Notes under the pieces: model-generated | Told to the model about the DNA's origin: nothing | The model's input: the letters and a program-made list of their open reading frames with translations, nothing else | Database searches by the model: none | In this document: piece by piece, positions 1-64,000 of the stretch | How positions within the stretch are numbered: position 1 is the stretch's first letter | Layout of the letters: each line of letters begins with the position of its first letter | Made by a program: the position numbers and the translations under genes | Origin: Dehalococcoidia bacterium | GTDB taxonomy: Bacteria; Chloroflexota; Dehalococcoidia; SZUA-161 | DNA: 64,000 nucleotides | Assembly: GCA_011174795.1 (NCBI GenBank) | Contig: DUEY01000002.1 | Location: 11,013 to 75,012, forward strand | Direction: 5' to 3'

Positions 1-153
1 GAATCCATGGTCATTTTTACACGATGAGAGGATGCTGCTCCAGCACCCCACCCGTTCTATTGTAAGCATGCGCCCTCGCGAAGTCCAGCCACACGCCTTG
101 ACCATACCGTTCGGTCATGGTTGGTATGATTCTTAAAGTATCGTGTTTTAAAA

Positions 154-211
154 CCGTTCGTGGTGAGCTTGTCGAACCATGAACGCCCTTCGACAGGCTC
201 AGGGCGAACGG
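154..211. repeat. 58-nt GC-rich compound hairpin / imperfect palindromic element (CCGTTCG..TGAGC..TGTCGAA-loop-TTCGACA..GCTCA..CGAACGG)
   Basis: Three stem segments (7+5+7 bp) are separated by small internal loops. A T-run follows on the minus strand and an A-run on the plus strand. Translating this element explains the short overlapping minus-strand ORFs 17..232 and 57..245. Confidence 0.4.
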
Positions 212-330
212 AAAATAATTGCCTAAACTCAACTATATACATCACCTAAAACCGAACGGTACCTTTACAGAGGCTAAACGCATACCCCAAACAGCTACCG
301 TCAAGACCCGGTTCATGTGATTGCCAACCG

Positions 331-360
331 TTGCCCCCCTTCGTCAATTTCAGGTATAAT
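331..360 (+). promoter_or_regulatory. sigma70-like promoter (TTGCCC-N18-TATAAT) for tRNA-Thr
   Basis: A consensus TATAAT -10 hexamer lies 17 nt upstream of the tRNA 5' end, with a weak -35 element. Confidence 0.4.
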
Positions 361-377
361 CAGTTGCGGGTTTTCAG

Positions 378-452
378 GCCAGCGTAGCTCAGCGGTAGAG
401 CAGCGGTTTCGTAAACCGCAGGCCGTCGGTTCGAATCCGACCGCTGGCTCCA
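378..452 (+). tRNA. tRNA-Thr (anticodon CGT)
   Basis: Cloverleaf with 7-bp acceptor stem GCCAGCG/CGCTGGC, D-arm GCTC..GAGC, anticodon loop TTCGTAA, T-loop GGTTCGAATCC and encoded CCA. Confidence 0.85.
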
Positions 453-472
453 CCTCTGGGGAATGAAATTTC

Positions 473-1333
473 GTGAGCAAAGTAGCAGTTGTTACCGACA
501 GCACATGCTGTCTCCCTGTTGAACTGATTAGGGACTACGATATCCACCTGGTACCCCTCTTTATAATCCACCAGGGCAAAAGTTACCGCGATGGAATCGA
601 CATAAGCCCTGACGAAGTCTACGAGATTATGCGGAGAAGAAAGGACTTACCCACCACCTCGACTCCATCAGCAGGAGACTTCCTCGAGGTATATCAACAG
701 TTGAGCCACGAGGCAGAGAGCATACTCTGCATAACCCTCACCGGGCAGCAGAGCAAAGTTTTCGAAGCCGCGCTCGTAGCCAAAGGAAAGTCGCAAGAAA
801 TGATACCGGGTACACCTATCGAGGTTATCGACAGCCGCGCTGTATCCGGCGCACTGGGCTTCGTCGTCCTCGAGGCCGCGCGGGTTGTCCGCCAGGGAGC
901 AGATTTAGCACAGGCAGCCGACGCCGCACGGGCCATGATCAGCAGAGTCAATCACATAGCCACACTGGACACACTCTACTATCTGGCGAGAACCGGTCGC
1001 ATTGGCAGAGCGGCGGCCTGGGCGGGCTCGGCACTGAATATAAAGCCTGTTGTCGAGCACTCCACCGCAATAGGTGAAACAAAGCCCGTGGCACGTCCCA
1101 GGACGAAGGTAAAAGCTGTTGAATGCCTGCTGAAGCTGATGGCAGAGAGAGTGGGCAACTCCAAAGTGCACGTCATTGTGCACCACGCCGGTGAACTGGA
1201 GGAAGGGAAAAAGCTCAAAGCAGAGATAGGAACCAGGTTTAACTGTGCGGAACTTCATCTCACAGAGTACACGCCGGGCATGGGGGTCCACGCCGGGCCC
1301 GGAGTACTTGCTATCTCCTTTTACACCGAGTAA
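473..1333 (+). CDS. DegV family fatty-acid-binding protein
   Basis: The N-terminus (KVAVVTDSTCCLP, then DGIDISPDEVYEIM) matches DegV/DUF194 family architecture. GTG start. Confidence 0.8.
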   Translation: MSKVAVVTDSTCCLPVELIRDYDIHLVPLFIIHQGKSYRDGIDISPDEVYEIMRRRKDLPTTSTPSAGDFLEVYQQLSHEAESILCITLTGQQSKVFEAALVAKGKSQEMIPGTPIEVIDSRAVSGALGFVVLEAARVVRQGADLAQAADAARAMISRVNHIATLDTLYYLARTGRIGRAAAWAGSALNIKPVVEHSTAIGETKPVARPRTKVKAVECLLKLMAERVGNSKVHVIVHHAGELEEGKKLKAEIGTRFNCAELHLTEYTPGMGVHAGPGVLAISFYTE

Positions 1334-1383
1334 GATGTTTACCCCATCAGGCAGTATCAACTAACAGCAAGCTGGGAGGGGGT

Positions 1384-2175
1384 ATGAGCAAACTACTAGA
1401 GAAGTTAGAGCTGCTATCCGAGGGAAGAGCCCAGCCCCTGGGTTTCGGGGCTGCTGCAGCCCGGGCAAAGAGCCCTCAGATGGTGGTAGTAGCCAGCGTA
1501 CCCGCGGGGGATATCAAGCTGGTAACGACAACCATAAAAGCAGGTGCCGATGCGGTATTAGTGACTATTGAGCATGAGTCCAAGAAGGAAGAGGCCCTGT
1601 CTCAACTCAGTAGGACTAAAATTGAGATTCCATGGGGTGTTTCACTGGACAAGGTAACAAGGGAAGAGGCCAGGCAACTCGCTGAGATAGGTTGTGACTT
1701 CGTCGTCTTCGCCCCTGCCGAGACACCGGCAGCGCTTTTAGGCGAGGAGAAAATCGGTAAAGTACTTCGGCTCGACGCTTCTCTGGAAGATAGCCTCACC
1801 AGGACTATAAACCGCCTCTCCGTCGACGCCATACTCCTCAGTCGGGCAGGTGAGGAGCAGTCTCCGCTTACCGTGCATCAACTCATGGTCTACGAGCGTC
1901 TTGCCGCCAGTGCGGGGAAGTACCTTCTCGCAGACATGCCGCCAGGATTGCCAACTGACGATGTAGAGAGCCTGTGGGAACTGGGGGTACGTGGTTTAGT
2001 GGTAGACCTGGCAGTTAAGGACCCCGAGCAGAGGCTGTCGCAGGTGCAGGAAGCGATTCAAAAGCTGCCGACAACCAGAAAAAAGAAAAGAGGGGGAATC
2101 GCCGCGACTCTACCTCTGGCAGGAGCGCAGTCAGAGATAACACAACCTGATGAAGATGATGAAGAGGATATCTAG
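1384..2175 (+). CDS. hypothetical protein with acidic C-terminal tail (possibly HpcH/HpaI aldolase/citrate-lyase-like TIM barrel; weak)
   Basis: Clean 263-aa ORF with an SD-like GGGAGGGGG upstream. No motif recognised with confidence. Confidence 0.45.
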   Translation: MSKLLEKLELLSEGRAQPLGFGAAAARAKSPQMVVVASVPAGDIKLVTTTIKAGADAVLVTIEHESKKEEALSQLSRTKIEIPWGVSLDKVTREEARQLAEIGCDFVVFAPAETPAALLGEEKIGKVLRLDASLEDSLTRTINRLSVDAILLSRAGEEQSPLTVHQLMVYERLAASAGKYLLADMPPGLPTDDVESLWELGVRGLVVDLAVKDPEQRLSQVQEAIQKLPTTRKKKRGGIAATLPLAGAQSEITQPDEDDEEDI

Positions 2176-2471
2176 CCCAGTATGAAAGCCAGTACGATGA
2201 GAACGAGAATCATGACCCCTGCCAGCAAACTGATCTTCCTCAGGTCATCCCTCACGTACTGATAGCCGTGCGCTGCCCGCTTCAACCCCGGTTTCGCTTT
2301 CGGTGCAGCTTTTGCCTCCGGGCTCTTAACGGGCGTGGGTTCAGCTACCTCCTGAGTCTGCTGTACGGGAAGTGCTCCCGTTGCTACAGGGAGTTTGCTC
2401 CGCTTCTTCTTCTTGCTCGCCCTGCTCAACTCCGAGTACTTGGCGGCTCTTCTGCGTGACTTCTTGGCCAT
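2172..2471 (-). CDS. small lysine-rich C-terminally anchored membrane protein (hypothetical)
   Basis: Internal Met of the 201-aa track ORF was chosen so that the gene does not overlap the divergent radical SAM gene. It has a K/R-rich N-terminal region and a single C-terminal TM helix (ISLLAGVMILVLIVLAFILG). Confidence 0.3.
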   Translation of the reverse strand: MAKKSRRRAAKYSELSRASKKKKRSKLPVATGALPVQQTQEVAEPTPVKSPEAKAAPKAKPGLKRAAHGYQYVRDDLRKISLLAGVMILVLIVLAFILG

Positions 2472-2642
2472 CCTACTTATCGCCCTGAACCCTTCACAGG
2501 CTTTGTCCAATTCTATCTCTTCAAGAGCGCTTTGGCAAGCGTCCCTGAAAATCTGTAAAGAGATAGACACAACCCCTGAGATATGATAGACTCTCGCTTG
2601 CCCCCGCTTTTTTAGGCAGGCTTGTTTTTGGGAGAGGATAGG

Positions 2643-3665
2643 ATGCGCGAGGCGATGCTCTACGAGAAACTGGCTGATGCCACCGTTCGCTGCAACGTAT
2701 GCCAGTGGCGCTGCATCATCAGGCCTGAAAAGTCCGGCCTTTGCCAGGTTCGGAAAAATACGGATGGCGTCCTCCATATCCTGAACTACGCCGAGGTGTC
2801 ATCAGTTGCAGTAGACCCCATCGAGAAGAAGCCGCTGTTCCACTTCCATCCCACCAGCATGGCCTTTTCCATCGGGGGCTGGGGCTGCAATTTTCACTGC
2901 AAGCACTGTCAGAACTGGGATATCTCATGCCAGACGCCATGGGAAAACAAGCAGGGCTCGAAACAAATATCGCCCGAGGAGTCAATCGCTCTCACCAAAC
3001 GCCACGGCTGTGAGGGGATCGCCTGGACCTATAACGAGCCCGGCATCTGGCTGGAATATACACTGGATGCGGCAAAGCTCGCCAAGGCAGAGGGACTATA
3101 TACCGTATATGTGACCAACGGCTACTCGACTCCCGAGGCGCTTGATGCTATAGGGCCTTACCTCGACGCCTGGAGAGTCGACGTCAAGGGATTCTCCGAC
3201 TCCTTCTACAGGCAACTGGCTAAGATACCGCAGTGGCGGGGCATACTGGAGGTCGCCGAAAGAGCGCAGGAGAAATGGGGCATGCATGTCGAGGTGGTGA
3301 CCAACATAATTCCTACCATGAACGACGACGATGAACAGCTTAAGGGTATCGCCACCTGGATACGCGACCGCCTGGGCGAACTGACTCCCTGGCATGTAAC
3401 CCGGTTCTACCCGCATCATAACCTTCAGCACCTCCCGCCGACTCCAGTAGCGACCATCGAGCATGCCTACAGTATCGGACAAAAGGCAGGCCTTCGCTTC
3501 ATTTACGTGGGCAACCTCCACGGCCACAGCGGAGAGAATACAACCTGCTACTCCTGCGGGCGGATTGTAGTACAGCGTATGGGATACCAGACCGAGCCAG
3601 TGGGGCTGGACGGCTCCACGTGCCGCTTCTGCGGAGCGGAACTGAATTTTAGGGTGAAACCCTGA
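2643..3665 (+). CDS. amrS: AmmeMemoRadiSam system radical SAM enzyme (AmrS)
   Basis: Radical SAM CxxxCxxC motif (CNFHCKHC). N-terminal Cys cluster (CNVCQWRC) and C-terminal Cys-rich tail (CYSCGR...CRFCG) are typical of AmrS. It lies adjacent to a Memo/AMMECR1 gene. Confidence 0.85.
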   Translation: MREAMLYEKLADATVRCNVCQWRCIIRPEKSGLCQVRKNTDGVLHILNYAEVSSVAVDPIEKKPLFHFHPTSMAFSIGGWGCNFHCKHCQNWDISCQTPWENKQGSKQISPEESIALTKRHGCEGIAWTYNEPGIWLEYTLDAAKLAKAEGLYTVYVTNGYSTPEALDAIGPYLDAWRVDVKGFSDSFYRQLAKIPQWRGILEVAERAQEKWGMHVEVVTNIIPTMNDDDEQLKGIATWIRDRLGELTPWHVTRFYPHHNLQHLPPTPVATIEHAYSIGQKAGLRFIYVGNLHGHSGENTTCYSCGRIVVQRMGYQTEPVGLDGSTCRFCGAELNFRVKP

Positions 3666-3680
3666 AGGGAGGAGGCTGCG

Positions 3681-5018
3681 ATGATCAGAGAACCGGTCGT
3701 AGCCGGGAGTTTCTATCCGGGCAAGCCCTCTTCGTTGGAAGCTGAGATTAAAGGGTTCACCGACGAGAAGGCCCCGAAAAAAGATGTTATTGGACTTGTC
3801 TCGCCTCATGCCGGATATATGTACTCCGGAGCGGTGGCTGGCGCTACAATCTCCCGGATTAAGTTCAAGGGCACATTTATCATCCTGGGCCCCAGCCACA
3901 CCGGGAGGGGCAAGCCCTTCAGCATTATGACCGAAGGCTCATGGAGGACGCCATTCGGCGAGGTGGAAATCGACTCCACGCTGGGGAAAGCGATACTTGC
4001 CAGGTCAAGACACCTCGAAGAGGACGCCGTTGCGCATCTCTATGAGCACTCCATCGAAGTCCAGCTACCCTTCCTCCAGTATTTCAAACGGGACATCAAA
4101 ATAGTGCCCATTGTCCTTTCACTCGCCCCCCCGTTTCTCTACACGGAGATCGGCGAGGAGATAGCCGATGTAATCATGAAGTCAAGGACCAAGCCGGTAA
4201 TCATCGCCAGCAGCGATATGACTCACTACGAGCCCCAGGAATCAGCCAAAAAGAAGGATACCGAGGCTATCAATGCGATATTGAACCTGGATGAAGACGA
4301 GCTCATGAGGCTGGTAATTGAGCGGAATCTGACGATGTGCGGGTACGCGCCGACGGCGGTCCTCATCGCAGCCGCTAAGAAGCTGGGAACAAAGGGGGCG
4401 GAACTCGTCGATTATAAGACAAGCGGCGACGTTACCAAAGACTACTCCAGCGTAGTAGGCTATGCGGGGATATTGATACTTAAGGGCAGAGCAAAGAAAG
4501 CGAAACCGAAGAAGATACACCCGCTGCCCAATCTGGCTAAGGAGACCGTTGAAAGCTATGTCAAAGATGGAAAGCTTCCCCGTCCCAAAGCGCTGACATC
4601 CACGATGAAAAAGCGGGCGGGCGTTTTCGTCACCATCAAGAAGCATGGCGAGCTGAGAGGCTGCATCGGCACCATAGAGCCCACGCAGCCCAACGTCGCC
4701 GAGGAGATAATCAGGAACGCAGTAAGCTCGTCAACACGCGACCCCCGCTTCCCTCCGGTGACGGCCAAGGAGCTGCCCGACTTGACCTACAGCGTCGATG
4801 TCCTCACCAAGCCCAAGCCGGTGTCAAGCGAAGAGCAGCTCGACCCGAAGAGATACGGCGTCATCGTGGAGATCGGACAGCGGCGCGGTCTGCTCCTCCC
4901 CAACCTGGAGGGAGTTGACACTATAGAGCAGCAGATAAGCATCTGCCGCCAGAAGGCAGGGATAGCTCCCGAAGAGCCGGTGAAGCTCTACAGGTTCGAG
5001 GTAAAGAGGTACAAGTAG
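3681..5018 (+). CDS. fused AmmeMemoRadiSam system protein B (Memo-like) and protein A (AMMECR1 domain)
   Basis: N-terminal Memo1 signature (VAGSFYPG...SPHAGYMYSG). The C-terminal ~180 aa form an AMMECR1 domain (RAGVFVTIKKHGELRGCIGTIEP). A Lys-rich linker (KGRAKKAKPKK) joins the two. Confidence 0.85.
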   Translation: MIREPVVAGSFYPGKPSSLEAEIKGFTDEKAPKKDVIGLVSPHAGYMYSGAVAGATISRIKFKGTFIILGPSHTGRGKPFSIMTEGSWRTPFGEVEIDSTLGKAILARSRHLEEDAVAHLYEHSIEVQLPFLQYFKRDIKIVPIVLSLAPPFLYTEIGEEIADVIMKSRTKPVIIASSDMTHYEPQESAKKKDTEAINAILNLDEDELMRLVIERNLTMCGYAPTAVLIAAAKKLGTKGAELVDYKTSGDVTKDYSSVVGYAGILILKGRAKKAKPKKIHPLPNLAKETVESYVKDGKLPRPKALTSTMKKRAGVFVTIKKHGELRGCIGTIEPTQPNVAEEIIRNAVSSSTRDPRFPPVTAKELPDLTYSVDVLTKPKPVSSEEQLDPKRYGVIVEIGQRRGLLLPNLEGVDTIEQQISICRQKAGIAPEEPVKLYRFEVKRYK

Positions 5019-5025
5019 CGAGTCG

Positions 5026-6384
5026 ATGAAAAGCCAGAAGAAGAGCCCGGACCTCTTCCGACACGTCAGCGACAGACAGCTGGCGAATGATGCGCCCCTC
5101 GCCGCCCGCATGAGGCCGAGGAATTTCGCCGAGTTCGTGGGCCAGGAGCACATGATAGGGGAAGAGCACGTGCTGAGGAAGAGCATCGAGGCCGACCAGC
5201 TTCCCTCAATCATCTTCTGGGGCCCGCCTGGGAGCGGCAAGACCACCCTCGCCCATATCATCGCCAGTGTCACCAAGTCGCATTTCAGCCCTATATCCGC
5301 GGTGGCGGCAGGCGTCGCTGACCTGCGCCGCGTGGTGGACGAGGCTATGGAGCGCCGCGGCATGTACCAGCAGAGGACCGTCCTCTTCATCGACGAGATA
5401 CACCGCTTCAACAAAGCGCAGCAGGACGCCATACTTCCTTACGTCGAGAACGGCACCATCACCCTGATAGGCGCTACCACCGAAAACCCCTCCTTCGAGG
5501 TAATCGCACCCCTGCTCTCGCGCTGCCGCGTGTTCACCCTGAACGCGCTCACCGATGAACAGGTCAGGCTCATAGTCCAGCAGGCGCTGGAAGACAAAGA
5601 GCGGGGCCTGGGGAATATGAAGGTAGAACTGGACGACGACGCCCTTGACTTCCTGTTAGTTATGTCAAATGGAGACGCCAGGGTTGCGCTCAATGCCCTG
5701 GAGCTCGCCGCCACAACAGCCCTGCCCTCGAAGGACGGCAAGCGCCGTATTAAGCTCAGCGACATCGAGGATGCCCTCCAGCACCACGCCCTGCTCTACG
5801 ATAGAGCCGGAGAGGAGCATTACAACATCATCTCCGCCCTTCATAAGTCGCTGCGGGACTCCGACCCCGACGGCGCTCTCTACTGGCTGGGGCGGATGCT
5901 GGAGGCCGGAGAGGACCCTCTTTACATCGCCCGGCGGCTGGTCAGGTTCGCCTCAGAGGACGTGGGCATGGCCGACCCCCAGGCGCTGGTCATCGCCACC
6001 TCCGCCCAGCAGGCAGTTCATTTCATCGGCATGCCGGAAGGCAACCTGGCACTGGCTCAGGCTGTGGTCTACCTCGCTACCGCGCCCAAGAGCAACTCCC
6101 TGTACAAGGCCTACACCAGCGTACAGCAGGACGTGGAGAAGACGAGAGCTGAGCCGGTCCCGCTCCACCTGCGCAACCCCGTAACGCCCCTGATGAAAAA
6201 GATGGGCTACGGCAAAGACTATAAGTACGCCCACAATTTCCCGAGGCATTTCGTCAGGCAGCAGCATCTCCCCGACCGGCTCAAAGGAAGGACATACTAC
6301 GAGCCCAGCAACCAGGGCTTCGAGCAAGAGATCGAGGAACGACTCAAGAAGTGGCGCAGCAAGGGAAAAGAGGACGTAAAGTAG
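5026..6384 (+). CDS. rarA: replication-associated recombination protein A (AAA+ ATPase)
   Basis: Walker A motif GPPGSGKTTLA, then the MgsA/RarA C-terminal region (LHKSLRDSDPDGALYWLGRML). Confidence 0.9.
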   Translation: MKSQKKSPDLFRHVSDRQLANDAPLAARMRPRNFAEFVGQEHMIGEEHVLRKSIEADQLPSIIFWGPPGSGKTTLAHIIASVTKSHFSPISAVAAGVADLRRVVDEAMERRGMYQQRTVLFIDEIHRFNKAQQDAILPYVENGTITLIGATTENPSFEVIAPLLSRCRVFTLNALTDEQVRLIVQQALEDKERGLGNMKVELDDDALDFLLVMSNGDARVALNALELAATTALPSKDGKRRIKLSDIEDALQHHALLYDRAGEEHYNIISALHKSLRDSDPDGALYWLGRMLEAGEDPLYIARRLVRFASEDVGMADPQALVIATSAQQAVHFIGMPEGNLALAQAVVYLATAPKSNSLYKAYTSVQQDVEKTRAEPVPLHLRNPVTPLMKKMGYGKDYKYAHNFPRHFVRQQHLPDRLKGRTYYEPSNQGFEQEIEERLKKWRSKGKEDVK

Positions 6385-6485
6385 CAAACCACATCTTCAG
6401 CATAAAAAGCCCCGGATTTCGACTACAGGGCATCTGACAGGACATTAGCGCACCACCCAGTCGGCAGGTTCAAGGAAGCTAAGCT

Positions 6486-7133
6486 ATGAGTGAAACCAGG
6501 GCAACATTTCCCTGCGATAACCTATCCCTCGAGGGGGTCTACAACGTCCCCGACGGCGAAGGCCACTTTGCCGCGGTGGTGGTCTGCCATCCCCATCCCC
6601 TCTATGGGGGCATGATGGACAACAATGTCGTCATCGCCGTCTGCCAGGCCCTGGCACAGGCGTCCATCATCTCCCTGAGGTTTAACTTCCGCGGCGTTGG
6701 TTTGAGCCAGGGGCAGCATGACAATAGCATCGGCGAGCAGGACGATATCGGCGCGGCGCTCTCCTTTATCGCGTCGCTCGAGCAGGTCGACCGTGAGAGG
6801 CTCGGGCTTTGCGGTTACTCCTTCGGCGCCGGCGTTGCCCTCGACGTCGCTGCCAGGGATGAGCGGGTGAAGGCACTGGCGCTGGTGTCGCCTCTACTTT
6901 CCCACCCCTCGCCCATAGAGAGCTATGGCAAGCCGAAGCTTCTCCTGTGGGGCAGCAGGGACCTCGCACTGCCCGCCGCTGACCTCAAGAGCTTCACCGA
7001 CGAGCTCCCGGAGCCCAGGCAATACGAGATAATCTCGGGAGCCGACCACTTCTGGTGGGGCTACGAGGGTGAGATAGCTCCCCGGATTGCCACCTTCTTT
7101 ACAGACACGCTTCACCCTGATTCGCAGAGCTAG
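6486..7133 (+). CDS. alpha/beta hydrolase (dienelactone-hydrolase-like)
   Basis: GxSxG nucleophile elbow (GYSFGAG). Overall length and pattern fit an alpha/beta hydrolase fold. Confidence 0.65.
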   Translation: MSETRATFPCDNLSLEGVYNVPDGEGHFAAVVVCHPHPLYGGMMDNNVVIAVCQALAQASIISLRFNFRGVGLSQGQHDNSIGEQDDIGAALSFIASLEQVDRERLGLCGYSFGAGVALDVAARDERVKALALVSPLLSHPSPIESYGKPKLLLWGSRDLALPAADLKSFTDELPEPRQYEIISGADHFWWGYEGEIAPRIATFFTDTLHPDSQS

Positions 7134-7582
7134 GGCATCTCCCCCCATTCAACAGACATCTTCCGTACATCCCTCCCACTATCGCCGAGACGGCGGCGAA
7201 ACTCTGTGAACGATGGCGCGGTGGGGAAATAGACCAGGTGGGAAACACACCCACATCCCGAGGAGCCGAAGCCAGCGACCGGCACCTTGGCCTGAGATAT
7301 ACCTGCTGCAGCCTGATACCAGCGACACTCGAGACTTTCATCGGAAACCAGATACCAGACCTCGACCACCCTCGCCTCCCGCCTCAGATAATCGATGTGC
7401 CAGTGGAGCTTGTTGCCACCCTTAATATGCCGCCTGACCCGGGGGAAAAGACCTCCCAGCGCGCTGCCAGCGTAGAGATAGTAACCCGCAGGGAAGGAAA
7501 ACTTGGTCAGCTTCCCCACAGTGATGGCAGAGTCTTTATCCAGAGCTAGGATAAGGGCGTACGTGCCCCTAGCAGGCTTCAC
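7130..7582 (-). CDS. DUF123 domain protein (GIY-YIG-like nuclease superfamily)
   Basis: Pattern GTYALILAL...GKL..F.AGYYLYAGSA...HWHIDYL is characteristic of DUF123. Confidence 0.55.
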   Translation of the reverse strand: MKPARGTYALILALDKDSAITVGKLTKFSFPAGYYLYAGSALGGLFPRVRRHIKGGNKLHWHIDYLRREARVVEVWYLVSDESLECRWYQAAAGISQAKVPVAGFGSSGCGCVSHLVYFPTAPSFTEFRRRLGDSGRDVRKMSVEWGEMP

Positions 7583-7682
7583 AATGCGATTCTAGGCTCC
7601 CCGCAGGCGGGTGTCAATTGAATGCCCCTACCGTATATGCTAAACTCGGAATCGTAAATAAAGGTGTCTTAAGCAGAGTACA

Positions 7683-8168
7683 ATGGCGAGACCACAGGTG
7701 CTTAACCACAGAGTGATAAAGGGGCTGCCCCTGCTGCTGACCGCCTTAGCGGTAATCGGTATCGACCAGCTCAGCAAGTGCCTGATCAGGGCCAATATGG
7801 ACCTAGGGCAGTCAATTCCCGAAGAGGGCATAGTGCGGCTCACCTACACCACCAATACCGGGGGGGCATTCGGGCTCTTCGCCAACCAGGCACTCCTTCT
7901 GGCAATAGTGGCCATCATCGGGATCGTGGTTCTCGTACTCTATCTGCGCTACCTGCCACCGGGGAGCAAGCTGCTCAAGGCAGGCCTCGGGCTCGACCTG
8001 GGAGGCGCTATAGGCAACCTTATCGACCGTATTCGCTTCGGGGAAGTCACCGATTTCATAGACGTAGGCTTCTGGCCGGTATTCAACCTCGCCGATTCGT
8101 CCATAGTCATCGGCACCTTCCTTATCGCCCTGTACCTGCTGCTCTCCGCCAGAAAGAGAGTCAGTTAA
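7683..8168 (+). CDS. lspA: lipoprotein signal peptidase (signal peptidase II)
   Basis: Conserved NTGGAFG and FNLADS motifs plus multiple TM helices. Confidence 0.85.
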   Translation: MARPQVLNHRVIKGLPLLLTALAVIGIDQLSKCLIRANMDLGQSIPEEGIVRLTYTTNTGGAFGLFANQALLLAIVAIIGIVVLVLYLRYLPPGSKLLKAGLGLDLGGAIGNLIDRIRFGEVTDFIDVGFWPVFNLADSSIVIGTFLIALYLLLSARKRVS

Positions 8169-8178
8169 GCGGCTTCTC

Positions 8179-9087
8179 ATGAACAAGCGGCTCGAATTTA
8201 CCGTAGACAGCCACGGCAGTCGCCTCGACAGGTATATAGCAGAGCACTGCCAGATATCACGTGCCTATGCCCATAAATTAATCGATGACGGCCATGTCCT
8301 CGTTAACGGCCACCACGCCAAAGCGAGCCACAGGCTCAACCCCGGCGAAAGCATCGAAGTCACCCTGCCACCCCCTGCGCCGATTGCCCTGACACCTGAG
8401 GCCATCCCGCTTAACGTTGTCTATGAGGATAACGACGTCATAGTAATCGACAAGCCGGCGGGACTGCTCGTTCACCCCGCTGCGGGACAGCGCAGCGGCA
8501 CGCTGGTAAACGCCCTCCTCGCCCGCTGCCCTGACCTCGGTGGAATCGACGGCTCCCTTCGCCCCGGCATCGTGCACCGGCTGGATAAGGATACCTCTGG
8601 GCTGATAATGGCGGCAAAGAACGACGCCGCCCAGATGAGCCTTTCACGCCAGATCAAGCAACGCACGATTACAAAGGGATACATAGCGCTGGTTTCAGGG
8701 CGCCTTTCCCCCGAGCGAGGCGCCATCGAGGCACCCGTTGGCCGCAACCCCAGGGACAGGAAACGTATGGCGGTTGTCTCCGGAGGCAGAGAGGCACGCA
8801 CAGAATATAAAGTGATGAAGTACCTAGAAGGCTACACCCTGCTCGAGGTAATGCCGGAAACAGGGCGCACTCACCAGATAAGGGTGCACCTCGCGGCGAT
8901 AGGACATCCTGTCTTCGGCGACCCTGTCTACGGGAAAAAGTCGCCCCTGTTGAGGCGGCAGTTCCTCCACGCCCACCGCCTCGGCTTCAGACTGCCCTCA
9001 AGCAGCGAGTATGTGGAGTTCAGTTCAGAGCTGCCCACGGAGCTGGAGGAAGTGCTGGAACGTGTCACCAGAGAGGCTAACGGTTAG
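8179..9087 (+). CDS. rluD: RluA-family 23S rRNA pseudouridine synthase (RluD-like)
   Basis: N-terminal S4 domain and catalytic motif HRLDKDTSGL. Confidence 0.85.
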   Translation: MNKRLEFTVDSHGSRLDRYIAEHCQISRAYAHKLIDDGHVLVNGHHAKASHRLNPGESIEVTLPPPAPIALTPEAIPLNVVYEDNDVIVIDKPAGLLVHPAAGQRSGTLVNALLARCPDLGGIDGSLRPGIVHRLDKDTSGLIMAAKNDAAQMSLSRQIKQRTITKGYIALVSGRLSPERGAIEAPVGRNPRDRKRMAVVSGGREARTEYKVMKYLEGYTLLEVMPETGRTHQIRVHLAAIGHPVFGDPVYGKKSPLLRRQFLHAHRLGFRLPSSSEYVEFSSELPTELEEVLERVTREANG

Positions 9088-9101
9088 CTATATCGTCTAT
9101 C

Positions 9102-10781
9102 CTATAGCTTCTTCTCGATCTTAGCCCACGTATCGCGCAGGGTAACCGTGCGGTTGAAGACCAGACGCCCACTGGAAGAGTCCTTCGAATCGACGCAGAA
9201 ATAGCCCAGCCGTTCGAACTGATACCGGTTTCCCGGGGCTGCGCCCGCCAGGCTGGATTCGACGCACCCCGTCACGGTCTCCAGCGAGTTGGGATTCAAG
9301 ACGCTCTCGAAATCCGCTACGTCTCCCGGGTCCTCCACGGTGAACAGCCGGTCATAAAGCCGCACCTCGGCCTCGAGCGCGTGAGCGGCAGAAACCCAGT
9401 GAATGGTCCCCTTGACCTTGCGCCCGTCGGGAGTTGTCCCTCCCCGCGTCTCAGGGTCATACGTACAATGCAGCTCGACCACTTCGCCAGTCCGCTCATC
9501 CTTCACCACATCCACGCACGTAATAAGGTAGGCATACCGCAGCCGCACCTCGCGGCCCGGGGCAAGCCGGAAGAACTTATCCGGCGGGTCCTCGCGGAAA
9601 TCGTCCTGTTCTATGTAAAGTACGCGTGAGAAAGGCACCTTCCGCATCCCCATATCGGGGTCCTCCGGATTGTTGACGGCGTCTACCTCTTCGGTCTGGC
9701 CTTCGGGATAGTTATCAATGACCACGCGCAGGGGACGTAACACGCCCATCACGCGCGGGGCGCGTTTGTTTAAATCCTCCCGGATGCAGTGCTCGAGGAG
9801 CGCAACATCGATGGTGCTGTCGGTCTTGGCAACACCGATACGCTCGCAGAAACTACGGATAGACTCCGGCGTGTATCCGCGCCTGCGCAGCCCCGAAACG
9901 GTCGGCATCCGGGGGTCGTCCCAGCCAGTAACATGTCCCCGCTCCACCAGTTGCAGCAGCCTTCGCTTGCTCATAATGGTGTAGGTAAGGTTGAGGCGGG
10001 CGAACTCGATCTGCTGCGGATGATAGACTCCCAGCTCTTCGAGAAACCAGTCGTACAGCGGGCGGTGGTCCTCGAATTCCAGCGTGCAGATGGAATGGGT
10101 AATCCCCTCGATGGAATCCTCGAGTCCATGTGCCCAGTCGTACATGGGGTAGATACACCACCTGTCGCCAGTGCGATGATGTTCCGCGTGCAGGATGCGG
10201 TACATGGCAGGGTCGCGCATATTCAGGTTCGGCGACGACATATCGATTTTTGCGCGGAGCACGCGGGAGCCGTCGGCGAACTCCCCCGCCCGCATGCGTT
10301 CAAATAAATCAAGGTTCTCCTCGACCGAACGGCTGCGGTGCGGGCTTTCCCTGCCGGGGTCGATGAGCGTGCCGCGGTACTGTCTGACCTCATCCGCACT
10401 CAGGTCATCGACATAGGCCTTACCGGCTTTGATCAACTGCACAGCGTACTCATACATTTGCTCGAAGTAGTCCGACCCGTAAAACAGCCGGTCCTGCCAA
10501 TCGAACCCCAGCCAGCGGACGTCTTCGATAATAGACTCGACGTACTCTTCCTCTTCCTTGACAGGATTGGTATCATCGAACCGCAGATTGCACAGGCCTC
10601 CGTACTGGGCTGCGATGCCGAAATTGAGGCAGATGGACTTGGCGTGCCCTATGTGCAAATAGCCGTTCGGCTCAGGAGGGAACCTCGTGTGCACACGCCC
10701 CCCGTATTTGCCAGTCTTAAGGTCTTCGTTAATGATAGCCCGAATGAAGTCGGTGGGAGCGGCTGTTCCGTGTGTAGTCAT
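9102..10781 (-). CDS. glnS: glutamine--tRNA ligase
   Basis: [18 protein letters not shown] (HIGH), [10 protein letters not shown] and VMSKR-like (TIMSKRRL) motifs. Close colinear match to class I GlnRS. Confidence 0.9.
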
Positions 10782-10975
10782 AATACCGTGATCACCTCTG
10801 CTATTCTACGCATTGAAGTGTTATAAAATGGACATCGTGTTTGAGTCATCCCTAAAATTACTATTTCCAATTGTTCCTGTCAAGGATTTGACTGCCTGTG
10901 TAAATGTCGAATAGACTCCCACTACCGATGATGCTAGAATATGAAAACAGCAGCTAGCGATATCAACGGTAAGCT

Positions 10976-12445
10976 ATGAGCGAACGAAATGTCCGGGTGC
11001 GCTTCGCACCCAGCCCAACCGGATACCCCCATATCGGGAATATCAGGACCGCGCTGTTCAACTGGCTCTTCGCCAGGCACAGCGGCGGCAGCTTTATCGT
11101 ACGTATCGAAGACACCGATGTAAGCCGCAAAGTAAAAGGAGCGATAGAAGCTATACTAGACGGGCTGCGCTGGCTGGGGATAGACTGGGACGAAGGGCCG
11201 GATATTGGCGGCGATTACGGGCCCTATTTCCAGTCACAGCGCCTGGACATCTACCAGAAGATTGCACGGCTCCTGGTAGCGGATGGCTATGCATATTACT
11301 GCTACTGCTCCCCGGGGCGACTCGCCAAGATGCGAGCCGAAATGGCCGAGCGCAAGGAATCGACGCGCAGCTATGACCGCCACTGCCGTAACCTGAGTCA
11401 GGAGGAACGGGACAAATTCGAAGCTCAGGGTATAACTCCCGTAGTCCGGTTCAAGACCCCCCTCGATGGTGAGACCAGCTTCAATGACTTGATTAAGGGA
11501 GAGGTGACGTTCGACAACAGCACCCTCGATGACTTCGTGCTGCTCAAGTCTGACGGATACCCGACCTATCACCTCGCCAACATAGTTGACGACCACCTGA
11601 TGGAAATCTCACACGTCCTCAGAGCCGACGAATGGTTGTCGAGCACCCCGCGCCATATCCTGCTCTACAGCGCCCTTGCCTACGAGCCGCCGCTGTTCAC
11701 ACACCTGCCTATGATCCTGGGAAGCGATGGCAGCAAGTTGAGCAAGAGGCACGGCGCTGTATCTATCACCGAATACCGCGACCAAGGATACCTGCCGCAG
11801 GCGATGATAAACTTCCTCACCCTGCTCGGCTGGTCGCTGGATGACCGTACCGAGCTCTTTACCACTGAGGAACTGGTGCGCCATTTCTCACTGGAGCGTA
11901 TCAGCAAGACCGGGGCTATATTCAGCCAGGACAAGCTGATGTGGATGAACGGGCACTACATCCGCAACATGAGCCCTGGGGAATTGAGAGAGCATTTGCT
12001 GCCCTTCCTGGAGAAACACCTGCCCGAAGAGGTAAAGCGGCCTGTATCACGGGAATATGTGCAGCAGATAATACCGCTAATCCAAGAGCGGTTGACGACT
12101 TTTAAAGAAGCAGCGGACCAATTCGCCTTCTTTTTCATAGACCAGCCCGATTACGAACCCGACCTTCTTCTCGGTAAGAAGCTAACCAGGGAAGCCGCAA
12201 TAGCAGCTCTCGTGGACGCTCTGACCCAGCTTCGAAAACTGACCTTCGAAGCGTCATCCCTCGAACTGGCGCTGCGTCCCCTTGCCTCTGAGTTGGGGAT
12301 GAAGACAGGCGATTTCTTCGGCCTGCTCAGGGTGGCGACTACGGGAAGCACCGCAGCCCCACCCCTCTTCCAGACCATGGCCGTGCTGGGTAAAGACAAG
12401 TGCCTCAAGCGCATTGAGGCTGCGCTTGATAAGCTTCGCAGGTAA
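10976..12445 (+). CDS. gltX: glutamate--tRNA ligase
   Basis: RFAPSPTGYPHIGN (HIGH-like) and KLSKRHG motifs. 489 aa. Confidence 0.9.
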   Translation: MSERNVRVRFAPSPTGYPHIGNIRTALFNWLFARHSGGSFIVRIEDTDVSRKVKGAIEAILDGLRWLGIDWDEGPDIGGDYGPYFQSQRLDIYQKIARLLVADGYAYYCYCSPGRLAKMRAEMAERKESTRSYDRHCRNLSQEERDKFEAQGITPVVRFKTPLDGETSFNDLIKGEVTFDNSTLDDFVLLKSDGYPTYHLANIVDDHLMEISHVLRADEWLSSTPRHILLYSALAYEPPLFTHLPMILGSDGSKLSKRHGAVSITEYRDQGYLPQAMINFLTLLGWSLDDRTELFTTEELVRHFSLERISKTGAIFSQDKLMWMNGHYIRNMSPGELREHLLPFLEKHLPEEVKRPVSREYVQQIIPLIQERLTTFKEAADQFAFFFIDQPDYEPDLLLGKKLTREAAIAALVDALTQLRKLTFEASSLELALRPLASELGMKTGDFFGLLRVATTGSTAAPPLFQTMAVLGKDKCLKRIEAALDKLRR

Positions 12446-12512
12446 CATTTGGAGAAATCGCCAGAATCAGAGCCTGTATCTAACCAATTGCCCAAATAGA
12501 AGGCACTGAAGT

Positions 12513-12722
12513 TCAGCCGCAGCACCGACCGCCCGGAAACACATAGCCACAGGCTATGCCGATACAATCGCAGCCGTCGTCAGTCCTGATCTCAGCCAGC
12601 TCCCTGCCGCACTCAGGGCAGATAATCTGCTCAACCGCTTCACCGTCACCCTCCACCCGGGACTCGAAGACCAGGGTCCTGTCGCAGTCGGGACAGTAAA
12701 TCCAGTGATATTCGTAATCCAT
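12513..12722 (-). CDS. small zinc-ribbon protein (hypothetical)
   Basis: Two CxxC pairs (CPDCD / CPECG) in 69 aa. Confidence 0.45.
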   Translation of the reverse strand: MDYEYHWIYCPDCDRTLVFESRVEGDGEAVEQIICPECGRELAEIRTDDGCDCIGIACGYVFPGGRCCG

Positions 12723-12817
12723 AGTAGCACAGCCAGTCTGTCCCCATTATACACTATCCGGTAGCACAAAGGGACAGCTCCTTTGTGATATCATGGAGCT
12801 AGAGAGAGCCAGAGGAG

Positions 12818-13084
12818 ATGGACGCTCGATCAAGCAAACACCCGTCTGGACAGGATAAGGGCTCGAGGTACTGCCCCAAACACAGGCGTTACTACGGGGC
12901 CGATGCCAGTTGCCCGATTTGTAAATACAAGGAATCCGCCTTTAAAAAGAGGGGAATAAACGCTCCCCGCGTACAGAAGTGCCCGGTCTGCGGAGAGATG
13001 TCTCTCTTCTGGTATCAGTGCAGTAACCGCTTTGAATGCCTCAATATCGACTGCAAGCTGAAGCAATCGGAGGCTGCGTATTAG
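12818..13084 (+). CDS. small double zinc-ribbon protein (hypothetical)
   Basis: CPKH...CPIC and CPVCG...C..C motifs. An 8-bp inverted repeat sits in its 5' leader. Confidence 0.45.
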   Translation: MDARSSKHPSGQDKGSRYCPKHRRYYGADASCPICKYKESAFKKRGINAPRVQKCPVCGEMSLFWYQCSNRFECLNIDCKLKQSEAAY

Positions 13085-13124
13085 CCCGTAACCGATACCA
13101 TAATACTGCGAGCTACCATTATAG

Positions 13125-13778
13125 CTAACTTACTACATATATAGTTATCCGTATTATGGTATCGCCTTCGTAATCCGGATTTTGAGAAGGGTCTCTCGGG
13201 GTGAGACTCTCCAAGACATCCATCCCCTCGATAAGCTGGCCGAAGACTGAGTACCTGCCATCGAGGTCGTGGCGGGGTACGTACGTAATAAAGAACTGGG
13301 AGCCGCCAGTGTTGGGAACACCGTAATTCGCCATAGATAAAGCACCGGCAACATGCGTGAGCCCGCTGATCTCGTCGCGAATGAAATAGCCAGGACCACC
13401 TGTTCCTGTCCCCGTTGGGTCACCGCCCTGCGCCATGAAGCCCGGTATTACACGGTGGAATGTGGTTCCGTCGTAGAACCCCTGATTTGCGAGGTAAATG
13501 AAGTTACTGACGGTGATAGGGGCATAGCTGGCATACAACTCCAGAGTCAGATTACCCTTTTCTGTTTCAATTATAGCGGCGTACTGTCTCGTGATATCAA
13601 CAATAGGTATTGCGATCTCGGTAGCCGTAGGCTGGATGGTTGGCGCGATCTCGGTAGCCGTAGGCTGGAAGGTTGGCTCTAGCGTCGGCGTGGCTGTAGG
13701 AACCACCTCCTCATCTCCACCGCAGCCACACACAAGAAGAGTTGCCACAACTATGATCAGGAGCAGAAGCCTTTTCAT
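13125..13778 (-). CDS. cyclophilin-type peptidyl-prolyl cis-trans isomerase, lipoprotein with Pro/Thr repeat linker
   Basis: Start set at MKRLLLL with a strong SD (GAGGAGGT). Lipoprotein-like signal (LLVCGC). Cyclophilin core motif [15 protein letters not shown]. Confidence 0.85.
13612..13677. repeat. 2 x 33-nt tandem direct repeat (1 mismatch) inside the cyclophilin gene, encoding PTATEIA linker repeats
   Basis: gcgatctcggtagccgtaggctgga(t/a)ggttggc occurs twice in tandem. Confidence 0.8.
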
Positions 13779-14164
13779 ATAGTCATACCTCCTCGAAAAA
13801 GGATACAATTGAGTCACGCCCGCTGTCAATAGAATAAGGCCCCGATACCATCCCTAATCCTCATGGCACCTTAATACCAAGCACACAATGTATACCGGGT
13901 TAACACACTGTAAGAGCTACGAAAAACGCCTTTAGCCATGTATAAAGAGAACTAATGTTCCGAACTAGCTTAAAGTACTATATTTTATGTTAATTATGTA
14001 AACCTTATGTCATCTACGTTCAGAACTTGCGTTCTATCCCAGGCTGCGCCTCACCCCAAAAGCACAGCGTCTTACCATTCAAAAGCCCTAGGTGCTGTGG
14101 GAAAAACGCCCAGATTTGGCTCTCAGGGCTTCTGTCGATTTCCCTGCCTCGATTACCCCGCACG

Positions 14165-14193
14165 TTGACAATAGAACCCCGCTCCACTACACT
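14165..14193 (+). promoter_or_regulatory. sigma70-like promoter TTGACA-N17-TACACT for the tRNA-Gln/tRNA-Glu pair
   Basis: Consensus -35 TTGACA, 17-nt spacer, -10 TACACT, placed about 24 nt upstream of tRNA-Gln. Confidence 0.5.
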
Positions 14194-14216
14194 ATTACCG
14201 TATTAATCCGGAGCGA

Positions 14217-14287
14217 TGGGGATTGGTCTAGCGGTAGGACAGCGGACTCTGGATCCGTAGGCCCAGGTTCGAATCCTGGATCCCCAG
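14217..14287 (+). tRNA. tRNA-Gln (anticodon CTG)
   Basis: Acceptor TGGGGAT/ATCCCCA (compare E. coli tRNA-Gln UGGGG...CCCCA), anticodon loop CTCTGGA, T-loop GGTTCGAATCC. CCA not encoded. Confidence 0.8.
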
Positions 14288-14317
14288 CTTTTTACCCTTA
14301 ACAAACTGGCTATACAC

Positions 14318-14394
14318 GGCGCATTCGTCTAGCGGCCTAGGACACCGCCCTCTCAAGGCGGAGATCAGGGGTTCGAATCCCCTATGCGCTACCA
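14318..14394 (+). tRNA. tRNA-Glu (anticodon CTC)
   Basis: GGCGCAT..GTCTAGCGGCCTAGGAC (typical tRNA-Glu D-arm), anticodon loop CTCTCAA, T-arm AGGGGTTCGAATCCCCT, encoded CCA. Confidence 0.85.
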
Positions 14395-14407
14395 TTTCGC
14401 AAGTAAG

Positions 14408-14728
14408 GTGTTGCAGGTGAGCGATATACTTGATGAAGCCGATGCTGTGGTGCAGTGCAAAGAATGCCCCTGGTATAAGTCCTGCGTCATGCCGATGAGG
14501 TATACCGCGGATGATATTAAAAGGCAGTTGCCAGCTTCACCCTTCGCTTCAGACGATGCCACCATGTCCAGATACTTTGCCGAACTCGCCGCAGCGACAC
14601 AGAATTTCCTCCTCGAGGGCTGCCCCGTATTCATCCAGAGGCTAAGGGCCAGCCCCAAACTTGCAGAGAGAATCAAGAAGCTGATGCAAAGCTGGGGAGC
14701 GGAAGAGGAGACCAGATCCCAGACCTAG
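14408..14728 (+). CDS. hypothetical protein (start uncertain; the track start 14384 would overlap the tRNA-Glu 3' end)
   Basis: 114-aa ORF with CxxC (CKECPW). An in-frame GTG start clear of the tRNA was chosen. Confidence 0.35.
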   Translation: MLQVSDILDEADAVVQCKECPWYKSCVMPMRYTADDIKRQLPASPFASDDATMSRYFAELAAATQNFLLEGCPVFIQRLRASPKLAERIKKLMQSWGAEEETRSQT

Positions 14729-14845
14729 AGCTATGCGAACACTGCTCGTGCGCCAGCTTTTCAGACACAGGTCCGTGTCCCATCTCCGCAGCCACCGCGA
14801 GATGGTATACTATAACCCGCAGATACTCCCAGAGATGAGAGCACT

Positions 14846-15526
14846 ATGATCGAATTGCGCAATGTCTGGCGACTGTACCGCATGGGTGACGAGACCATCA
14901 ATGCGCTTGCCGGCATCGATCTGGAGATCAGTCAAGGTGAATTCATATCTATCGTAGGACCGTCTGGCTCAGGCAAGAGCACGCTGCTTAATATCATCGG
15001 AGGGCTCGATTCCCCCACCACCGGCACAGTCGTAGTAGACGGACAGAACCTGAGTAAAGCCAGCGACAGAGAGCTCTCGCTATACCGCAATAAAAAGGTG
15101 GGCTTCGTCTTTCAAACCTTCAACCTTCAGCCCACGTATACAGCCTTAGAAAATGTGGCGCTGCCTCTCGTATTCGCCAAGGTCCCGCTGAGAAAGCGTA
15201 ATGAAATAGCCAGGGATACCTTGGAAACGGTTGAGCTAGCCGAACGTCTCGGTCATACGCCGGGACAGCTTTCAGGAGGTGAGAGGCAGCGGGTCGCCAT
15301 TGCACGCGCCCTGGTAAACGACCCCAGGATTTTGCTTGCCGATGAGCCTACAGGAAACCTCGACAGCAGGACAAGTGAGCTCATCGTGGAGCTTCTGCAA
15401 CGGTTGAGCAAGGAGCGTGGTATAACCATGCTGCTGGTTACCCACGAAATGATGATCGCCGAACATGCTAATCGAGTTATACACATGCTAGACGGCCAGA
15501 TAGCCAGGTCGACAGAAAGAAAGTAG
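14846..15526 (+). CDS. ABC transporter ATP-binding protein (MacB/LolD-like)
   Basis: Walker A GPSGSGKST, signature LSGGERQR, Walker B LLADEPTGNLD. Confidence 0.85.
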   Translation: MIELRNVWRLYRMGDETINALAGIDLEISQGEFISIVGPSGSGKSTLLNIIGGLDSPTTGTVVVDGQNLSKASDRELSLYRNKKVGFVFQTFNLQPTYTALENVALPLVFAKVPLRKRNEIARDTLETVELAERLGHTPGQLSGGERQRVAIARALVNDPRILLADEPTGNLDSRTSELIVELLQRLSKERGITMLLVTHEMMIAEHANRVIHMLDGQIARSTERK

Positions 15527-15530
15527 TATC

Positions 15531-16838
15531 TTGACTATAAGAGACCTTTTACGCAACGCGTTCTCCAACCTGCGGCGCAGGAAGCTGCGCAGCTTCCTGA
15601 CCATCTTCGCTGTCGTCATCGGGGCAGCTTTGGTATCGCTGCTCGTATCACTGGGAGTCGGTGCGCAGGAATTTCTCACCGCTCAGATCAGGGCGACTAT
15701 GCCCCCCGACGTACTGATGGTCGGCTCCAACCCAAACGCATTCCAGATAGGATTTGGCGCCATGGGCTTCGGCGGTAGCCCTGAGGAAATAACTGACGAC
15801 GAAGGCAGCCCCTATTCACTGGCCCCACTGACGCCGCAAGAAATCGAGAGTGTCCGTGCACTCGAGCATGTAGAGCGAGTGGATCCCTATATAATGGTCT
15901 CGGCAGACTCAGTCAGATTGCAGAACTCAGAGAAGAGATTCCGAACACAGCTCACAGCCTTACCAGACTATTTGATTACATCGAAAGAGCTCGTGGCGGG
16001 AAGGTACCTTAATGATGATTCACAGGGTGAGTGCATTATCGCCAATCAGTACCTCGAATCCTTCAACTTCGACCGGGCAGAGGACGCCCTGGGGCAAGAG
16101 GTAGTCATACAGGTCGGGCAGATAACCAGCTTCATAGGGCTACCAACCAAGACTAAGGACTATACCTTCGAGATAGTGGGAGTAGCCGAGAAAACGCTGA
16201 GTTCGACTCAGATTATGATCTCTATCGAAGACGGCAAGGAAATAGCCCGCTTTTGGGCGAATGAGCCGGAGCTTTATACTGATGAGGTGCCACCTGCCAT
16301 TCTGCAGGTAAAGGTCGAGGACAGTCAGTACGCTGACCAGGTAGCCGAAGCAGTCGAAGACCTCGACTTGGGCGCGCTCACGTCCGCCGATGTCTTGGGT
16401 CTTGTCGGCGACATCTTCACCATAATCCAGGCTGTTCTCAGCGTATTCGGGCTGATCGCCCTGGGCGTCGCCTCCCTGGGGATCATCAACACATTGATCA
16501 TGGCTATATACGAGCGCACAAGGGAAATCGGGGTGATGAAGGCGGTAGGAGCATCCCAGGGAACAGTTCGCAGGCTCTTTACTACCGAGGGAGCAGCCAT
16601 CGGTTTCCTGGGAGGGGTCATCGGTGTAGCTATAGGCTACGGCCTCGGCTTTATTATCAACCAGGTTTCCCACAGCACCTTTCTCGCGGATTTCGAGACA
16701 TTTAATATATCCGTTTTCCCGTGGTGGCTTATCGTGGGGGTCATCGCTCTCAGCACCCTGATCGCCCTCCTGGCCGCGCTTTATCCAGCCCACAGAGCCT
16801 CCCGTCTCGATCCCATCGAGGCACTGAGATACGAATAG
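15531..16838 (+). CDS. ABC transporter permease, FtsX/MacB family
   Basis: N-terminal TM helix, large periplasmic domain, C-terminal FtsX-like 3-TM bundle. Immediately follows the ATPase gene. Confidence 0.8.
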   Translation: MTIRDLLRNAFSNLRRRKLRSFLTIFAVVIGAALVSLLVSLGVGAQEFLTAQIRATMPPDVLMVGSNPNAFQIGFGAMGFGGSPEEITDDEGSPYSLAPLTPQEIESVRALEHVERVDPYIMVSADSVRLQNSEKRFRTQLTALPDYLITSKELVAGRYLNDDSQGECIIANQYLESFNFDRAEDALGQEVVIQVGQITSFIGLPTKTKDYTFEIVGVAEKTLSSTQIMISIEDGKEIARFWANEPELYTDEVPPAILQVKVEDSQYADQVAEAVEDLDLGALTSADVLGLVGDIFTIIQAVLSVFGLIALGVASLGIINTLIMAIYERTREIGVMKAVGASQGTVRRLFTTEGAAIGFLGGVIGVAIGYGLGFIINQVSHSTFLADFETFNISVFPWWLIVGVIALSTLIALLAALYPAHRASRLDPIEALRYE

Positions 16839-16872
16839 AACCGCATCGGGCAGCGGTGAACGGGGGAAGACG

Positions 16873-17361
16873 TTGAGCGGAAAAAAGAGAGAACAAGTCC
16901 CGATCGTGTTGAAGCCCATCGCCAGAGTAAAAAACAACGTCAAGGAGACAGGAATTCGCGACTGGTCTAAGGTAGTCTCCGAGCTGGTGTTCGAGCCCGG
17001 CTTCGAGGAGGCTATAGACGGTCTGGAGGACTTCTCTCATATAATAGTGCTTTTCTGGATGCACCTGTTCGCCGGCCAAGAACAAACTCCGTTAAAGACA
17101 CATCCCCAAATGAGGACGGACCTGCCTCTCGTTGGCATATTTGCCACCCGCAGCCCGGTACGGCCCAATCCGATAGGGATTGCCGTAGCAAAGCTTGTAG
17201 AGAGAAAAGGCAATGTACTAAAGGTTACTGTGCTTGATGCCATCGACGGCACCCCGGTGATAGATATCAAGCCCTACTTTCCCGGCGCTCCAGATACCGA
17301 GGTCAAAGTGCCCGATTGGGTTAACAAGCTGCAGCGGTATACCCTCAAAATGAGCGTCTGA
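16873..17361 (+). CDS. trmO: tRNA (N6-threonylcarbamoyladenosine37) methyltransferase TrmO/TsaA family
   Basis: UPF0066/TsaA-like core (RPNPIGIA...VLDAIDGTPVIDIKPYFPG). Confidence 0.7.
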   Translation: MSGKKREQVPIVLKPIARVKNNVKETGIRDWSKVVSELVFEPGFEEAIDGLEDFSHIIVLFWMHLFAGQEQTPLKTHPQMRTDLPLVGIFATRSPVRPNPIGIAVAKLVERKGNVLKVTVLDAIDGTPVIDIKPYFPGAPDTEVKVPDWVNKLQRYTLKMSV

Positions 17362-17374
17362 GCCCGAGGCTTCT

Positions 17375-18085
17375 ATGGTTAGGCAGAAATACTCCCAAGC
17401 TGCCGTTAGTGGAACCAGCGACCGTCCTTTAGAACGAACACTGGTTGAGGTCTATCAACATCTCATGGATTACTACGGGCCACAGCACTGGTGGCCGGGA
17501 GATTCCTCCTTCGAGGTCATTGTCGGCGCTATCCTGACCCAGTCCGCAGCATGGGGGAACGTGGAGAAGGCAATCTCAAACCTGAAAAATGCAGGAGCTT
17601 TGTCCCCTAGCTCCCTTCGAGAGATAACACTGGAGGAGTTGGCACACCTCATCTATCCCTCCGGCTATTATAATGCCAAGGCACTGAAGCTCAAATCTTT
17701 CGTCGAACACCTGGGAAGTGCTCACCAGGACTCCTTGGAGCAGCTTTTCGTCCTCGACATCTGCAGCCTGCGCAGCGAGCTGCTCTCAATTCACGGCATC
17801 GGAGATGAGACAGCGGATTCGATAATCCTCTATGCCGCACGGAAGCCGATATTTGTCATCGACGCCTACACCAGGCGCATTATTGCCAGGCTCGGGCTCA
17901 ACCCGCCGCGAAACGACTACGCCGCTTTCCAGTCGTTATTTATGGAGAACCTGCCCGCCGATGAGAAGCTGTTCAACGAATACCACGCCCTTCTCGTTCG
18001 CCACGGCAAAGAGGTATGCAAAAAGTCCCCACTTTGTGCACAGTGCTGCCTGAACAGCCTTTGCCCTCGCTTATTTCCAATATAA
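17375..18085 (+). CDS. HhH-GPD base-excision repair glycosylase (endonuclease III-related, [4Fe-4S] loop)
   Basis: HhH-GPD core plus C-terminal Cys loop C-x5-C-x2-C-x5-C. Confidence 0.7.
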   Translation: MVRQKYSQAAVSGTSDRPLERTLVEVYQHLMDYYGPQHWWPGDSSFEVIVGAILTQSAAWGNVEKAISNLKNAGALSPSSLREITLEELAHLIYPSGYYNAKALKLKSFVEHLGSAHQDSLEQLFVLDICSLRSELLSIHGIGDETADSIILYAARKPIFVIDAYTRRIIARLGLNPPRNDYAAFQSLFMENLPADEKLFNEYHALLVRHGKEVCKKSPLCAQCCLNSLCPRLFPI

Positions 18086-18269
18086 GCAGGCTACAACAGG
18101 AAAACGGCCCTGTAGCCTATGTGCCCTTCATTCAGGAGAGCAGGCTGCTTGAAGAAGACCCACACTGGCCGGATGACTTGACGCCAGCGAGCAGTAGCTT
18201 TAACATAGCACAACACCCCTATAATAATGATATGTGGCATCCTATTCAGGATGTAAAGAGAACGATAAG

Positions 18270-19067
18270 ATGATAATTGTAGGTGAGAAGATAAACACCA
18301 GCCGCCGGAGTATTGCGGAAGCCGTCGAGAAGCGGGATACTGACTTCATTGTCGGTGTGGCGAGAGAGCAAGCCGAAGCCGGCGCTAATTATATCGATGT
18401 CAATGCCGGAACTTTTTTAGAGCAAGAGGCTGATTGCCTCTGCTGGCTGGTCGAGACAGTACAGAACAGTATAGACCTGCCACTTTGCTTAGACAGTCCC
18501 AATCCAGCAGCACTATCCGAAGCAGCAAGGCGCCACAGAGGGGAACCGATGATCAATTCAATTTCACTGGAAGCAGACCGTTTCCAGTCCCTGCTCCCCG
18601 TGGTCACTTCCCAACCCTGTCATATCGTCGCCCTCTGCATGTCCGAAACATCAATGCCTATTACTACAGAGGAAAGAGTCCAGGTTGGTTCAGAACTCAT
18701 TAAGAAGCTTACAGACGAAGGTATTCCCCTTGGAAAGATTTATGTCGACCCATTGGTACAGCCTGTTTCCGTCGATATCCAAATGGGAATAGCTACGCTC
18801 AATGCTATAACGAGGCTTATGAATGACTTTCCCGGCGTTAACACCATTTGCGGCCTTTCCAACGTCTCTTTCGGGCTTCCGGAAAGACACCTGATCAATC
18901 GCAGCTTCCTGGCTCTTTGTATGGCGTCCGGCCTTTCTGCCGTTATTCTTGACCCGACTGATAAAAAACTCATGGCTACGCTCCTGGCCGTTGACATGCT
19001 TCTGGGACAAGACGAATACTGCGAAAAATACATAGATGCCTACCAGAACGGCACTATTGCTGGATAA
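18270..19067 (+). CDS. methyltetrahydrofolate:corrinoid methyltransferase (pterin-binding, MtrH/MeTr/AcsE-like)
   Basis: MIIVGEKINTSRR...GANYIDVNAG is the pterin-binding (DHPS-like) fold of MtrH/MeTr. Start moved to the MIIVGEKIN Met by analogy with the paralog at 34253-35062. Confidence 0.75.
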   Translation: MIIVGEKINTSRRSIAEAVEKRDTDFIVGVAREQAEAGANYIDVNAGTFLEQEADCLCWLVETVQNSIDLPLCLDSPNPAALSEAARRHRGEPMINSISLEADRFQSLLPVVTSQPCHIVALCMSETSMPITTEERVQVGSELIKKLTDEGIPLGKIYVDPLVQPVSVDIQMGIATLNAITRLMNDFPGVNTICGLSNVSFGLPERHLINRSFLALCMASGLSAVILDPTDKKLMATLLAVDMLLGQDEYCEKYIDAYQNGTIAG

Positions 19068-19108
19068 TAGCCATCCTTTTCCATTTGTACAGAAAAAGTT
19101 AAAGGGGG

Positions 19109-19753
19109 ATGAAAATGGGTGAGTATAAGGCATTAAACGGGGCTGTGCTCAAGGGGGATATCAATACAGCGACAGCGGAGATGCAAAAAGCCATAGATGC
19201 CGACAAAAACGTTCAGGATATCATCGACAACGGGCTCATTGCCGCCATGGACGAGGTTGGCGAGAGGTTCTCCAAAGGGCTGCTGTTCGTACCCCAGATG
19301 CTGCGCGCAGCCAAGACTATGCAGGAGTGCATGAAACTGATCGAGCCCCTTCTTCAGAAAGGCGATGTTACCCCCAAGGGAAAGGTGCTGATTGGCACAG
19401 TCAGGGGCGACCTTCACGACATCGGGAAAAACCTCGTTTCCATGATGATGGAGAGCGCAGGATTCATGATAACCGACCTGGGAGTGGATGTCCCCCCGGA
19501 GAAGTTTGTCCAAAAGGCACAAGAAGTGGAACCGGACATCGTCGCCATGTCAGCTTTGCTCTCCACCACCATGCCGGCCATGCCCCAGACCATCGAGGCT
19601 CTGGGCAAAGCCGGGCTCAGAGCCAAAGTCAAGGTGATGATTGGCGGAGCACCGGTTACCGAGAACTACGCCCATGAAATCAGGGCAGACGCCTATGCGT
19701 CCGATGCTGGTTCTGCCGTGAGCAAAGCTAAAAAGCTACTCGGTATTTCCTGA
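19109..19753 (+). CDS. cobalamin-binding corrinoid protein (MttC/MtbC-like)
   Basis: B12-binding DxHxxG motif (DLHDIGKN), N-terminal helical cap, Rossmann-like B12 domain. Confidence 0.8.
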   Translation: MKMGEYKALNGAVLKGDINTATAEMQKAIDADKNVQDIIDNGLIAAMDEVGERFSKGLLFVPQMLRAAKTMQECMKLIEPLLQKGDVTPKGKVLIGTVRGDLHDIGKNLVSMMMESAGFMITDLGVDVPPEKFVQKAQEVEPDIVAMSALLSTTMPAMPQTIEALGKAGLRAKVKVMIGGAPVTENYAHEIRADAYASDAGSAVSKAKKLLGIS

Positions 19754-19794
19754 GCAAGCTCAAAAAGATATCTCCGTCACAAAGGAGGAGAGCT

Positions 19795-21243
19795 ATGAAA
19801 TCATTAAATATCCCCACCTTTCTCCCCCGATTAAAAGTACTGAACCGAGAACAGGCGTTAGCAATACACCAGGCTGCTTTAGAAATCCTGGAAAAGACGG
19901 GATTTAAGATGGAGCACCCCGACGCCCATCAAATGCTTGTCGATGCCGGGGGCAAGGTTACCAATGACGGTCGGCTTACATTACCTGCTTACCTTGTTGA
20001 AGAGGCCTTAAAAACAACTCCGAAACAGATCGCACTTTATGACCAGAAGGGCAACAAAACGATGCCCCTGGTAGACGGCAATCCATTCTACGGCACAGGT
20101 TCGGACGCCACATTCACCCTGGACCTGGAGACCGGTCAACGTCGGCGAGCTGTCTTAAAAGACGTCGCCAATTTCGCCAGACTGGTGGACAACCTTGAAA
20201 ATATCTCCTTCGCCATGTCTATGGCCAATCCCGACGATGTTCCCGTAGAGGATATCTATGTCTACGTTTTTGCCGAGATGATTAAAAACATCAACAAACC
20301 CATCGTATTCATTGCAGACAGCGGCAGAGACATTGCCAAGATCTACGAAATCGCCTGCCTTGTGGCAGGCGGTGAAGAGGAATTTCAGAAAAAACCGTTT
20401 ATGCTCAATTACTCGGAAGCCATCAGCCCTCTGCGCTTCCCGCAAAACGTTATGGAAAAACTCATTTTCTGTGCCCGGAAAAAGATACCGATTTGCCTTC
20501 CATCAGGCTCCAATGCCGGAGGCGGAGCCCCGATCACGATTGCCGGTGCCATGGCTTTGGGGATCGCCGAGAACCTGGTCGGGCTCGCTGTCCATCAGTT
20601 GACCAATAAGGGGGCGCCTTTCCTTTTCGGTCCCAATGTAAGCACTTTGGATATGAAGTCCACCGTAGTTTCTTACGGCTGCCCTGAATGGAGTCTCAGC
20701 CAAGCTGCCCTCGCTGATATGCGTGATGAAATGTACGGCTTGCCCACCTGGGCCTATGCCGGGGCCTCAGATGCTAAAGTAATGGATGCCCAGGCAGGAG
20801 CCGAGGCCATGTTTTCCATTATCACCGCCATGCTCTCCCGCTCGAATTTGATTCACGATGTAGGTTTCTTGGAATATGGGAATACCTCTTCGCTAGAGAT
20901 GGTGACCATGGCGAACGAACTGGTAGCCATGAGCCGCTTTTTTACCGAGGGTATCCCTGTCAACGAAGGGACCTTAGCCCTCGACGTAATAGAGAGGGTG
21001 GCCACTGGTGGCCCCGGTTCCATCTTCCTCACAGACGATCACACCTTCGATTATTTCAGGGAGGCCCAGTTTCTTCCACAGCTTCTAGACCGCTCCCGAT
21101 ACGATTCATGGAAAGAGGCCGGAGCTATGGACCTCTATACAGTCTGCAATACCGAAGCAAAGAGGATACTCTCGGAACATCAGGTCGAACCTAAAACCGA
21201 TGAGGTGCTTAACGAAGTCGATCGAATCCTTAAAGGACGCTGA
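19795..21243 (+). CDS. MttB-superfamily (trimethylamine methyltransferase-like, non-pyrrolysine) substrate:corrinoid methyltransferase
   Basis: Full-length 482-aa TIM-barrel MttB-family protein with no in-frame amber codon. Strong SD AGGAGGAG. Confidence 0.85.
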   Translation: MKSLNIPTFLPRLKVLNREQALAIHQAALEILEKTGFKMEHPDAHQMLVDAGGKVTNDGRLTLPAYLVEEALKTTPKQIALYDQKGNKTMPLVDGNPFYGTGSDATFTLDLETGQRRRAVLKDVANFARLVDNLENISFAMSMANPDDVPVEDIYVYVFAEMIKNINKPIVFIADSGRDIAKIYEIACLVAGGEEEFQKKPFMLNYSEAISPLRFPQNVMEKLIFCARKKIPICLPSGSNAGGGAPITIAGAMALGIAENLVGLAVHQLTNKGAPFLFGPNVSTLDMKSTVVSYGCPEWSLSQAALADMRDEMYGLPTWAYAGASDAKVMDAQAGAEAMFSIITAMLSRSNLIHDVGFLEYGNTSSLEMVTMANELVAMSRFFTEGIPVNEGTLALDVIERVATGGPGSIFLTDDHTFDYFREAQFLPQLLDRSRYDSWKEAGAMDLYTVCNTEAKRILSEHQVEPKTDEVLNEVDRILKGR

Positions 21244-21257
21244 TACGAAGTAGAATC

Positions 21258-23306
21258 ATGGGAAATAGCCTGCCATTATACAGACCACTAACCCCGAAAG
21301 ATGTCCAGCACATCGACCAAGCTGGGCGCCGAATACTGGAACGCATCGGCATCAGTATCTATGACAGTAAATTCCTCGACATTCTGAAAGCAGCAGGAGC
21401 TCAGGTAGATTACGACAATCAGAGAGTACGCTTTCCAGGAGACTGGCTTGATGAAGCTCTGGGCAAAGCCCCCTCTCGCTTCACGCTATACTCTCGAGAT
21501 GGTCGAAATGACCTTCATCTAGGAGAAGGCAACGTCTACTTCACCAACGGAGGCCGGGTATTTCGAATTCTCGACATGGGAACAAGCAATTACCGCTACA
21601 CCATGATAAGACATGTGGCACGTACTGCCGCCCTCGTGGAGCACCTGGAGCACATTCGACTTTATATCATTGCCTGTCAGGCTCACGCTCTTGAACCTCA
21701 AATATATCATTTGAACGATTTTTTCCACGCCTTCAACCATACTACGAAACATGTAATGGGAGGCTGCGATAACCTGGCAGGCGCTGAACAGGTATGGGAA
21801 CTCGCAAGCTTTATCGCAGGAGGAGAGGGTAAACTTAAAAAAAAGCCCTTCGTCTCGGTAATCACAAATATGATAAGTCCCCTTACTATTGAGACGAAAG
21901 CACTGAATATACTCGACTTTTGCACGAAACATGGTATACCCACTACATGCGCACCTGCGCCTATCGCCGGAGCCACCTCGCCCGCAACCCTGGCAGGGAC
22001 ACTTGCCCAGATGCATGCTGAAGCCTTGGCAGGAGTTGCCCTGACACAGGTGTTCGCCCCCGGCGCCAAGGTGCTCTATGGAGCTGTTCCCACGATAATG
22101 GATTTGCGAAAAATGGACTTCACAATGGGCTCGGTGGAAATGGCGATGATGAACGCTGCCGCAGTCCAACTGGCGAAGCTCTACAACCTGCCTATCTATG
22201 CCTCGGCCGGAGTCACCGAGGCTAAAAGACCTGACATTCAGGCTGGCTTCGAAAAGACCTTTTCCGATTTGCTCGTGGCTATGGCAGGGGCGGATTTCGT
22301 CCACCTGGCTGCCGGAATGCTGGATTCAGGGAATACCATTTCCTATGAACAGTATGTCATAGACAACGAGATTATCGGAATGGTTCAGAGGATACTGGCG
22401 GGCATTAAAGTGAATAAGGGTACGCTAGGACTGGATATAATCGAGAAAGTTGGGCCCGGCGGGAACTATGTCACGGAAGATCACACCGTCGAACATATGA
22501 TGGATGAATTCTTCTACCCCGCGTTAAGCGTGCGATTAAACTTCGATATATGGGAGGAAAGGGGACGTCCCAGCATATTAAGCCGCGCTAAAGACAAAGC
22601 GCAAGAAATCCTGAAAGACAGCAAAGAAGGCCTCCTGGAACCAGACCTGGTCGCTGAGATAGAAAAGGCTTTCCCCGCTATACAAATGTCAATTACAAAA
22701 TCGCCGACCAGGGCCAAACAAGCTACACGTATTATAGCTTGCATGGTTTTCAAACCTGTCCTCGATCATCTTCAATTGGAAAAAAGATATCGTAACCTGC
22801 GTATAACCTACCTGCCAGCCAACCTGCATATGAACCCGCAGAAGTTAAAAAACTACCTGCTGAAACAGATAGCCGCAGCTGAGAAAAGAAACGAGCGAAT
22901 CATATGCCTTTACGGGGACTGCTTTCCAGATATTGACGACTTTTGCGAACAGCATGGAGCAATGAAAGCTCCTGGGACTCACTGCTATGAAATGCTTCTG
23001 GGGAGTGATCAATTCAAGCAGCTTACTGAAGAAACGGCAGGTACCTATTTTCTGGAGAAAGAACTTATTCTCAACTTCGACGAATTTTGTATTCAGCCCT
23101 TGGAACTCTATGATGAAGAAATGCGAAAATATTGCTTCGAACACTACAAGAGGCTGCTCTATGTGAGGCAGCCCTCAGACCCGGATGTCACGCCCCAGAC
23201 AAAAGAACTGGTTGAATTCTTAGAGTTGCCTCTGGAGATTAGAAACGCTGATTATTCAGATCTCGAGAGGAAGTTAATCAAGTTAATCGAGCCTAGACTT
23301 CTTTGA
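21258..23306 (+). CDS. MttB-superfamily methyltransferase fused to a C-terminal ~200-aa Cys-containing domain of unknown function (DUF1638-like by recollection)
   Basis: The N-terminal ~480 aa are colinear with the other MttB paralogs. Unrelated extra C-terminal domain (CLYGDCFPDIDDFC...HCYE). Confidence 0.8.
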   Translation: MGNSLPLYRPLTPKDVQHIDQAGRRILERIGISIYDSKFLDILKAAGAQVDYDNQRVRFPGDWLDEALGKAPSRFTLYSRDGRNDLHLGEGNVYFTNGGRVFRILDMGTSNYRYTMIRHVARTAALVEHLEHIRLYIIACQAHALEPQIYHLNDFFHAFNHTTKHVMGGCDNLAGAEQVWELASFIAGGEGKLKKKPFVSVITNMISPLTIETKALNILDFCTKHGIPTTCAPAPIAGATSPATLAGTLAQMHAEALAGVALTQVFAPGAKVLYGAVPTIMDLRKMDFTMGSVEMAMMNAAAVQLAKLYNLPIYASAGVTEAKRPDIQAGFEKTFSDLLVAMAGADFVHLAAGMLDSGNTISYEQYVIDNEIIGMVQRILAGIKVNKGTLGLDIIEKVGPGGNYVTEDHTVEHMMDEFFYPALSVRLNFDIWEERGRPSILSRAKDKAQEILKDSKEGLLEPDLVAEIEKAFPAIQMSITKSPTRAKQATRIIACMVFKPVLDHLQLEKRYRNLRITYLPANLHMNPQKLKNYLLKQIAAAEKRNERIICLYGDCFPDIDDFCEQHGAMKAPGTHCYEMLLGSDQFKQLTEETAGTYFLEKELILNFDEFCIQPLELYDEEMRKYCFEHYKRLLYVRQPSDPDVTPQTKELVEFLELPLEIRNADYSDLERKLIKLIEPRLL

Positions 23307-23350
23307 TAGTCAGAGCTTTTCAAACGAACCGTAGCCGGTCTTAAGCGGAT

Positions 23351-25306
23351 ATGGGAGTTAATATGAGGAAACATCAATTGGAAACGCCACAGCATGAAAA
23401 ATTTAGGAGAGGAAAACGCCCTATTGGAACCTCCGTGCTGAAAAAAAGTAGAACACAATACGTCTGGCTGAATGTTCTACCCGATGACCTCTGGCTGAAG
23501 GTTCGCCAGGGGGAAACTGTCTGGGGAGCTTTGAAAAGAGAAGGGGTTGAACTGGAAAGCGACTGTGGCGGACTGGGTAAATGCGGTAAATGCAAAGTGC
23601 GTGTCCTCTCTTCGATAGGGCCTCCATCTAAGGAAGAAGAAGAACTCCTCGATGAGGAGGAGTTGAAACAAGGCATCCGCCTCGCCTGCCGCACCGAAGT
23701 AGACAAAGACTTTGTGATTCATACCGAAGAAACCGATTTCGAGGCTGAGTATTTTCAGATTCTCAAAACCGGCCATCGGCCTTTTTTCCATACCCAGCCA
23801 CTTATAAACAAGCGGTTAATAACCCTGCCCCCAGATTTATTGGACGAGGGGATATCCGAGATGGACCGGATTAAAATGGTGATGGTCCCCGAATATCAAG
23901 ACCTTGTAGCCCCTATCCACTGTCTCCGTACGTTACCCGAAAGGCTAGATGCAACTGATTACCATGGAGCGGCAGTGCTCCATGAGAACTCACTGCTGGC
24001 CTGGCAAGACTGGGAGGAAGTGGACTGCCACTTCGGATTGGTCTACGACCTCGGTACCAGTACACTGGTGGGCAAGCTAATCAGTCTGATAGACGGAAGC
24101 GAAGTCGCCGTAGTCTCCTGCCTCAATAGCCAGATGAAGTACGGCTCAAATGTTATCAGTCGGCTCAAATACCTGCAGGACCATGCCAACGGCCTCGAAA
24201 GGTTCCATAACCTTCTCATCAATGACTTGAACCGCATCACTACACGCCTATTAAAAGCAGCCAATCTTCAGCCGAACGACGTTTTTATCGCCGTTGCGGC
24301 GGGTAACACCACCATGCAGCATTTTCTTCTTACACTGGACCCTTCAGGGATCGCCGAAGCGCCGTTCTCGCCTGTATTAACCGACGGGCTGATTGTGGGA
24401 GCAGCAGCCGTTGGCCTCGAATTGCACCCTGAAGCCCTCTGCTATGTGATGCCAACCAAATCCGGTTATATCGGCGGAGATCTAATCAGCGTCATCCTCA
24501 CCTCTGGAGCCTGGGAACAGGAGGATGAAATTATATTGGGGCTGGATCTTGGCACCAATGGAGAAATATTTCTCGGCAACCACAAGAGACTCCTGACATG
24601 CTCAGCTGCCGCCGGCCCTGCCCTCGAGGGCGCAACAATCTCACACGGGATGATTGCCAAGGCTGGAGCTATAGAAGGCGTCAGCGTAGAAGCGGACAAT
24701 GTGAGCTATCAGATCATCGGGAATATAAAGCCCAAAGGAGTTTGTGGGAGCGGACTGGTCGATTTAGTCGCAGTGTTGTTACATTGCGGCTATATAAACC
24801 ACGAAGGCCTGCTCCGTCCACCCCGTAAAAATAGAATAGAGAGCCTGGATTCAAAAATGATCAAGCGGGCAGGAGTTTATGAATTCCTCATCGCGTCCGC
24901 GGAGGAAAGTTATAGCAGTAGACCTATGTACCTCACGCAAAAAGACATTCGAGAACTCCAACTCGCCAAAGCTGCCGTAGCAGCCGGTATACAAATTTTA
25001 ATGAACGATATGGGCATCGTCACCGAGGACATCAAACACGTTTACCTCGCCGGTGCACTCGGTAATTATGTAGACCCGTTGAGTGCCATACGTACCGGTC
25101 TTATTCCTAGATTTAATCCAGAAATTGTCACGTCATTGGGCAACGCCGCCAGCACGGGGGCTTCAATGGCCCTTTTGTCCAAGAACTACTGGCGGATGGC
25201 TAACGAGCTTTCAGACTTCATCGAGCACGTTGAGCTTTCCTCTCGCCTCGACTTCAATGAATTTTTTGTCGAGAACATGGATTTTCCTAAAGGTAATATA
25301 TGGTAA
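23351..25306 (+). CDS. reductive activator of corrinoid enzymes (RACE/RamA-like ASKHA ATPase with N-terminal 2Fe-2S ferredoxin domain)
   Basis: N-terminal plant-type ferredoxin motif CGGLGKCGKCKV, followed by an acetate/sugar kinase-like ATPase domain as in corrinoid activases. Confidence 0.8.
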   Translation: MGVNMRKHQLETPQHEKFRRGKRPIGTSVLKKSRTQYVWLNVLPDDLWLKVRQGETVWGALKREGVELESDCGGLGKCGKCKVRVLSSIGPPSKEEEELLDEEELKQGIRLACRTEVDKDFVIHTEETDFEAEYFQILKTGHRPFFHTQPLINKRLITLPPDLLDEGISEMDRIKMVMVPEYQDLVAPIHCLRTLPERLDATDYHGAAVLHENSLLAWQDWEEVDCHFGLVYDLGTSTLVGKLISLIDGSEVAVVSCLNSQMKYGSNVISRLKYLQDHANGLERFHNLLINDLNRITTRLLKAANLQPNDVFIAVAAGNTTMQHFLLTLDPSGIAEAPFSPVLTDGLIVGAAAVGLELHPEALCYVMPTKSGYIGGDLISVILTSGAWEQEDEIILGLDLGTNGEIFLGNHKRLLTCSAAAGPALEGATISHGMIAKAGAIEGVSVEADNVSYQIIGNIKPKGVCGSGLVDLVAVLLHCGYINHEGLLRPPRKNRIESLDSKMIKRAGVYEFLIASAEESYSSRPMYLTQKDIRELQLAKAAVAAGIQILMNDMGIVTEDIKHVYLAGALGNYVDPLSAIRTGLIPRFNPEIVTSLGNAASTGASMALLSKNYWRMANELSDFIEHVELSSRLDFNEFFVENMDFPKGNIW

Positions 25307-27033
25307 GAAAAAATAAGAATAAACATCAAAGCAGTGTAACCATTGGTGTTGTCGGCGCCGGCGGCGATGGGGTTGTGGTGCTGGGCAGTTTCTTACAGAG
25401 ACTTGCTGCCTCACAGGGATATTTCAGCCAGATGCCCAGGTACTATGGTGCCCAGATTCGAGGTGGAAGCTCAGCAGTAAAACTGGAGTTGAATGCAGAA
25501 TCCCTATCACTGCCCAAAGATAGCCTAGACATTCTTGTATGTTTTAACTGGGATAAGTATCTGGAGTTTGAGCAGGAACTACCGCTTGCGGTTGATACCT
25601 TGGTAATCTACGAGACTAAACCCCAAGGCGCTATCAAATTGCCAGAGCCGTCATTTCAAGTCGATTTTTCTAAAAAAAGTAAAGAGGTAACCGGTTCAAC
25701 ACAAAACAAGAATATCGTAGCACTGGGATTACTGAAGAGAATTCTGGCCCTGCCTGATAAAAAGGTAAAGGTAGCTATTGAAACCGACATTGAATTAGAA
25801 CTGTTAAAGGCGAATCTTCCCGCCCTCGAAGCGGGTGAGCACTTATTTCCAGAATTGTCTCTCCCCGAGTTTAAATTAGCCCCGGCAACAGATAAGTCTG
25901 CTAAACTGATTATCCATGGAAATGCCGCTATGGCACAAGCTGCAATACACGCCGATTGCCGGGCTTTTTTTGGCTACCCCATTACACCCGCAGCAGAAAT
26001 TATGCAGGAAATGCAAAAGGAGCTTTCCCGGAATAAGGGCGTCTTCCTTCAAACAGAGGACGAGATTGCTTCAGCAGGACTTGTTATCGGTTCTTCCATC
26101 GTTGGTGCGAAGTCGATGACCTCCACCAGCGGTCCGGGACTCGATTTGATGACCGAGATGATGGGCCTAGCTTCTGCCGCTGAAATTCCGATGGTTATCA
26201 TCGATGTACAGCGCTGCGGGCCATCTACCGGCATACCGTCCAAGTCCGAGCAGTCAGACCTCAATCATGCCATCTACGGCGGTCACGGTGACGGACCCAG
26301 AGTGGTTCTGGCTCCCTACGACGTAGAAGGGTGTTACCGCCTCGTTATCGAGGGTTTCAGTATCGCTCAATATTTCCAGACCCCTGTCGTTATACTCTCC
26401 GATCAGTGGCTGGGACAAACCTTTCTCGCAATAAACAACAGATTCATGACTGAAGACTACCCAAGCCATGCAAGAATAAGCCCCGCAGTAAATGAGCTCG
26501 CTGATTATCACCGTTACCAGTTGACAGATAAGCTGATTTCGCCGATGGCAGCCGTAGGGGACGAAGGATTTACGTATCAAACAACCGGCCTTACTCACAA
26601 TGAGGAGGGGGCGCCGGCCTTCGATTTCGAGACCCATCAGAGAATGCATGAGAAAAGGTGGAGGAAACTGGCGCCGCTTTGCCAGAGGAATGATCTGGTT
26701 AAGGTTTTTGGTAAAGAGGAATCAAGCACAGGAATAATAACCTGGGGCTCCTCCGCTCAGGTTGTCCTGGAAACGGTCAAAGCCCTCGGGTTAGAGCATA
26801 GTCTCAAGCTTTGTGTACCAGAACTGGTCCACCCTCTACCAATAGGGGTCGAGAGGTTTATAAGCTCCATAAAAAAACTTCTAGTGGTCGAGATGAATTA
26901 TTCCGGGCAGTTTTATCATTATCTTCGGTCTCAAATAGACTTGCCCAAGAAAACCGAGCTCTACGCAAGGGCTGGAGGTCGACTCTTCAGCAGGAAAGAG
27001 CTTGCCCAACCCATAACAAAGGTGGCGAAATGA
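25300..27033 (+). CDS. 2-oxoacid:ferredoxin oxidoreductase, fused gamma-alpha subunit
   Basis: N-terminal gamma-like domain (GVVGAGGDG) and KorA/PorA core (GNAAMAQAAIHADCRAFFGYPITPA). Start overlaps the RACE stop by 7 nt (ATGGTAA). Confidence 0.8.
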   Translation: MVRKNKNKHQSSVTIGVVGAGGDGVVVLGSFLQRLAASQGYFSQMPRYYGAQIRGGSSAVKLELNAESLSLPKDSLDILVCFNWDKYLEFEQELPLAVDTLVIYETKPQGAIKLPEPSFQVDFSKKSKEVTGSTQNKNIVALGLLKRILALPDKKVKVAIETDIELELLKANLPALEAGEHLFPELSLPEFKLAPATDKSAKLIIHGNAAMAQAAIHADCRAFFGYPITPAAEIMQEMQKELSRNKGVFLQTEDEIASAGLVIGSSIVGAKSMTSTSGPGLDLMTEMMGLASAAEIPMVIIDVQRCGPSTGIPSKSEQSDLNHAIYGGHGDGPRVVLAPYDVEGCYRLVIEGFSIAQYFQTPVVILSDQWLGQTFLAINNRFMTEDYPSHARISPAVNELADYHRYQLTDKLISPMAAVGDEGFTYQTTGLTHNEEGAPAFDFETHQRMHEKRWRKLAPLCQRNDLVKVFGKEESSTGIITWGSSAQVVLETVKALGLEHSLKLCVPELVHPLPIGVERFISSIKKLLVVEMNYSGQFYHYLRSQIDLPKKTELYARAGGRLFSRKELAQPITKVAK

Positions 27034-27857
27034 GGGCACGTGCCGATTACAGGACAACTCTCAAGCCAGTCTGGTGCGCGGGCTGTGGTAATTTCGGCCT
27101 GCTCAACGCCCTAACCAAGAGAGTGCTGCCCGAGATCGGGATTCCCAACTATCAAACCCTTATCATTTCCGGCATCGGCTGCTCCTCGCGGATCCCTGCT
27201 TATATAGACACCTACGGTTTTAATAGCATACATGGCCGAGCACTGGTTATCGCACAGGGAGCGAAACTGGCAAAACCTGAGCTGACGGTAGTAGCCGTAG
27301 GTGGTGACGGTGATTTCTTCAGCATCGGAGCAGGCCATCTTCCCCACGCAGTGCGAAGAAACATCGATATCACCTGCATCATGGTCAACAACTTTGTCTA
27401 TGCCCTGACGAAAGGGCAGATTAGCCCCACAACACCACACCTGCTAAGAGGTGAAGGGCCTTTTCTTTCACTGGAACAGTACCCACCGGTCGACCCACTT
27501 CTGGATATGATCAGCTACAGCCTTTCAACCCGGGCTAGCTTCATCGCCCAGGGGATAACCACGGATATCCCTCATCTCGAATGGCTCATAAAGGAAGGGA
27601 TTGAACACAAAGGGTTTTCCTACATAAGTGTGTTCTCGCACTGCGTTACCTTCAATCCGCCGGAGCTATTCAGCACAATAAGAGCGAATGCACGCTATCT
27701 GCAAGAGGGCGAACTAGTCGAATTGCCAGCATCATCAAGAGAGAAGCCCTGGAGACACGACCTGAGCGACATAAGCCGCGCTCTACAACTGGCCCAGATC
27801 TCACTTCTCGATGAACCGCTTCTGGGGATATTCTTCCGAGGAAAAGAAGTCTATTGA
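27030..27857 (+). CDS. 2-oxoacid:ferredoxin oxidoreductase beta subunit (TPP-binding)
   Basis: CAGCGNFG and TPP motif GGDGDFF. ATGA start/stop overlap with the alpha subunit. Confidence 0.8.
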   Translation: MRARADYRTTLKPVWCAGCGNFGLLNALTKRVLPEIGIPNYQTLIISGIGCSSRIPAYIDTYGFNSIHGRALVIAQGAKLAKPELTVVAVGGDGDFFSIGAGHLPHAVRRNIDITCIMVNNFVYALTKGQISPTTPHLLRGEGPFLSLEQYPPVDPLLDMISYSLSTRASFIAQGITTDIPHLEWLIKEGIEHKGFSYISVFSHCVTFNPPELFSTIRANARYLQEGELVELPASSREKPWRHDLSDISRALQLAQISLLDEPLLGIFFRGKEVY

Positions 27858-27870
27858 AGCTGAAATTTCG

Positions 27871-28719
27871 TTATACAGTTACCTGCATGCCATCGTAAGC
27901 AAAGCGTATCCTCTTATCTTTTGACTCCAGGGCCTGATAGTCATCGTAACTGCGGTTCCAGTACTCCTCAAGGTGAACGAAGAGAACCTTCTTAGCCCTT
28001 ATGCGTCCAGCAAGCTCGAGGGTCTGCTCAAAGGTGTAGAGTGTCATCCTGGAGATATGATCGGCCGGATACCTGAAATTGTGTTTCAATCCCTCCTCGA
28101 ATATCCCCGGCTGGATAATCAACAGGTCGGCCTGCTGAACCTCGCCCCTGTGCTCAGGGAAGGGCTTGATATCGCAGGGGGCATAGACCACCTTGCAGCC
28201 CGACTGCTCGAAAACATAAATAAACGACAACTGAGAATCACGGTCAACCGGTATAGCAGTAACCTGAATATCTCCAATCCGGACTTTTTCCTGAAAGGTC
28301 TCCAGCCTGATAAAACCGCTCTCCTGGTAAAAGTCGAGCAGTGGCCCATACTGTGAGCGTATCTTCCTTAATGGCTCACGCAGCTCCTCGGGGAGCAGCA
28401 GGCAAATCTGCTTCTCTGGATAAGCACGCCAAGTACGAAAATCAAGCGAAATCTGTTCTACTACACGGAATCCCTCCACGTGGTCAGGGTCGAGATGAGT
28501 GAAAGTCAGGTAGTCGACACGACGTATAGCTGAACGGTTCAACAGTGTTATAATCTCAGCCGGGGTATCGATTAACAGGTTGATATCATGCAATAAAGCG
28601 GAGGGGCCTGCCCTAGCATAGGGAACACCCCTCTTCCTAGCTTCCCGGCAGACCCGGCAGCGGCACAGGGGCTTGGGGATGACCATACACCCCCCGGAGC
28701 CCAATATTGTGAATTCCAT
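27871..28719 (-). CDS. MBL-fold metallo-hydrolase
   Basis: Metallo-beta-lactamase motif THLDPDHVEG (HxHxDH-like). Confidence 0.7.
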   Translation of the reverse strand: MEFTILGSGGCMVIPKPLCRCRVCREARKRGVPYARAGPSALLHDINLLIDTPAEIITLLNRSAIRRVDYLTFTHLDPDHVEGFRVVEQISLDFRTWRAYPEKQICLLLPEELREPLRKIRSQYGPLLDFYQESGFIRLETFQEKVRIGDIQVTAIPVDRDSQLSFIYVFEQSGCKVVYAPCDIKPFPEHRGEVQQADLLIIQPGIFEEGLKHNFRYPADHISRMTLYTFEQTLELAGRIRAKKVLFVHLEEYWNRSYDDYQALESKDKRIRFAYDGMQVTV

Positions 28720-28767
28720 TAGGCCATCATAAAAGCGGTCTTACGGTTACCTCTCCCTATCACCCGC

Positions 28768-30357
28768 TCAGTGCACATGTTTCAAGTCGCCATCCATCGT
28801 GCCCCTCACCTTCTCCCTCTCCTCGGCAAAATCGAAACCCGTCCAGATTCCGATTGAACCAAGCACCGAGTCCTGAGGATGGTACTTACGGAAGATTTTA
28901 AAATAGTATGCCGCTTCCCGGCTGTTTATCTTCGCCAAAGGATTCTCAGCCTTGATGCGCTCGAAATCATCCTCACTTATTTCACTGTGAGCCAGCTTTT
29001 CCCCAAGGTCTTCGCAGCCCGCTCCCTGTGTGTACTGCACCTTGTAGCGCCATAGTATATCGTCGGGGAGGTAACCGGTATCTTCAAACGCCTTGCGCAG
29101 AATCCACTTCTCTATCCTATCCCCGACATATTCAGACTCACGAATCTTGAGCTCGGGAGGAATCTTCATAGCGAGGTCGACCATAGCTACATCCAAGAAA
29201 GGCACCCGTAACTCCAGGCTGAAGTACATCCCCATTCGGTCCGCACGCTGCAGGTTTATATTATGGAGATTGCCGATGCAGCGCCTCGCCTCCTTATTGA
29301 GAACATCAATGGGATAATGCTTCATATAGTGATAGCCCGTGAATATCTCGTCCGCCCCCTCACCTGTGAGCACCACCGTCACGTAATCGGCAGCCAGCTT
29401 GCAGGTGAAATAACAGGGAACGGCACAGCGTACAAGTGAAGGATCGTAGCTCTCAAGCTCCTTTATAACAATCGGCAGCGCCTCATAGTATTCATCCTCG
29501 GTAAATATCAACTCGTGATGTGTTGAGCCAATATGTTTTGCCGCAATACGGGAGGCCTTAAGGTCATCGCTCTCATCGCCGGATTCATCCTTCATGCCCA
29601 CCACGAAGGTGTGAAGATGAGGTATCTCTTCAGCAGCTATTGCAGCCACCAAGCTGCTGTCCAAACCGCCACTGCAGAAGGAGCCCACATGGATCTCCTT
29701 ATCCGACAACAACCTTTTCTTAACCGCCCGAATAAACGTTTCCCTGATTTTCATACAGGTCTGGTCTATATCCGTCAACATATGATCTTCGATAGGCGGA
29801 ATCTCATAGTACTGTACAAACCCCTCCTTAGGGGTGTAATAGTGCCCGGCGGGAAACTCATGACACTCCTCCACACCAGCCAGCGTCATAGCACCGAGTT
29901 CCGAGGAGAAATAAAGCTTGTCCTCAACATAGCCATAGTAGAGGGGTTTAATACCGATAGGATCGCGGGCCAGCATAAAATCATCACCATCGAAGATGGC
30001 AAATGCGAACATACCATCGAGTTCTTCTACACACCGAGGTCCTTTCTCTCGGTAAAGATGAAGAATTGATTCAGTATCCGACTGGGTCAGGAACTCGTAT
30101 TTAGAGATGAGCTTCTGCCGTAACTCCCGGTAGTTGTAGATTTCACCATTACAGATTATCCCCGTCCTTCCACCATTTACCAGAATGGGCTGATGGCCTT
30201 TAGCAACATCGACAATAGACAGCCTGGTGTGACCAAATACCGTGTTGTTGAAAGTATGGAGTCCGCGGTCATCTGGCCCTCGATGAGGCAGTGCGTCCAG
30301 CATTCGATTGATTGTCTTTTCGTCTCTGGTGCCAAAACAACCTGCTATGCCACACAT
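28768..30357 (-). CDS. asnB: asparagine synthase (glutamine-hydrolysing) family protein
   Basis: N-terminal MCGIAG Cys nucleophile, RLSIVD glutamine-binding motif, PP-loop SGGLDSS. Confidence 0.85.
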   Translation of the reverse strand: MCGIAGCFGTRDEKTINRMLDALPHRGPDDRGLHTFNNTVFGHTRLSIVDVAKGHQPILVNGGRTGIICNGEIYNYRELRQKLISKYEFLTQSDTESILHLYREKGPRCVEELDGMFAFAIFDGDDFMLARDPIGIKPLYYGYVEDKLYFSSELGAMTLAGVEECHEFPAGHYYTPKEGFVQYYEIPPIEDHMLTDIDQTCMKIRETFIRAVKKRLLSDKEIHVGSFCSGGLDSSLVAAIAAEEIPHLHTFVVGMKDESGDESDDLKASRIAAKHIGSTHHELIFTEDEYYEALPIVIKELESYDPSLVRCAVPCYFTCKLAADYVTVVLTGEGADEIFTGYHYMKHYPIDVLNKEARRCIGNLHNINLQRADRMGMYFSLELRVPFLDVAMVDLAMKIPPELKIRESEYVGDRIEKWILRKAFEDTGYLPDDILWRYKVQYTQGAGCEDLGEKLAHSEISEDDFERIKAENPLAKINSREAAYYFKIFRKYHPQDSVLGSIGIWTGFDFAEEREKVRGTMDGDLKHVH

Positions 30358-30426
30358 GGGTCTCGCCTTCTTAGCTTAGTCTACTCGTTTTTTGTTACGT
30401 CCATATTTCAAAGTTCAACGAACCGG

Positions 30427-31908
30427 TTATGCATTATCCAGGAAGAAAGCCGGCCTGAAAGGATCCCACCTGCCTACTAACCTATCGAAGGCAGGATCGG
30501 GGAATGTCTCCTTGAACATCCGGTAGTAATACAACTCCTCAACTGACGACAACCAGGGGGTATCCTCGGTCCTGTTGTGTTCTGCCAGGTCGATTGATGA
30601 GAGGTGCTTCTCAGCCTCCTCACGCATAGCATACGCTACACCAGAGCCCTGAGCGAAGAACCGCTTCGTCTGGTAGATGATGTGGTCGGGCAAACAACCC
30701 TCAAAGGCCTGTCGCAGGACCCACTTCCCCGTCTGCTCAGGGCCATGAATCTTGCAACTTAGTGGGATCTTCAGACAAAAGTCCATCACCCTTGCATCGA
30801 GGAACGGTGTGCGGCTTTCATACGAATTCGCAGCATTCAGTCTATCCAGCCGTTGTAGTGCTGTATTATGAGCAACATTGATAAGCTGGTCGACTATACT
30901 GGCGATCTCCTCAAGGTTTTTTCCCTGCCTGAACTGGCCGTCATACCCGGCTAAGAACTCATCAGCCCCTTCCCCAGTAAGAACGCACTTAGCATGCGGG
31001 CTGACAAAGCGCCCTGCCAAGAAATTGGCGATTGCACCGTGTACACAGCTTTCCTCATACATCTCCTGATGATAGATGGCCAAAGGCAGTATCTCGCTTA
31101 TCTCTTTTTCGCTAAACATCAAGATATGATGCTTAAGGCCAAGGTACTCCGTCACATCCTTTGCCAGCGGCAGGTCCTGCCCCTCCTCCATACTCACCGT
31201 AAAGCATTCGATATCCGGCTTTACCTCGTGGGCCATATAGGCAATAAGGCTGCTGTCCAGACCGCCACTCAGGAGGATACCTTTTACAGCGTTGTCCCTC
31301 ATCCTCTTTTCAGTTGCTTCCATTAAAAGCTGCTTTACCACTTTCTTGGCTTGCTCATAATCCTCGAAATCCGGTGTTTCGACGGCCTCGGAAGTCGGAT
31401 ACTTCTGGAATCCCAGTTCGCGGGAGTAAACGTATCCGGGCGGGAACTCCCTGACATCTCTAGAGATGCCCACCAGTGCTTTTGCCTCAGATGCAAAGCA
31501 CAGGCTCCCATCACTGTTATGCCCGTAGTATATCGGTTTAATACCAGCCCAATCACGAGCCAGTATTAGCTTGCCATTATCCGACACGGCACAGGCAAAG
31601 TCGCCGTTTATCTTAGCGGCAAAGCGGGTGCCGAACCTGACGTACAGGTCAAGCACAGCCTCAGCGTCGGCTTTAGTTCCCTTATCCGAATTGTAAACAC
31701 GCCCATCGAGAACGACCGCTACCTTGCCGTCAGAGGTATAATGGGAGCCATCCCTGCAGTCTGCACCCATATTCAGCTCATTGCAACCTACATTCACCTC
31801 GCCTTCGCGGCTCGTCCAAGTCTCGTGAGGGCCTCTGTGCTTGATCCGCTCAAGCATTCGGTCTAGCTCACCGTTATCAGCACCCTGAACTCCCGCTATT
31901 CCTGCCAA
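30427..31908 (-). CDS. AsnB-family ATP-dependent amidoligase with degenerate glutaminase domain (Cys1 replaced by Ala; beta-lactam-synthetase-like architecture)
   Basis: The N-terminus is MAGIAG (no Cys), and the glutamine-binding RLSI motif is replaced. The PP-loop SGGLDSS is retained. Confidence 0.75.
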   Translation of the reverse strand: MAGIAGVQGADNGELDRMLERIKHRGPHETWTSREGEVNVGCNELNMGADCRDGSHYTSDGKVAVVLDGRVYNSDKGTKADAEAVLDLYVRFGTRFAAKINGDFACAVSDNGKLILARDWAGIKPIYYGHNSDGSLCFASEAKALVGISRDVREFPPGYVYSRELGFQKYPTSEAVETPDFEDYEQAKKVVKQLLMEATEKRMRDNAVKGILLSGGLDSSLIAYMAHEVKPDIECFTVSMEEGQDLPLAKDVTEYLGLKHHILMFSEKEISEILPLAIYHQEMYEESCVHGAIANFLAGRFVSPHAKCVLTGEGADEFLAGYDGQFRQGKNLEEIASIVDQLINVAHNTALQRLDRLNAANSYESRTPFLDARVMDFCLKIPLSCKIHGPEQTGKWVLRQAFEGCLPDHIIYQTKRFFAQGSGVAYAMREEAEKHLSSIDLAEHNRTEDTPWLSSVEELYYYRMFKETFPDPAFDRLVGRWDPFRPAFFLDNA

Positions 31909-31931
31909 GAATCACCTCTTTCTAGGAGATT

Positions 31932-31961
31932 AATATATCTATGATATATCATAGATATATT
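31932..31961. promoter_or_regulatory. perfect 30-bp AT-rich palindrome (candidate operator) between the corrinoid-protein gene stop and the AsnB-like gene start
   Basis: taatatatctatgatatatcatagatatat is an exact reverse-complement match over 28-30 bp, about 24 nt upstream of the 31908 start codon. Confidence 0.5.
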
Positions 31962-31978
31962 TGATTCTACGCCCACGC

Positions 31979-32653
31979 CTACTGGTAGGCGTCCAGTACC
32001 TTAACAGCATCGAAGCCATCCACACAATAGGCATCCGCCCCTATCTCGCTGGCGTACTCATCGGACACCGCTGCCCCACCAATGAGAACCTTAACCTTGT
32101 CCCTGAGGCCACTCTCCTCCAGCGCCTTAATTACATTACCCATGACTACCATCGTGGTTGTCAGTAGAGCGGACAGCCCCAGATACTGAGGCTTCTCTTC
32201 CCTGACGAACTCAACAATCTTCTCCGTGGGCACATCTATACCCAGGTCATGCACCTCGTATCCCGCCCCTTTGAGCAAAATGGACACAATGTTCTTCCCG
32301 ATATCGTGTATATCACCCTGAACCGTGGCTATAGCGAATTTCCCCTTGGTCTCCACATTAGAAGCTTCCAGATGCGGCTTGAGCACATCCATGGCTGCGC
32401 CTACCGCCTCGGCAGAGGCAAGCATATCGGGGATGAAGTATTCCTTCGTAGAGAATTTCTCACCTACCACCTGCATCCCCGCAGTCAAACCCTCCGTGAT
32501 TATCACCTGCGGTGAGATACCCTTATCCAGAGCCTCCTTCGTCAACTCAAGAACACCGGGACCCGTGAGTTCCTCATCTATCCCTTCATCTTCCTCGGTT
32601 TTTCTTCCCTGGATAACGTTCTCCTTCATTGCCGCAATAATGTCCTCGCCCAT
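31979..32653 (-). CDS. cobalamin-binding corrinoid protein (second copy)
   Basis: DxHxxG motif (DIHDIGKN). Paralog of the 19109-19753 protein. Confidence 0.8.
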   Translation of the reverse strand: MGEDIIAAMKENVIQGRKTEEDEGIDEELTGPGVLELTKEALDKGISPQVIITEGLTAGMQVVGEKFSTKEYFIPDMLASAEAVGAAMDVLKPHLEASNVETKGKFAIATVQGDIHDIGKNIVSILLKGAGYEVHDLGIDVPTEKIVEFVREEKPQYLGLSALLTTTMVVMGNVIKALEESGLRDKVKVLIGGAAVSDEYASEIGADAYCVDGFDAVKVLDAYQ

Positions 32654-32655
32654 TT

Positions 32656-34197
32656 TTATCTCCTTTCCTCATATACGTTTAGTCTCGGCAACAAGCCGGG
32701 AATCTCCTGGAATATCTTAGCTGTTGTAGCCTTATCAATATGCTCTACCGGCTTCTCCAGGAGTTCCTGCATCCTGTCATATGCTATTTTAAATACGCTG
32801 TCCGTCTCCCCATCACCCTCAAAGGGATAGGGCGGCGAGAGTTGCCCGCTACGCATAACCTTGCGGATATAGCTGATATAAAGCTTCTGTGGTGTCGTTA
32901 CGACCTCCCGTATCTGCTTCAAGACCTCAGCAATCTCAGTTTCGTCAATACGCGGCGGCCTTAGGAAAAACTTAATCATCTGGAAGTGGGCATCATCCAG
33001 CACAGCCTGAAGAAGGCAGAAAACGGAATTGCAGTCAAGCAGACCGTATGCGCAGTGCAAGTACTGGGGCCCGCTCAAGGTAACCAATATGTCTGAGAAT
33101 AAACGCTCTATCGATGCTTGCTGTCCGGGCGTCTTCGTATCACAGACGCCCGCAGTCGAATAGTTAGGTATCCTGTAGAATCGCGCCATCTGGACGCAGT
33201 CGACATTGTACTGGCTGGTTTCAACAGCACCGTAGGAATCGCCGAGGGTATCCATGCGAGCCCGAACGGGGACGCTTCCATAAATGACCGGCGTACCCTT
33301 ATTTACCAGCTGACTCAAGGTTATACCCGCTAGAACCTCCGCGTTTATCTGAGCCATGATACCTGCTTCCTTGATAGGAGCGGTGCTCCCCGCCTGGGGT
33401 GACGAAGAAACCACCAGTGGCAGTCCCCTTCGGCAAATCTCGATAAATGTATCCGTAGTGTCCTCGACAAATTGCAGGGGGCTCTTGACCAGACAGGTGA
33501 TGAAGGAGATGATGGGATTCTCCCTAAGCTCTTCCTCCCCACCCACTATTATCTTCGCCATATTCACAACATTATCTAGTTGCTTCAGGCTGGTTAACCC
33601 CGACATAAAATGCTTGGTGTTATTATTCAAAGAGGCGAAATATTTATTGACGTCCTTATTCTCCTCTGTTATGTCCCTATCCTGAATGTTAACTGTACGG
33701 ATGTAGCCATCCACAGTCTCCAGATGCTCACAGACATGTGCTGACTTGCAGAGGTCAGCCACAGTACCGCGTCGCGGGTGGAACTCAGGCACCTGAATCT
33801 CCGTAGCAGGGTCGGATTTCTTCACATAGGTCGGGAAATCGACATCCAGCCAGATATTGGTTTCAGAGCCCGTGATAAAACGTACCCTTGGCTCTTCGCC
33901 ATCCAGTATCAGCATGTTCTCGGGATTCCTAGCGCCTAATTTAACCGTCTTGGGTGCGCTATCGAGGGCCTCGATAACTACCTTCTCCGGGATTCTCACC
34001 AGCCAGCACGGATGGTCGCTGGGGGAAACCGGCGTAACCTCCGCACCTTTGCCATCGAATATCTCAGCGGCCTCACGATTGAAAGACATCAGGCCAGGGT
34101 CGCTCAATATCTCTATGGAAGCCTGGTGAATCTGTTCCACCTGCTCTCTGGTCATCCTTTCGTAAGGCTTCTCAACTAAGATTCCTTCCCTAGGCAC
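32656..34197 (-). CDS. MttB-superfamily methyltransferase (non-pyrrolysine)
   Basis: 513 aa, colinear with the other MttB paralogs, uninterrupted ORF. Confidence 0.85.
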   Translation of the reverse strand: MPREGILVEKPYERMTREQVEQIHQASIEILSDPGLMSFNREAAEIFDGKGAEVTPVSPSDHPCWLVRIPEKVVIEALDSAPKTVKLGARNPENMLILDGEEPRVRFITGSETNIWLDVDFPTYVKKSDPATEIQVPEFHPRRGTVADLCKSAHVCEHLETVDGYIRTVNIQDRDITEENKDVNKYFASLNNNTKHFMSGLTSLKQLDNVVNMAKIIVGGEEELRENPIISFITCLVKSPLQFVEDTTDTFIEICRRGLPLVVSSSPQAGSTAPIKEAGIMAQINAEVLAGITLSQLVNKGTPVIYGSVPVRARMDTLGDSYGAVETSQYNVDCVQMARFYRIPNYSTAGVCDTKTPGQQASIERLFSDILVTLSGPQYLHCAYGLLDCNSVFCLLQAVLDDAHFQMIKFFLRPPRIDETEIAEVLKQIREVVTTPQKLYISYIRKVMRSGQLSPPYPFEGDGETDSVFKIAYDRMQELLEKPVEHIDKATTAKIFQEIPGLLPRLNVYEERR

Positions 34198-34252
34198 GTT
34201 ATTCCTCCTGATTAACTCAACAATTAGCAGAGCCCTGGTATCTATATCGCGG

Positions 34253-35062
34253 CTACTCTACCAGCAGGCCCTTCCTGTGAGCCCTGATAAAGCCTTTACA
34301 CGATGGGTCATTCCCCGTAAGCATATCAGCAACCCTGATGAAACTCATCATCCTAGCATCCAGTGGGTTCAGAATAGCGGCATCGAGCCCCGCAGAAGCT
34401 GCCATTACAAGAAAGGCACGGTTGACCAAACCCCGGTTCGGCAATCCGTAAGAGATGTTGCTGAGCCCGACCACAGTTTTTGCGGAAGGATAACGGGACT
34501 TAATCCCCTCAATAGTCTTCAGCGTGACGAACCCCTGGTTAGAATCTACAGAAACGGGAAGCACCAGAGGGTCGAAGAATATCTGCTCCTCCTGCATCCC
34601 CAGACGAGTCAAGTGCACCATGATCGACTCAGCAGCGTCGAGACGCTCGTCAACGGTGGGAGGGATTCCCCCCTCTCCCATAACCAGCGCCACCAGCGAA
34701 GCCCGGCGCTCCGCTGCTAATCTACCCACAGGTTCCAGCCTGTCAGGCTCGGCATTGACCGAATTGATCATCACATTGTCACCACGGTATTTACGCAAGC
34801 CAGCCTCAATAATGGAGGGAGTATCGCTATCAATAGCCAGCGGCTTCTCCGTTACTGACTGAACGATATCCACTAACCACTCCATCGCCATCGCAGGATT
34901 CTCCCAGGTGCCGTGGCCAACCCCAGCGTTTACATCTATGAAATCGGCCCCGGCAGCATCCTGCTCCCTAGTAAGGTTCTCCAGGAACTCCTGATTTTTA
35001 TTCGATATTGCCTCACCAACCGACTTGTTGGAGGCATTTATCTTCTCACCAATTACTAGCAA
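34253..35062 (-). CDS. methyltetrahydrofolate:corrinoid methyltransferase (MtrH/MeTr-like), second copy
   Basis: MLVIGEKINASNK...GADFIDVNAG. Paralog of the 18270-19067 protein. TTG start. Confidence 0.75.
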   Translation of the reverse strand: MLVIGEKINASNKSVGEAISNKNQEFLENLTREQDAAGADFIDVNAGVGHGTWENPAMAMEWLVDIVQSVTEKPLAIDSDTPSIIEAGLRKYRGDNVMINSVNAEPDRLEPVGRLAAERRASLVALVMGEGGIPPTVDERLDAAESIMVHLTRLGMQEEQIFFDPLVLPVSVDSNQGFVTLKTIEGIKSRYPSAKTVVGLSNISYGLPNRGLVNRAFLVMAASAGLDAAILNPLDARMMSFIRVADMLTGNDPSCKGFIRAHRKGLLVE

Positions 35063-35078
35063 CTTTCTACACTCCCAT

Positions 35079-36521
35079 CTACGATTCTACGATGCCTTTT
35101 ATCTCAGACAACACTCTGGCTCTTATGTCAACAGGCAAGCTATAGCCGTCTTTTGCCAAGATATCATCCACCCTCGCCGCCGCCCTCTCCCATGTTTTCT
35201 TAGCCCCTCCAGCCTCCCAATCCCCTCGGCTATTCCTATCGCTGAGCGCAGGCTGATAATGTTGATCTCGCATAAACCGCCTGGTATGCTTGGCGGAAAC
35301 GAAATTACCCCCCGGCCCCACCTCCTTAATGAGGTCAAAGGCCATCGTCTCCTCGTTCACCTCTATACCCTGAACAGCCCTCATCACCATCCCCAGTATC
35401 TCGTTATCCACAACATATTTCTCATAGCATGCAGTCAGAGCAAACTCCATAAGACCTGCAGCGTCGTGGATATAATTTGCGCCAGCCAGAGCATTGAGAA
35501 GTCCAGTGATAGCAGACTCATATCCGCTCTGTGCATCCACAACCTTAGCGTCAGTCATGCCTCCGGTGGAATAGAAGGGGAGCTGGTAAAACTGCGCCAT
35601 CTGTGCCCCACCCGCGTTAATGAGGCCCATCTCAACAGAGCCAGCCAGATAATTGAAGTTACTGAGGTCTGTGCTCGTTGCCACCGAGCCCAGAATAACA
35701 GGCGTCCCCGGACTCGCGAGTTGGGTAAGCATCACGCCCATCAATGAGTCTACTGTTTGCATTAATATATTACCGGCGAGCGTCACCGGCGAGGTAGCCC
35801 CACAGAGCGGTTCTGCGGGGCAGACCACAGGTATGCCGCTTCTTGCGATAGCTATCATAAAGTCGCCGTACTCTTTGTCTATCTTCAACGGGCTTATGGT
35901 ACAGGCTATCATCGATATAATAGGACGCTGGCGAAGGCTATCGGCAGAACCGGCGATAATCTCCGCCATCTTTATCACCTGCTTCAGACCATCCATGGTA
36001 TATAGCCCGCCCATAACATGCTTGCTGGTATTGTCCAAGCCTGCGAAGAAGCGATTTATGTCCACCTGCTCTATTGGCAAATCGTTAGGGTATGTAGGCA
36101 GCAGGAAGAAGTGGATATTATCCAGGTGGTCAACCAGCTTGGCGATGCACCTCAGGTCATCCAGGGTGGCAGGTGTCTTTTCACCCGTAGCCTGCCGAAA
36201 GATGTTCAGGGCAGTCCCCCCCGTCCCTGCATAGACACGAGTTCCACCCAGATGAAGATCGTGCTTCTCCTCTTGACCGCAGAGCGTTATCTCAGACGGC
36301 GCCATCTCTATCAGTTCCATCGCCTTCTCAGTTGGTAAACGCACCAGCCTCTTTTCGTCATCCACCAAAGCCCCCGCCCTCCTGAAAAGGTCCAGTCCGT
36401 TATCGGAATGAACCTGAAAGCCTACTTCCTCGATTACTCTCATGACATTCAGGTGCATCATCTGAATGCCCTCTTCGGTAATCGGCTTAAAGCTGCCGCC
36501 GGGTAATCCCCTCCGTATCAT
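35079..36521 (-). CDS. MttB-superfamily methyltransferase (non-pyrrolysine)
   Basis: Start set at the internal Met preceded by a strong SD (AGGAGGTG), which avoids a 62-nt overlap with the upstream gene. 480 aa. Confidence 0.8.
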   Translation of the reverse strand: MIRRGLPGGSFKPITEEGIQMMHLNVMRVIEEVGFQVHSDNGLDLFRRAGALVDDEKRLVRLPTEKAMELIEMAPSEITLCGQEEKHDLHLGGTRVYAGTGGTALNIFRQATGEKTPATLDDLRCIAKLVDHLDNIHFFLLPTYPNDLPIEQVDINRFFAGLDNTSKHVMGGLYTMDGLKQVIKMAEIIAGSADSLRQRPIISMIACTISPLKIDKEYGDFMIAIARSGIPVVCPAEPLCGATSPVTLAGNILMQTVDSLMGVMLTQLASPGTPVILGSVATSTDLSNFNYLAGSVEMGLINAGGAQMAQFYQLPFYSTGGMTDAKVVDAQSGYESAITGLLNALAGANYIHDAAGLMEFALTACYEKYVVDNEILGMVMRAVQGIEVNEETMAFDLIKEVGPGGNFVSAKHTRRFMRDQHYQPALSDRNSRGDWEAGGAKKTWERAAARVDDILAKDGYSLPVDIRARVLSEIKGIVES

Positions 36522-36528
36522 ATAGGTT

Positions 36529-37203
36529 TCACCTCCTGCCCAGACAATCGTATTTACGACAGGTTTCACAGGGATTGTAATTCTTCGCACCGCTATCGGG
36601 CGTACTTATACCAATAATACCTGAGATTGACTTTTGGGGAACCATAAGATAACCCTCGGTAAGTTGAACCCCTATCGAATCTCCTTCCAAAGCCGTAAAA
36701 ACCATCTCCTGCTGACTTATGTCCCAGTCACAATAGCCTGGGCTGAAGCGCCGACTGGTAACAAGTCCCTCAACCCTGGCTTTGTCATCCAGAATCCCCT
36801 TAACGAAATCTGCTAATTTTTCGACTGCATCTGACCCTATTGCATCCAGAACGTACGACTGAAGTATAAGCCCGTCTTCAGCCAGCCTATTAGCCATTTC
36901 CTCAAGATATTTCCCTATTGTTACTACAAATAACGCAACCTTACAACACCTGTCCAGCAGGCGAGCAATAACCTCGCCGTTAAACACGATCGACCCTTCA
37001 ATATAGATGTTAGAGCCCACCACCTGCTCGATATCCCTGATAATATATACGTACAACGGCTCGATTAGATTGTGAGCCTCTCCCATATATTCTTTAATCA
37101 AAGAAGAAATACGCAACGATGGTTTAATGCCATTGCGATATCCCAGATGGCGACACACGTTTTTTCTATCGATTTTTATATCTATATGATCGCTAGTAAC
37201 CAT
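36529..37203 (-). CDS. standalone vitamin-B12-dependent methionine synthase activation (reactivation) domain homolog
   Basis: RRFSPGYCDWDIS and LTEGYLMVPQKSISGIIG align with E. coli MetH RPAPGYPACPEHT and LTESFAMWPGASVSGWYF of the AdoMet-binding reactivation domain. Confidence 0.7.
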   Translation of the reverse strand: MVTSDHIDIKIDRKNVCRHLGYRNGIKPSLRISSLIKEYMGEAHNLIEPLYVYIIRDIEQVVGSNIYIEGSIVFNGEVIARLLDRCCKVALFVVTIGKYLEEMANRLAEDGLILQSYVLDAIGSDAVEKLADFVKGILDDKARVEGLVTSRRFSPGYCDWDISQQEMVFTALEGDSIGVQLTEGYLMVPQKSISGIIGISTPDSGAKNYNPCETCRKYDCLGRR

Positions 37204-37566
37204 ATGCTGTTCAGACCTCTTTCTTAGAGCAAAAGAAACACATTGAGCAGCCTTTCCCCTTATGATTCGAGATTAAGGAGATACGTTGCTAACAGAGAGG
37301 TTCGACTGTGGGGACTACCTTAAAAATAAATTGCTTGAGCGGAACTGAAGACCGCACGGAGTTATTAGAGGGTTAAAGGGGAAAACCAGGATGCTATCTA
37401 AACACGGGATAAGGTGCAGATAGAGGCCCCCCTGCTCACACGTCCCTTTCTACATCAGACCACTTTGCGCCCTCCTAGCCACATATGATACTCCTCTCCT
37501 ACCATTCTGTCTTGGGCAGAAACATAATAGCATATCCGCTCCCTGCTGTCCAGACTTCTCAGGGCT

Positions 37567-37586
37567 CTTTACAAATTTATGTAAAG
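37567..37586. promoter_or_regulatory. palindrome CTTTACA-N6-TGTAAAG in the 465-bp divergent intergenic region
   Basis: 7-bp perfect inverted arms lying between the minus-strand methyltransferase locus and the plus-strand thiC leader. Confidence 0.3.
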
Positions 37587-37667
37587 TACTAAGTCAATAC
37601 TCACCACGAAGGTTCACACTTGCATTCCGACCTGATTTGATGTATACTAAAGTCAAACCGAATATGG

Positions 37668-37757
37668 AACCGCTGGGGGAGCTCAGAGGCTGAGAGTCCG
37701 CCAAGGCGGACAACCCTTGGAACCTGACCTCGGTAATGCGAGCGTAGGAAAGCGGGA
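37668..37757 (+). ncRNA. TPP (THI-box) riboswitch
   Basis: CTGGGGGAGC..CTGAGAG...ACCCTTGGAACCTGACCTCGGTAATGCGAGCGTAGGAA matches the THI element consensus (CUGAGA, ACCCUUUGAACCUGAUCUGGUUAAUACCAGCGUAGGGAA). Confidence 0.85.
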
Positions 37758-37772
37758 GCTTCGAAGAAGAAA

Positions 37773-37806
37773 GGCCGCGAACCTAGGTTTGCGGCCTCTT
37801 TTTTGG
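37773..37806 (+). terminator. riboswitch expression-platform intrinsic terminator
   Basis: GGCCGCGAACCTAGGTTTGCGGCC hairpin followed by TCTTTTTTG, 12 nt before the thiC start. Confidence 0.7.
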
Positions 37807-37818
37807 GGAAACGAAATA

Positions 37819-39114
37819 ATGACGCAGTTAGAATTGGCAAGAGATGGCACTTTATCGCCGGAGATGAATGCTGTTGCCGAGAAGGAAGGACTCGACCCTG
37901 AGACAGTATGCTCAGGTGTGGCAGAAGGCACTATCGTGATCCCGGCCAATATAAACCGCAAAGGACTGAAGCCCTGTGGAATCGGTAAAGGGCTGTGCAC
38001 AAAGGTCAACGCCAATATCGGCACATCATCAGACTATGGCGATATAAATACCGAACTGGAAAAGCTTGAGGCAGCCACATCCGCCAGGGCAGACACGGTA
38101 ATGGACTTGAGCACGGGCGGCGATATCAGCGCTATTCGCCGCGCCCTCATCGCCTCGACTTCCCTTCCCCTAGGTACTGTTCCTCTTTATCAGGCAGGAA
38201 TAGAGGCTATAGACAAGTGGGGATCGATAGTTGCCATGCCAGTAAACCACCTCTTCAACGTAATCCAAGAGCAGGCAGAGGATGGAGTCGACTTCATGAC
38301 CGTGCACTGCGGCGTAACCCAAAAAGCAGTCAGCCGTTTGAGAGAATCCCCGAGAGTGACGGACGTCGTTTCCCGCGGCGGTGCTTTTGTGATCGGCTGG
38401 ATGCTTCACAACGAGCAGGAGAACCCGCTCTATGAGCACTTCGACCGCCTGCTCGAGATCGCCCGTAAATACGATGTCACGCTCAGCCTAGGGGACGGGC
38501 TTCGTCCCGGAAGCCTGGCAGATGCTTCAGATCGCGCCCAGATAGAGGAACTGCTGACTATCGGCGAGCTAGTAGAACGAAGCCGGGCAGCTGGGGTACA
38601 GGTGATGGTCGAAGGGCCAGGACATATGCCGCTGGACCAGATAGCAGCCAATGTAGAACTAGAGAAGGTGGTCTGCAAAGGAGCGCCCTTCTACGTGCTG
38701 GGACCACTGGTAACCGATGTCGCTGCTGGCTATGACCACATCAGCGCCGCAATAGGTGGCACCGTCGCTGCCGCAGCCGGCGCAGACTACCTTTGTTACG
38801 TTACCCCCTCGGAGCATCTATCCCTCCCCGACTCTGAGGATGTGAGAGAGGGTGTCGTCGCAACCCGTATCGCCGCCCATGCTGGCGATATCGTGAAAGG
38901 GGTTAAAGGCGCCCGCGATTGGGACCTGAAGATGTCTCTCGCCCGCAAGAACCTTGACTGGCGAGAGCAGATCAAGCTGTCTATAGACCCTCTCAGAGCC
39001 GAGAAGGCTCGTGCCCAGCATGAGACATCAGGCTCAGGTTGCAGCATGTGCGGCCAATACTGTGCAATGGAGCTTGTTGCTAATTATTTAAAAACCAAAG
39101 CAGGGCGCTGCTAG
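37819..39114 (+). CDS. thiC: phosphomethylpyrimidine synthase (short anaerobic-type ThiC)
   Basis: Radical SAM ThiC C-terminal CxxCxxxxC (CSMCGQYC). Length 431 aa. Lies downstream of the TPP riboswitch. Confidence 0.9.
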
Positions 39115-39140
39115 TATTACCAGCACTGGAGGAAAGAAAA

Positions 39141-39935
39141 ATGCCGTTGTTCCATCCCGTAAAAGAGAGCGATGTCACACGCGCCATCGTCAGCAACTTC
39201 CTGCGCCAGTTTGAAGAGTACGCCGAGAGCGATGTCATCATCGTCGGCGGCGGGCCCAGTGGCCTGATTGCGGGGAAGGAGCTGGCTAAGGCCGGTCTCA
39301 AGGTAGCTTTAATAGAGAGGAACAACTACCTTGGTGGCGGTTTCTGGATCGGCGGCTACTTCATGAACAAGTTCACGCTGAGAGAGCCGTCACAAGAGGT
39401 ACTGGATGAGCTGGGAGTGCCCTACGAGAAGGCTACTGCCGGATTATACGTGGCGGACGCTCCCCACGCATGCGCAAGCCTCATCGCCGCTGCCTGCAAT
39501 GCCGGGCTCAAAATATTCAACCTGACCCTACTCGAGGACATCATACTACACGAAAACGACCGCATGGCGGGTGTAGTGGTCAACTGGAGCCCGATTATCC
39601 ACATGCCCAAGGAGTTGACCGCACTCGACCCTGTGCCGATGGAATCTAGGGTCGTGATCGACGCTACCGGCCATGATGCCGTGGTGCTAAAAAAGCTCGA
39701 GAAGCGGCAACTGATCCAGCTTGCGGGCGAGGGCGCACTGTGGATTGACAAATCGGAGGACGCAGTAGTAGAGCACACTGGTGAGGCTTATCCCGGCCTA
39801 GTCGTGACCGGTATGGCGGTGGGTGCGGTATACGGTCTGCCCCGCATGGGCCCTACCTTCGGCGCTATGCTCCTTTCTGGAAAGAGAGCAGCAGAGGTCA
39901 CCCTTGGAATAGTAAAAAAAGCCGCTATACCCTAG
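39141..39935 (+). CDS. thi4: Thi4-family thiazole synthase
   Basis: FAD-binding GGGPSGL then LIERNNYLGGG, characteristic of Thi4/THI1. Confidence 0.8.
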   Translation: MPLFHPVKESDVTRAIVSNFLRQFEEYAESDVIIVGGGPSGLIAGKELAKAGLKVALIERNNYLGGGFWIGGYFMNKFTLREPSQEVLDELGVPYEKATAGLYVADAPHACASLIAAACNAGLKIFNLTLLEDIILHENDRMAGVVVNWSPIIHMPKELTALDPVPMESRVVIDATGHDAVVLKKLEKRQLIQLAGEGALWIDKSEDAVVEHTGEAYPGLVVTGMAVGAVYGLPRMGPTFGAMLLSGKRAAEVTLGIVKKAAIP

Positions 39936-40036
39936 CCAATAGGCAGAGTGCCCTCATTTTTTTCCTACCCTACCTTGGGTAGATTATAGCTTAGTGAGCA
40001 CAGGCAATAGCATCAGTCCACAAGGAACCACCCCTG

Positions 40037-41458
40037 ATGAAGACGCTTATTGTTCATTTTCGCTCTGCCCCTGATAGAGACCTAAAGGAAGAGTTGGCAG
40101 ACGCAGACCCACTGGACTCAGCAGGCACAGACGGCGTCTCCCTGGAGATGGCGAAACGTCAAACCCTGCTTAAAGAAATGGGCCACGAGGTTGCGATTTG
40201 CTCAGCATACGACTGGGCGGATTTCCCAGTGCCTGCGCTGGAGTTCAACCGAGAACAAGTGACAATGCTGGTACGTAATCTCTACGGGGCTGGGATAACG
40301 GAATTTACCAGCGAAGCCGAACTCAGAAGTGCCTTCGATGCATCTCGACTGGAGTTGCAACGACAGTTGCGTAGTGTGATCGAGTGTTTTGCACCCGACC
40401 TGCTCTTTATACACAATATATTCTCCCTCCCCGTTCATCCGGCAGCCACCGTGAGCCTGACGGGACTTCTTCGAGAAAAGCAAATACCCTGCGCTGCTAT
40501 ACACCATGACATGCTCAGTGAAGGGGCATACAAATTCACGCCGACATGTGACCTGGCTAAATCTATACTCAGTGAATATTATCCCCCAAGCATGGCTAAT
40601 ATCAGGCACTGGACGATAAATACGCGTAATAAAAAAGCCCTTTGGGACAAGGGTGTAGATGCCAAAGTGATTCATGACTCAATGGATTTTGAGCAACGTC
40701 CCGAGCCCTCAGAGCGTGCCAGAATACGGGCTATTCTGCGAGCTAAATACGGTATTGATTCACATGACGTTGTCCTTTTCTCAGGTGCACGTATAGTGCC
40801 CAACAAGCAGACTGAACTGGCGGGACACCTGACCGCTGCTATGCTCAGCCTGCGCCAAGAGATTATAGGAAAGAAGCTCTACCATGGCGATGTATTTTCA
40901 GACAAGAGCAAAGTATTTCTCGTTCTCGCCGGCCGACCGGAGCGGGCTTTTCTAGACTACCGAAAGAACCTCTTCGAGCTTTTCGATACGCTGAAGATTC
41001 AATGGAGCTACGTAGGTGACGATGTACGCCCGCATCGCAACATAGATGAAGGTCTCTATGCACTATATCCCGATTTCTATACAATAGCCGACTTTGTCCT
41101 CTACCCCACAGGTTGGGAGGGATTCGGCAACCAGCTTCTCGAGGCATTAGCCGCTGAACTGCCAGTTGCGGTCTTTGAATATCCGGTTTTTAAGGAGGAT
41201 ATAGCTCCCACAGGCGTTAAGATTGTGTCTCTTGGAGACAAACTGCTGCCGGAGAAAGATGGCAGAGGTCTTGTTAAACTTCCCTATGAGGTGCTGCAAC
41301 AAGCAGGCCGCGAGATAATTGCCATTCTCACCAGCCCCGAGGTATTTCGGAGCATTACCGACCACAATGTCGCTGTTGGAAAGAAATATTTTAGCTACGA
41401 TGTGCTCAGAGCCCACCTGCGTGACGCACTGCAATGGGCCAAAACATGTAACGGCTAG
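40037..41458 (+). CDS. GT4-family (GT-B) glycosyltransferase
   Basis: C-terminal E-x7-E motif (EGFGNQLLE) typical of retaining GT4 enzymes. Confidence 0.6.
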   Translation: MKTLIVHFRSAPDRDLKEELADADPLDSAGTDGVSLEMAKRQTLLKEMGHEVAICSAYDWADFPVPALEFNREQVTMLVRNLYGAGITEFTSEAELRSAFDASRLELQRQLRSVIECFAPDLLFIHNIFSLPVHPAATVSLTGLLREKQIPCAAIHHDMLSEGAYKFTPTCDLAKSILSEYYPPSMANIRHWTINTRNKKALWDKGVDAKVIHDSMDFEQRPEPSERARIRAILRAKYGIDSHDVVLFSGARIVPNKQTELAGHLTAAMLSLRQEIIGKKLYHGDVFSDKSKVFLVLAGRPERAFLDYRKNLFELFDTLKIQWSYVGDDVRPHRNIDEGLYALYPDFYTIADFVLYPTGWEGFGNQLLEALAAELPVAVFEYPVFKEDIAPTGVKIVSLGDKLLPEKDGRGLVKLPYEVLQQAGREIIAILTSPEVFRSITDHNVAVGKKYFSYDVLRAHLRDALQWAKTCNG

Positions 41459-41575
41459 TCTATCTATTACCGTAAAGTACTCTACCTTATCAACGAAAAA
41501 TATGATAATCTGTATTGGTTTGGCAACACTATTAATCACCTTTCCCGCTAGAACAAGGAATAAACCTATATTAAA

Positions 41576-44500
41576 ATGACGAGCAAAGATATCGCGGAAC
41601 TTGAAGCCTTATACGCAGAGTCGCTAGGCAAACCCCTCAAAGAGGCCAAAAAAATTGGAGATGCTGACATAGTAGTCGGCATCACTCTGCAAAATGAAGC
41701 CGGCACAGTCACTAACATGTGCCGGCAAATAGCGAAAGCGGCCTCAAAGCTCTTCCCCGATAGAAAAAGCGTTTTGGTCTGCGCTGGCGATCCAGATAGT
41801 AAGCAAGCAATAAAAGCCGTTCAAGAAACACGTCCAGAACGGGATATGAAGAGAATTGCTTTTTCTATGAAGGACAAACGCCTGAGCGGCAAGGCTTGGC
41901 GTCTCAGGGCGATGATGGAGATAGCAAATAGTCTGAAAGCCGATTTGGTTGTTCTGGATGCCAACCTCGAGAGCAGGAAATCCAGGAACGAAACCGAAGA
42001 TACAGCCCTGGAATGGTTCAAGCACCTATTGACACCGATAGAGAAAGAAGGGATTGACCTCGTTATACCCAGGTCTAACGGTCATCATCTCGACGTTCCA
42101 GATTTCACTCATCTGGTTCGTCCCCTGCTTGCCTCTATATTCAATCTCAAAATTGGAAGCTTGCCCAATCAAGCGTTCGGGGTCTCGAGCAAGCTCGTTG
42201 GGATCTATATGGCTGACCCCGACGTCTGGTCCGCCCGCATCGGCGATCACGGCATCGGTACATGGCTCGTCATAACCGCCGTCACCAGTAATGCTCAAAT
42301 ATGTGAAACCAGTCTAGGGTGGAAAAGCTATCAGGCTTACCCAGACAAGGAGCTGGTATGGAGACAGCAGACTGAGGTGCTCTTTGAACAGATAGCAGCA
42401 TGGAAAGAATGGTGGCGGCAAAGAGGGGACCTAATCCATCCTCTGGCCATATTTCAGGATAGCAGGAACCACTGGCCAGAGGTTGTGATGCCAGATACTA
42501 ATACCCTGATAGAGCGATACAAGCAGGGGTACAACGAGTTCCAAGGCTTATATGCAGAGGTGTTATCTCGAGACGCGTCAAGAGAGCTCAGGAAGCTGTC
42601 AGGAAGCGAGCCAGAGAAATTTATGTTTCCTTCGCATCTCTGGGTAGAGATAGTCTATGACTTCCTAGTCGCCTATTGTCTGGAGCAGGAATTCAATAAA
42701 ACCAACTTGCTCAATTCCTTCATTACCCTATGCTATGGGAGAGAAGCCGGATTCATTCAGGAGCTTAAAACACTTGAGGAACGGTTGGCAGCCGCAATAC
42801 CTGATAAGGCAGACCATTTGACAGCTCTCATGGCAGAATGGGAGATCGAGCGTCAGAGCCAGGAATCTATAAAGCAGAAGCCCGGTTTCCTGGCGAGATG
42901 GCGAGAGATAGAGACAGAACGCAAACCGCTTCTCCCCAAGGTGACCTACCGCGAATTTATTCCCGGAGTACCCTTAATAGTACTCAAGGAGCTTGTTTCC
43001 CCTTCAGGTGATATCATTAGAACAGATGACATCTATAGAAATATACTTCAAAGATACCACAAGGAATTTGAGAAGTTCATTCACGAGAGGCTCAATCTCC
43101 GTTCAACAGCAACTCCCGAGGATATCGTTAAGTCCATCACCGATTTGATGTTACAGGTAGAGGATGATTTAGATAAACTCTTGATACCTGGCGACCTCTC
43201 AAGTATAGACGGAACCCAAGCCGTCGCCCAGGCTATATTCCGCCATTTCCCCCACTCTGAAACATTCGCCCTGAAACCTGAAGTAGCTTCCTGGATTCTG
43301 CGGCGAAATCCCCCATCCAATCTATTCATACGGTTCAGCGCAGCTAACCTCGCTGAGCTTGAGAAAAAATTCGGTCCAAATGATCTCCTGGCTCTATCAA
43401 GCGTATCGGAGGAAACAGCATATACATCGGGTGTATGGGAATGGATAGCAGGAAATGCCCGTTCTGAACACTTTGCACCATTGAACTTAGAGCCACTGGC
43501 CGTAAACTCTGAGGACTTCCGCATGCTCACCATTCTCAAAGAGACCTCTACCTTGAGCAAGCTTACGGGAAGAGTAATTATAGGCAATCTGCTTAAAGGA
43601 ACAGGCGGCAAATTCCCCAAGCTGCGTTACTTCATCACGATGGCCAAGAATATCGTCGAGGCTGAGAGTTTAGGGAAAATATGGGAACAGTTTGCCCGGG
43701 AGAGAAAGGAGTTTGGCACGAGGGTCGTAAATTCGCTCAGAGGGCACTGGGGAAAAGAGCCTTTATCAGCCCACAACATATTTGAAAATAAAATCCAGAG
43801 GATATTGATTGAGCGGCTTAGGGGCATGAATAAGGACTGGCATGAAAGGGGCGAACCCACAATGTCCCGCCTCGTTTCAAATATAAACAACGTTGTGGAT
43901 TGTTATCACCTTGCTTCGTCTTTTCCAGACGGGACATTCATTCCCTGCTCTGCCTGGACATGGGCAAGTTACAGCTTCAAAGGTGGCAAAGGAATGCCCA
44001 CGCCTCTGTCACTGCATGTAGAGAGGGACTGGGCATCGAGGGAGTTCCTCGTGGAGTTAGTTAAAGCCCTAGGTGGCAGCGAGGAGCATATTGACAGGAA
44101 GATTACGGAACTGATGGGAGAGGGGAGAGAGTCAGAAAATCTGGCTACGGTAATTCTCCCTGGGTGGGACACTGTGCAGGAGGTTATCCCTGAGCAATTA
44201 CCACTGCCCGCAGAGCCCGAGGCCGGCAAGCTGAGCAGGTTCCCTGATAATCCGATTCTGAGAGCAATAGAAGATCACCCCTGGGAATCCAAATATGTGT
44301 TCAATCCAGGTGTCATCAGGCTAGATAGTAAAATATATATCTTTTACCGCGCATTTGGAGATGACCAAATCTCCCGAATCGGACTGGCAATAAGCTCAGA
44401 TGGCTTTCATATCGATGAGAGGCTGGAAAGCCCTATATACGAGCCAAAGGAGAAATGGGAGAAAAAAGGCTGCGAGGACCCCAGACTGGTATTGATAGGG

Positions 44501-45190
44501 GAACGCATCTACATGACTTATACTGCATACGACGGCGTTGTGGCCCAGATTGCCCTAGCCTCAATTGAGCTAGCAGATTTTCTCGCCCGCCGCTGGGATA
44601 AATGGGAACGATGCGGTCTCGCTTTTCCCGGGTTCGAGGACAAGGATGCAACGCTGTTTCCCCAGCTGTTCAATGGACGATATATGCTCTATCACAGGAT
44701 AGAGCCAAGTATCTGGATTTCTTCATTTGAACGTATAGAATGCCCCTGGCCCCGTGAAGAACACCGTATACTGATAGGTCCAGGCGCAGGTATGGTCTGG
44801 GATGGCCTGAAGATCGGAGGCGGCTCACAGCCTATAAAGACAAAATATGGCTGGCTCCTTATCTACCACGGCGTTGACAACTCCTGGGTTTATAGGCTGG
44901 GCGTACTGCTGGTAGCACTGGACAACCCGGGACGGGTGATCTATCGCTCCCCCAATCACGTGTTAGAACCCGAGGCTAGCTGTGAGCTCGGCGAAGAGGG
45001 TTGCTTCGTGCCTCACGTTGTATTCACCTGTGGCGCCGTTTCCGGTGTGGACAAAGCGATGCTTGATGATGATGATGAGGTCATCATTTACTACGGGGCA
45101 GCAGATACAGCGATTTGTGTCGCCACAGCAAAGGTCTCAGAGCTTATACCAGAGGAAATCAGGCTAAGCAGAAACCACGGATTCTATTAG
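41576..45190 (+). CDS. 1204-aa multidomain protein with a C-terminal GH130-like glycoside phosphorylase/hydrolase beta-propeller domain and an N-terminal GT-A-like domain
   Basis: The last ~330 aa resemble GH130 mannoside phosphorylases (FNPGVIRLDSKIYIFYRAFGDD..., CEDPRLVLIGERIYMTYTAYDG). The N-terminal ~230 aa have a GT-A-like pattern (VVGITLQNE..., LVVLDANLE). Confidence 0.65.
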   Translation: MTSKDIAELEALYAESLGKPLKEAKKIGDADIVVGITLQNEAGTVTNMCRQIAKAASKLFPDRKSVLVCAGDPDSKQAIKAVQETRPERDMKRIAFSMKDKRLSGKAWRLRAMMEIANSLKADLVVLDANLESRKSRNETEDTALEWFKHLLTPIEKEGIDLVIPRSNGHHLDVPDFTHLVRPLLASIFNLKIGSLPNQAFGVSSKLVGIYMADPDVWSARIGDHGIGTWLVITAVTSNAQICETSLGWKSYQAYPDKELVWRQQTEVLFEQIAAWKEWWRQRGDLIHPLAIFQDSRNHWPEVVMPDTNTLIERYKQGYNEFQGLYAEVLSRDASRELRKLSGSEPEKFMFPSHLWVEIVYDFLVAYCLEQEFNKTNLLNSFITLCYGREAGFIQELKTLEERLAAAIPDKADHLTALMAEWEIERQSQESIKQKPGFLARWREIETERKPLLPKVTYREFIPGVPLIVLKELVSPSGDIIRTDDIYRNILQRYHKEFEKFIHERLNLRSTATPEDIVKSITDLMLQVEDDLDKLLIPGDLSSIDGTQAVAQAIFRHFPHSETFALKPEVASWILRRNPPSNLFIRFSAANLAELEKKFGPNDLLALSSVSEETAYTSGVWEWIAGNARSEHFAPLNLEPLAVNSEDFRMLTILKETSTLSKLTGRVIIGNLLKGTGGKFPKLRYFITMAKNIVEAESLGKIWEQFARERKEFGTRVVNSLRGHWGKEPLSAHNIFENKIQRILIERLRGMNKDWHERGEPTMSRLVSNINNVVDCYHLASSFPDGTFIPCSAWTWASYSFKGGKGMPTPLSLHVERDWASREFLVELVKALGGSEEHIDRKITELMGEGRESENLATVILPGWDTVQEVIPEQLPLPAEPEAGKLSRFPDNPILRAIEDHPWESKYVFNPGVIRLDSKIYIFYRAFGDDQISRIGLAISSDGFHIDERLESPIYEPKEKWEKKGCEDPRLVLIGERIYMTYTAYDGVVAQIALASIELADFLARRWDKWERCGLAFPGFEDKDATLFPQLFNGRYMLYHRIEPSIWISSFERIECPWPREEHRILIGPGAGMVWDGLKIGGGSQPIKTKYGWLLIYHGVDNSWVYRLGVLLVALDNPGRVIYRSPNHVLEPEASCELGEEGCFVPHVVFTCGAVSGVDKAMLDDDDEVIIYYGAADTAICVATAKVSELIPEEIRLSRNHGFY

Positions 45191-45239
45191 TAATATAGAG
45201 GAGCAGTTTTTTCCTACAACGTTCTTTCTCTCTCAAGCA

Positions 45240-45539
45240 TCAGCCGGCCTGCTTAGCCCTACCCCTTCGCTTCCAGCCCAGCATAACCAGGAGCTCCCCA
45301 ACAGCAGCATCCGTGTCTTCATCCTTGAGAGGCACATCCGAGTGAATTCTGTACTGATTCTGCCTGCCCACCTTGGTCTTTGTAATGTACCCTTCCCTTT
45401 CGAGATCGTTTATTATTTTGTGGGCTGCCCTCTCGGTTATACCGACAGCATCGCCGATCTCCCTGGCTGTACTGCGCGGACGTTTGGCAATAGCGGCTAA
45501 TATAAGACCGTGGTTTGTAATGAAGCTCCATTCAGGCAT
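45240..45539 (-). CDS. winged-helix transcriptional regulator (MarR/ArsR-like)
   Basis: HTH segment STAREIGDAVGITERAAHKIINDLEREGYI. Confidence 0.6.
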   Translation of the reverse strand: MPEWSFITNHGLILAAIAKRPRSTAREIGDAVGITERAAHKIINDLEREGYITKTKVGRQNQYRIHSDVPLKDEDTDAAVGELLVMLGWKRRGRAKQAG

Positions 45540-45906
45540 TTTTGTAAAATTCTCCTACAATATTCCGACAACCACTTGACAAGCCCCTCATATTATGCAT
45601 ACTTAAAACTGCTATATATTTCATGTTATATAGACGTAGCAGTAATTATCTAGTATAATATAGCAGTTGTTATTATTCACGAAATAATTAGCACACTCCA
45701 TACTTCTTGTAATGTCTTTCCTGAAAACTTGAGTAGAATTATTCCACAGAAAACCCTGTCTGTCAAGCCCCGTAGGAATATGGCAGTTAAAAGATGAAGT
45801 TAAATCGTACGCGTAATGACAGAGTGATTATATGGAATTTCTAGATGACTATGATTTTCCCGCGGATTATTATGAATTATTCGAGTGGAGCCTCGTAAAA
45901 AACTGC

Positions 45907-45935
45907 TTGACAATCAGTCTTTTATAACCTAGTAT
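45907..45935 (+). promoter_or_regulatory. candidate promoter TTGACA-N17-TAGTAT
   Basis: Consensus -35 with correctly spaced -10-like hexamer, inside the AT-rich island upstream of the 46043 gene. Confidence 0.3.
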
Positions 45936-46042
45936 ACAGGTGGCCAAGCGCGTTTTCCACAATTGCCCCTACTGGCCTATGTGCCATTCATCTGCAGAGG
46001 CAAGCGGGAGGTGTGGGTGGCTCCGACACAAGGGAGGATTGG

Positions 46043-47338
46043 ATGGCATATATTACTTTTATCACAACATATAAACCAATAATCTGTGGAATCGCGGACT
46101 ACTCAGACTTCCTCACCAGAGAGAGCACGCCCGGTACATGGGCTGTGATCACGTTCGATCTTGACAACTTCGTTGTACCGTTCAGCGACGACCTGATCGA
46201 ACTCACCACTCCCGTAAGCTACTGCATACCCAGCCGAGAGGACTACACCGCCGACTCCATTTCAAAATGGCTGAAGCTAAAAGAAGCCCATGTTCTCTGG
46301 TTTCAACACGAATTCGGCATCTGGGGCAACGGGGTTCGATTCACTAACATGCTCAGAGAGCTAAACGATGTTACAGTGGTATCCCCGCACACACTCCATT
46401 TTCAAAGCAACGAGACCACGTATGGACTGCGTAAATTTGAAGATTCCTTCCTGCGTTCGCTCCTGCCCAGCACGGATGCAATTACAGTGTTCAGCGATGG
46501 CGTTTATAGTGCAGTAACCCGTGCATTCCCTGAGTACAGCGACAAGGTGCATGTAATGAGGCACGGCACTCATTGCTACCCGACGATAGCCAGAATGAGC
46601 AGAGCGGAAGCTAAAGCTAAGATCTATGACTACCTGATGTACGAATCGAATCTAGACCAGGCAAGCAAGGATAGGATACAGCGGGAAAATGTGTTTACCG
46701 ACCCTGCCACAACGCTCATAGGCGGAACAGGGTTTATCACAGCGAACAAAGGTATCGAGCTCATCTACCAGGTACGCAATACACTGCTGAAGATGCTGCC
46801 TCAGCAGAAGATGGTAGCGGTATATGTAGGCTTCCTGAGGGAACCCGATAATATCATTGATGGAGGGTGTGCTGCCAAATTGCGGGCCAAATATAACGGC
46901 TCGGGACAGTTCTTCTTGGAGAATTATCTGCCAGAAGAGATGCTACCTATTATGCTTAGAGCCTTTGATATCCATTTCTACTGGCCGGGAGACTGCACTC
47001 AGAGCGGAATCATTGCCCATGCCCTCGGTGCCGGCGCTACGATTGCCTGCCGTGATATGGAGGGTGTAGGCGAAACGGTAAAAATGGCGGGTGGACTCGC
47101 CCGGTCAGAACTGGGGCAGCTCATCACAGGGATCAAGGAGCTTATCCTCAACCCTGAACTCAGGGACGAAATATCTCAGAGAGCGGTGAGATACGCCATG
47201 AAGTTCTCGTGGAAAAATCAGGCCCTGAAGCACTTTGAGCTGGCAGAAGAATTATGCCGTTCCAAGGCTAAGCGTTCAATTACAGGTTCTACCCTTCTTC
47301 TCAGCGCCTCGTTAAAAGAAAACCGTCTCCCACTGTAA
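46043..47338 (+). CDS. hypothetical protein (possible GT-B-like glycosyltransferase; weak)
   Basis: Start set at the ATG preceded by the GGGAGG SD. No diagnostic motif recognised. Confidence 0.45.
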   Translation: MAYITFITTYKPIICGIADYSDFLTRESTPGTWAVITFDLDNFVVPFSDDLIELTTPVSYCIPSREDYTADSISKWLKLKEAHVLWFQHEFGIWGNGVRFTNMLRELNDVTVVSPHTLHFQSNETTYGLRKFEDSFLRSLLPSTDAITVFSDGVYSAVTRAFPEYSDKVHVMRHGTHCYPTIARMSRAEAKAKIYDYLMYESNLDQASKDRIQRENVFTDPATTLIGGTGFITANKGIELIYQVRNTLLKMLPQQKMVAVYVGFLREPDNIIDGGCAAKLRAKYNGSGQFFLENYLPEEMLPIMLRAFDIHFYWPGDCTQSGIIAHALGAGATIACRDMEGVGETVKMAGGLARSELGQLITGIKELILNPELRDEISQRAVRYAMKFSWKNQALKHFELAEELCRSKAKRSITGSTLLLSASLKENRLPL

Positions 47339-47433
47339 AGAGACAATCAGTATATCCTGAGAATCTGGGTGTCACACATTCCACAGTCTTTGTGATATAT
47401 ACTGCCTCCACAGTTACCCCCCAAGTGTTTGAG

Positions 47434-47442
47434 TGGTATAAT
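47434..47442 (+). promoter_or_regulatory. extended -10 element TGgTATAAT upstream of cinA
   Basis: TGnTATAAT about 60 nt upstream of the cinA start. Confidence 0.3.
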
Positions 47443-47500
47443 CAAAAAAAGCGAGGATACCTGTTTACGGATAGCACCGCTAGGCCATATCCAGAGACAC

Positions 47501-48733
47501 ATGAAGGCTGAGATCATTTCCATCGGCACCGAGCTACTGCTGGGGCAGATAACCGATACCAATGCCGCGTATCTTGCCTCCGAACTACCTCTGCTGGGCA
47601 TCGACCTCTACTGGATAACCCAGGTGGGTGACAACCGCAGCCGGCTGGTAGATGCCTTAAGGCGGGCCTGCGAGCGCTCCGATATCGTCATCACCACGGG
47701 AGGCCTAGGCCCCACCGAGGACGACGTGACTCGTGAAGCTATTGCCGAACTGCTAGGCGAGGAAATGACTGTTGACCCTGAGATCGAGCAGTGGATACGG
47801 GACATGTTCCAGAAGATGGATATTGACATGCCTGAATGTAATATCAGGCAAGCGAACCTGATCCCCTCGGCACGGGCTATCATCAACCTGCGGGGGACAG
47901 CTCCCGGGTGGTGGGTGGAGCACGAGAATAGGATAATCCTGACTATGCCCGGCCCCCCTAGTGAAATGCAGCAGATGTGGGAAAGGGAGATAAAACCCGA
48001 ACTAAAGAAAAGACTGAGTGGTGATATTATTGTTTCGCGTACCGTCAAGACACTGGGGCTCACCGAGGCCAGGGTAGACGAAATGGTGACCCCGCTTTTA
48101 CACTCGACAAACCCCACTCTGGCGGTCTACGCTAAGCTCGACGGTATACACCTCCGCCTTACTGCCAAGCACCGCGAGCAAGCAAAGGCGAGAGAACTGA
48201 TTGCACAAGCAGAAGAGCAGCTAAGCGACATTTTGGGACAATATATCTGGGGATTCGACGAAGATACCCTTGAAAGCATTATCGGCTCAATGCTTAGACA
48301 AAAGATGCTTAGCCTGGCAACTATGGAGTCATGCACCGGTGGTCTTCTTGCCAGCACTATTACCGATGTCCCCGGCAGTTCCGATTATTTCAAAGGGGGC
48401 CTGGTCGCCTATTCTGCAGAGATGAAGGCTACTTTTGGAGTTGACGATGCACTCCTCGCCGAAAAGGGCACTGTGGCCTCAGAAGTAGCAGCAGCGATGG
48501 CTCAGGCAGCGCGCCTCAAATTAAAGGCTGATATCGGCATCGGCATCACCGGCGTCGCAGGCCCTGCCGAACTCGAGTGGAAAACAGCCGGTACCGTTCA
48601 CATCGCAATCGATGCCGATGGAAAAGTAAGCTCGCTCTCGACTCGCTTTCCACCACGACGCCAGGAGGTCAAGCGCCGCGCTGTATTCGCCGCCCTCTTT
48701 ATACTCAGACAGCTTCTAATCGACTGGAAATAG
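47501..48733 (+). CDS. cinA: competence/damage-inducible protein CinA (MoCF-biosynthesis-like plus nicotinamide-nucleotide amidase domains)
   Basis: MKAEIISIGTELLLGQITDTNAAYLA at the N-terminus and a C-terminal CinA domain. Confidence 0.85.
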   Translation: MKAEIISIGTELLLGQITDTNAAYLASELPLLGIDLYWITQVGDNRSRLVDALRRACERSDIVITTGGLGPTEDDVTREAIAELLGEEMTVDPEIEQWIRDMFQKMDIDMPECNIRQANLIPSARAIINLRGTAPGWWVEHENRIILTMPGPPSEMQQMWEREIKPELKKRLSGDIIVSRTVKTLGLTEARVDEMVTPLLHSTNPTLAVYAKLDGIHLRLTAKHREQAKARELIAQAEEQLSDILGQYIWGFDEDTLESIIGSMLRQKMLSLATMESCTGGLLASTITDVPGSSDYFKGGLVAYSAEMKATFGVDDALLAEKGTVASEVAAAMAQAARLKLKADIGIGITGVAGPAELEWKTAGTVHIAIDADGKVSSLSTRFPPRRQEVKRRAVFAALFILRQLLIDWK

Positions 48734-48739
48734 CCTGGC

Positions 48740-49330
48740 TCACTTCAGCCCACCTGAGCCGAAGACCAAATTCAGGAACTGGTCCAGTATTATGGCAGTG
48801 ATACCTGTTATTCTATGCTCTCCGAACTGATAATGGACCCAAGGGTGAAGCCTGCCCTCGGAATCCGGAGTTTGCGTACTGAAGCAGGACGGGTCCATAA
48901 GTGCCGTTACAGATGCCTCTACCAATGCCTCCACCTCTTCACGATTTACCTTGAACTCATATGGATATGGAATGACACCGACGAAAGGCGTGATAGCAAA
49001 ACGGCTTGTTGCCGTTGCCTGGTCATCCAGCTTACCGAGTATTTCCACATCACCGGGTCGAATCCCGACCTCCTCGTAAGCCTCCCGGAGTGCAGTAGTC
49101 TCCAAGTTACCGTCCTCATCGTCATAAGCCCCGCCGGGAAACGCCATCTGCCCTTTATGATGCTCTACATCCTGCGTCCTCTTAGTAAGCACGATGTAAT
49201 ACTCTCCGCCCCTTTTATAGATGGGAACCAGCACCGCTGATGGCGCCAGCCCTTTTCTGGTGATTACCCTCCTCCGTCTTTGAGACAGTATTTCCGCGAT
49301 TCTTCGCTTCCAGGATTCTTCTTTATTCAT
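48740..49330 (-). CDS. NUDIX hydrolase (CoA pyrophosphatase-like)
   Basis: Nudix box GGAYDDEDGNLETTALREAYEEVGI. Confidence 0.75.
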   Translation of the reverse strand: MNKEESWKRRIAEILSQRRRRVITRKGLAPSAVLVPIYKRGGEYYIVLTKRTQDVEHHKGQMAFPGGAYDDEDGNLETTALREAYEEVGIRPGDVEILGKLDDQATATSRFAITPFVGVIPYPYEFKVNREEVEALVEASVTALMDPSCFSTQTPDSEGRLHPWVHYQFGEHRITGITAIILDQFLNLVFGSGGLK

Positions 49331-49356
49331 AATTCGATTTCAATATGCACACAGGG

Positions 49357-49962
49357 CTAGTCGGTTGTTAACGACCCAAGCGCCTGCCAGAGCCCAAGGA
49401 CTTTTTCCTCGAGCGTATCGATGTCGGCATCATTTTCAATAACTACGTGAGCGTGTTTCACTCGCTCAGCTATGGACATTTGAGCGTTTAAACGTGCTCT
49501 TGCCTGATCCTCGGTGAACCCTTTCTGTTCCCGCAGCCGATTAATCACGGTAGCCTCCGAGGCGGCTACAACCCAAACCTGGTCCACAAGGTCAGTCCAG
49601 TTGGCCTCGATAAGCAACGCAGCCTCCAAAATCACTACCTTGACTTTACGGCGGCGCAATGCCTCAATTCTTTGCTCTACTACGCGACGCATTCTTGGGT
49701 GCATAATCTTGTTGAGTTGCTCCAGAGCCTGCGGATTATTAAACACAATTTCGGCAAGCTTGCCCCGGTCAACCTCGTTGGTTTGGTCAAGGATACCGTT
49801 GCTGAAGGCGGCTATTACTTCCCCCCGGGCTTCGCTGCCGCTACGAAGGGCTTCATGCCCTACCCTATCAGCGTCGATAAGGGTGGCTCCCAACCTCGAG
49901 AGCATACGGGACACAGTGCTCTTACCACTGGCAATTCCACCTGTCAGACCGATAACAATCAT
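49357..49962 (-). CDS. coaE: dephospho-CoA kinase
   Basis: MIVIGLTGGIASGKSTV P-loop at the N-terminus. 201 aa. Confidence 0.9.
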   Translation of the reverse strand: MIVIGLTGGIASGKSTVSRMLSRLGATLIDADRVGHEALRSGSEARGEVIAAFSNGILDQTNEVDRGKLAEIVFNNPQALEQLNKIMHPRMRRVVEQRIEALRRRKVKVVILEAALLIEANWTDLVDQVWVVAASEATVINRLREQKGFTEDQARARLNAQMSIAERVKHAHVVIENDADIDTLEEKVLGLWQALGSLTTD

Positions 49963-50003
49963 TTGTTATTCCCGAAGCCAAGCCCGTGCCGGGCTATTCT
50001 ATT

Positions 50004-50035
50004 AAAAAGCCCAAGCCTTACGGGCCTGGGCTTTT
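50004..50035. terminator. bidirectional intrinsic-terminator-like hairpin (A-run, GC stem, T-run)
   Basis: AAAAAGCCCAAGCCTTACGGGCCTGGGCTTTT. A second hairpin AGCCCGtgcCGGGCT lies at 49981-49995. Confidence 0.45.
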
Positions 50036-50070
50036 CGACAGCAACCATGTCAAACAGCCTGAAAACATCT

Positions 50071-50397
50071 CTAGTTTTTAGAAAACAGACTCGCGATATC
50101 TCCCTCGAAATCCTTCAAGAGATTATGTACATCCAGAACGTCATCTATCCCCACCACCTCGCCATCAGTAAATCTATCGTACTCATCCTCGGTAAAATCG
50201 GTAATAACTTCGGCAATAGTGCCATCCTGAACAACTGCGGCTATCAACCCCTGAGTTCGACAGGAGTTGCAGTAGACACTGAGAACCCAAAGCCCGTCCT
50301 CCTGGTCGATCACCTTGATATTCGACATATCATAGCGCTGACCACAAATCCCGCACTCTACTTTAGAAAAAAGCCGCTTCAGGAATGACTCACGCAT
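50071..50397 (-). CDS. hypothetical zinc-ribbon protein
   Basis: CGICGQ...CNSC motifs. Immediately downstream of the bifunctional nuclease gene on the same strand. Confidence 0.45.
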   Translation of the reverse strand: MRESFLKRLFSKVECGICGQRYDMSNIKVIDQEDGLWVLSVYCNSCRTQGLIAAVVQDGTIAEVITDFTEDEYDRFTDGEVVGIDDVLDVHNLLKDFEGDIASLFSKN

Positions 50398-50411
50398 CTC
50401 GCAGCACCTCC

Positions 50412-50939
50412 CTAAGAGTCCGATTTTCCCTTGTCAAAGTCCGAAAGGTCAAGACTCTCGATAAAATCGCGGAATGCAGACATCTGCTCCAGTTCCTCAG
50501 GAGGGATATCACGTACTGGTGTCGGCTTTCCAGTCTCCGGATCGATAACAATCCCCGCCTTCTCGAGCACGGCTTCCTCCGCGTAGATGGGCGATTGCGT
50601 CCTCACTGCCAGCGCTATAGCATCGCTGGGACGTGAATCCACTTCCATCTGCTTGCCGTCAACAGCAAGGATGATCTTTGCGAAGAAGGTATCGTTTTGC
50701 AGGTCACAAACGACAATCGATTCCACAGTGGCTCCGAGGGTGCTGATAACAGAGCCCAACAGGTCATGCGTTAAGGGACGGGGCACCTGATAATCCTGGA
50801 GTTTAACGGCTATAGCATCAGCCTCAGCGGGGCCTATCCAGATTGGCAGGTAGCGTTCCGCTTCCTTCTCTTTGAGGATAACCACCCTCTGGTAATTGAG
50901 AGTGCTCACACGTATACTCTCAATAACCATCTCAAGCAT
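50412..50939 (-). CDS. bifunctional nuclease family protein (DUF151/BFN domain)
   Basis: LPIWIGPAEADAIAVKLQ...RPLTHDL is typical of the BFN domain. Confidence 0.7.
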   Translation of the reverse strand: MLEMVIESIRVSTLNYQRVVILKEKEAERYLPIWIGPAEADAIAVKLQDYQVPRPLTHDLLGSVISTLGATVESIVVCDLQNDTFFAKIILAVDGKQMEVDSRPSDAIALAVRTQSPIYAEEAVLEKAGIVIDPETGKPTPVRDIPPEELEQMSAFRDFIESLDLSDFDKGKSDS

Positions 50940-51039
50940 AACCCACCCCTCGCAGGAAGTATATTTTACCTTATGGGCAGCCTCAGTGTCAAGGTTGACA
51001 AAGCTGAGCCTTTGGGCTATATTTTTACACTGCCAGCAA

Positions 51040-51100
51040 GGGCGGTTAGCTCAGGGGTTAGAGCGCCCCGATGAATCGGGGAGGTCACTGAGCGAGACCC
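51040..51100 (+). pseudogene. tRNA-Val 5' fragment duplicate (positions 1-27 identical to the downstream tRNA-Val, then a substitute stem-loop and no T-arm or acceptor 3' strand)
   Basis: gggcggttagctcaggggttagagcgc is identical to 51411-51437. It is followed by CCCCGATGAATCGGGGAGGTCAC and then diverges. Confidence 0.6.
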
Positions 51101-51101
51101 C

Positions 51102-51350
51102 ATGTATTATGTATATATTCTAAAGAGTCAGAGAAAAGGTGGCTTCTACACCGGCTTCACTAAAGATGTAGTGAAAAGGCTCTCGCAACATAATACCGGA
51201 AAGGTCAAGTCAACTAAACATTTAATACCTTTTGACCTTGTTTACAGCGAAGCTTACCAAAATGCTGCTGAAGCAAGAAAGCGAGAGTATTATATCAAGT
51301 CCCAGAAAAGCCGGCAGTTCATAGAACAATTAATAGCGAAGGCTAGTTAG
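51102..51350 (+). CDS. GIY-YIG nuclease family protein (small, standalone)
   Basis: MYYVYILKS..GGFYTGFT..R..QHN matches the GIY-YIG N-terminal motif. 82 aa. Confidence 0.8.
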   Translation: MYYVYILKSQRKGGFYTGFTKDVVKRLSQHNTGKVKSTKHLIPFDLVYSEAYQNAAEARKREYYIKSQKSRQFIEQLIAKAS

Positions 51351-51366
51351 CTTAGCAGTTTGAAAG

Positions 51367-51391
51367 CCCCGATATAATCGGGGTAGGTCAC
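51367..51391. repeat. stem-loop CCCCGATATAATCGGGG-T-AGGTCAC, imperfect direct repeat of 51066-51088 (CCCCGATGAATCGGGG-A-GGTCAC), flanking the GIY-YIG gene
   Basis: Both copies are perfect 7-bp inverted repeats followed by GGTCAC, a sequence also present in the variable/T-stem region of tRNA-Val. Confidence 0.6.
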
Positions 51392-51410
51392 AGGTAATCA
51401 TTGACAAGAA

Positions 51411-51486
51411 GGGCGGTTAGCTCAGGGGTTAGAGCGCTGCGTTGACATCGCAGAGGTCACTGGTTCAAATCCAGTATCGCCCACCA
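51411..51486 (+). tRNA. tRNA-Val (anticodon GAC)
   Basis: Full cloverleaf with acceptor GGGCGGT/ATCGCCC, anticodon loop TTGACAT, T-arm ACTGGTTCAAATCCAGT and encoded CCA. Confidence 0.9.
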
Positions 51487-51631
51487 TTCATTCTACTTCG
51501 TTCATAGTGTCCCACCCAGTTACCACCAGATAAGGGATTTCAATTCTCTTGTGCAGAGAGACAAAATAATGTAATATTTTTAAAGTGAACCTCTCGTTCC
51601 ATACGGGCGGGAGGTTCTGCTTTCGAATCCA

Positions 51632-53398
51632 TTGAAAGGTTGTGTGGTGCCTGGCAGGAAAATTGAGGACGCTCAGAAAGCAGAGCAACGTGAGGGCACA
51701 CGCCACTCGGCAGCTCATATCATGGCCGAAGCGGTATTATCGCTCTTTCCCGAAGCCAAATTCGGCATAGGACCCGCCACAGCCGACGGCTTCTACTATG
51801 ACTTCGACCTGCCACGTGCACTGACGCCAGAAGACCTGGCTACCATCGAGACCAAGATGCACGAGAGCATAGCCTCTAATCATCCTTTCTTCAGAGAGGA
51901 AGTCAGCAAGGATGCAGCCCGCGAGATGTTCAGCGCCCAGCCCTATAAGCTCGAGCTTATCGATGAGTTGCCCGATGATACAGTTACGGTTTACCGGCAC
52001 GGCTCCTTCGTAGACCTCTGCCGTGGCCCTCACGTGACCTCGACGGGTGAGATCAAGGCCTTCAAGCTGCTGAGCATTGCCGGAGCTTACTGGAGAGGCG
52101 ATGAGCAACGCCCTATGCTGCAGCGGATATATGGCACCGCCTTCGACACCGCGGAAGAGTTGGAGAGCCATCTCGAGAAGCTGGATGAAGCTGCAAAGCG
52201 CGACCACAGGAAGCTGGGTAAGTCGCTTGACCTGTTCAGCATCCACGATGAGGCAGGAGCAGGGCTCGTCTACTGGCACCCAAAGGGTGCCCTCATACGC
52301 AACATCATCGAGGACTTCTGGAAAAGCGAGCACTTCAAGCGGGGCTACGATATCATACACACACCTCATATCGCGAAAATCGGCCTTTGGCAGAGCAGCG
52401 GTCATCTGGAATTCTACAAAGATAGTATGTATCCACCCATCGACATCGAGGGGCAGAACTATCTGATAAAGCCGATGAATTGCCCCGGCCATATCCTCAT
52501 ATATAAGACACAACTCCGCAGCTATAGACAGTTACCACTTCGCTGGGCAGAACTGGGTACCGTTTACCGCTGGGAAAGGTCCGGTGTCCTCCACGGGCTA
52601 ACCCGCGTACGAGGCTTCACCCAAGACGATGCCCACATATTCTGCCGCCCCGACCAACTGGAGGACGAAGTAGTCGGTGTGGTAGAATTCGCCTGCTTCA
52701 TGCTCCGCATCTTCGGCTTCGATGAATACGATGTCATGCTCTCCACACGTCCTGAGAAATACGCGGGCACTATCGAGGTCTGGGACCAAGCAACAGATAC
52801 GTTAAAGAGAGCGCTCGAGCGCCTCCACATAGACTATGAAATAGACCCTGGAGAAGGTGTATTCTACGGCCCTAAGATAGATATCTCGCTCAGAGACTCA
52901 CTTGGGCGAACCTGGCAAGGACCTACCACGCAGGTAGATTTCAACCTGCCCGAGCGGTTCGACGTCAACTACATCGGCGATGATGGACTTGAGCACCGGG
53001 TAGTGATGATACACCGCACCGTTCTGGGAAGTATGGAACGCTTCCTGGGCTGCCTCATAGAGCACTATGGCGGCGCATTTCCGCCGTGGCTTGCACCTAT
53101 CCAGGTAGAGGTAATACCCATAGCCGACCAGCATCTGGACTATGCGCACAAGGTAGCCCTTGAGCTTGAGAGCGAGGGGATAAGGGTTGAAACAGATGAG
53201 CGCAGCGAGAGGATGAACTTGAAGATACGCGATGCACAGCTTCGGAAGGTGCCCTACATGTTGATTGTAGGCAATGAAGAGGAGGCAAGCTCGACGGTCT
53301 CGGTTCGCCTCCGTAATGGCGAGAACTTAAAATCCCAATCCCTATCCCAGTTCAAGTCCCTCGTTAAGGTAATCGTGGAATCAAAGAAAAACGTTTGA
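51632..53398 (+). CDS. thrS: threonine--tRNA ligase (lacks the N-terminal TGS domain; start codon uncertain)
   Basis: Editing-domain HSAAHIMAEAV and class II catalytic core. Confidence 0.85.
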   Translation: MKGCVVPGRKIEDAQKAEQREGTRHSAAHIMAEAVLSLFPEAKFGIGPATADGFYYDFDLPRALTPEDLATIETKMHESIASNHPFFREEVSKDAAREMFSAQPYKLELIDELPDDTVTVYRHGSFVDLCRGPHVTSTGEIKAFKLLSIAGAYWRGDEQRPMLQRIYGTAFDTAEELESHLEKLDEAAKRDHRKLGKSLDLFSIHDEAGAGLVYWHPKGALIRNIIEDFWKSEHFKRGYDIIHTPHIAKIGLWQSSGHLEFYKDSMYPPIDIEGQNYLIKPMNCPGHILIYKTQLRSYRQLPLRWAELGTVYRWERSGVLHGLTRVRGFTQDDAHIFCRPDQLEDEVVGVVEFACFMLRIFGFDEYDVMLSTRPEKYAGTIEVWDQATDTLKRALERLHIDYEIDPGEGVFYGPKIDISLRDSLGRTWQGPTTQVDFNLPERFDVNYIGDDGLEHRVVMIHRTVLGSMERFLGCLIEHYGGAFPPWLAPIQVEVIPIADQHLDYAHKVALELESEGIRVETDERSERMNLKIRDAQLRKVPYMLIVGNEEEASSTVSVRLRNGENLKSQSLSQFKSLVKVIVESKKNV

Positions 53399-53511
53399 TT
53401 TCTTTGAACAGTTGTGTTATAAAAGTATGCTAGCTCATTCTTGGGAGGGAAAGTATAGTTAAACACTTTACGGCGCGGGAGCGTGTAAGCAAGCAGTACC
53501 GAATCAATAGC

Positions 53512-54063
53512 ATGATCAGGGCTAAAGAGGTCCGGGTGATCGGGGAGAACGGTGAGCAGCATGGTATTCTATCACTGAAGGACGCCCTTAATCTCGCCCA
53601 GGACAAAGAGGTTGACCTGGTCGAAGTAGCTCCCACCGCCGACCCACCGGTCTGCCGCCTGCTCGATTACGGCAAATTCAAGTACGAGCAGCAGAAGAAG
53701 GAGCGGCAGGCACACAAGAAGCAGACCACGATCTCCATAAGACAGGTGCGTCTTCGGCCGAAGACCGGTGAGCATGACCTGTGGTTCAAGACAGCCCTGG
53801 TAAAGAAGCTGCTCGATAAGGGTAACAAGGTCAAGGTTCTGGTGCTCTTCCGCGGACGTGAGATTTCACACCCTCAATTGGGAAAGGAATTGCTAGACAA
53901 AGTAGCCAACGCCCTGAAGGAAAGGGCAAGTGTGGAACGGCCGGCTTCTATAGAGGGACGCTCCATGAGCATGATACTTTCCCCCCAGACAATTAGGAAA
54001 CCCAAGAAAGAACAAAACGAAGTGGCTGAAGAGGTTGCAGATGCCCAAAATGAAAACTCATAA
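53512..54063 (+). CDS. infC: translation initiation factor IF-3
   Basis: MIRAKEVRVIGENGEQHGILSLKDALNLAQDKEVDLVEVAP. Confidence 0.9.
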   Translation: MIRAKEVRVIGENGEQHGILSLKDALNLAQDKEVDLVEVAPTADPPVCRLLDYGKFKYEQQKKERQAHKKQTTISIRQVRLRPKTGEHDLWFKTALVKKLLDKGNKVKVLVLFRGREISHPQLGKELLDKVANALKERASVERPASIEGRSMSMILSPQTIRKPKKEQNEVAEEVADAQNENS

Positions 54064-54238
54064 GGGAGCTAAGGACCGTTTCCATATTACCGGAAGTGGT
54101 AAGATTATGCGCGTAAAAATCGGCAAAAGCCACCTGCGCCGTAAGAAGCCAAAACGGGTGCGACGGCTGTATGATGAAACGATTCCCCTCCACCCTACGG
54201 CAAGGAAGCGAATAAGAAGGTTGCTGCCGGGGGTCTAA
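54035..54238 (+). CDS. rpmI: 50S ribosomal protein L35
   Basis: [24 protein letters not shown]. Confidence 0.9.
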
Positions 54239-54332
54239 AGAGCTAATCGGGCTTAGAAAGGCCCGCCCACAGATAGAATTGTGGGAAAGGATTTCCAGCC
54301 TTGAAATCATATATTGCCACAGGAGGATTACC

Positions 54333-54704
54333 TTGCCTCGAGTAACAGGCGGAACAACAACCCGCCACCGTCATAAGAAAGTACTGAAGCTAACCAAGGG
54401 GCACCGGGCCACCAAGCACTCTCTCTACCGGCGAGCCCATGAATCGATGCTGAAGTCGCTGTCATATGCGTATCGCCATCGAAGAGAACGCAAGGGCGAT
54501 ATGCGCCGGCTGTGGATTACTCGAATTAATGCCGCGACAAGACTCGAAGGTCTTTCCTACAGCAGGTTTATCGAGGGTTTAAGTAGAGCTGGAATAGCCC
54601 TCGATCGCAAGATGCTCGCCGAGTTAGCAGTAACGGACCCCACCGCTTTCGCCCAGTTGGTGGCAGTAGCCAAGGAGAATATCCAGCAAGTAGATGAAAG
54701 ATAA
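54333..54704 (+). CDS. rplT: 50S ribosomal protein L20 (TTG start)
   Basis: (M)[28 protein letters not shown]. Start moved to the TTG that gives the canonical N-terminus. Confidence 0.85.
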
Positions 54705-55734
54705 GCTTGACGAGCTCCGATCAAAGGCGATCAGCGAGCTCGACAGCATCGATGCACCGAGCGACCTCGATTCCTGGCGTGTCCGCTATCTGGGCCGCAA
54801 GAGCGCCCTGACACAGGTTCTGCGTGGATTAGCGACGTTGCCCCTGGAGGAGAAACGGTCAGTAGGGGCAGCCGCCAATGAACTCAGAGCCTTCCTGGAA
54901 AAGAGCCTGGCACTTAAAGAAGAATCGGTCAGGGAGTCTGAGGTGGCCCGGTCTATCGAGAGGGGACGCCTCGATGTTACCCTGCCCGGCCGCCCCCCTG
55001 CCCTCGGTCGGTTGCACCCCGCTACCCAGATGCTTCGTCATATCTGCGATATTTTCCTGTCCATGGGCTTCGAGGTAGTCGAGGGGCCCGATGTGGAATG
55101 GGAATACTATAACTTTGATGCGCTTAACATACCCCCTGACCATCCCGCCCGCGATATGTGGGACACGCTGTGGATAGATTTCGAGACCGAAGATGGGCAG
55201 CGGCCAATGCTCCTCCGCACCCACACCTCTCCCATGCAGATTCGAGTTATGGAGTCCCGGCTTCCACCTGTGCGGGTGATAGTGCCGGGCAAAGTCTATA
55301 GATACGAGGCAACCGATGCCACCCACGAAGCCATATTCTACCAGATAGAAGGATTCGCAGTTGACAGGAATATCACCCTCGCCGACCTGAAGGGAACCCT
55401 GTTCGAGTTCGCCAAGCAGCTTTTCGGAGAGGAGCGGAAGGTGAGGTTCAGATGCGACTACTTCCCCTTCGTTGAACCGGGAGTCGAGATGGCAATCGAC
55501 TGCTTCGCGTGTAACGGCGCCGGCTGCTCGCTTTGCTCAGGAAGCGGCTGGATCGAGATACTGGGCGCGGGAATGGTGCATCCCGATGTCCTGCGCAGGG
55601 TGAACTACGACCCCGAGGTCTATACCGGCTTCGCCTTCGGACTGGGAGTAGAGCGTATGTCCATGCTCAAGTACGGCATCGAAGATATCCGTCTCTTCTA
55701 CTCAAATGACCTGAGATTTTTGCGGCAGTTTTAG
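54694..55734 (+). CDS. pheS: phenylalanine--tRNA ligase alpha subunit
   Basis: Class II core motifs, including the FPFVEPGVE region. Confidence 0.9.
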
Positions 55735-55736
55735 CT

Positions 55737-58139
55737 ATGAGAGTCTCCCTCAAATGGCTAAAGGATTATGTTAAGCTATCTGTGCCCGCTGAGGAGCTGG
55801 CCGCAAAGCTGACCATGTCAGGAAACGAGGTCGGCGAGATAGATGTCGTTGGCGCTACCTGGGAGGGTGTCTCCGTAGGCCAGGTGAAAGCGCTGGAAAA
55901 GCATCCCGACGCCGACCGCCTTTTGCTAGCGACAATTGACATCGGTAAAGAAACTATAACTGTGGTCACCGGCGCTCCTAACCTCGAGGCGGGCCAGAAA
56001 GTGCCCTTCGCCCGCGTCGGAACGCAGCTCATAGATGGCCACACAGGCAAACTAATAAAGCTCAAACCCGCCACTATTAGGGGCATACGGTCGGAGGGAA
56101 TGGCTTGCTCGGAAAAGGAACTCGGCATCTCCGAACGACACGAGGGGATAATGGTCCTGCCCGAGGAAGCACCAGTGGGCATGCCCCTCTCCCAATACCT
56201 GGGAGATACCATCATCGACATCACAACAACACCCAACCGTCCCGACTGCCTCTCGGTTATCGGTATCGCCCGAGAGGTTGCAGCCCTTACAGGGCATGAA
56301 GCGCATATACCCGAGATTACCTATGAAGAGCAAGGGGCGCCTATCCAAGACGCTGCCTCGGTTGAGATCGACGACCCCGACCTGTGCTCCAGATACTGTG
56401 CCAGCCTGGTAACCGGAGTGACAGTGGGGCCCTCACCACAATGGATGCAACAGCGGATTATCGCCTCCGGCATGCGCCCTATCAGCAACATCGTAGACAT
56501 CACCAACTATGTGATGATGGAGTACGGGCAGCCCCTCCACGCCTTCGACTACGAGCAGATCAAGGAGAGGAAGATAATCGTACGGCGGGCGAGGGATGAC
56601 GAATCGCTCTACACACTCGATGGGATGAAGAGGGAGTTAAACAGCGATATGCTTATTATCGCCGACGCAACGGAACCCATCGCCCTCGCCGGTGTCATGG
56701 GAGGAGCTGACAGCGAGGTAATCGATTCTACAACATCCATCCTGCTCGAGTCGGCGAACTTCAACGCAGGCAGCATCAGAAGAACCTCCATGAGATTAGG
56801 CCTGCGCAGCGAGGCCTCCGCCCGCTTCGAAAGAAGCATCAGCCCGGAGCTTGCGCCGATTGCGCTGCGCCGCGCCACCCAACTGCTCGTAGAGCTGGGC
56901 GGCGGCAAGGCAGCCAGGGGGATAATCGACGTCTACCCGGGTAAAAGCGAGAGGAAGCCTATCCTGCTAACCCAAGAGCGGGTAGATCGTATTCTTGGAG
57001 TAGCAGTGGAAACGGAGCGCGTAAGGCAAGTGCTAACATCGCTGGGGTTCAGCAGTGAGCCCTCGGGGGTTTCCAGCGAACTGCTGGTAACAGTCCCCTA
57101 CTGGCGTACCGATATTCGACTTGCCGATGACCTTATCGAAGAAATAGCACGCATCATAGGCTATGACGAGATACCAACCACCATGCTCAGCAGCGGAATC
57201 CCCGAACGGGCACCAGCGCCTTTGCTATCCCTGAAAGAGACTATCCGCGACCTCCTCGTCGGAAGCGGCATGCAGGAAGTAATCACCTACTCCCTGGTCA
57301 GTAGAGCCACACTGGAAAAGATAGACCCTCAACAGAAGCTGGGTTCTGCGCTTCGAACAGCCAACCCTATGACCCTGGAGCAGGAATACCTGCGTACCTC
57401 TCTGCGGGGAGGCCTGCTCGCTACCTTCTCAGCAAACGAGAGGCATGAAGAGGACGGCATCAAGCTGTTTGAGGTAGGCAAGATATACCTCCCCAAGCAA
57501 AACGACCTCCCCGAAGAACGAGAGGCGCTGGCGGGTATCCTTGGAGGCACGCGTCTTGACCGCTCCTGGCTATCCGGGGAGGAAACGCTCGATTTCTTCG
57601 ACGCCAAAGGCATTGTAGAAACGGTTTTCAACAGATTGCATGTCGAGGCCAGCTTTCAGCCAGCCGAGGCCCAAGGCCTTATCCCCGGGAGAACGGCAGC
57701 GGTAATTGTCGACGGGCAACAACTGGGAGTCCTGGGAGAGGTGCACCCTAAAACCGCTGCGCTGTTCGACATCTCGACAGAACCGGTAGTTCTTTTCGAG
57801 ATCGACCTGGAGAAACTGCTGCCCTTCGCCGGCGCAGTACCCAGATATCAACCCCTGCCCCGCCTCCCTGCAATAGACCGCGACCTGGCGCTGGTGGTGG
57901 ATGCCGATATTGCTGCAAATCAAATTCAAGCTATCATACGAAGCTTTCCGCTGGTAAGCGAAGTTACCCTTTTTGACGTGTACAGCGGTAAGCAGGTACC
58001 CGAGGGCAAGAAGTCCCTGGCTTTCTCCGTCCGCTACCGTTCACCGCAGCGTACCCTCACCGACGAAGAGGTCGACCGAACGCAGCAGAAGATACTGGAG
58101 CACCTGGAGCGTGAGTTCGGCGCAACCTTGAGAAGCTAG
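55737..58139 (+). CDS. pheT: phenylalanine--tRNA ligase beta subunit
   Basis: 800 aa with the typical PheT domain order. Immediately downstream of pheS. Confidence 0.9.
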   Translation: MRVSLKWLKDYVKLSVPAEELAAKLTMSGNEVGEIDVVGATWEGVSVGQVKALEKHPDADRLLLATIDIGKETITVVTGAPNLEAGQKVPFARVGTQLIDGHTGKLIKLKPATIRGIRSEGMACSEKELGISERHEGIMVLPEEAPVGMPLSQYLGDTIIDITTTPNRPDCLSVIGIAREVAALTGHEAHIPEITYEEQGAPIQDAASVEIDDPDLCSRYCASLVTGVTVGPSPQWMQQRIIASGMRPISNIVDITNYVMMEYGQPLHAFDYEQIKERKIIVRRARDDESLYTLDGMKRELNSDMLIIADATEPIALAGVMGGADSEVIDSTTSILLESANFNAGSIRRTSMRLGLRSEASARFERSISPELAPIALRRATQLLVELGGGKAARGIIDVYPGKSERKPILLTQERVDRILGVAVETERVRQVLTSLGFSSEPSGVSSELLVTVPYWRTDIRLADDLIEEIARIIGYDEIPTTMLSSGIPERAPAPLLSLKETIRDLLVGSGMQEVITYSLVSRATLEKIDPQQKLGSALRTANPMTLEQEYLRTSLRGGLLATFSANERHEEDGIKLFEVGKIYLPKQNDLPEEREALAGILGGTRLDRSWLSGEETLDFFDAKGIVETVFNRLHVEASFQPAEAQGLIPGRTAAVIVDGQQLGVLGEVHPKTAALFDISTEPVVLFEIDLEKLLPFAGAVPRYQPLPRLPAIDRDLALVVDADIAANQIQAIIRSFPLVSEVTLFDVYSGKQVPEGKKSLAFSVRYRSPQRTLTDEEVDRTQQKILEHLEREFGATLRS

Positions 58140-58265
58140 ACCAGCTATCTCCAACCACAATCCCTTGCTTATACCCTGTACTTTTTATTGGAATCTAGAG
58201 AGCTAGTTGCTGGTTCAGACTTATGTTAGAATGAACCGTAATCCTAACTTGGTTTAAACGGAGAC

Positions 58266-58994
58266 TTGCCTGAAGATATGGAGATAATCCCTGCTATCGA
58301 CCTCAGAAACGGGAAATGCGTCCGTCTCTACCAGGGCGACTACGGGAAGGAGACCGTATTCTCCGATGACCCCATATCAGTTGCCCTGCGCTGGCAGTCG
58401 GAGGGAGCTAGAAGACTGCACCTGGTCGACCTCGATGGAGCCGCCAAAGGCGAGCCCTGCAATATCAATGCCATCGAGAAGATAACAGCAGCGGTCGAGA
58501 TTCCCACTCAGGTCGGCGGAGGCGTGCGACGACTGGATACTATAGCGCAACTCCTCGAACTCGGCGTCGGGCGTGTGATCCTAAGTACGATGGCAGTAGA
58601 GAATCCCGACCTGATGCAGGAGGCATGCCGCCGGTTCAATGAGCAGGTCATTATCGGCATCGATGCCCGCGACGGTATAATTTCTACCCGGGGCTGGCTT
58701 GAGCAGTCAGCGGTCACAGCCAGTGAACTGGCAGACAGGATGGTTGGCATCGGGGCGAGGCGCTTCATCTATACCGACATCAGCCGCGACGGCACCCTCA
58801 CCAGCCCCAATTTCGAAGCAGTTTCCGAGCTGATATCACAAGTAAGTGTGCCGGTGATCGCCGCCGGAGGGATAAGCTTGGTCGAGCACCTGACCAAGCT
58901 CGCTGAACTGGGGGCGGAAGGCGCCATCGTGGGACGCGCCATCTACACCGGAGACGTAAACCTGATAGAGGCACTGAAGATTATTCCGCAATAA
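58266..58994 (+). CDS. hisA: 1-(5-phosphoribosyl)-5-[(5-phosphoribosylamino)methylideneamino]imidazole-4-carboxamide isomerase
   Basis: [21 protein letters not shown]-terminus and a (beta/alpha)8 HisA pattern. Confidence 0.85.
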
Positions 58995-59016
58995 ACTTGA
59001 AAAGGGATATACAAAC

Positions 59017-59358
59017 ATGAAATTCGACGAAAATGGTTTGCTACCTGCCATAGCTCAGGACGCAGATACGGGCGAGGTGCTTATGCTCGCTTATATGAAC
59101 AAAGAAGCTCTGGAGAAGACCCTCTCAACAGGACAGGCATGGTTCTACAGCCGGAGCCGTCAAGAACTGTGGCATAAAGGGGCAACGTCGGGCAACTACC
59201 TGAATGTGAAGAAGGTGCTCATCGATTGCGATGAGGATACGGTCCTGCTACTGGTGGACGCCACCGGACCCGTCTGCCATACCGGTAACAGGAGCTGCTT
59301 CTTCCGCAAGCTCGACAGCGGATTTGAGATCAGCATCGAGGACTCTCCTCAGGGCTGA
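59017..59358 (+). CDS. hisI: phosphoribosyl-AMP cyclohydrolase
   Basis: [26 protein letters not shown] motif set. Confidence 0.85.
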
Positions 59359-60228
59359 GATAGCGACCTCCAACTGACTGTCGTCCGGCTCGCGCGTGGT
59401 CATCGACTGGAGGAGGAGACCGGGTTTAATCGTAAGTCGCACCAGACTGTTCTTGATATTAGCAGCGCTGAACCGTATCATCTCGTAGCTAAGCGCACCT
59501 ATAACAGGCAGAATAGCGAGCCGCTCCAGAAAGCGCAGCCACCAGTCAGGTCGCCCCAGAAAGGCATGGGCTATGATAGCAATTACCAGCACAATGAGTA
59601 TAAAGCCCGTCCCGCAGCGGGTATGGGCAGTGCTGTAATTTCGAATCCTATCCACCTCAAGAGGTTCCCCGGCTTCGTAGGCATTTATGGTCTTATGCTC
59701 CGCGCCATGATAGGCCCATACCCGGCGAATGTCAGGGATCAAGGTTACCACCCTGAGGTAAATAAGAAATATTACCAGGCGAATAAATCCGTCGGCAACA
59801 TTGCTAACGACATCGGACATATAGGGATCGAGATAGTGGACGATCAACAGCGGCAGCGCCAGGAACAGCCCCAGCGCAAAGATAATGCCCACAGCAGCCA
59901 TACCCCATAGCATCGTCGGGGTAACCTCCTGCTCCTCTTCAAATGCCACTGAGGCCGAGTAAAGCAGGGCGCGCACGCCGAGGACAAAGGTCTCTATCAG
60001 GACAATAGGGCCCCGCACTAATGGAATCTGCCGAAGCCGCCCGGTAAAAAAACCGCTCAGCGGCTCATGGCGGACAACGATTTCACCATCGGGGCGGCGG
60101 ACGGCTATCGACACGCTACCACGGCCGCGCATCATTACCCCTTCAATGACCGCCTGCCCGCCGTAGTAGAATTTCTTATCCACTATCTCAACTAAATGAA
60201 AAGGGCGAGACTTGCTCGCCCCTGTCAC
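59248..60228 (-). CDS. DUF1385 domain-containing membrane-associated protein
   Basis: [19 protein letters not shown]-terminal signature of DUF1385 (YqhQ-like). Confidence 0.7.
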
Positions 60229-60247
60229 TCACCAGCACTTGTTGCCA

Positions 60248-60454
60248 CTAGTCCTTTATCTTATATCTGCGCTTAAAGCGTTCAACCTGTCCTGCCGTAT
60301 CCACAATCCTGCGCTGACCCCCGCTGAAAAAGGGATGGCACTTGCTGCATATCTCTACCTTCAGTGTAGGCCTGGTGGCTTTAGTCTCAAAGGTATTGCC
60401 ACAGGCGCAGGTTACCGTGGCATTCACATACTCAGGATGAATATCCTTCTTCAC
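60248..60454 (-). CDS. rpmE: 50S ribosomal protein L31 (Zn-binding type)
   Basis: MKKDIHPEY..CxC..C..C. Confidence 0.9.
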
Positions 60455-60723
60455 TGTGCCTTCTCCCCCTCATCAGCGTACACGCTCACCATTCGCCTCT
60501 CCTTTGAAGCCGGTTCATATTTCACGATGCCGTCCCTAAGAGCGAACAGCGTGTGATCTCGTCCCAAGCCCACATTGTTCCCCTGGCGAATGCGCGTGCC
60601 TCGCTGCCTCACCAGTATCGTGCCAGCGCGTACGAACTGACCGTCGTAGCGCTTGACTCCTAGCCGCTTGGGCTTGCTATCGCGCCCCAGGCGCGTGCTG
60701 CCACCACCCTTCTTATGCGCCAT
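60451..60723 (-). CDS. rpmA: 50S ribosomal protein L27
   Basis: [16 protein letters not shown]. Confidence 0.9.
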
Positions 60724-61054
60724 CTGCCTTCTTTCTCCTTCTCTTTGCGGTGACTATCTCTTTAATAGCCAGCCTGGTATAGGGCTGGCGATGTCCTTTC
60801 TTCCTGCGGTACCTAACCTTCGACTTGTACTTAAAAACAAGTACTTTGTCACCCCTGCCCTCCTCGACCACGTCAGCGATAACCTTAGCCCCATCTATCG
60901 TCGGCCTGCCCAGGGTGACCTTTTTACCGTCAGAGACGAGGTGCACCTTATCCAGCTCGACGGTTTTGCCACCGGCAGGAAGCTTCTCAACGTCGATTGT
61001 TTGACCGGGGGAGACTTTGTACTGCTTGCCCCCGGTTTCAACTATAGCGTAAAT
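60713..61054 (-). CDS. rplU: 50S ribosomal protein L21 (apparent AUU initiation codon)
   Basis: The track ORF lacks the N-terminus. Extending upstream gives [25 protein letters not shown], the canonical L21 start, with ATT at the Met position. A GGAGG sits 7 nt upstream, and no in-frame ATG/GTG/TTG lies between the preceding TAG stop and this ATT. Confidence 0.75.
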
Positions 61055-61190
61055 CGCCGTCCTCCAAAGATAGCGTACTTTGAGATTCTACCAACTCACG
61101 CTCACACTGTCAAGCTGCTTCACTCTGTGCCTACGGTTCATACAGGTAGGGGCGTTCAATTGAACGCCCCTACATCACCATCAAAGATTA

Positions 61191-63617
61191 TTACCCGGCT
61201 TCCCTGCTGAACACCAGCCCCTCGGGGCTGAGGTCGACATTAACCGTGTCGCCTTCTTTGAACTCACCGAGAAGTATCTTCCTTGAAAGCGGGTTCTCCA
61301 CCTCACGCTGGATAGTACGCCTCAAGGGACGGGCACCGAAGCTGGGATCGAAGCCCTCCCTGGCCAGCCAGGACTTGGCTTCCTCGGTTAGAACCACAGT
61401 TATCTTCCGGTCGTCGATTCTTCCCTGTACCTCTTTCATCATGAGGTCGACAATTTGCCTTATCTGTTCCTCCGTGAGCGGCTCGAAGATGATGGTTTCG
61501 TCGACACGGTTCAGGAACTCGGGACGAAACGTTTGCTTCAGAGCACTTTCGACTGAACTCCGCAGCCGCTTCTGCTCGCTCTTGGACTGCTTCTCATGGT
61601 GAAAGCCCAGGGAGCCGCGCTGAAATTCCTGGCTTCCCAGGTTCGAGGTCATGATGACTACGGTGTTCTTGAAATCAACGGTCCTGCCATGACCATCGGT
61701 CAGCCGTCCGTCCTCCATAATCTGGAGCAGTATATTGAACACATCGGGGTGAGCCTTCTCCACCTCGTCGAACAGTATGACCTTATAGGGGCGACGGCGC
61801 ACCGCCTCGGTGAGCTGCCCCCCCTCTTCATAGCCGATGTATCCCGGAGGAGCACCGATGAGGCGGGACACAGTGTGCTTCTCCATGTACTCCGACATAT
61901 CGAGCCGCACCATCGCTTCCTCCTCATCGAAGAGGAATTCTGCCAGAGCCCGGGCAAGCTCCGTCTTACCAACGCCGGTAGGGCCGAGGAAGATGAAGCT
62001 GCCGATAGGCCTCTTGGGATCCTTCAGCCCCGCCCGTGCCCTTCTTATGGCATCCGAAACTGCGCTTATCGCCTCGTCCTGCCCGATGACCCGCTGGTGC
62101 AGCGCCTCCTCCATGTGCACGAGTTTCTCCGTCTCGCCCTCCATCATGCGGCTTACGGGGATGCCGGTCCACTTGGAGACGAGTTCAGCGATGGTCTCCT
62201 CATGAACAACATTATCGATCTTCTTATCCTTAAGCCACTTGTTCTTGGCTTTGTTGTATTTCTCTTCCAGGCCAATACGTTCGGTCTTGAGCTTAGCTGC
62301 CTGTTCAAAGTCACCGCGCTGGGACACTGCCTCTTCTTCGTCTACCAGTTGCTTAAGCTTCTTCTCCATAGTCTTGACTTCAGGAGGAGCGCTCTCAGCA
62401 TCGATTCTCAGCTTGGATGCAGCCTCATCTATGAGGTCAATAGCCTTGTCAGGCAGAAAGCGGTCGGAGATGTAACGCTGGCTGAGCCTAGCTGCGGCTA
62501 CCAGCGCCGCATCCTCTATCTGTATCTTGTGATGAGCCTCATATCGCGGCCTCAGCCCCCTCAGCATCTCGATAGTATCCTCCACGCTGGGCTCGTCGAT
62601 AAACACCGGCTGAAACCTTCTCTCAAGGGCGCGGTCTTTCTCCACGTGCTCGCGGTACTCATCGAGCGTGGTCGCACCCACGCACTGGAGCTCGCCCCGC
62701 GCCAGCGCTGGTTTGAGCATGTTGGAGGCATCTATAGCTCCCTCGGCAGCACCGGCACCAACGACGGTATGAAGCTCATCGATGAAGAGCACTATCTCGC
62801 CCTGGGCACGGCGAACCTCTTCCATAACCGCCTTGAGCCGCTCCTCGAACTCTCCCCGGAACTTGCTGCCGGCAACCAGCGAGCCCATATCGAGAGCAAT
62901 GACCCTGCGTCCTTTCAGGGAGTCGGGCACATCGCCAGCCACGATCTTCTGCGCCAGACCCTCGGCAATAGCCGTCTTGCCTACGCCGACCTCACCGATG
63001 ATGACAGGATTGTTCTTGGTGCGCCGTGTCAGCACCTGAATCACCCTTTTTATCTCCTCCTCACGCCCTATCACCGGGTCCAGCTTCCCCTGCTTGGCAA
63101 GCTCGGTAAGGTCGCGGCTGTACTTCTCCAGGGCGCGGTACTTGCTCTCCGCCCTGGGGTCGGTAATCCGCTGCCCGCCACGTATTTTCTGGAGAGCGCC
63201 ATAGATCTTCTCCTCGTCTATACCTAACTCCTTTAGAATTTTGGCTGACTCTCCACCCCACTCGCCGGCAATGGCGATGAACAAGTGTTCACTGCCTATG
63301 AACTCGTCATTGAATCTCTCTGCCTCGCTCGCGGCAGCGCGAAATACACCCTCTATACGCGGTGTGGGGTAAATCTGCTTCCCTTCATAGGCAACAGTCG
63401 GGGTGCGCGTAAGCGCCTGCTCCACCTTCCCCCGCACCGGCTCGATGTCAACACCGAGCTCTTCCAGTATCTCGGCGGTAACGCCGCCCTCCTGCTCCAG
63501 TAGCGCAAGCAGGATATGCTCCACATCCCACTGGCTATGCCGGTAGCGCCGAACTATCTCTTGGGAAGCAGCGAGTACCTCCTGTGCCTGTTCTGTGAAT
63601 TTAGGTGGCTGCATCAT
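61191..63617 (-). CDS. clpC: ATP-dependent Clp protease ATP-binding subunit, ClpC-like (two AAA+ modules, short M-domain)
   Basis: Clp N-domain repeats, two Walker A motifs (GEVGVGKT / GPTGVGKT) and a short linker ([10 protein letters not shown]) resembling the ClpC middle domain rather than the long ClpB coiled coil. Confidence 0.8.
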
Positions 63618-63660
63618 GGCTTAACTCCTTTACCACAACCATTCGTTTATCAGCTATAGC

Positions 63661-63987
63661 CTACCTCTGCGAAAGCTCCGCATCAGTGATGCGTTTAATC
63701 TTCTTCTCCAGTGCCTGTATCTCCCTGTCCATCTCGGACATGCGCTGGGCCATCCTCATTATCACCTCCACCCCGGCCAGGTTGACGCCGAGGTCGTCGA
63801 TGAGGGTCTTTATCCGACGCAGCCTCTCTATATCATCCGTCGAGTAGAGCCTGCGGTTACCCTTAGACCGGGATGGCGAGATTATACCCACCCGCTCGTA
63901 ATATCTCAGGGTTTGAGCATGCACACCGAGCATCCGGGCGGCAACGCTTATTACATAACAGGGTTCAGTATCTTCGAATTCCATCAT
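63661..63987 (-). CDS. hspR: MerR-family heat-shock regulator (HspR-like)
   Basis: MerR HTH YVISVAARMLGVHAQTLRYYERVGII. Immediately upstream of clpC on the same strand. Confidence 0.7.
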   Translation of the reverse strand: MMEFEDTEPCYVISVAARMLGVHAQTLRYYERVGIISPSRSKGNRRLYSTDDIERLRRIKTLIDDLGVNLAGVEVIMRMAQRMSEMDREIQALEKKIKRITDAELSQR

Positions 63988-64000
63988 TTTTCACCCCCAA

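What the first reader, a model, noticed from the sequence alone, without database searches (positions are those of the whole stretch)
2622..5018. AmmeMemoRadiSam system with Memo and AMMECR1 fused into one polypeptide
The radical SAM partner (AmrS) is followed by a 445-aa protein whose N-terminal part is a Memo1-like domain (SPHAGYMYSG) and whose C-terminal part is an AMMECR1 domain (RGCIGTIEP), joined by a Lys-rich linker. The biochemical function of this widespread three-component system is unknown. A natural fusion of components B and A supports the idea that they work as a physical complex. rarA follows 8 nt downstream and may be co-transcribed.
Basis: partly seen in the sequence, partly recalled or inferred. 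Interest (0 to 1): 0.55.

Follow-up and report, generated by a model that had tools for sequence, protein, structure and literature searches.

The report
Fused Memo–AMMECR1 gene beside AmrS
This is a genuine two-gene AmmeMemoRadiSam locus whose Memo and AMMECR1 partners are joined into one protein, an arrangement reported in 2007 and normal in Dehalococcoidia, so it is ordinary apart from the unusually clear origin of its linker.

Summary
amrS (TIGR04337, 296 bits) is followed by a 445-aa ORF carrying Memo (aa 4-264, E 7e-79) and AMMECR1 (aa 284-443, E 3e-49). rarA starts 7 nt after its stop codon. The fusion is real: three metagenome samples have an identical junction, and an 87%-identical homolog keeps a same-length linker with substitutions but no indel.

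It is not new. Balaji & Aravind (2007) reported AMMECR1 fused to this "dioxygenase". 65 of 72 complete Dehalococcoidia species loci are fused. 93 of 150 diverse cluster representatives are fused, always B then A. JGI already labels them "protein B/protein A".

What I add:
- The window's Lys-rich linker is a read-through of a former stop codon, a 13-nt Shine-Dalgarno spacer (now 12 nt) and the AmrA start. This shows against the split closest relative, L077.
- Fusion and fission recurred at least 4 times in this clade.
- There is no sign of internal re-initiation.
- rarA is only a synteny neighbour, across a variable 0-3.4 kb slot.
- AlphaFold gives two confident domains on a disordered tether (pTM 0.62).

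The function remains unknown. Side finding: a large subfamily has Tat-signal AmrS and signal-peptide B–A fusions.

The parts
2564..2592 (+). Promoter-like site upstream of amrS (TAGACA-17-TAGACT with TG). Weak evidence only.
   Evidence: Consensus scan. It lies in the 170-nt gap after the divergent 99-aa gene (2172-2471, minus strand).
2643..3665 (+). amrS, the AmmeMemoRadiSam radical SAM enzyme (340 aa from ATG 2643; the mechanical ORF starts at TTG 2622). Its cysteine sets are C17-x2-C20-x3-C24-x9-C34, the radical SAM motif C82-x3-C86-x2-C89, and C302-x2-C305...C327-x2-C330.
   Evidence: TIGR04337 295.8 bits against a cut-off of 220. Pfam Radical_SAM. Shine-Dalgarno sequence and ATG. All 11 of these Cys are 100% conserved in 69 sequences. 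The nearest solved structure is PFL-activase, at only 30 bits.
3666..3680 (+). amrS-amrBA spacer holding the AGGGAGGAGG Shine-Dalgarno sequence for amrBA.
   Evidence: Sequence. In relatives the two genes mostly overlap by 4 or 8 nt, which implies translational coupling.
3681..4478 (+). AmrB (Memo) domain of the fusion, aa 1-266. The metal-site residues are H43, H73, D179, H182 and C220.
   Evidence: Pfam Memo E 6.6e-79. TIGR04336 316.5 bits. These residues align with human MEMO1 H49, H81, D189, H192 and C244 and are invariant in 119 homologs. Foldseek TM about 0.8 to MEMO1 structures 7m8h, 7kq8 and 3bcz.
4479..4517 (+). Linker LKGRAKKAKPKKI (aa 267-279). Against the split relative L077, G269 aligns with the former amrB stop (TGA vs GGC), R270-K273 with the former 13-nt Shine-Dalgarno spacer (now 12 nt), A274 with the former amrA ATG (now GCG), and I279 with a second former ATG (now ATA).
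   Evidence: Three-frame reading and DNA alignment against L077. pLDDT <50 for residues 270-278. P0002 has KGRTRKAKPAKI at the same length.
4518..5018 (+). AmrA (AMMECR1) domain of the fusion, aa 280-445 plus the stop codon. The predicted active-site motifs are R326-G327-C328-I-G330 and D354-P-R356-F357.
   Evidence: Pfam AMMECR1 E 2.9e-49. TIGR04335 143.1 bits against a cut-off of 99. The motifs are invariant and match the RGChG/DxRa site predicted by Balaji & Aravind. Matches to PDB 1zq7, 1vaj and 1wsc.
5026..6384 (+). rarA/mgsA (AAA+ recombination factor). It is an adjacent and probably co-transcribed neighbour, not a component of the system.
   Evidence: MgsA_C 247.6 bits. The gap is 7 nt and no + strand terminator lies between the genes. 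In 46 related loci the distance ranges from -1 to 3381 nt, with unrelated genes in between.

Best explanation
The locus is a two-gene version of the three-component AmmeMemoRadiSam system: amrS plus amrBA, in which protein B (Memo) and protein A (AMMECR1) form one 445-aa polypeptide.

Shown:
- All three family signatures are present, and the catalytic or metal residues of each are intact.
- The fusion is real and is conserved in independent samples.
- In this sublineage the junction matches a read-through of the old amrB stop codon, the Shine-Dalgarno spacer (13 nt, now 12 nt, which restores the frame) and the amrA start codon. This produced a disordered Lys-rich tether.
- Both former Met codons are gone, so the product is an obligate fusion.

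Inferred (about 0.7): this fusion event is independent of the linker-less fusion that dominates Dehalococcoidales, so B-A fusion recurred.

Inferred mechanism (about 0.4):
- AmrS and AmrBA are made in roughly equal amounts from coupled genes and act as one holoenzyme on a third-party small substrate, such as a metabolite, nucleobase or isoprenoid-type molecule.
- AmrS cleaves SAM to the 5'-deoxyadenosyl radical and abstracts a hydrogen atom from substrate held in the AMMECR1 cleft.
- The invariant Cys328 there, with Asp354 and Arg356, serves as a radical relay or covalent catalyst.
- The His/His/Asp/His/Cys metal site of the Memo domain carries out a follow-on step that does not need O2, since the host appears to be an anaerobe.
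- Tethering B to A fixes 1:1 stoichiometry and keeps the two sites close.

rarA is a bystander.
For: Identity: every HMM above its curated cut-off; Memo H43/H73/D179/H182/C220 and AMMECR1 RGCxG/DPRF are invariant and align with solved homologs; CX3CX2C plus eight more invariant Cys in AmrS; fold matches to MEMO1 and to archaeal AMMECR1 proteins.

Fusion is real: (identical junction in the window, L084 and L085; L083/P0002 diverged by substitutions only).

Origin of the linker: L077 has TGA, AGGGAGAG, then ATG where the window reads through; the window groups with the split loci; at least 4 state changes on the tree; L045 '...KGGGG*MHPL' against L012 '...KGGGDEMHPL'.

Obligate fusion: (Shine-Dalgarno-like motif before the junction Met in 10% of genes, against 21% at other internal Mets and 97% at true starts).

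Coupling to AmrS: (amrS immediately upstream in every locus with enough flank, mostly overlapping by 4 or 8 nt).

B-A as a unit: 93 of 150 diverse representatives fused, always in the order B then A, and none fused to AmrS; fusion and neighbourhood published, with Cys predicted as catalytic.

Anaerobic context: corrinoid/MttB methyltransferase cluster; a near-identical contig comes from a sample labelled SMTZ.
Against: No experiment on any member of this system was found. The mechanism therefore rests on residue conservation, gene context and analogy.

AlphaFold does not predict a fixed B-A interface (pTM 0.62 although pLDDT is 90), so active-site proximity is not shown.

The NJ tree behind the 'independent fusion' claim is midpoint-rooted and has no support values. 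The alternative direction, that L077 split from a fused ancestor, is not strictly excluded.

AmrS's nearest characterised relatives all act on proteins rather than small molecules.

Distant fused B-A proteins often lack a nearby AmrS, so B-A can probably work without it.
Confidence: 0.85

Rival explanations
1. AmrS is an activase-type radical SAM enzyme whose substrate is the AmrBA protein itself. It would install a radical or a post-translational modification on or near the Gly-flanked Cys328 loop (LRGCIG) of the AMMECR1 domain. The modified B-A module would then be the working enzyme.
For: All characterised families that AmrS resembles are protein-directed glycyl-radical activases: PFL-AE, NrdG, YjjW and CutD-type. 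The locus has no precursor peptide, transporter or further biosynthetic genes. In 93 fused representatives AmrS is never the fused partner, as would be expected for an enzyme and its substrate. The invariant Cys is exposed in a cleft.
Against: The similarity to activases is weak: 41 bits against a cut-off of 231.75. amrS and amrBA are translationally coupled, which suggests a stoichiometric complex rather than a catalytic activase. Eukaryotes keep Memo and AMMECR1 without any AmrS (established knowledge). Many distant B-A fusions lack a linked AmrS. No glycyl-radical motif of the RVxG type is present.
Confidence: 0.25
2. The fusion is an artefact. A sequencing or assembly indel in the A-rich linker merged two separate genes, amrB and amrA.
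For: The closest species-level relative, L077, has separate genes that differ by a stop codon and a 1-nt indel exactly in this region. The linker DNA is A-rich.
Against: The junction DNA is identical in three independent metagenome samples (window, L084, L085). L083/P0002 (87% amino-acid identity) keeps the frame through many substitutions and has no indel. The window has no ATG, GTG or TTG at either former start position, and no stop codon. There is no long homopolymer: the longest A run is 3 nt.
Confidence: 0.02
3. The gene is fused, but two proteins are still made, because translation re-initiates internally at the relic AmrA start and yields free AmrA.
For: 49 of 65 fused relatives keep an ATG at the junction position.
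Against: The window has ATA and GCG at the two former Met codons. In relatives, Shine-Dalgarno-like motifs precede the junction Met no more often than other internal Mets, and far less often than true starts: 10% vs 21% vs 97%.
Confidence: 0.04
4. rarA is a functional fourth component of the system, linking it to DNA replication or repair.
For: The gap is 7 nt with no intervening + strand terminator. rarA lies downstream on the same strand in 46 related loci.
Against: The distance ranges from -1 to 3381 nt. The interval is filled with unrelated, patchy genes: toxin-antitoxin pairs, nitroreductase-like and glyoxalase-like proteins, methyltransferases and 36 singletons. rarA is absent near distant B-A fusions. 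It is a near-universal housekeeping gene (established knowledge).
Confidence: 0.04

Closest known systems
Canonical three-gene AmmeMemoRadiSam system (amrS, amrB, amrA; NCBIfam TIGR04337, TIGR04336, TIGR04335)
   Same: All three signatures are present above their curated cut-offs, and the genes are adjacent and co-oriented. As in the canonical system, the biochemical function is unknown.
   Different: B and A are one polypeptide here, so the locus has two genes rather than three.
Linker-less AmrB-AmrA fusions of Dehalococcoidales (for example P0121 = MDD5121846.1, labelled by JGI as 'protein B/protein A')
   Same: Same domain order (B then A), same upstream amrS, 56-71% identity and the same class of bacteria.
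   Different: Those join '...GYAGIIIK' directly to '(G/E)M(S/H)PL' and keep a relic Met. The window has about 10 extra Lys-rich residues derived from the old spacer and has lost both Met codons. It groups with the split loci, which suggests a separate fusion event.
AMMECR1-'ring-opening dioxygenase' gene fusions reported by Balaji & Aravind 2007 (PMC2034487)
   Same: The same architectural class, and the same inference that AMMECR1, the Memo/LigB-like protein and the radical SAM enzyme act in one pathway.
   Different: That paper does not discuss Dehalococcoidia or the origin of the junction. It proposed an RNA base modification, which remains untested.
Human MEMO1 (PDB 3BCZ, 7KQ8 iron-bound, 7L5C copper-bound)
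   Same: Same fold (TM about 0.8) and all five metal-site residues conserved.
   Different: Only about 22% identity. MEMO1 is a stand-alone eukaryotic protein with no radical SAM partner, and its signalling roles cannot be carried over to this protein.
Archaeal AMMECR1 homologs PH0010 (1VAJ), MM0484 (1ZQ7) and ST0229 (1WSC)
   Same: Same fold, with the RGCxG and DPRF motifs.
   Different: Those are stand-alone proteins of about 200 aa, and their function is also unknown.
Pyruvate formate-lyase activating enzyme (PDB 3C8F, 3CB8)
   Same: The closest solved relative of AmrS, with the same CX3CX2C core.
   Different: Only 30 bits, and the score against TIGR02493 is 41 against a cut-off of 231.75. 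AmrS has two extra four-Cys sets, and no glycyl-radical enzyme partner was identified.

Membership tests
AmmeMemoRadiSam system | A radical SAM enzyme of family TIGR04337 scoring above the curated cut-off | tested here: met
   295.8 bits against a cut-off of 220
AmmeMemoRadiSam system | Protein B (Memo-like, TIGR04336) scoring above the cut-off | tested here: met
   316.5 bits against 26; also NF001987 at 307.7 against 295
AmmeMemoRadiSam system | Protein A (AMMECR1-like, TIGR04335) scoring above the cut-off | tested here: met
   143.1 bits against 99
AmmeMemoRadiSam system | The three components are encoded together | tested here: met
   amrS ends 15 nt before amrBA on the same strand. This adjacency holds in every related locus with enough flank.
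Radical SAM superfamily | A CX3CX2C motif for the [4Fe-4S] cluster that binds SAM | tested here: met
   C82-x3-C86-x2-C89 is 100% conserved. Pfam PF04055 68 bits against 29.5.
Radical SAM superfamily | Reductive cleavage of SAM to the 5'-deoxyadenosyl radical | not testable with these tools
   Requires an anaerobic enzyme assay.
Memo family (PF01875) | The His/His/Asp/His/Cys metal-binding site of MEMO1 | tested here: met
   H43, H73, D179, H182 and C220 align with MEMO1 H49, H81, D189, H192 and C244 and are invariant in 119 sequences.
AMMECR1 family (PF01871) | The RGChG and DxRa motifs lining the inter-domain cleft | tested here: met
   R326-G-C328-I-G330 and D354-P-R356-F357 are invariant.
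Glycyl-radical enzyme activases (PFL-AE, TIGR02493) | Score above the family cut-off | tested here: not met
   41.1 bits against 231.75. The other activase models are also far below their cut-offs. AmrS is related to these enzymes but is not a member of their families.
LigB extradiol dioxygenases (PF02900) | Score above the gathering threshold | tested here: not met
   16.6 bits against 26.3. Only a fold-level resemblance is seen.
RarA/MgsA (the neighbouring gene) | An AAA+ domain plus the MgsA_C domain | tested here: met
   MgsA_C 247.6 bits, AAA_assoc_2 97.8 bits and AAA 56.4 bits.

The most novel reading that the evidence does not exclude
B-A fusion has arisen repeatedly, with at least 4 fusion or fission events within Dehalococcoidia alone and a separate large set of distant fused families, while AmrS is never the fused partner. 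This fits a model in which the tethered Memo-AMMECR1 module is itself the target of AmrS, which would install a radical or a modification at the invariant Cys328 loop. If so, the window's obligate fusion with a flexible linker would be a convenient single-chain construct for finally assigning a biochemical activity to the MEMO1 and AMMECR1 families, both linked to human disease.
Probability: 0.2. Interest if true: 0.7.

Novelty: new member of a known kind. Interest (0 to 1): 0.3.

Why it matters
MEMO1 and AMMECR1 are conserved from archaea to humans and are linked to human disease, yet neither has an agreed biochemical activity. The prokaryotic AmmeMemoRadiSam system is the best genomic clue to what they do.

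This window adds no new kind of evidence. The B-A fusion was published in 2007 and is standard in Dehalococcoidia. It does add three smaller things:
- It documents at nucleotide resolution how one such fusion formed: stop-codon loss plus a 1-nt deletion in the Shine-Dalgarno spacer.
- It shows that fusion and fission recurred, always in the order B then A and never with AmrS. This strengthens the case for a 1:1 B-A unit whose B C-terminus lies near the A N-terminus.
- It shows that linker lengths of 4-45 residues are tolerated, which is useful for designing single-chain constructs.

The side observation constrains the function more. Subfamilies with Tat-signal AmrS and signal-peptide B-A fusions are hard to reconcile with an RNA-modifying role in those lineages.

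Tried and rejected
Literature:
- Burroughs et al. 2019 (JBC; PCAD-Memo superfamily) is not held under its DOI or its PMC id. What it says about fusions or exported forms could not be checked.
- Seven full-text searches found no biochemical study of the prokaryotic system. Only the 2007 RAGNYA paper and a passing mention in an eLife 2020 paper were relevant. PMC10924467 was irrelevant.

Tested and rejected:
- Sequencing artefact.
- Internal re-initiation at the relic Met.
- rarA as a system component.

Inconclusive or uninformative:
- AlphaFold was run to look for a defined B-A interface. The pTM of 0.62 with a disordered linker leaves this open, and no coordinates or PAE were available to measure the distance between the two active sites.
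- Foldseek against the PDB found no entry covering both domains and no informative third fold.
- The PDB sequence search found no solved AmrS-family structure.
- The genome scan returned only the 80 best loci, all Dehalococcoidia or Chloroflexota. The taxonomic range of the distant fused families was therefore only glimpsed through source names such as Zixibacteria and Aminicenantes.
Full report
**1. What is in the sequence.** Mechanical ORF listing gives three co-directional ORFs: 2622-3665 (347 aa from a TTG), 3681-5018 (445 aa) and 5026-6384 (452 aa).

- Pfam finds Radical_SAM in the first ORF. In the second it finds Memo (aa 4-264, E 6.6e-79) and AMMECR1 (aa 284-443, E 2.9e-49). In the third it finds MgsA_C, AAA_assoc_2 and AAA.
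- NCBIfam places the first two ORFs in the three AmmeMemoRadiSam families, each above its curated cut-off: TIGR04337 at 295.8 against 220, TIGR04336 at 316.5 against 26, and TIGR04335 at 143.1 against 99.
- The spacer to rarA is 7 nt.
- amrS more likely starts at ATG 2643, behind a GGGAGAGGA Shine-Dalgarno sequence. Independent gene callers report 340 aa on near-identical contigs.
- amrBA has a strong AGGGAGGAGG Shine-Dalgarno sequence.
- The long minus-strand ORF overlapping the amrS start (2172-2777) is really a 99-aa gene ending near 2471.

**2. Are the catalytic features intact?** phmmer against the PDB aligns the N-terminal domain with human MEMO1. H43, H73, D179, H182 and C220 fall on the MEMO1 metal ligands H49, H81, D189, H192 and C244. 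The C-terminal domain aligns with the archaeal AMMECR1 proteins MM0484, PH0010 and ST0229.

In an alignment of 119 fused homologs those five Memo residues are invariant. So are R326-G-C328-x-G330 and D354-P-R356-F357, the RGChG/DxRa site predicted by Balaji & Aravind.

AmrS has the radical SAM motif C82-x3-C86-x2-C89 plus two further fully conserved four-Cys sets, one N-terminal and one C-terminal. Its nearest solved relative is PFL-activase at only 30 bits, and it is far below the cut-off of every activase family.

**3. The closest species-level genome, L077, does have two separate genes here. amrB ends '...VILMR' followed by TGA, then comes AGGGAGAG-AACCC, then ATG for 'MKAEKMHPLAKLAKDTVESY' in another frame. 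I therefore took the artefact hypothesis seriously. It fails for these reasons:

- The junction DNA is identical in the window and in contigs from two other metagenome samples, L084 and L085.
- The 87%-identical P0002/L083 has the same-length linker (KGRTRKAKPAKIHPL against KGRAKKAKPKKIHPL). It differs by many nucleotide substitutions and has no indel.
- The window has no stop codon there and no usable start codon at either former Met position.

**4. How the junction arose.** Column by column, the window compares with L077 as follows:

- L077's TGA aligns with the window's GGC (G269).
- L077's 13-nt spacer aligns with 12 nt in the window (R270-K273).
- L077's ATG aligns with GCG (A274).
- L077's second ATG aligns with ATA (I279).

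So the Lys-rich 'linker' is the translated remnant of a stop codon, a Shine-Dalgarno spacer and the AmrA N-terminal leader. A 1-nt deletion brought it into frame. AlphaFold predicts residues 270-278 to be disordered (pLDDT <50), between two confident domains (mean pLDDT 90.4). The pTM of 0.62 means the mutual orientation of the domains is not fixed with confidence.

**5. How common is the fusion?** It is very common.

- All 120 best database hits are full-length proteins of 435-464 aa with both Pfam domains. They come from Dehalococcoidales, Dehalococcoidia or Chloroflexota, and JGI already names several 'AmmeMemoRadiSam system protein B/AmmeMemoRadiSam system protein A'.
- A scan of species-representative genomes found at least 386 loci. 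The 80 kept are all from this lineage.
- Of 72 loci with a complete gene pair, 65 are one uninterrupted ORF and 7 are split.
- Most fused genes have essentially no linker. '...GYAGIIIK' runs straight into '(G/E)M(S/H)PL', and the M is a relic AmrA start, an ATG in 49 of 65.
- L045 ('...KGGGG*MHPL') and L012 ('...KGGGDEMHPL') differ by little more than a stop codon.
- On a neighbour-joining tree with the junction masked, the window groups with L077 and most of the split loci, outside the large linker-less clade. Fitch parsimony needs at least 4 state changes.
- Beyond this class, an exhaustive search of 50%-identity cluster representatives returned 18,385 hits. Of the best 150, 93 are B-then-A fusions at 34-61% identity and 57 are stand-alone Memo proteins. 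The order is always B then A, linkers span 4-45 residues, and none includes AmrS.

**6. Is it novel?** No. [quoted passage not shown] From this they infer a shared pathway with a catalytic Cys.

Burroughs et al. 2019 extended the Memo contexts. I know only its abstract, from memory, because the paper is not held. The window is therefore a new member of a known kind.

**7. Internal initiation?** The relic Met might let fused genes still make free AmrA. Shine-Dalgarno-like motifs (at least 4 nt of AGGAGGTG, 4-20 nt upstream) precede 97% of true starts. They precede only 10% of junction Mets, no more than the 21% seen at other internal Mets. The window lacks the Met altogether. These are obligate fusions.

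**8. rarA.** amrS sits immediately upstream of amrBA in every locus with enough flank, usually overlapping by 4 or 8 nt, which implies translational coupling.

rarA lies downstream on the same strand in 46 loci, but at -1 to 3381 nt. The interval holds patchy, unrelated genes: RelE/ParE-type toxin-antitoxin pairs, nitroreductase-like and glyoxalase-like proteins, a tubulin/FtsZ-like protein, methyltransferases and 36 singletons.

In the window no + strand terminator separates the genes, so co-transcription is plausible but incidental.

**9. Mechanism.** No experimental work on the prokaryotic system was found.

*Shown:*
- Three conserved active or metal sites.
- Tight amrS-amrBA coupling.
- Recurrent B-A fusion that never involves AmrS.

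*Inferred, about 0.4:* a 1:1 AmrS-AmrBA holoenzyme acts on a third-party small substrate. AmrS abstracts a hydrogen atom from substrate held in the AMMECR1 cleft. Cys328 acts as a radical relay or covalent catalyst, following. The Memo metal site performs a follow-on step that does not need O2. The host context is anoxic: the window has a corrinoid/MttB methyltransferase cluster, and a near-identical contig comes from a sample labelled SMTZ.

*Main rival, about 0.25:* AmrS acts on AmrBA itself. This is suggested by its kinship to protein-directed activases and by AmrS never being the fused partner.

Against a strict dependence on AmrS, distant fused B-A genes often have no amrS within 5-6 kb.

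**10. A side finding that bears on function.**

- Of the 93 distant fused representatives, 71 have an N-terminal extension of at least 20 aa. 65 of those are strongly hydrophobic and 21 have a lipobox-like motif.
- In locus L087 such a fusion sits beside a true AmrS (TIGR04337, 375 bits). That AmrS begins with a classical twin-arginine signal, MNRKFLSLSRRSFCRVAATTGG....
- Among its 120 best homologs (named sources include Zixibacteria, Aminicenantes and Deferrimicrobium), 116 have at least 45 residues before the first Cys cluster. At least 66 of them show an RR motif followed by a hydrophobic stretch.

If these are genuine export signals, the whole system is extracytoplasmic in those lineages. 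That is hard to reconcile with an RNA-modifying role and raises the question of where SAM and reductant would come from. No signal-peptide predictor was available, so this rests on motif inspection. The window's own proteins have no such extensions.

**11. Verdict.** What this analysis adds is the nucleotide-level origin of this particular linker, the evidence for recurrent fusion and fission, the exclusion of rarA from the system, and the side finding on signal peptides. Interest 0.3.

Noticed in passing
L087:3833-4996 (-) and 6001-7548 (+); proteins P0292-P0411, P0131, P0132, P0146, P0150: A large AmrS subfamily carries classical twin-arginine (Tat) signal motifs such as SRRSFCR, NRREFLKRAAGG and SRRGFLQK. 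Of 120 homologs, 116 have an N-terminal extension of at least 45 aa, and at least 66 of those have an RR motif followed by a hydrophobic stretch. Distant fused B-A proteins mostly carry Sec or lipoprotein-like signals (65 of 93). This suggests an extracytoplasmic AmmeMemoRadiSam system in Zixibacteria, Aminicenantes and other groups. I found no literature on it.
   Followed up: partly
L081, L086, L088, L089 (loci of P0131, P0132, P0283, P0211): Distant fused B-A genes often have no amrS within the 5-6 kb flanks. The B-A module may therefore work without a linked radical SAM partner, as it does in eukaryotes.
   Followed up: partly
P0247 (451 aa) and P0211 (861 aa; L089:462-3047): Two architectural variants. 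P0247 is a LigB (PF02900, 147 bits) plus AMMECR1 fusion in which Memo scores only 23 bits. P0211 is a Memo-AMMECR1 fusion preceded by a multi-pass membrane region of about 400 aa that has no Pfam match.
   Followed up: partly
L001-L080, interval between amrBA and rarA (0-3.4 kb): This interval is a variable insertion slot across Dehalococcoidia. It holds RelE/ParE-type toxin-antitoxin pairs, nitroreductase-like, glyoxalase-like and tubulin/FtsZ-like proteins, DNA methyltransferases and 36 singleton ORFs. In the window the slot is empty.
   Followed up: partly
window 35459-35558 (-), inside ORF 35079-36590 (-): Rfam PYLIS_3 (the mttB pyrrolysine insertion element) matches at 53.6 bits, inside an uninterrupted 503-aa MttB-family ORF (Pfam MTTB, 365 bits). 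The gene has no in-frame UAG, so it looks like a non-Pyl MttB homolog, and the RNA match probably reflects coding-sequence conservation.
   Followed up: partly
window 31979-37203 (-): A corrinoid methyltransferase cluster: a B12-binding protein (31979-32653), a second MttB-family protein (32656-34197), a pterin-binding methyltransferase (34253-35062), MttB (35079-36590) and a protein with a Met_synt_B12 reactivation domain (36529-37203). This is consistent with an anaerobic methyl-transfer metabolism.
   Followed up: partly
window 37665-37767 (+) and 37717-39114 (+): A TPP riboswitch (70.9 bits) lies directly upstream of thiC (ThiC_Rad_SAM, 649 bits). The mechanical TTG start of the ORF overlaps the riboswitch, so the true start is probably further downstream.
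   Followed up: no
window 28768-30357 (-) and 30427-31908 (-): Two tandem asparagine-synthase-like paralogs (GATase_7 plus Asn_synthase).
   Followed up: no
window 2172-2777 (-) and 1384-2175 (+): The 201-aa minus-strand ORF that overlaps the amrS start is really a 99-aa gene (about 2172-2471) with a basic N-terminus and a C-terminal hydrophobic helix. Neither it nor the upstream 263-aa ORF has a significant Pfam or NCBIfam match. Both are conserved only in the closest relatives (L077, L084, L085).
   Followed up: partly
window 6486-7133 (+) and 7130-7582 (-): An alpha/beta hydrolase (215 aa) follows rarA in many relatives, so rarA-hydrolase synteny is conserved. A DUF123 protein converges on it.
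   Followed up: no

Follow-up and report, generated by a model that had tools for sequence, protein, structure and literature searches.

Several characterised systems resemble the locus described here. The MtgB/MtgC/MtgA glycine betaine system of Desulfitobacterium hafniense (2qne, 9yce) follows the same logic, its single non-pyrrolysine MT1 of the MttB family working with a His-on corrinoid protein and with an MT2 of the Pterin_bind type, by which the methyl group reaches tetrahydrofolate (THF). Mutagenesis and a ligand-bound structure have established that MtgB binds glycine betaine through Y97, R312, H348 and F356, and Arg312 is reported to be conserved in MtgB, MtcB, MtpB, MthB and MtyB, all the characterised enzymes for acidic quaternary amines. 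In Eubacterium limosum, MtpB, MtcB, MtyB and MthB, which work with RamQ, are likewise non-pyrrolysine MT1 enzymes with methyl-THF as output and an ATP-dependent activase. That activase is encoded elsewhere, and the physiological electron donor of such activases is described as unknown. The pyrrolysine enzyme MttB and its partner MttC of Methanosarcina barkeri (7xcl, 7xcn) belong to the same fold family and have coenzyme M as methyl acceptor. Genetic or proteomic support for a role of DUF1638 is confined to Phaeobacter inhibens and Ruegeria pomeroyi, with their split methionine synthase and MtgBC systems. There, published fitness data showed DUF1638 to be co-fit with, and phyletically matched to, the RamA-like [2Fe-2S]/DUF4445 activase of a split methionine synthase, and DUF1638 was induced on N-osmolytes. 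It is a separate protein in both organisms (PGA1_c13340, SPO2162), with a locus number distant from that of the activase (PGA1_c15200, SPO2041).

We analysed a 64,000-nucleotide stretch (the window) of a Dehalococcoidia metagenome-assembled genome from estuarine sediment. An open reading frame check confirmed the seven co-directional, tightly spaced genes of the original prediction, all on the + strand between 18234 and 27857 (Table 1), with intergenic gaps of 14–44 nt and overlaps of 7 nt between the RACo-type activase and the alpha subunit of a 2-oxoacid:ferredoxin oxidoreductase (OFOR) and of 4 nt between OFOR alpha and beta. Pfam and NCBIfam profile searches returned strong family matches for all seven, with E-values of 1e-20 to 1e-108 that rule out chance. 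Judged from these matches, locus 1 is a real operon predicted to remove methyl groups from a compound in a vitamin-B12-dependent manner, and its genes make up the full set of MT1, corrinoid protein, MT2 and activase, the MT1 role falling to two MttB paralogs that lack pyrrolysine, with an OFOR adjoining.

Table 1. Features of locus 1, with positions numbered from the first nucleotide of the window.
Feature	Position	Strand	Description
Promoter-like site TTAACA-17 nt-AATAAT	18200..18228	+	~40 nt 5' of MT2 start codon; 10/12 consensus positions
MT2	18270..19067	+	MeTr/AcsE/MtgA-type methyl-corrinoid:tetrahydrofolate methyltransferase, 265 aa
Corrinoid protein (CoP)	19109..19753	+	Cap domain and Rossmann domain, His-on motif
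MttB-A	19795..21243	+	Non-pyrrolysine MttB-superfamily MT1, 482 aa
MttB-B domain	21258..22685	+	Residues 1-476 of 682-aa fusion protein
Linker, ~11 residues	22686..22718	+	Between MttB-B and DUF1638; from alignment with unfused locus L001
DUF1638 domain	22719..23306	+	Residues 488-682 plus stop codon; Pfam DUF1638
RACo-type activase	23351..25306	+	Fer2, Raco_middle and RACo_C_ter
OFOR alpha	25300..27033	+	Gamma domain fused N-terminally; POR and POR_N
OFOR beta	27030..27857	+	TPP-binding, 275 aa; TPP_enzyme_C

The MT2 reading frame (18234–19067) opens with GTG at 18234. The likely start is the ATG at 18270; the PRK07535 match began at residue 13 of the reading frame, and gene callers gave a 265-residue protein for three contigs belonging to this strain. 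The promoter-like site is in the right position for MT2, and sites of this kind were no more frequent in the region than in shuffled sequence, so that it constitutes weak evidence of a promoter. MT2 scored 74 bits against Pfam Pterin_bind and 331.5 bits against PRK07535 (cut-off 259), and its best solved structures were 4o0q (5e-59) followed by the MeTr entries 2yci and 2e7f. Of the MtrH/MeTr-like assignment made originally, the MeTr part stood, the protein being of the MeTr/MtgA type, and the MtrH family did not. The corrinoid protein, also as predicted, has B12-binding_2 and B12-binding domains and, in alignment, the His-on DxHxxG motif as GDLHDIGK. It matched 1y80 best (6e-54) and M. barkeri MttC well (7xcn_M, 3e-46).

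The predicted activase with a 2Fe-2S domain was likewise found, here within the cassette. Its domains, from the N-terminus a [2Fe-2S] ferredoxin, a middle and an ASKHA domain, are ordered as in the ATPase RACo of Carboxydothermus hydrogenoformans (3zyy), which was the best solved structure for this protein and a full-length match (6e-92, residues 44–643). It did not reach the family cut-offs of AcsV (383 versus 800) or RamA, and it probably serves the small His-on corrinoid protein, not CoFeSP. OFOR alpha exceeded the TIGR03710 cut-off (489.9 versus 482.75 bits), and OFOR beta scored below the cut-offs of PRK11866 (244 bits) and TIGR02177 (219 bits). The true start of beta is the ATG at 27030, which overlaps the alpha stop codon as ATGA; gene calls also gave 275 residues.

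Comparison with related loci showed locus 1 to be a representative of a six-gene cassette that is widely conserved, MT2–CoP–MttA–MttB–DUF1638–RACo. This core was present in essentially every related locus, in 80 species-level genomes (50 Chloroflexota, 23 Desulfobacterota-type, 3 Nitrospirota and 4 others), its hosts being about 80 species of sediment bacteria. Gene adjacency was kept in 72 of 73 loci for MttB-A, 64 of 64 for CoP, 55 of 57 for MT2, 75 of 78 for DUF1638 and 61 of 63 for RACo, while the flanking genes varied. Two MttB proteins in one operon had been called unusual; in these loci the tandem pair is the rule.

What does set this copy apart, and is its only truly unusual feature, is a rare fusion. 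The second MttB gene had been read as a plain MttB; it does carry an MTTB domain, but it encodes a 682-residue MttB-DUF1638 fusion with a complete DUF1638 domain (Pfam, 104 bits), which had been overlooked. Relatives keep the two genes apart with a stop codon and a ribosome-binding site. A DNA alignment placed TGA followed by GGAGG of the unfused locus at the position of the linker, which arose when the stop codon of MttB-B and the ribosome-binding site between the genes were lost. In a full-length AlphaFold model (pTM 0.59) residues 475–486, in the linker region, had pLDDT below 50 and there was no confident domain interface. The fused domain is 65–71% identical to stand-alone 196-residue DUF1638 proteins over 96% of its own length and was modelled confidently as a two-lobe α/β domain (pLDDT 89.6). 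Its Cys495, His524, Cys555 and Cys576 are near-universal (100%, 96%, 98% and 100% in 100 diverse family members), and we interpret them as probably a metal site. DUF1638 is fused elsewhere to URO-D-family methyltransferases and to sensor kinases. Compared with Phaeobacter and Ruegeria, DUF1638 has a fixed place in this cassette between MT1 and RACo, and in this strain it is joined to MT1 itself.

MttB-A and MttB-B are 30% identical to one another. As predicted, both belong to the MttB superfamily (Pfam MTTB, 284 and 362 bits) and neither reading frame contains an in-frame stop codon, hence no UAG. Orthologues are 72–84% identical for MttB-A (75 loci) and 66–79% for MttB-B (unfused, 478 residues). 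The active-site comparison gave a pocket signature of Ser-Asp / Trp / Ala / Gly / His for MttB-A, invariant in 72 orthologues save for the Ala at the pyrrolysine position (70 of 72), and of Gly-Arg / Tyr / Val-Leu-Ile / Ala / His for MttB-B. Each orthologue group has its own invariant pocket residues, and neither set matches a characterised enzyme. These distinct and strongly conserved residues argue that both paralogs are under selection, and both look functional. For the same reason the substrate cannot be assigned, in agreement with the original prediction; no transporter or substrate-modifying gene was consistently linked to the cassette in the related loci.

Taken as a whole, these analyses make it probable that the cassette demethylates one or two methylated compounds and delivers the methyl groups to THF via the B12 protein. 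By homology to characterised systems, on which every step of this scheme is modelled, MttB-A and MttB-B would be different MT1 enzymes, each methylating Co(I)-CoP from its own substrate, or would act as one joint complex. The MeTr/MtgA-type MT2 would take over the methyl group of methyl-Co(III) and hand it to THF and, when the cofactor is oxidised to Co(II), the activase would restore Co(I), using ATP and an electron supplied by its [2Fe-2S] cluster. In line with the fitness data and the URO-D fusions, DUF1638 would be a partner of both the reactivation and the MT1 machinery, probably binding metal through its Cys/His/Cys/Cys residues and, in this strain, tethered to the MttB-B C-terminus by a flexible linker. 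In this strain and some relatives, the translationally coupled OFOR is probably the source of low-potential electrons, via ferredoxin.

As an alternative to the last of these steps, the OFOR genes could belong to central metabolism and be neighbours of the cassette without any link in function. The coupling claimed originally holds for this strain, where OFOR adjoins RACo and the alpha and RACo reading frames overlap, but not as a core property: 46 of the 54 related loci lacked OFOR downstream of RACo, among them every Desulfobacterota and Nitrospirota copy. The carriers are all Chloroflexota, so inherited gene order may account for part of the association. Against mere neighbourhood, OFOR, wherever it occurred, lay beyond RACo (8 of 54 loci downstream versus 0 of 47 upstream of the cassette; Fisher p = 0.007), and OFOR alpha (9 loci) and beta (7) were among the three most recurrent flanking families, together with an AsnB-like family (9). 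In addition, two unrelated, non-orthologous organisations occupy this position, a fused two-subunit form (61–78% identity) and a three-gene form (33–39% identity). We therefore regard OFOR as an accessory, recurrent in a minority of loci, and mere neighbourhood as a possibility to be taken seriously but not the one we favour.

A second alternative, which departs from the best explanation solely in how the pair is used, is that MttB-A and MttB-B together make up a single, obligately heteromeric MT1, one subunit perhaps being catalytic and the other docking the corrinoid protein. Their adjacency across phyla (median spacing 23 nt) beside a single corrinoid protein is consistent with this, as is cassette 2 in the window, also with two MttB paralogs per corrinoid protein. 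Moreover, MttB and MtgB are reported to dimerise so that one subunit, through its C-terminal extension or dimerisation loop, contributes to the cavity rim of the other and holds the corrinoid protein. However, the different conserved pocket residues of A and B are what one would rather expect of two active sites that differ in specificity, and the publications consulted mention no heteromeric enzyme of the MttB family. We consider an obligate heteromer unlikely.

It is more doubtful still that the cassette is an ordinary glycine betaine:THF system with at least one paralog an MtgB orthologue. MtgB was the best solved-structure match of both paralogs (2qne and 9yce; 8e-62 and 8e-71), one database homologue of MttB-A (P0303) is named 'Glycine betaine methyltransferase', and the best NCBIfam match of the corrinoid protein was MtgC_2. 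However, the paralogs are only ~30% identical to MtgB, no different from their ~31–32% identity to pyrrolysine MttB, and the corrinoid protein fell below the MtbC and, by far, the MtgC equivalog cut-offs (MtgC 203 versus 370). In a neighbour-joining tree that did not include the E. limosum enzymes, MtgB and 4yyc formed a clade with 100% support that left out paralogs A, B, C and D. The cassette also differs from the MtgB system in having two MT1 paralogs where that system has one, and in encoding DUF1638 and RACo. All four betaine-binding residues are missing from both paralogs and from 72 A and 82 B orthologues, except that 4 of the 82 carry Arg at the R312 column; that column, reported as the one which serves the acidic group of the substrate in E. 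limosum, is Trp in MttB-A and Tyr in MttB-B. The invariant Arg of MttB-B adjoining the Tyr97-equivalent position might bind a carboxylate in another way. Betaines, offered originally as example substrates, thus find no support, and in our reading the substrates are neither glycine betaine bound as in MtgB nor trimethylamine activated by pyrrolysine.

Operation in the biosynthetic direction, from methyl-THF through the corrinoid protein to an acceptor as in the Phaeobacter split methionine synthase, which needs a RamA-like protein and DUF1638, seems very improbable. The sole genetic data on DUF1638 do come from that enzyme, and Ruegeria MtgC is reported to be common to betaine demethylation and methionine synthesis; yet no homocysteine-binding domain was found in the window, and the characterised MttB-family proteins so far are all methyl-donor-activating MT1 enzymes. 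A trimethylamine system is scarcely credible: JGI and NCBI name homologues 'trimethylamine--corrinoid protein Co-methyltransferase', TIGR02369 is the sole NCBIfam match of both paralogs, and MttB-B shares with pyrrolysine MttB the Tyr at the R312 column and a Gly at position 110, but the TIGR02369 scores (373 for A, 435 for B) are below the 525 cut-off, the pyrrolysine position is occupied by Ala (A) or Val (B), both paralogs have His in place of the catalytic Tyr364, and neither tRNA-Pyl nor pyl genes were found in the window.

The original observation was thus confirmed and its interpretation partly supported. Together, these data point to a conserved two-MttB cassette of the corrinoid methyl-transfer type, of which the DUF1638 fusion marks this copy as an unusual form.

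The ORF listing and profile searches bore out the seven co-directional genes predicted for locus 1, a corrinoid methyl-transfer gene cluster. The original interpretation of these genes was also largely right, except that a double MttB proved not to be unusual and that the methyl-corrinoid:tetrahydrofolate methyltransferase (MT2), thought to be MtrH-like, does not belong to that family. The Pfam profile search of MT2 gave no match to PF02007 and reported Pterin_bind alone, while the protein scored 331.5 bits against PRK07535 (MeTr/AcsE/MtgA type; curated cut-off 259) and matched the solved structures 4o0q, 2yci and 2e7f. The corrinoid protein (CoP) was recognized by profile search and by a DxHxxG motif, GDLHDIGK, which aligned with the His-on motif of 1y80. 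It has the characteristics of an MttC/MtgC-type corrinoid protein and scored under the equivalog cut-offs of MtgC_2 (203 versus 370), MtbC (198 versus 350) and TIGR02370 (193.5 versus 215.3). All three domains of a RACo-type activase were found in the fifth gene product, whose best solved structure was RACo itself (3zyy, 6e-92 over residues 44-643) and which fell short of the family cut-offs for RamA (TIGR04270, 130.7 versus 500) and AcsV (NF040756, 383 versus 800).

The two proteins assigned to the MttB superfamily (PF06253, cut-off 25 bits) indeed gave full-length MTTB matches, with 284 bits over profile positions 27-482 of 500 for MttB-A (A) and 362 bits over positions 26-489 for MttB-B (B). 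Both scored under the cut-off of 525 of TIGR02369, the equivalog of the pyrrolysine-containing trimethylamine MttB (A, 373; B, 435). The view that they lack an amber codon, and hence are not the pyrrolysine trimethylamine enzyme, was upheld, as both ORFs are uninterrupted and have no in-frame UAG; no tRNA-Pyl was found within the window.

Features of the two methyl-transfer loci and of the remainder of the window
Feature	Coordinates	Strand	Description
Locus 1	18234-27857	+	seven co-directional genes
63-aa ORF	18082-18273	+	gene-caller prediction, no family match
MT2	likely start ATG 18270	+	265 aa, Pterin_bind TIM barrel
CoP		+	cap (B12-binding) and Rossmann domains
MttB-A	19795-21243	+	482 aa, full-length MTTB match
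MttB-B-DUF1638 fusion	21258-23306	+	682 aa; MTTB residues 3-469, DUF1638 residues 519-671 (profile search)
RACo-type activase		+	N-terminal [2Fe-2S] Fer2, Raco_middle, RACo_C_ter (ASKHA)
OFOR alpha		+	gamma and alpha domains; start overlaps RACo stop by 7 nt
OFOR beta	true ATG 27030	+	start overlaps alpha stop; TPP_enzyme_C present
AsnB, bona fide	28768-30357		599 bits versus 499; neighbor of AsnB-like gene
AsnB-like protein	30427-31908	-	493 aa, after locus 2 corrinoid protein gene
Locus 2	31979-37203	-	convergent; Met_synt_B12-like, MttB-D, second MT2, MttB-C, second corrinoid protein
MttB-C		-	513 aa
MttB-D	35079-36590	-	503 aa
TPP riboswitch	37665-37767	+	70.9 bits, upstream of thiC
ORF	1384-2175	+	263 aa, no Pfam match
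ORF	46013-47338	+	441 aa, no Pfam match
ORF	60653-61210	+	185 aa, no Pfam match
Large protein	41576-45190	+	1204 aa; recognizable domain (GH130 mannoside phosphorylase) confined to C-terminal 320 residues

The TGA of the 63-aa ORF upstream overlaps the ATG of MT2 as ATGA. This ORF is probably spurious, as none was seen upstream of MT2 in other lineages. Promoter and terminator scans gave counts not above those of shuffled sequence. A protein identical to that of the window was found on metagenome contigs from a sulfate-methane transition zone.

Comparison with other genomes indicated that the genes from MT2 to RACo form a conserved cassette. A scan of species-representative genomes identified 260 MttB-B relatives, and the best 80 of the 260 (66-79% identity) were examined: 50 Chloroflexota, 23 Desulfobacterota-type, three Nitrospirota and four others. 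The window proteins were mapped onto these 80 loci and onto loci from an exact-protein look-up, each protein being counted in loci that were long enough. CoP was present in 64/64 loci, MT2 in 55/57, DUF1638 in 75/78 and RACo in 61/63, and the order MT2-CoP-MttA-MttB-DUF1638-RACo was kept wherever the contig extended far enough. The MttB-A orthologues were 72-84% identical to the window protein and lay beside MttB-B in 72 of the 73 related loci, contrary to the expectation that two MttB proteins in one operon would be exceptional. As the tandem is kept across loci, it is what defines this mobile and widespread cassette, of which we found no description for Dehalococcoidia in the searchable literature. 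The genes flanking the cassette vary from locus to locus, and clustering of 771 flanking ORFs revealed no recurrent transporter, kinase, catabolic or substrate-modifying gene consistently linked to it. Two systems from the literature, a proposed MttB-HgcA link and the chloromethane enzyme CdmB (UroD family), were considered and found not to be relevant.

Individual loci showed variations. In one Chloroflexota lineage (L010/L011, 9406-10002) a gene for a 198-aa PEMT/ICMT-like membrane methyltransferase lies between MttA and MttB, with APH-family kinase and HAD hydrolase genes upstream on the opposite strand. Locus L001 encodes a 784-aa RACo carrying a C-terminal CBS domain (12062-14416), followed after a few kb by genes for MtaB and URO-D methyltransferase. 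In L023 (12113-16225) a tandem pair of RACo genes is followed by a 2-oxoacid:ferredoxin oxidoreductase (OFOR).

To what substrates the two MttB-type enzymes might be directed was considered from pocket columns read in 72 A and 82 B orthologues. The glycine betaine site of MtgB comprises Tyr97, Arg312, His348 and Phe356, as determined by mutagenesis and a ligand-bound structure in a 2026 study (PMC13080624). All four residues are missing from our proteins: A has Ser, Trp (72/72), a gap and Gly, and B has Gly, Tyr (76/82; Arg in 4), Leu (78/82) and Gly (67/82). In the alignment at the MtgB site, a His occurs one residue earlier in both A and B. A conserved Arg312 was reported for MtgB, MtcB, MtpB, MthB and MtyB, which all act on acidic quaternary amines (PMC13080624), whereas A and most B orthologues have replaced it. 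Relative to pyrrolysine MttB, Gly110 (the Tyr97 column of MtgB) is retained in B only, and the columns of Thr111, Met249, Pyl334 and Tyr364 hold Asp, Gly, Ala (70/72) and His in A, and Arg, Ala, one of Val, Leu or Ile, and His (69/82) in B. Apart from the Ala at the pyrrolysine position, the A pocket residues are all invariant. Judged by sequence, the pockets of the A and B groups match none of the characterized enzymes, and because their residues are conserved yet differ between A and B, they suggest that both sites are functional and differ in specificity. An acidic group could still be bound by the invariant Arg of B, and the Asp that is invariant in A suggests another kind of ligand.

Identity was 25-37% among the four MttB paralogs of the window (A, B, and C and D of locus 2) and 24-35% to MtgB, 4yyc and Methanosarcina barkeri MttB. 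The proposed phylogeny of the paralogs was run against this small set of three references as a distance-based neighbor-joining tree with 200 bootstraps, in which the M. barkeri protein was rebuilt from alignment output. None of the paralogs fell inside the MtgB clade, as MtgB and 4yyc grouped with 100% support and left out all four. B, C and D clustered together and A formed a separate deep branch. This topology gives no support to A-C and B-D pairs, which had been hinted at by their Ser-acid and Gly-X signatures.

Locus 2 has a 224-aa Met_synt_B12 protein, resembling the MetH activation domain, where RACo would be. Eight other genomes, drawn from two phyla (L024, L029, L036, L047, L064, L071, L075 and L087), have C-like orthologues (49-83% identity) no more than 10 kb from cassette 1, and four of the eight also have D-like orthologues there (50-80% identity). 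D is the paralog nearest to pyrrolysine MttB (35% identity). An Rfam PYLIS_3 match within its gene (35459-35558, minus strand; 53.6 bits versus a gathering score of 38) is not a pyrrolysine signal, as the UAG of the model is opposite AUG (Met) and nearly all of the score derives from primary sequence, that is, coding homology. The asparagine-synthase-like protein beside locus 2 has no N-terminal Cys nucleophile (it begins MAGIAG) and scored under the AsnB cut-offs. Similar nucleophile-less AsnB-like genes (MSG...) are found beside cassettes at nine loci in two phyla (L024, L036, L040, L042, L043, L047, L071, L087 and L088). By analogy with the kinase MthK, this protein may modify a carboxylate of the substrate or product. 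Although the window has two B12-dependent loci, it yielded no cobalamin riboswitch. Housekeeping genes make up what remains of the window. The gene thiC must start further downstream than its mechanical ORF start (37717), since that position falls within the TPP riboswitch.

In the window, MttB-B is joined to the DUF1638 domain. The C-terminal 195 residues of the fusion protein share 65-71% identity, over 96% of length, with stand-alone 196-aa DUF1638 proteins. In the unfused locus L001, MttB-B stops at a TGA, after which come a GGAGG ribosome-binding site and the DUF1638 gene; in the window the reading frame continues across the equivalent stretch, which encodes a short linker. Protein searches identified only five 90%-identity clusters of fused orthologues, including the window's own, from various samples, versus several hundred clusters of the unfused 478-aa form, and the fusion was present in 0/80 of the species-representative genomes (the best 80 of 260 relatives). 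Based on these findings, the fusion is real, recent and rare. The AlphaFold model of the full-length protein (pTM 0.59; linker pLDDT <50) resolved no interface between the domains.

The DUF1638 domain (PF07796) was identified with 104 bits versus a gathering score of 27. Its Cys8, His37, Cys68 and Cys89, which are Cys495, His524, Cys555 and Cys576 of the fusion protein, were 96-100% conserved in 100 diverse members. In a model built with 52 aligned sequences (pLDDT 89.6), beta-strands alternate with helices and these residues are at or just past the C-terminal ends of the first four strands. Fold searches returned generic two-lobe alpha/beta folds only. We interpret the Cys/His/Cys/Cys set as a putative metal site, for Zn or Fe-S, and DUF1638 as a likely cofactor-bearing or sensing module that directly partners corrinoid methyltransferases. 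Fitness data on the split methionine synthase of Phaeobacter linked DUF1638 to a RamA-like activase, with no function proposed by the authors (2018), and in Ruegeria N-osmolytes induced DUF1638 together with RamA. A C-terminal extension or dimerization loop of MtgB and MttB helps to form the cavity rim of the partner subunit and to hold the corrinoid protein, so that a tether at the C-terminus would bring DUF1638 close to this docking site.

An exhaustive search for DUF1638 yielded 667 clusters at 50% identity. Fusions elsewhere (among proteins P0409, P0427, P0457, P0507, P0476, P0503 and P0414) were to URO-D-family methyltransferases, a DAO-type FAD oxidoreductase and sensor kinases, the last having DUF1638 N-terminal to a PAS/HisKA_2/HATPase sensor histidine kinase.

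The OFOR of locus 1 is outside the core cassette. Its alpha subunit scored above the TIGR03710 cut-off (489.9 versus 482.75 bits; two-subunit type), and its beta subunit scored 244 versus 402 for PRK11866 and 219 versus 262 for TIGR02177. OFOR alpha (9 loci), OFOR beta (7 loci) and the AsnB-like family (9 loci) were the three most recurrent flanking families. Of 54 loci, 8 had an OFOR downstream of RACo, at a distance of up to about 3 kb, and of 47 loci none had one on the upstream side of the cassette (p = 0.007, uncorrected for phylogeny). Five of these loci had a fused two-subunit OFOR like that of the window (L012, L013, L023, L050 and L086; 61-78% identity) and three had a separate three-gene OFOR (L009, L056 and L066; 33-39% identity). 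The physiological reductant of RamA/RACo-type activases has been described as unknown in published work. It is a reasonable hypothesis that in some Dehalococcoidia electrons pass from OFOR to ferredoxin and on to the [2Fe-2S] cluster of RACo.

All mechanistic steps for the cassette are inferred from homology. We also speculate, while considering it improbable that every element holds together, that DUF1638 has a role in reactivation, that OFOR is the electron source and that the MttA/MttB substrates extend beyond acidic quaternary amines. Were this so, the cassette would be a self-contained reactivation chain, in which DUF1638, as a Cys3-His metallo-domain, would dock on the MttB-type enzyme beside the CoP-binding site and pass the oxidized Co(II) protein to RACo, relay electrons or sense redox state. 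The MttB-, URO-D- and sensor-kinase-DUF1638 fusions would then be Rosetta-stone evidence for this role, and the operon-coupled OFOR would be the physiological electron source of RACo/RamA-type activases. The invariant MttA/MttB pair would use substrates other than the acidic quaternary amines known so far; for example, the pair would demethylate one compound twice in succession, with the Asp/His-bearing A taking a methyl group from a protonated tertiary amine without pyrrolysine.

The locus is of a known kind of system, and its value lies in the uncharacterized, widespread dual-MttB cassette, the leads on DUF1638 and the OFOR hypothesis. The rare MttB-DUF1638 fusion, the other fusions and the Cys/His/Cys/Cys set are the first concrete, testable leads on DUF1638, and the coupled OFOR is a testable candidate electron donor for RamA/RACo-type activases. 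The cassette defines two further strongly conserved MttB orthologue groups, which occur in Dehalococcoidia, Desulfobacterota and Nitrospirota of anoxic sediments, in no fewer than 80 species. Because their pocket residues match no characterized enzyme, an abundant sediment methyl donor may go unrecognized or be misannotated as trimethylamine, and such an overlooked donor may concern both carbon and nitrogen cycling in sediments.

Follow-up and report, generated by a model that had tools for sequence, protein, structure and literature searches.

Organization of the locus

The window analysed here is a stretch of 64,000 nucleotides from an uncultured sediment bacterium of the Dehalococcoidia. 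An uninterrupted, ATG-started open reading frame occupies exactly positions 21258 to 23306 of its forward strand and encodes a protein of 682 residues. It belongs to a run of genes read in the same direction:

18234–19067, +: pterin-binding methyltransferase (MtgA/MeTr-like; methyl-corrinoid:tetrahydrofolate MT2), first gene of the operon (Pfam Pterin_bind, E 1.5e-20)
19109–19753, +: corrinoid protein with a B12-binding_2 cap and a B12-binding domain (Pfam PF02607, PF02310)
19795–21243, +: MttB-family paralogue 1 (MttB1), 482 residues, without DUF1638 (Pfam MTTB, E 1.5e-84)
21258–23306, +: MttB2::DUF1638 fused gene, 682 residues, identical to HEY48631.1 (Dehalococcoidia MAG)
23351–25306, +: RACo/RamA-type ATP-dependent reductive activase with [2Fe-2S] Fer2, RACo middle and C-terminal ASKHA domains (Pfam)
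25300–27033, +: 2-oxoacid:ferredoxin oxidoreductase, fused gamma-alpha subunit (Pfam POR, POR_N)
27030–27857, +: probable 2-oxoacid:ferredoxin oxidoreductase beta subunit (motif CAGCGNFG…GGDGD, seen in the translation only)

The co-directional cluster 18234–25306 contains MT1, corrinoid protein, MT2 and activase, and is thereby assigned to the RamA/RACo-dependent three-component systems. The whole locus, from the MT2 gene through the corrinoid protein, MttB1, MttB2::DUF1638 and RACo genes to the oxidoreductase, is a conserved Dehalococcoidia operon. The Pterin_bind gene takes the same position in the contigs of two fused relatives (L024 and L025). MttB1 shares only 30% identity with the MttB part of the fused protein (BLASTP), and in 40 of 42 related loci the MttB2-type gene is preceded by one of the MttB1 type. 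The RACo gene, whose NCBIfam AcsV/RamA-like match is below the cut-off, follows the fused gene after a gap of 44 nt. A RACo gene is found immediately 3' of DUF1638 in all 61 related loci with enough downstream sequence. The end of the RACo gene is overlapped by the gamma-alpha oxidoreductase gene by 7 nt, and this gene also comes after RACo in two further loci (L113 and L114). The ATG of the beta subunit overlaps the stop codon of the alpha subunit. The 2-oxoacid:ferredoxin oxidoreductase is a possible source of low-potential electrons.

Architecture of the fused protein

The fused gene is divided as follows:

21258–22667, +: MttB domain, residues 1–470, non-pyrrolysine (Pfam MTTB, E 3e-108)
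22668–22724, +: linker, residues 471–489, derived from what was the N-terminal tail when DUF1638 was a protein of its own, as judged from pLDDT, dN/dS and junction DNA
22686–22688, +: in-frame ATG (Met477) directly after a shortened A-run, the putative relic start codon of a once-separate DUF1638 gene
22725–23291, +: DUF1638 structural domain, residues 490–678, α/β with seven strands (AlphaFold2)

The MTTB profile (PF06253) matches residues 3–469 at 362.5 bits against a cut-off of 25 and is covered from position 26 to 489 of 500. This full-length match above the gathering score places the protein in the MttB superfamily and agrees with the complete MttB barrel described in the initial annotation. 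The C-terminal region had been linked there to DUF1638, and this proved right: residues 519–671 match PF07796 at 104 bits (cut-off 27, E 1e-30; profile positions 2–159 of 161), above the gathering cut-off for family membership. The Pfam match is smaller than the structural domain. In the AlphaFold model the first strand is formed by domain residues 14–19, which are residues 490–495 of the fusion, so the linker proper comprises only residues 471–489 or thereabouts. This segment of approximately 19 residues is flexible, with pLDDT values below 50 for residues 471–485 in the full-length model. No confident docking of the two domains was seen in the same model (pTM 0.60).

The substrate type of the MttB domain was compared with those of two characterized enzymes. 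The score against TIGR02369, the equivalog model of MttB sensu stricto, was 434.8 bits and did not reach the cut-off of 525, and no internal in-frame TAG (pyrrolysine codon) occurs in the open reading frame; identity with the trimethylamine (pyrrolysine) enzyme was therefore rejected. The fused gene has a PYLIS_3 match below threshold (30.9 bits against 38; Rfam). Both this gene and its paralogue carry sense codons at the corresponding position (ATG in the paralogue). The matches were accordingly discarded as recoding signals, and they most likely reflect conserved MttB coding sequence. The nearest solved structure is that of MtgB (E 5e-71), in which glycine betaine is bound by Y97, R312, H348 and F356 (PMC13080624). 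In the phmmer alignment with 9yce_A these residues correspond to Gly, Tyr, Leu and Gly, respectively, the loop around Y97 being less certainly aligned. A glycine-betaine (MtgB-type) identity was rejected because the defining substrate residues are absent.

Fold and conserved residues of the DUF1638 domain

The DUF1638 domain was modelled with high confidence (pLDDT 93.4, pTM 0.86; AlphaFold2) as a two-lobed α/β structure. Sequence and profile searches of PDB chains gave no meaningful solved homologue, no match was obtained with PADLOC, and NCBIfam has no model for the domain. The weak structural neighbours found with Foldseek are ligand-binding folds of the periplasmic-binding-protein or LacI type; neither by sequence nor by Foldseek was similarity to a known B12-binding domain or chelatase detectable.

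Conservation was scored over 80 diverse DUF1638 members. The family residues C19, H48, D78-C79 and C100 are all present in the window, as C495, H524, D554-C555 and C576. Four of them form a tetrad, which is kept in every architecture examined:

22740–22742, +: codon of Cys495 (domain C19), end of strand β1; at least 90% conserved in the family
22827–22829, +: codon of His524 (domain H48), after strand β2; at least 90% conserved in the family
22920–22922, +: codon of Cys555 (domain C79, motif Y-G-D-C), after strand β3; invariant
22983–22985, +: codon of Cys576 (domain C100, motif (H/N)-C), after strand β4; invariant

The four residues are located at the C-terminal edge of strands β1–β4 in the first α/β lobe (model pLDDT 93). 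From this arrangement, Cys495, His524, Cys555 and Cys576 are considered to form a putative metal site, which might hold an Fe-S cluster or Zn. Metal binding, one of the possibilities named in the initial annotation, is in keeping with these conserved Cys3His residues. Among the Cys and His residues that the initial annotation had called conserved-looking, Cys555 (in "GDC") and Cys576 (in "HC") are invariant and His524 (in "YLPANLH") is nearly so, whereas Cys549 and Cys563 are not conserved. The nearly invariant Cys495 had been missed.

Authenticity of the fusion

The fusion of DUF1638 to a non-pyrrolysine MttB-family methyltransferase (MT1) is genuine and inherited. The identical 2049-nt gene is present in three other assemblies, in which the flanks differ by 3–6 SNPs, and four other fused homologues with 69–82% identity come from other samples. 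One of these, P0122 (82% identical), has the same "IQM" junction as the window; the other three lack a Met there.

One might suspect that two really separate genes were joined by a frameshift made in the A-run during sequencing or assembly, since nearly all relatives have two genes and the difference at the junction amounts to one A in a short homopolymer. However, this run is just 3–4 A long, and the same junction recurs in four assemblies with distinct flanking SNPs. It is also found in P0122, in which about 18% of the residues and many synonymous sites are different. Furthermore, the internal ATG is lost in the three other fused homologues from other samples. An artefact seems extremely unlikely, and the frameshift over two separate genes that had been named as a reservation is contradicted by the identical junction in several assemblies and relatives.

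At dS of approximately 1, the comparison of the window with P0122 gave dN/dS of 0.09 in MttB and 0.078 in DUF1638. The value for the linker was 0.39, against approximately 0.08 in both domains. These rates indicate that the fused form has persisted under purifying selection on both domains.

Rarity and origin of the fusion

The fused proteins found comprise only five distinct ones, whereas the unfused orthologues number more than 110. A DUF1638 gene of its own, translationally coupled, comes after a member of this MttB subfamily in 71 related loci. The metagenome survey was limited to the close subfamily, because the diverse alignment (A1) was too divergent and the scan used alignment A2; in 55 of its 58 informative loci, the gene directly before DUF1638 is a separate one of the MttB2 type. 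The same arrangement was seen in all 16 MttB-DUF1638 pairs of 15 genome loci, among them MAGs of Nitrospiraceae, Desulfobacterales and Syntrophales. The spacing is 10 nt or less in 58 of 67 unfused pairs, 8 of which overlap; of 55 pairs, 48 have DUF1638 in the +1 frame. In almost all relatives, the start of the unfused DUF1638 gene (approximately 196 residues) overlaps the mttB2 stop or lies within 10 nt of it, which indicates translational coupling. Separate, coupled genes are the rule, and by these sequence counts the fused state is rare and derived.

The DNA at the junction suggests how it arose. The unfused locus L005 reads ATA CAA AAT GCT TAA, with the ATG in the +1 frame, and the window and P0122 read ATA CAA ATG. 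One A would have been lost from the overlap run (CAAAATG to CAAATG), and the DUF1638 ATG would thereby have been brought into the mttB2 frame. The origin looks like a 1-nt deletion in the A-run at the stop/start overlap; the event as such is ordinary. A linker of 14 residues is common to all five fused proteins. A single ancient fusion followed by fissions is not supported: the five fused genes were monophyletic in 0–5% of bootstraps, with deep branches too weak for a count of events. From these trees, the fusion probably arose more than once. Being rare and produced by a trivial slip where the two genes overlap, the fusion may have no selective effect.

Partners and distribution of DUF1638

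MttB, a corrinoid protein or RACo adjoins DUF1638 in every context examined, as expected from the earlier statement that the domain accompanies corrinoid methyltransferase systems. The distribution given there, methanogens and acetogens, did not hold: the members seen belong to Dehalococcoidia, Desulfobacterota-type MAGs, one Nitrospiraceae MAG and alpha-proteobacteria. Among distant members, that of Labrys is adjacent to a corrinoid protein, and that of L029 overlaps a RACo gene at its end. Independent URO-D::DUF1638 fusions with the same topology exist, including one in the cultured Malonomonas rubra (WP_084092267.1), and DUF1638 is also fused to histidine kinases (PAS/HisKA_2), in the sensor position.

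The MttB::DUF1638 fusion and the parallel URO-D::DUF1638 fusion are legitimate "Rosetta-stone" evidence and support a physical partnership with the substrate-specific methyltransferase. It was proposed in the initial annotation that the fusion ties the domain directly to methyl transfer. The partnership agrees with this proposal, but the genetics (PMC5764234) and the invariant RACo gene point to corrinoid maintenance or reactivation. Mutation of DUF1638 makes Phaeobacter inhibens auxotrophic for methionine, as does mutation of the RamA-like gene, and phylogenetic co-occurrence was reported for the pair (PMC5764234). According to Price et al., the phenotype differs from that of B12-biosynthesis genes; no specific role was proposed by these authors (Price et al., 2018; PMC5764234). 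Induction of MtgBCD in Ruegeria pomeroyi is accompanied by that of DUF1638 and RamA (PMC12478193).

Possible role of DUF1638

The explanation that we slightly favour as a whole is that the fusion is real and that DUF1638 is a metal-site accessory subunit on the methyltransferase, which aids RACo-dependent corrinoid reactivation. DUF1638 would normally dock on the substrate-specific methyltransferase as its stoichiometric accessory subunit, giving a 1:1 complex that the fusion would merely hard-wire via a flexible tether of approximately 19 residues. That the domain, together with RACo, keeps the corrinoid protein catalytically competent through the ATP-dependent reduction of Co(II) to Co(I) is plausible, although somewhat doubtful. 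In such a process DUF1638 could relay electrons, for example from the adjacent oxidoreductase or a ferredoxin. Alternatively, it might recognize the oxidized corrinoid protein on the methyltransferase and pass it to RACo. DUF1638 probably has no part in methyl-transfer chemistry as such.

Counting against the proposed role, neither a metal or cofactor nor a contact between proteins was observed for DUF1638, and the two domains are not confidently docked in the full-length model. The neighbour of DUF1638 varies among MttB, URO-D, corrinoid protein and RACo, so that a common partner, the corrinoid protein or RACo, fits at least as well as the methyltransferase. In addition, the histidine-kinase fusions, with DUF1638 in the sensor position, fit ligand or redox sensing better than a simple electron relay.

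The fusion might instead be neutral and incidental. DUF1638 would then work only with RACo or the corrinoid protein and have no physical tie to MttB2, the overlap would be a slippage hot-spot, and the tether would be harmless. The rarity of the fusion and its trivial, probably recurrent mechanism, with the five fused genes forming a clade in so few bootstraps, are in accord with this idea, as are the constant downstream RACo gene, the disordered linker and the lack of predicted docking. The alpha-proteobacterial DUF1638 genes lie beside a corrinoid protein with no MttB nearby. The methionine phenotype of P. inhibens involves no MttB (PMC5764234), which counts for neutrality and also against the proposed role. 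However, the tight stop/start coupling is specifically with mttB2 across several phyla and not with RACo, which is 44 nt away in the window; URO-D, a second MT1-type family, is likewise fused N-terminal to DUF1638; and the fused state has survived dS of approximately 1 with both domains constrained. A neutral fusion is considered unlikely, but it remains the most serious of the alternatives.

Cys–Co ligation is known in B12-trafficking proteins, and DUF1638 could be a corrinoid (B12) binding module: a chaperone for loading or holding the cofactor of the corrinoid protein, in which the axial cobalt ligand would be a Cys or a His. In the histidine kinases it would act as a B12 sensor. Its restriction to corrinoid-protein systems, its requirement in corrinoid-dependent methionine synthesis (PMC5764234), the sensor position in kinases and the two-lobed α/β fold with periplasmic-binding-protein/LacI-type neighbours would all be explained. 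Nevertheless, four conserved ligand-type residues exceed the need for an axial ligand, no resemblance to known B12-binding domains or chelatases was detected by sequence or Foldseek, and the phenotype is unlike that of B12-biosynthesis genes (Price et al., PMC5764234); this function seems quite unlikely. A redox or thiol switch on the methyltransferase, for example one that stops methyl transfer under oxidizing conditions and lies outside the reactivation machinery, would agree with the invariant cysteines, the sensor position in PAS/HisKA_2 kinases and the fusion to a catalytic subunit. It is very unlikely, because loss of function in P. inhibens abolishes methionine synthesis, so that DUF1638 is required and not inhibitory, and because DUF1638 co-occurs with RamA in particular (PMC5764234).

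The preferred reading, an accessory subunit aiding reactivation, can be taken further, although this extension is tentative and rather doubtful. DUF1638 would be an unrecognized, widespread extra component of RamA/RACo-dependent systems: a Cys3His metallo- or corrinoid-binding domain of new fold, docked on the methyltransferase, mediating the hand-off of electrons or cofactor state between corrinoid protein and activase, and also recruited as a redox- or B12-sensing input of histidine kinases. If so, nature has already provided a stable complex, the MttB::DUF1638 fusion, with which the function of the domain could be found. If DUF1638 takes part in reactivation, the four-protein picture of MT1, corrinoid protein, MT2 and activase needs a fifth member.

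In sediments, in oceans and in the gut, corrinoid methyltransferase systems are important because methylated amines and osmolytes are turned over by them. Genetic data show that corrinoid-protein-dependent methionine synthesis requires DUF1638, and abundant marine bacteria induce it while they demethylate glycine betaine. The natural fusions of DUF1638 to two unrelated methyltransferase families show which component it stands beside. The nearly invariant Cys-His-Cys-Cys tetrad, in a confident fold for which no homologue has been solved, offers four targets for mutagenesis and the prospect of a bound metal, and the fused protein is a handy single chain for expression, metal analysis and structure determination.

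Comparison with known systems

PGA1_c13340 of P. inhibens and SPO2162 of R. pomeroyi are the sole DUF1638 members with experimental data: methionine auxotrophy tracking the RamA-like gene for the former (PMC5764234) and glycine-betaine induction for the latter (PMC12478193). They share with the window the Pfam family, the C-H-C-C tetrad and the company of a corrinoid protein and a RamA/RACo-type activase. In contrast, they are separate proteins of approximately 200 residues beside a corrinoid protein, are only approximately 26–30% identical to the domain of the window and come from aerobic alpha-proteobacteria, whereas the window has DUF1638 and MttB in one polypeptide, encoded in an operon of anaerobic Dehalococcoidia.

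The glycine betaine:THF methyltransferase system MtgB/MtgC/MtgA with RamA of Desulfitobacterium hafniense and MttB of Methanosarcina belong to the same superfamily and follow the same logic of MT1, corrinoid protein, MT2 and activase. The matched MtgB and MttB chains are single-domain proteins of 477–503 residues without DUF1638, and the window MttB differs from them in lacking the MtgB glycine-betaine residues and the pyrrolysine codon. In URO-D::DUF1638 of M. rubra (WP_084092267.1), DUF1638 is likewise C-terminal on a corrinoid-dependent methyltransferase-type domain and the tetrad is kept; the partner is of the unrelated URO-D (MtaA/MT2-like) fold family. The cobalamin-dependent methionine synthase MetH offers an analogy only: it carries a cofactor-rescue module on the same polypeptide as the methyltransferase, and a rescue role for DUF1638 would be comparable. 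Its reactivation domain (PF02965), however, binds AdoMet and is unrelated in sequence, DUF1638 having no match to PF02965.

Further counterparts are the unfused pairs of Dehalococcoidia and other sediment bacteria (such as L004 and L005). They are orthologous, with MttB 71–79% and DUF1638 63–71% identical, and keep the same order MttB1-MttB2-DUF1638-RACo. In these pairs the two open reading frames have overlapping or close stop and start codons, whereas the window has one A fewer and a single product of 682 residues.

The fused gene and its operon

The gene encoding the MttB2::DUF1638 fusion (window 21258..23306, + strand) is a single uninterrupted ORF in the ORF listing, which starts with ATG and encodes 682 aa, with the same bounds as in the initial annotation. 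That annotation had described an MttB with an extra C-terminal domain, named DUF1638 as a candidate and proposed a profile search of this region. In Pfam, MTTB (PF06253) covers residues 3-469 (E 2.9e-108; profile positions 26-489 of 500), and DUF1638 (PF07796) covers residues 519-671 (E 9.6e-30; 104 bits against a gathering score of 27). The same DUF1638 match was obtained when the C-terminal 202 residues were searched alone. The earlier finding is accurate and its interpretation is broadly right. The protein is identical to HEY48631.1 from a Dehalococcoidia MAG, where it is annotated as "DUF1638 domain-containing protein", and is also found on contigs of a sulfate-methane-transition-zone sediment metagenome. 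It is encoded by the fourth gene of a co-directional cluster:

Genes of the cluster containing the fusion (all on the + strand)
18234-19067, pterin-binding methyltransferase, first gene of the cluster
19109-19753, corrinoid protein
19795-21243, MttB paralogue 1 (MttB1), 482 aa, 30 % identity to the fused MttB
21258-23306, MttB::DUF1638 fusion
23351-25306, RACo/RamA-type reductive activase with a [2Fe-2S] domain
25300-27033, 2-oxoacid:ferredoxin oxidoreductase, fused gamma-alpha subunit
27030-27857, probable oxidoreductase beta subunit

The stop and start codons overlap between the RACo gene and the two-gene oxidoreductase (gamma-alpha, then beta; 25300-27857), and a gamma-alpha gene also follows RACo in two related loci (L113 and L114). 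These arrangements suggest that the oxidoreductase is a dedicated low-potential electron supply to corrinoid reactivation. An MttB1-type gene lies directly upstream of the MttB2-type gene in 40 of 42 loci. The two proteins are only 30 % identical and stand in tandem beside a single corrinoid protein, with DUF1638 coupled to the second only. Sequential demethylations, two substrates or a hetero-oligomer are possible reasons for keeping two substrate-specific methyltransferases (MT1) together.

A second corrinoid methyltransferase cluster (31979-36590, - strand) contains neither DUF1638 nor RACo; the window thus has four MttB paralogues against one DUF1638 and one activase:

Genes of the second cluster (all on the - strand)
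35079-36590, MttB paralogue
34253-35062, pterin-binding methyltransferase
32656-34197, MttB paralogue
31979-32653, corrinoid protein

Elsewhere in the window, a TPP riboswitch (37665-37767, +; 70.9 bits) lies where the called ORF 37717-39114 begins; the true start of this gene is probably further downstream. Two asparagine-synthase paralogues stand in tandem (28768-30357 and 30427-31908, -), and class-I Glu/Gln-type tRNA synthetases form a divergent pair (9102-10781, -, GlnRS-like; 10976-12445, +, GluRS-like).

Authenticity and origin of the fusion

The fusion is genuine. Three other assemblies contain an identical 2049-nt gene, with flanks that differ from those of the window by 3-6 SNPs, and a fused homologue from other samples, P0122, has the junction "IQM(S/A)ITKS" in common with the window and differences throughout the rest of the gene. 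Three further fused homologues (P0123, P0124 and P0125) lack a methionine at the junction. A sequencing frameshift is therefore very unlikely. The same operon surrounds every fused homologue with sufficient flanking DNA. Between the window and P0122, dS is ~0.9-1.5, and dN/dS is 0.09 in the MttB part, 0.078 in the DUF1638 part and 0.39 in the linker. Two known families have thus been joined in a real fusion that selection has maintained, within a corrinoid methyltransferase operon that is standard in other respects.

Separate mttB2 and DUF1638 genes are nevertheless the rule, because all 16 MttB-DUF1638 pairs in 15 species-representative genomes, including Nitrospiraceae, Desulfobacterales and Syntrophales MAGs, are two ORFs, and a separate MttB2-type gene precedes DUF1638 in 55 of 58 informative metagenome loci of this subfamily. 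The remaining three comprise the fused P0122 contig and two loci with no MttB upstream. When the DUF1638 part was the query, the best 120 matches (63-71 % identity) were all free-standing proteins of ~196 aa. The 120 matches listed for the full-length query included no more than five distinct fusions: the protein of the window itself, P0122 (82 %), P0123 (71 %), P0124 (69 %) and P0125 (69 %). The other 115 were unfused MttB orthologues of 463-484 aa (71-79 % identity). One Dehalococcoidales contig (L001) carries two separate MttB2-type/DUF1638 pairs (4012-6045 and 9275-11309); in the first, both genes are in the same frame and the DUF1638 ATG is only 3 nt past a TAG stop codon.

In 58 of 67 unfused pairs DUF1638 starts within 10 nt of the mttB2 stop, with overlap in 8, and it is in the +1 frame in 48 of 55. 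A recurrent unfused junction, ATA CAA AAT GCT TAA (L005, L011 and L013), has the ATG embedded in the +1 frame; the window and P0122 have ATA CAA ATG ..., with one A fewer. The missing A brings the old DUF1638 start codon (Met477, 22686-22688) into frame and eliminates the mttB2 stop. The spacing from "(G/A)I" to "T(R/H)" is 14 residues in all five fused proteins, exactly as predicted by such a deletion in a −8 overlap. The fusion was produced by a 1-nt deletion at the coupled gene junction.

Neighbour-joining trees with bootstraps were built for MttB, for DUF1638 and for both concatenated; in these, the window and P0122 formed a clade in 100 % of replicates, a clade of all five fused genes appeared in only 0-5 %, and the window was closer to its nearest unfused relatives than to the other fused genes. 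We therefore read the trees, whose deep branches are weak, as suggesting that an overlap prone to slippage gave rise to fusions at least twice independently. Compared with the common gene pair, the fusion is a rare variant with a trivial mechanism of origin.

Structure and conservation of the DUF1638 half

The DUF1638 family is small: 1.84 billion cluster representatives, searched exhaustively with HMMER, include only 677 clusters that match at E ≤ 1e-3. Aligning 80 diverse members that share 20-53 % identity with the window shows C79 and C100 (Cys555 and Cys576 of the fusion) to be invariant. Conservation is at least 90 % for C19 and H48 (Cys495 and His524) and for G106 and G119. The cysteines noticed initially include the two invariant ones and also Cys549 and Cys563, which are not conserved.

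The AlphaFold2 model of the domain (72-sequence alignment; pLDDT 93.4, pTM 0.86) is an α/β domain with strands at 14-19, 38-43, 71-75 and 92-94, then 120-123, 156-161 and 183-187. Each residue of the Cys495/His524/Cys555/Cys576 tetrad is at or just past the C-terminal end of β1-β4, the usual ligand-binding edge in such sheets. This placement suggests that the four residues converge on one site, and DUF1638 might carry a Cys3His metal site. A Foldseek search of the model against the PDB gave no match at E ≤ 1e-3; the best-scoring structures (TM-score ~0.4) were ligand-binding proteins of a generic two-lobe α/β type. PDB chains likewise yielded nothing when searched with DUF1638 by sequence and by profile. 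Domain residue 43 is where the Pfam model begins, so that strand β1 and Cys19 fall outside it, and its boundary looks too short N-terminally: fusion residues 477-518 (22686-22811) hold ~30 structural-domain residues outside it, including the first β-α-β unit with Cys495. In the full-length model both domains are folded. Since residues 471-485 have pLDDT <50 and pTM is 0.60, a flexible tether with no docking between the domains is predicted.

Partners and possible role of DUF1638

DUF1638 seems to be a stoichiometric partner of the substrate-specific methyltransferase, given its translational coupling and two independent kinds of MT1-type fusion. URO-D::DUF1638 proteins occur among the cluster representatives, including WP_084092267.1 of the cultured Malonomonas rubra. 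The main rival explanation, that the fusion is neutral and the true partner is RACo (the ATP-dependent activase of corrinoid proteins) or the corrinoid protein, is considered rather unlikely. RACo is directly downstream of DUF1638 in 61 of 61 loci of the close subfamily. Among distant members (26-34 % identity), a Labrys genome has a corrinoid protein followed by DUF1638, and in a soil contig (L029) DUF1638 belongs to a cluster of URO-D, corrinoid protein, pterin-MT and RACo genes, where it overlaps the end of RACo and precedes a small PF13769 protein. In another contig, PF13769 and PF12225 proteins come after DUF1638.

A role as a corrinoid-binding chaperone or sensor appears less probable still. 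Some cluster representatives are sensor histidine kinases in which DUF1638 occupies the N-terminal input position, ahead of PAS, HisKA_2 and HATPase domains, and these fusions favour some ligand- or state-sensing behaviour. Others combine DUF1638 with a DAO fragment or with PF13769; all these other architectures (URO-D, histidine kinase, DAO and PF13769) retain an intact tetrad.

PF13769 ("Virulence_fact") is a second orphan partner of DUF1638. A protein of this family (~100 aa) lies directly 3' of DUF1638 in two distant loci (L029, 7599-7904, where the genes overlap; L031, 7609-7911) and is fused to it in P0310. In the window's operon, no PF13769 protein is fused to or adjoins DUF1638.

DUF1638 is an orphan, yet genetically important in B12-dependent methyl transfer. 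In P. inhibens, the fitness profiles of a RamA-like protein and of PGA1_c13340 (DUF1638) follow that of the split methionine synthase, and methionine rescues both mutants; the two co-occur across alpha-proteobacteria, and explicitly no specific function was proposed for DUF1638 (Price et al. 2018, PMC5764234). Higher abundance on N-osmolytes is reported for R. pomeroyi SPO2162 (DUF1638) and RamA, both of which are treated as part of cobalamin reactivation (2025 PNAS, PMC12478193). The genetic data, the co-occurrence and the invariant gene neighbourhood suggest that DUF1638 acts with RACo in the corrinoid redox cycle. Few of the papers in the literature searched mention DUF1638, and none was found that describes its fold, the conserved tetrad or a fusion to MttB. 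The value of the fusion is as a pointer, and a practical construct, toward the function of this domain.

The MttB half compared with known methyltransferases

The MttB half is a complete MttB-superfamily domain. A pyrrolysine-related signal was observed in the paralogue at 35079-36590 (-), where Rfam PYLIS_3 matches 35459-35558 (-) with 53.6 bits against a gathering score of 38. This match begins exactly on an ATG (Met344) at the pyrrolysine-equivalent codon, and despite it the paralogue has no in-frame TAG. The equivalent place in the fused gene (22213-22311, +) scores a sub-threshold 30.9 bits. These matches are probably conserved coding sequence rather than a working recoding element; they could be a relic of a pyrrolysine-encoding ancestor.

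The fused MttB scores 435 with the TIGR02369 equivalog, under the cut-off of 525, and its ORF has no in-frame TAG. The nearest solved structure is MtgB (E 5e-71), followed by Methanosarcina MttB (E 2e-63). Glycine betaine is bound in MtgB by Y97, R312, H348 and F356 (PMC13080624), but these align to G, Y, L and G in the fused MttB. Judged from these sequence features, it is a non-pyrrolysine member of the superfamily.
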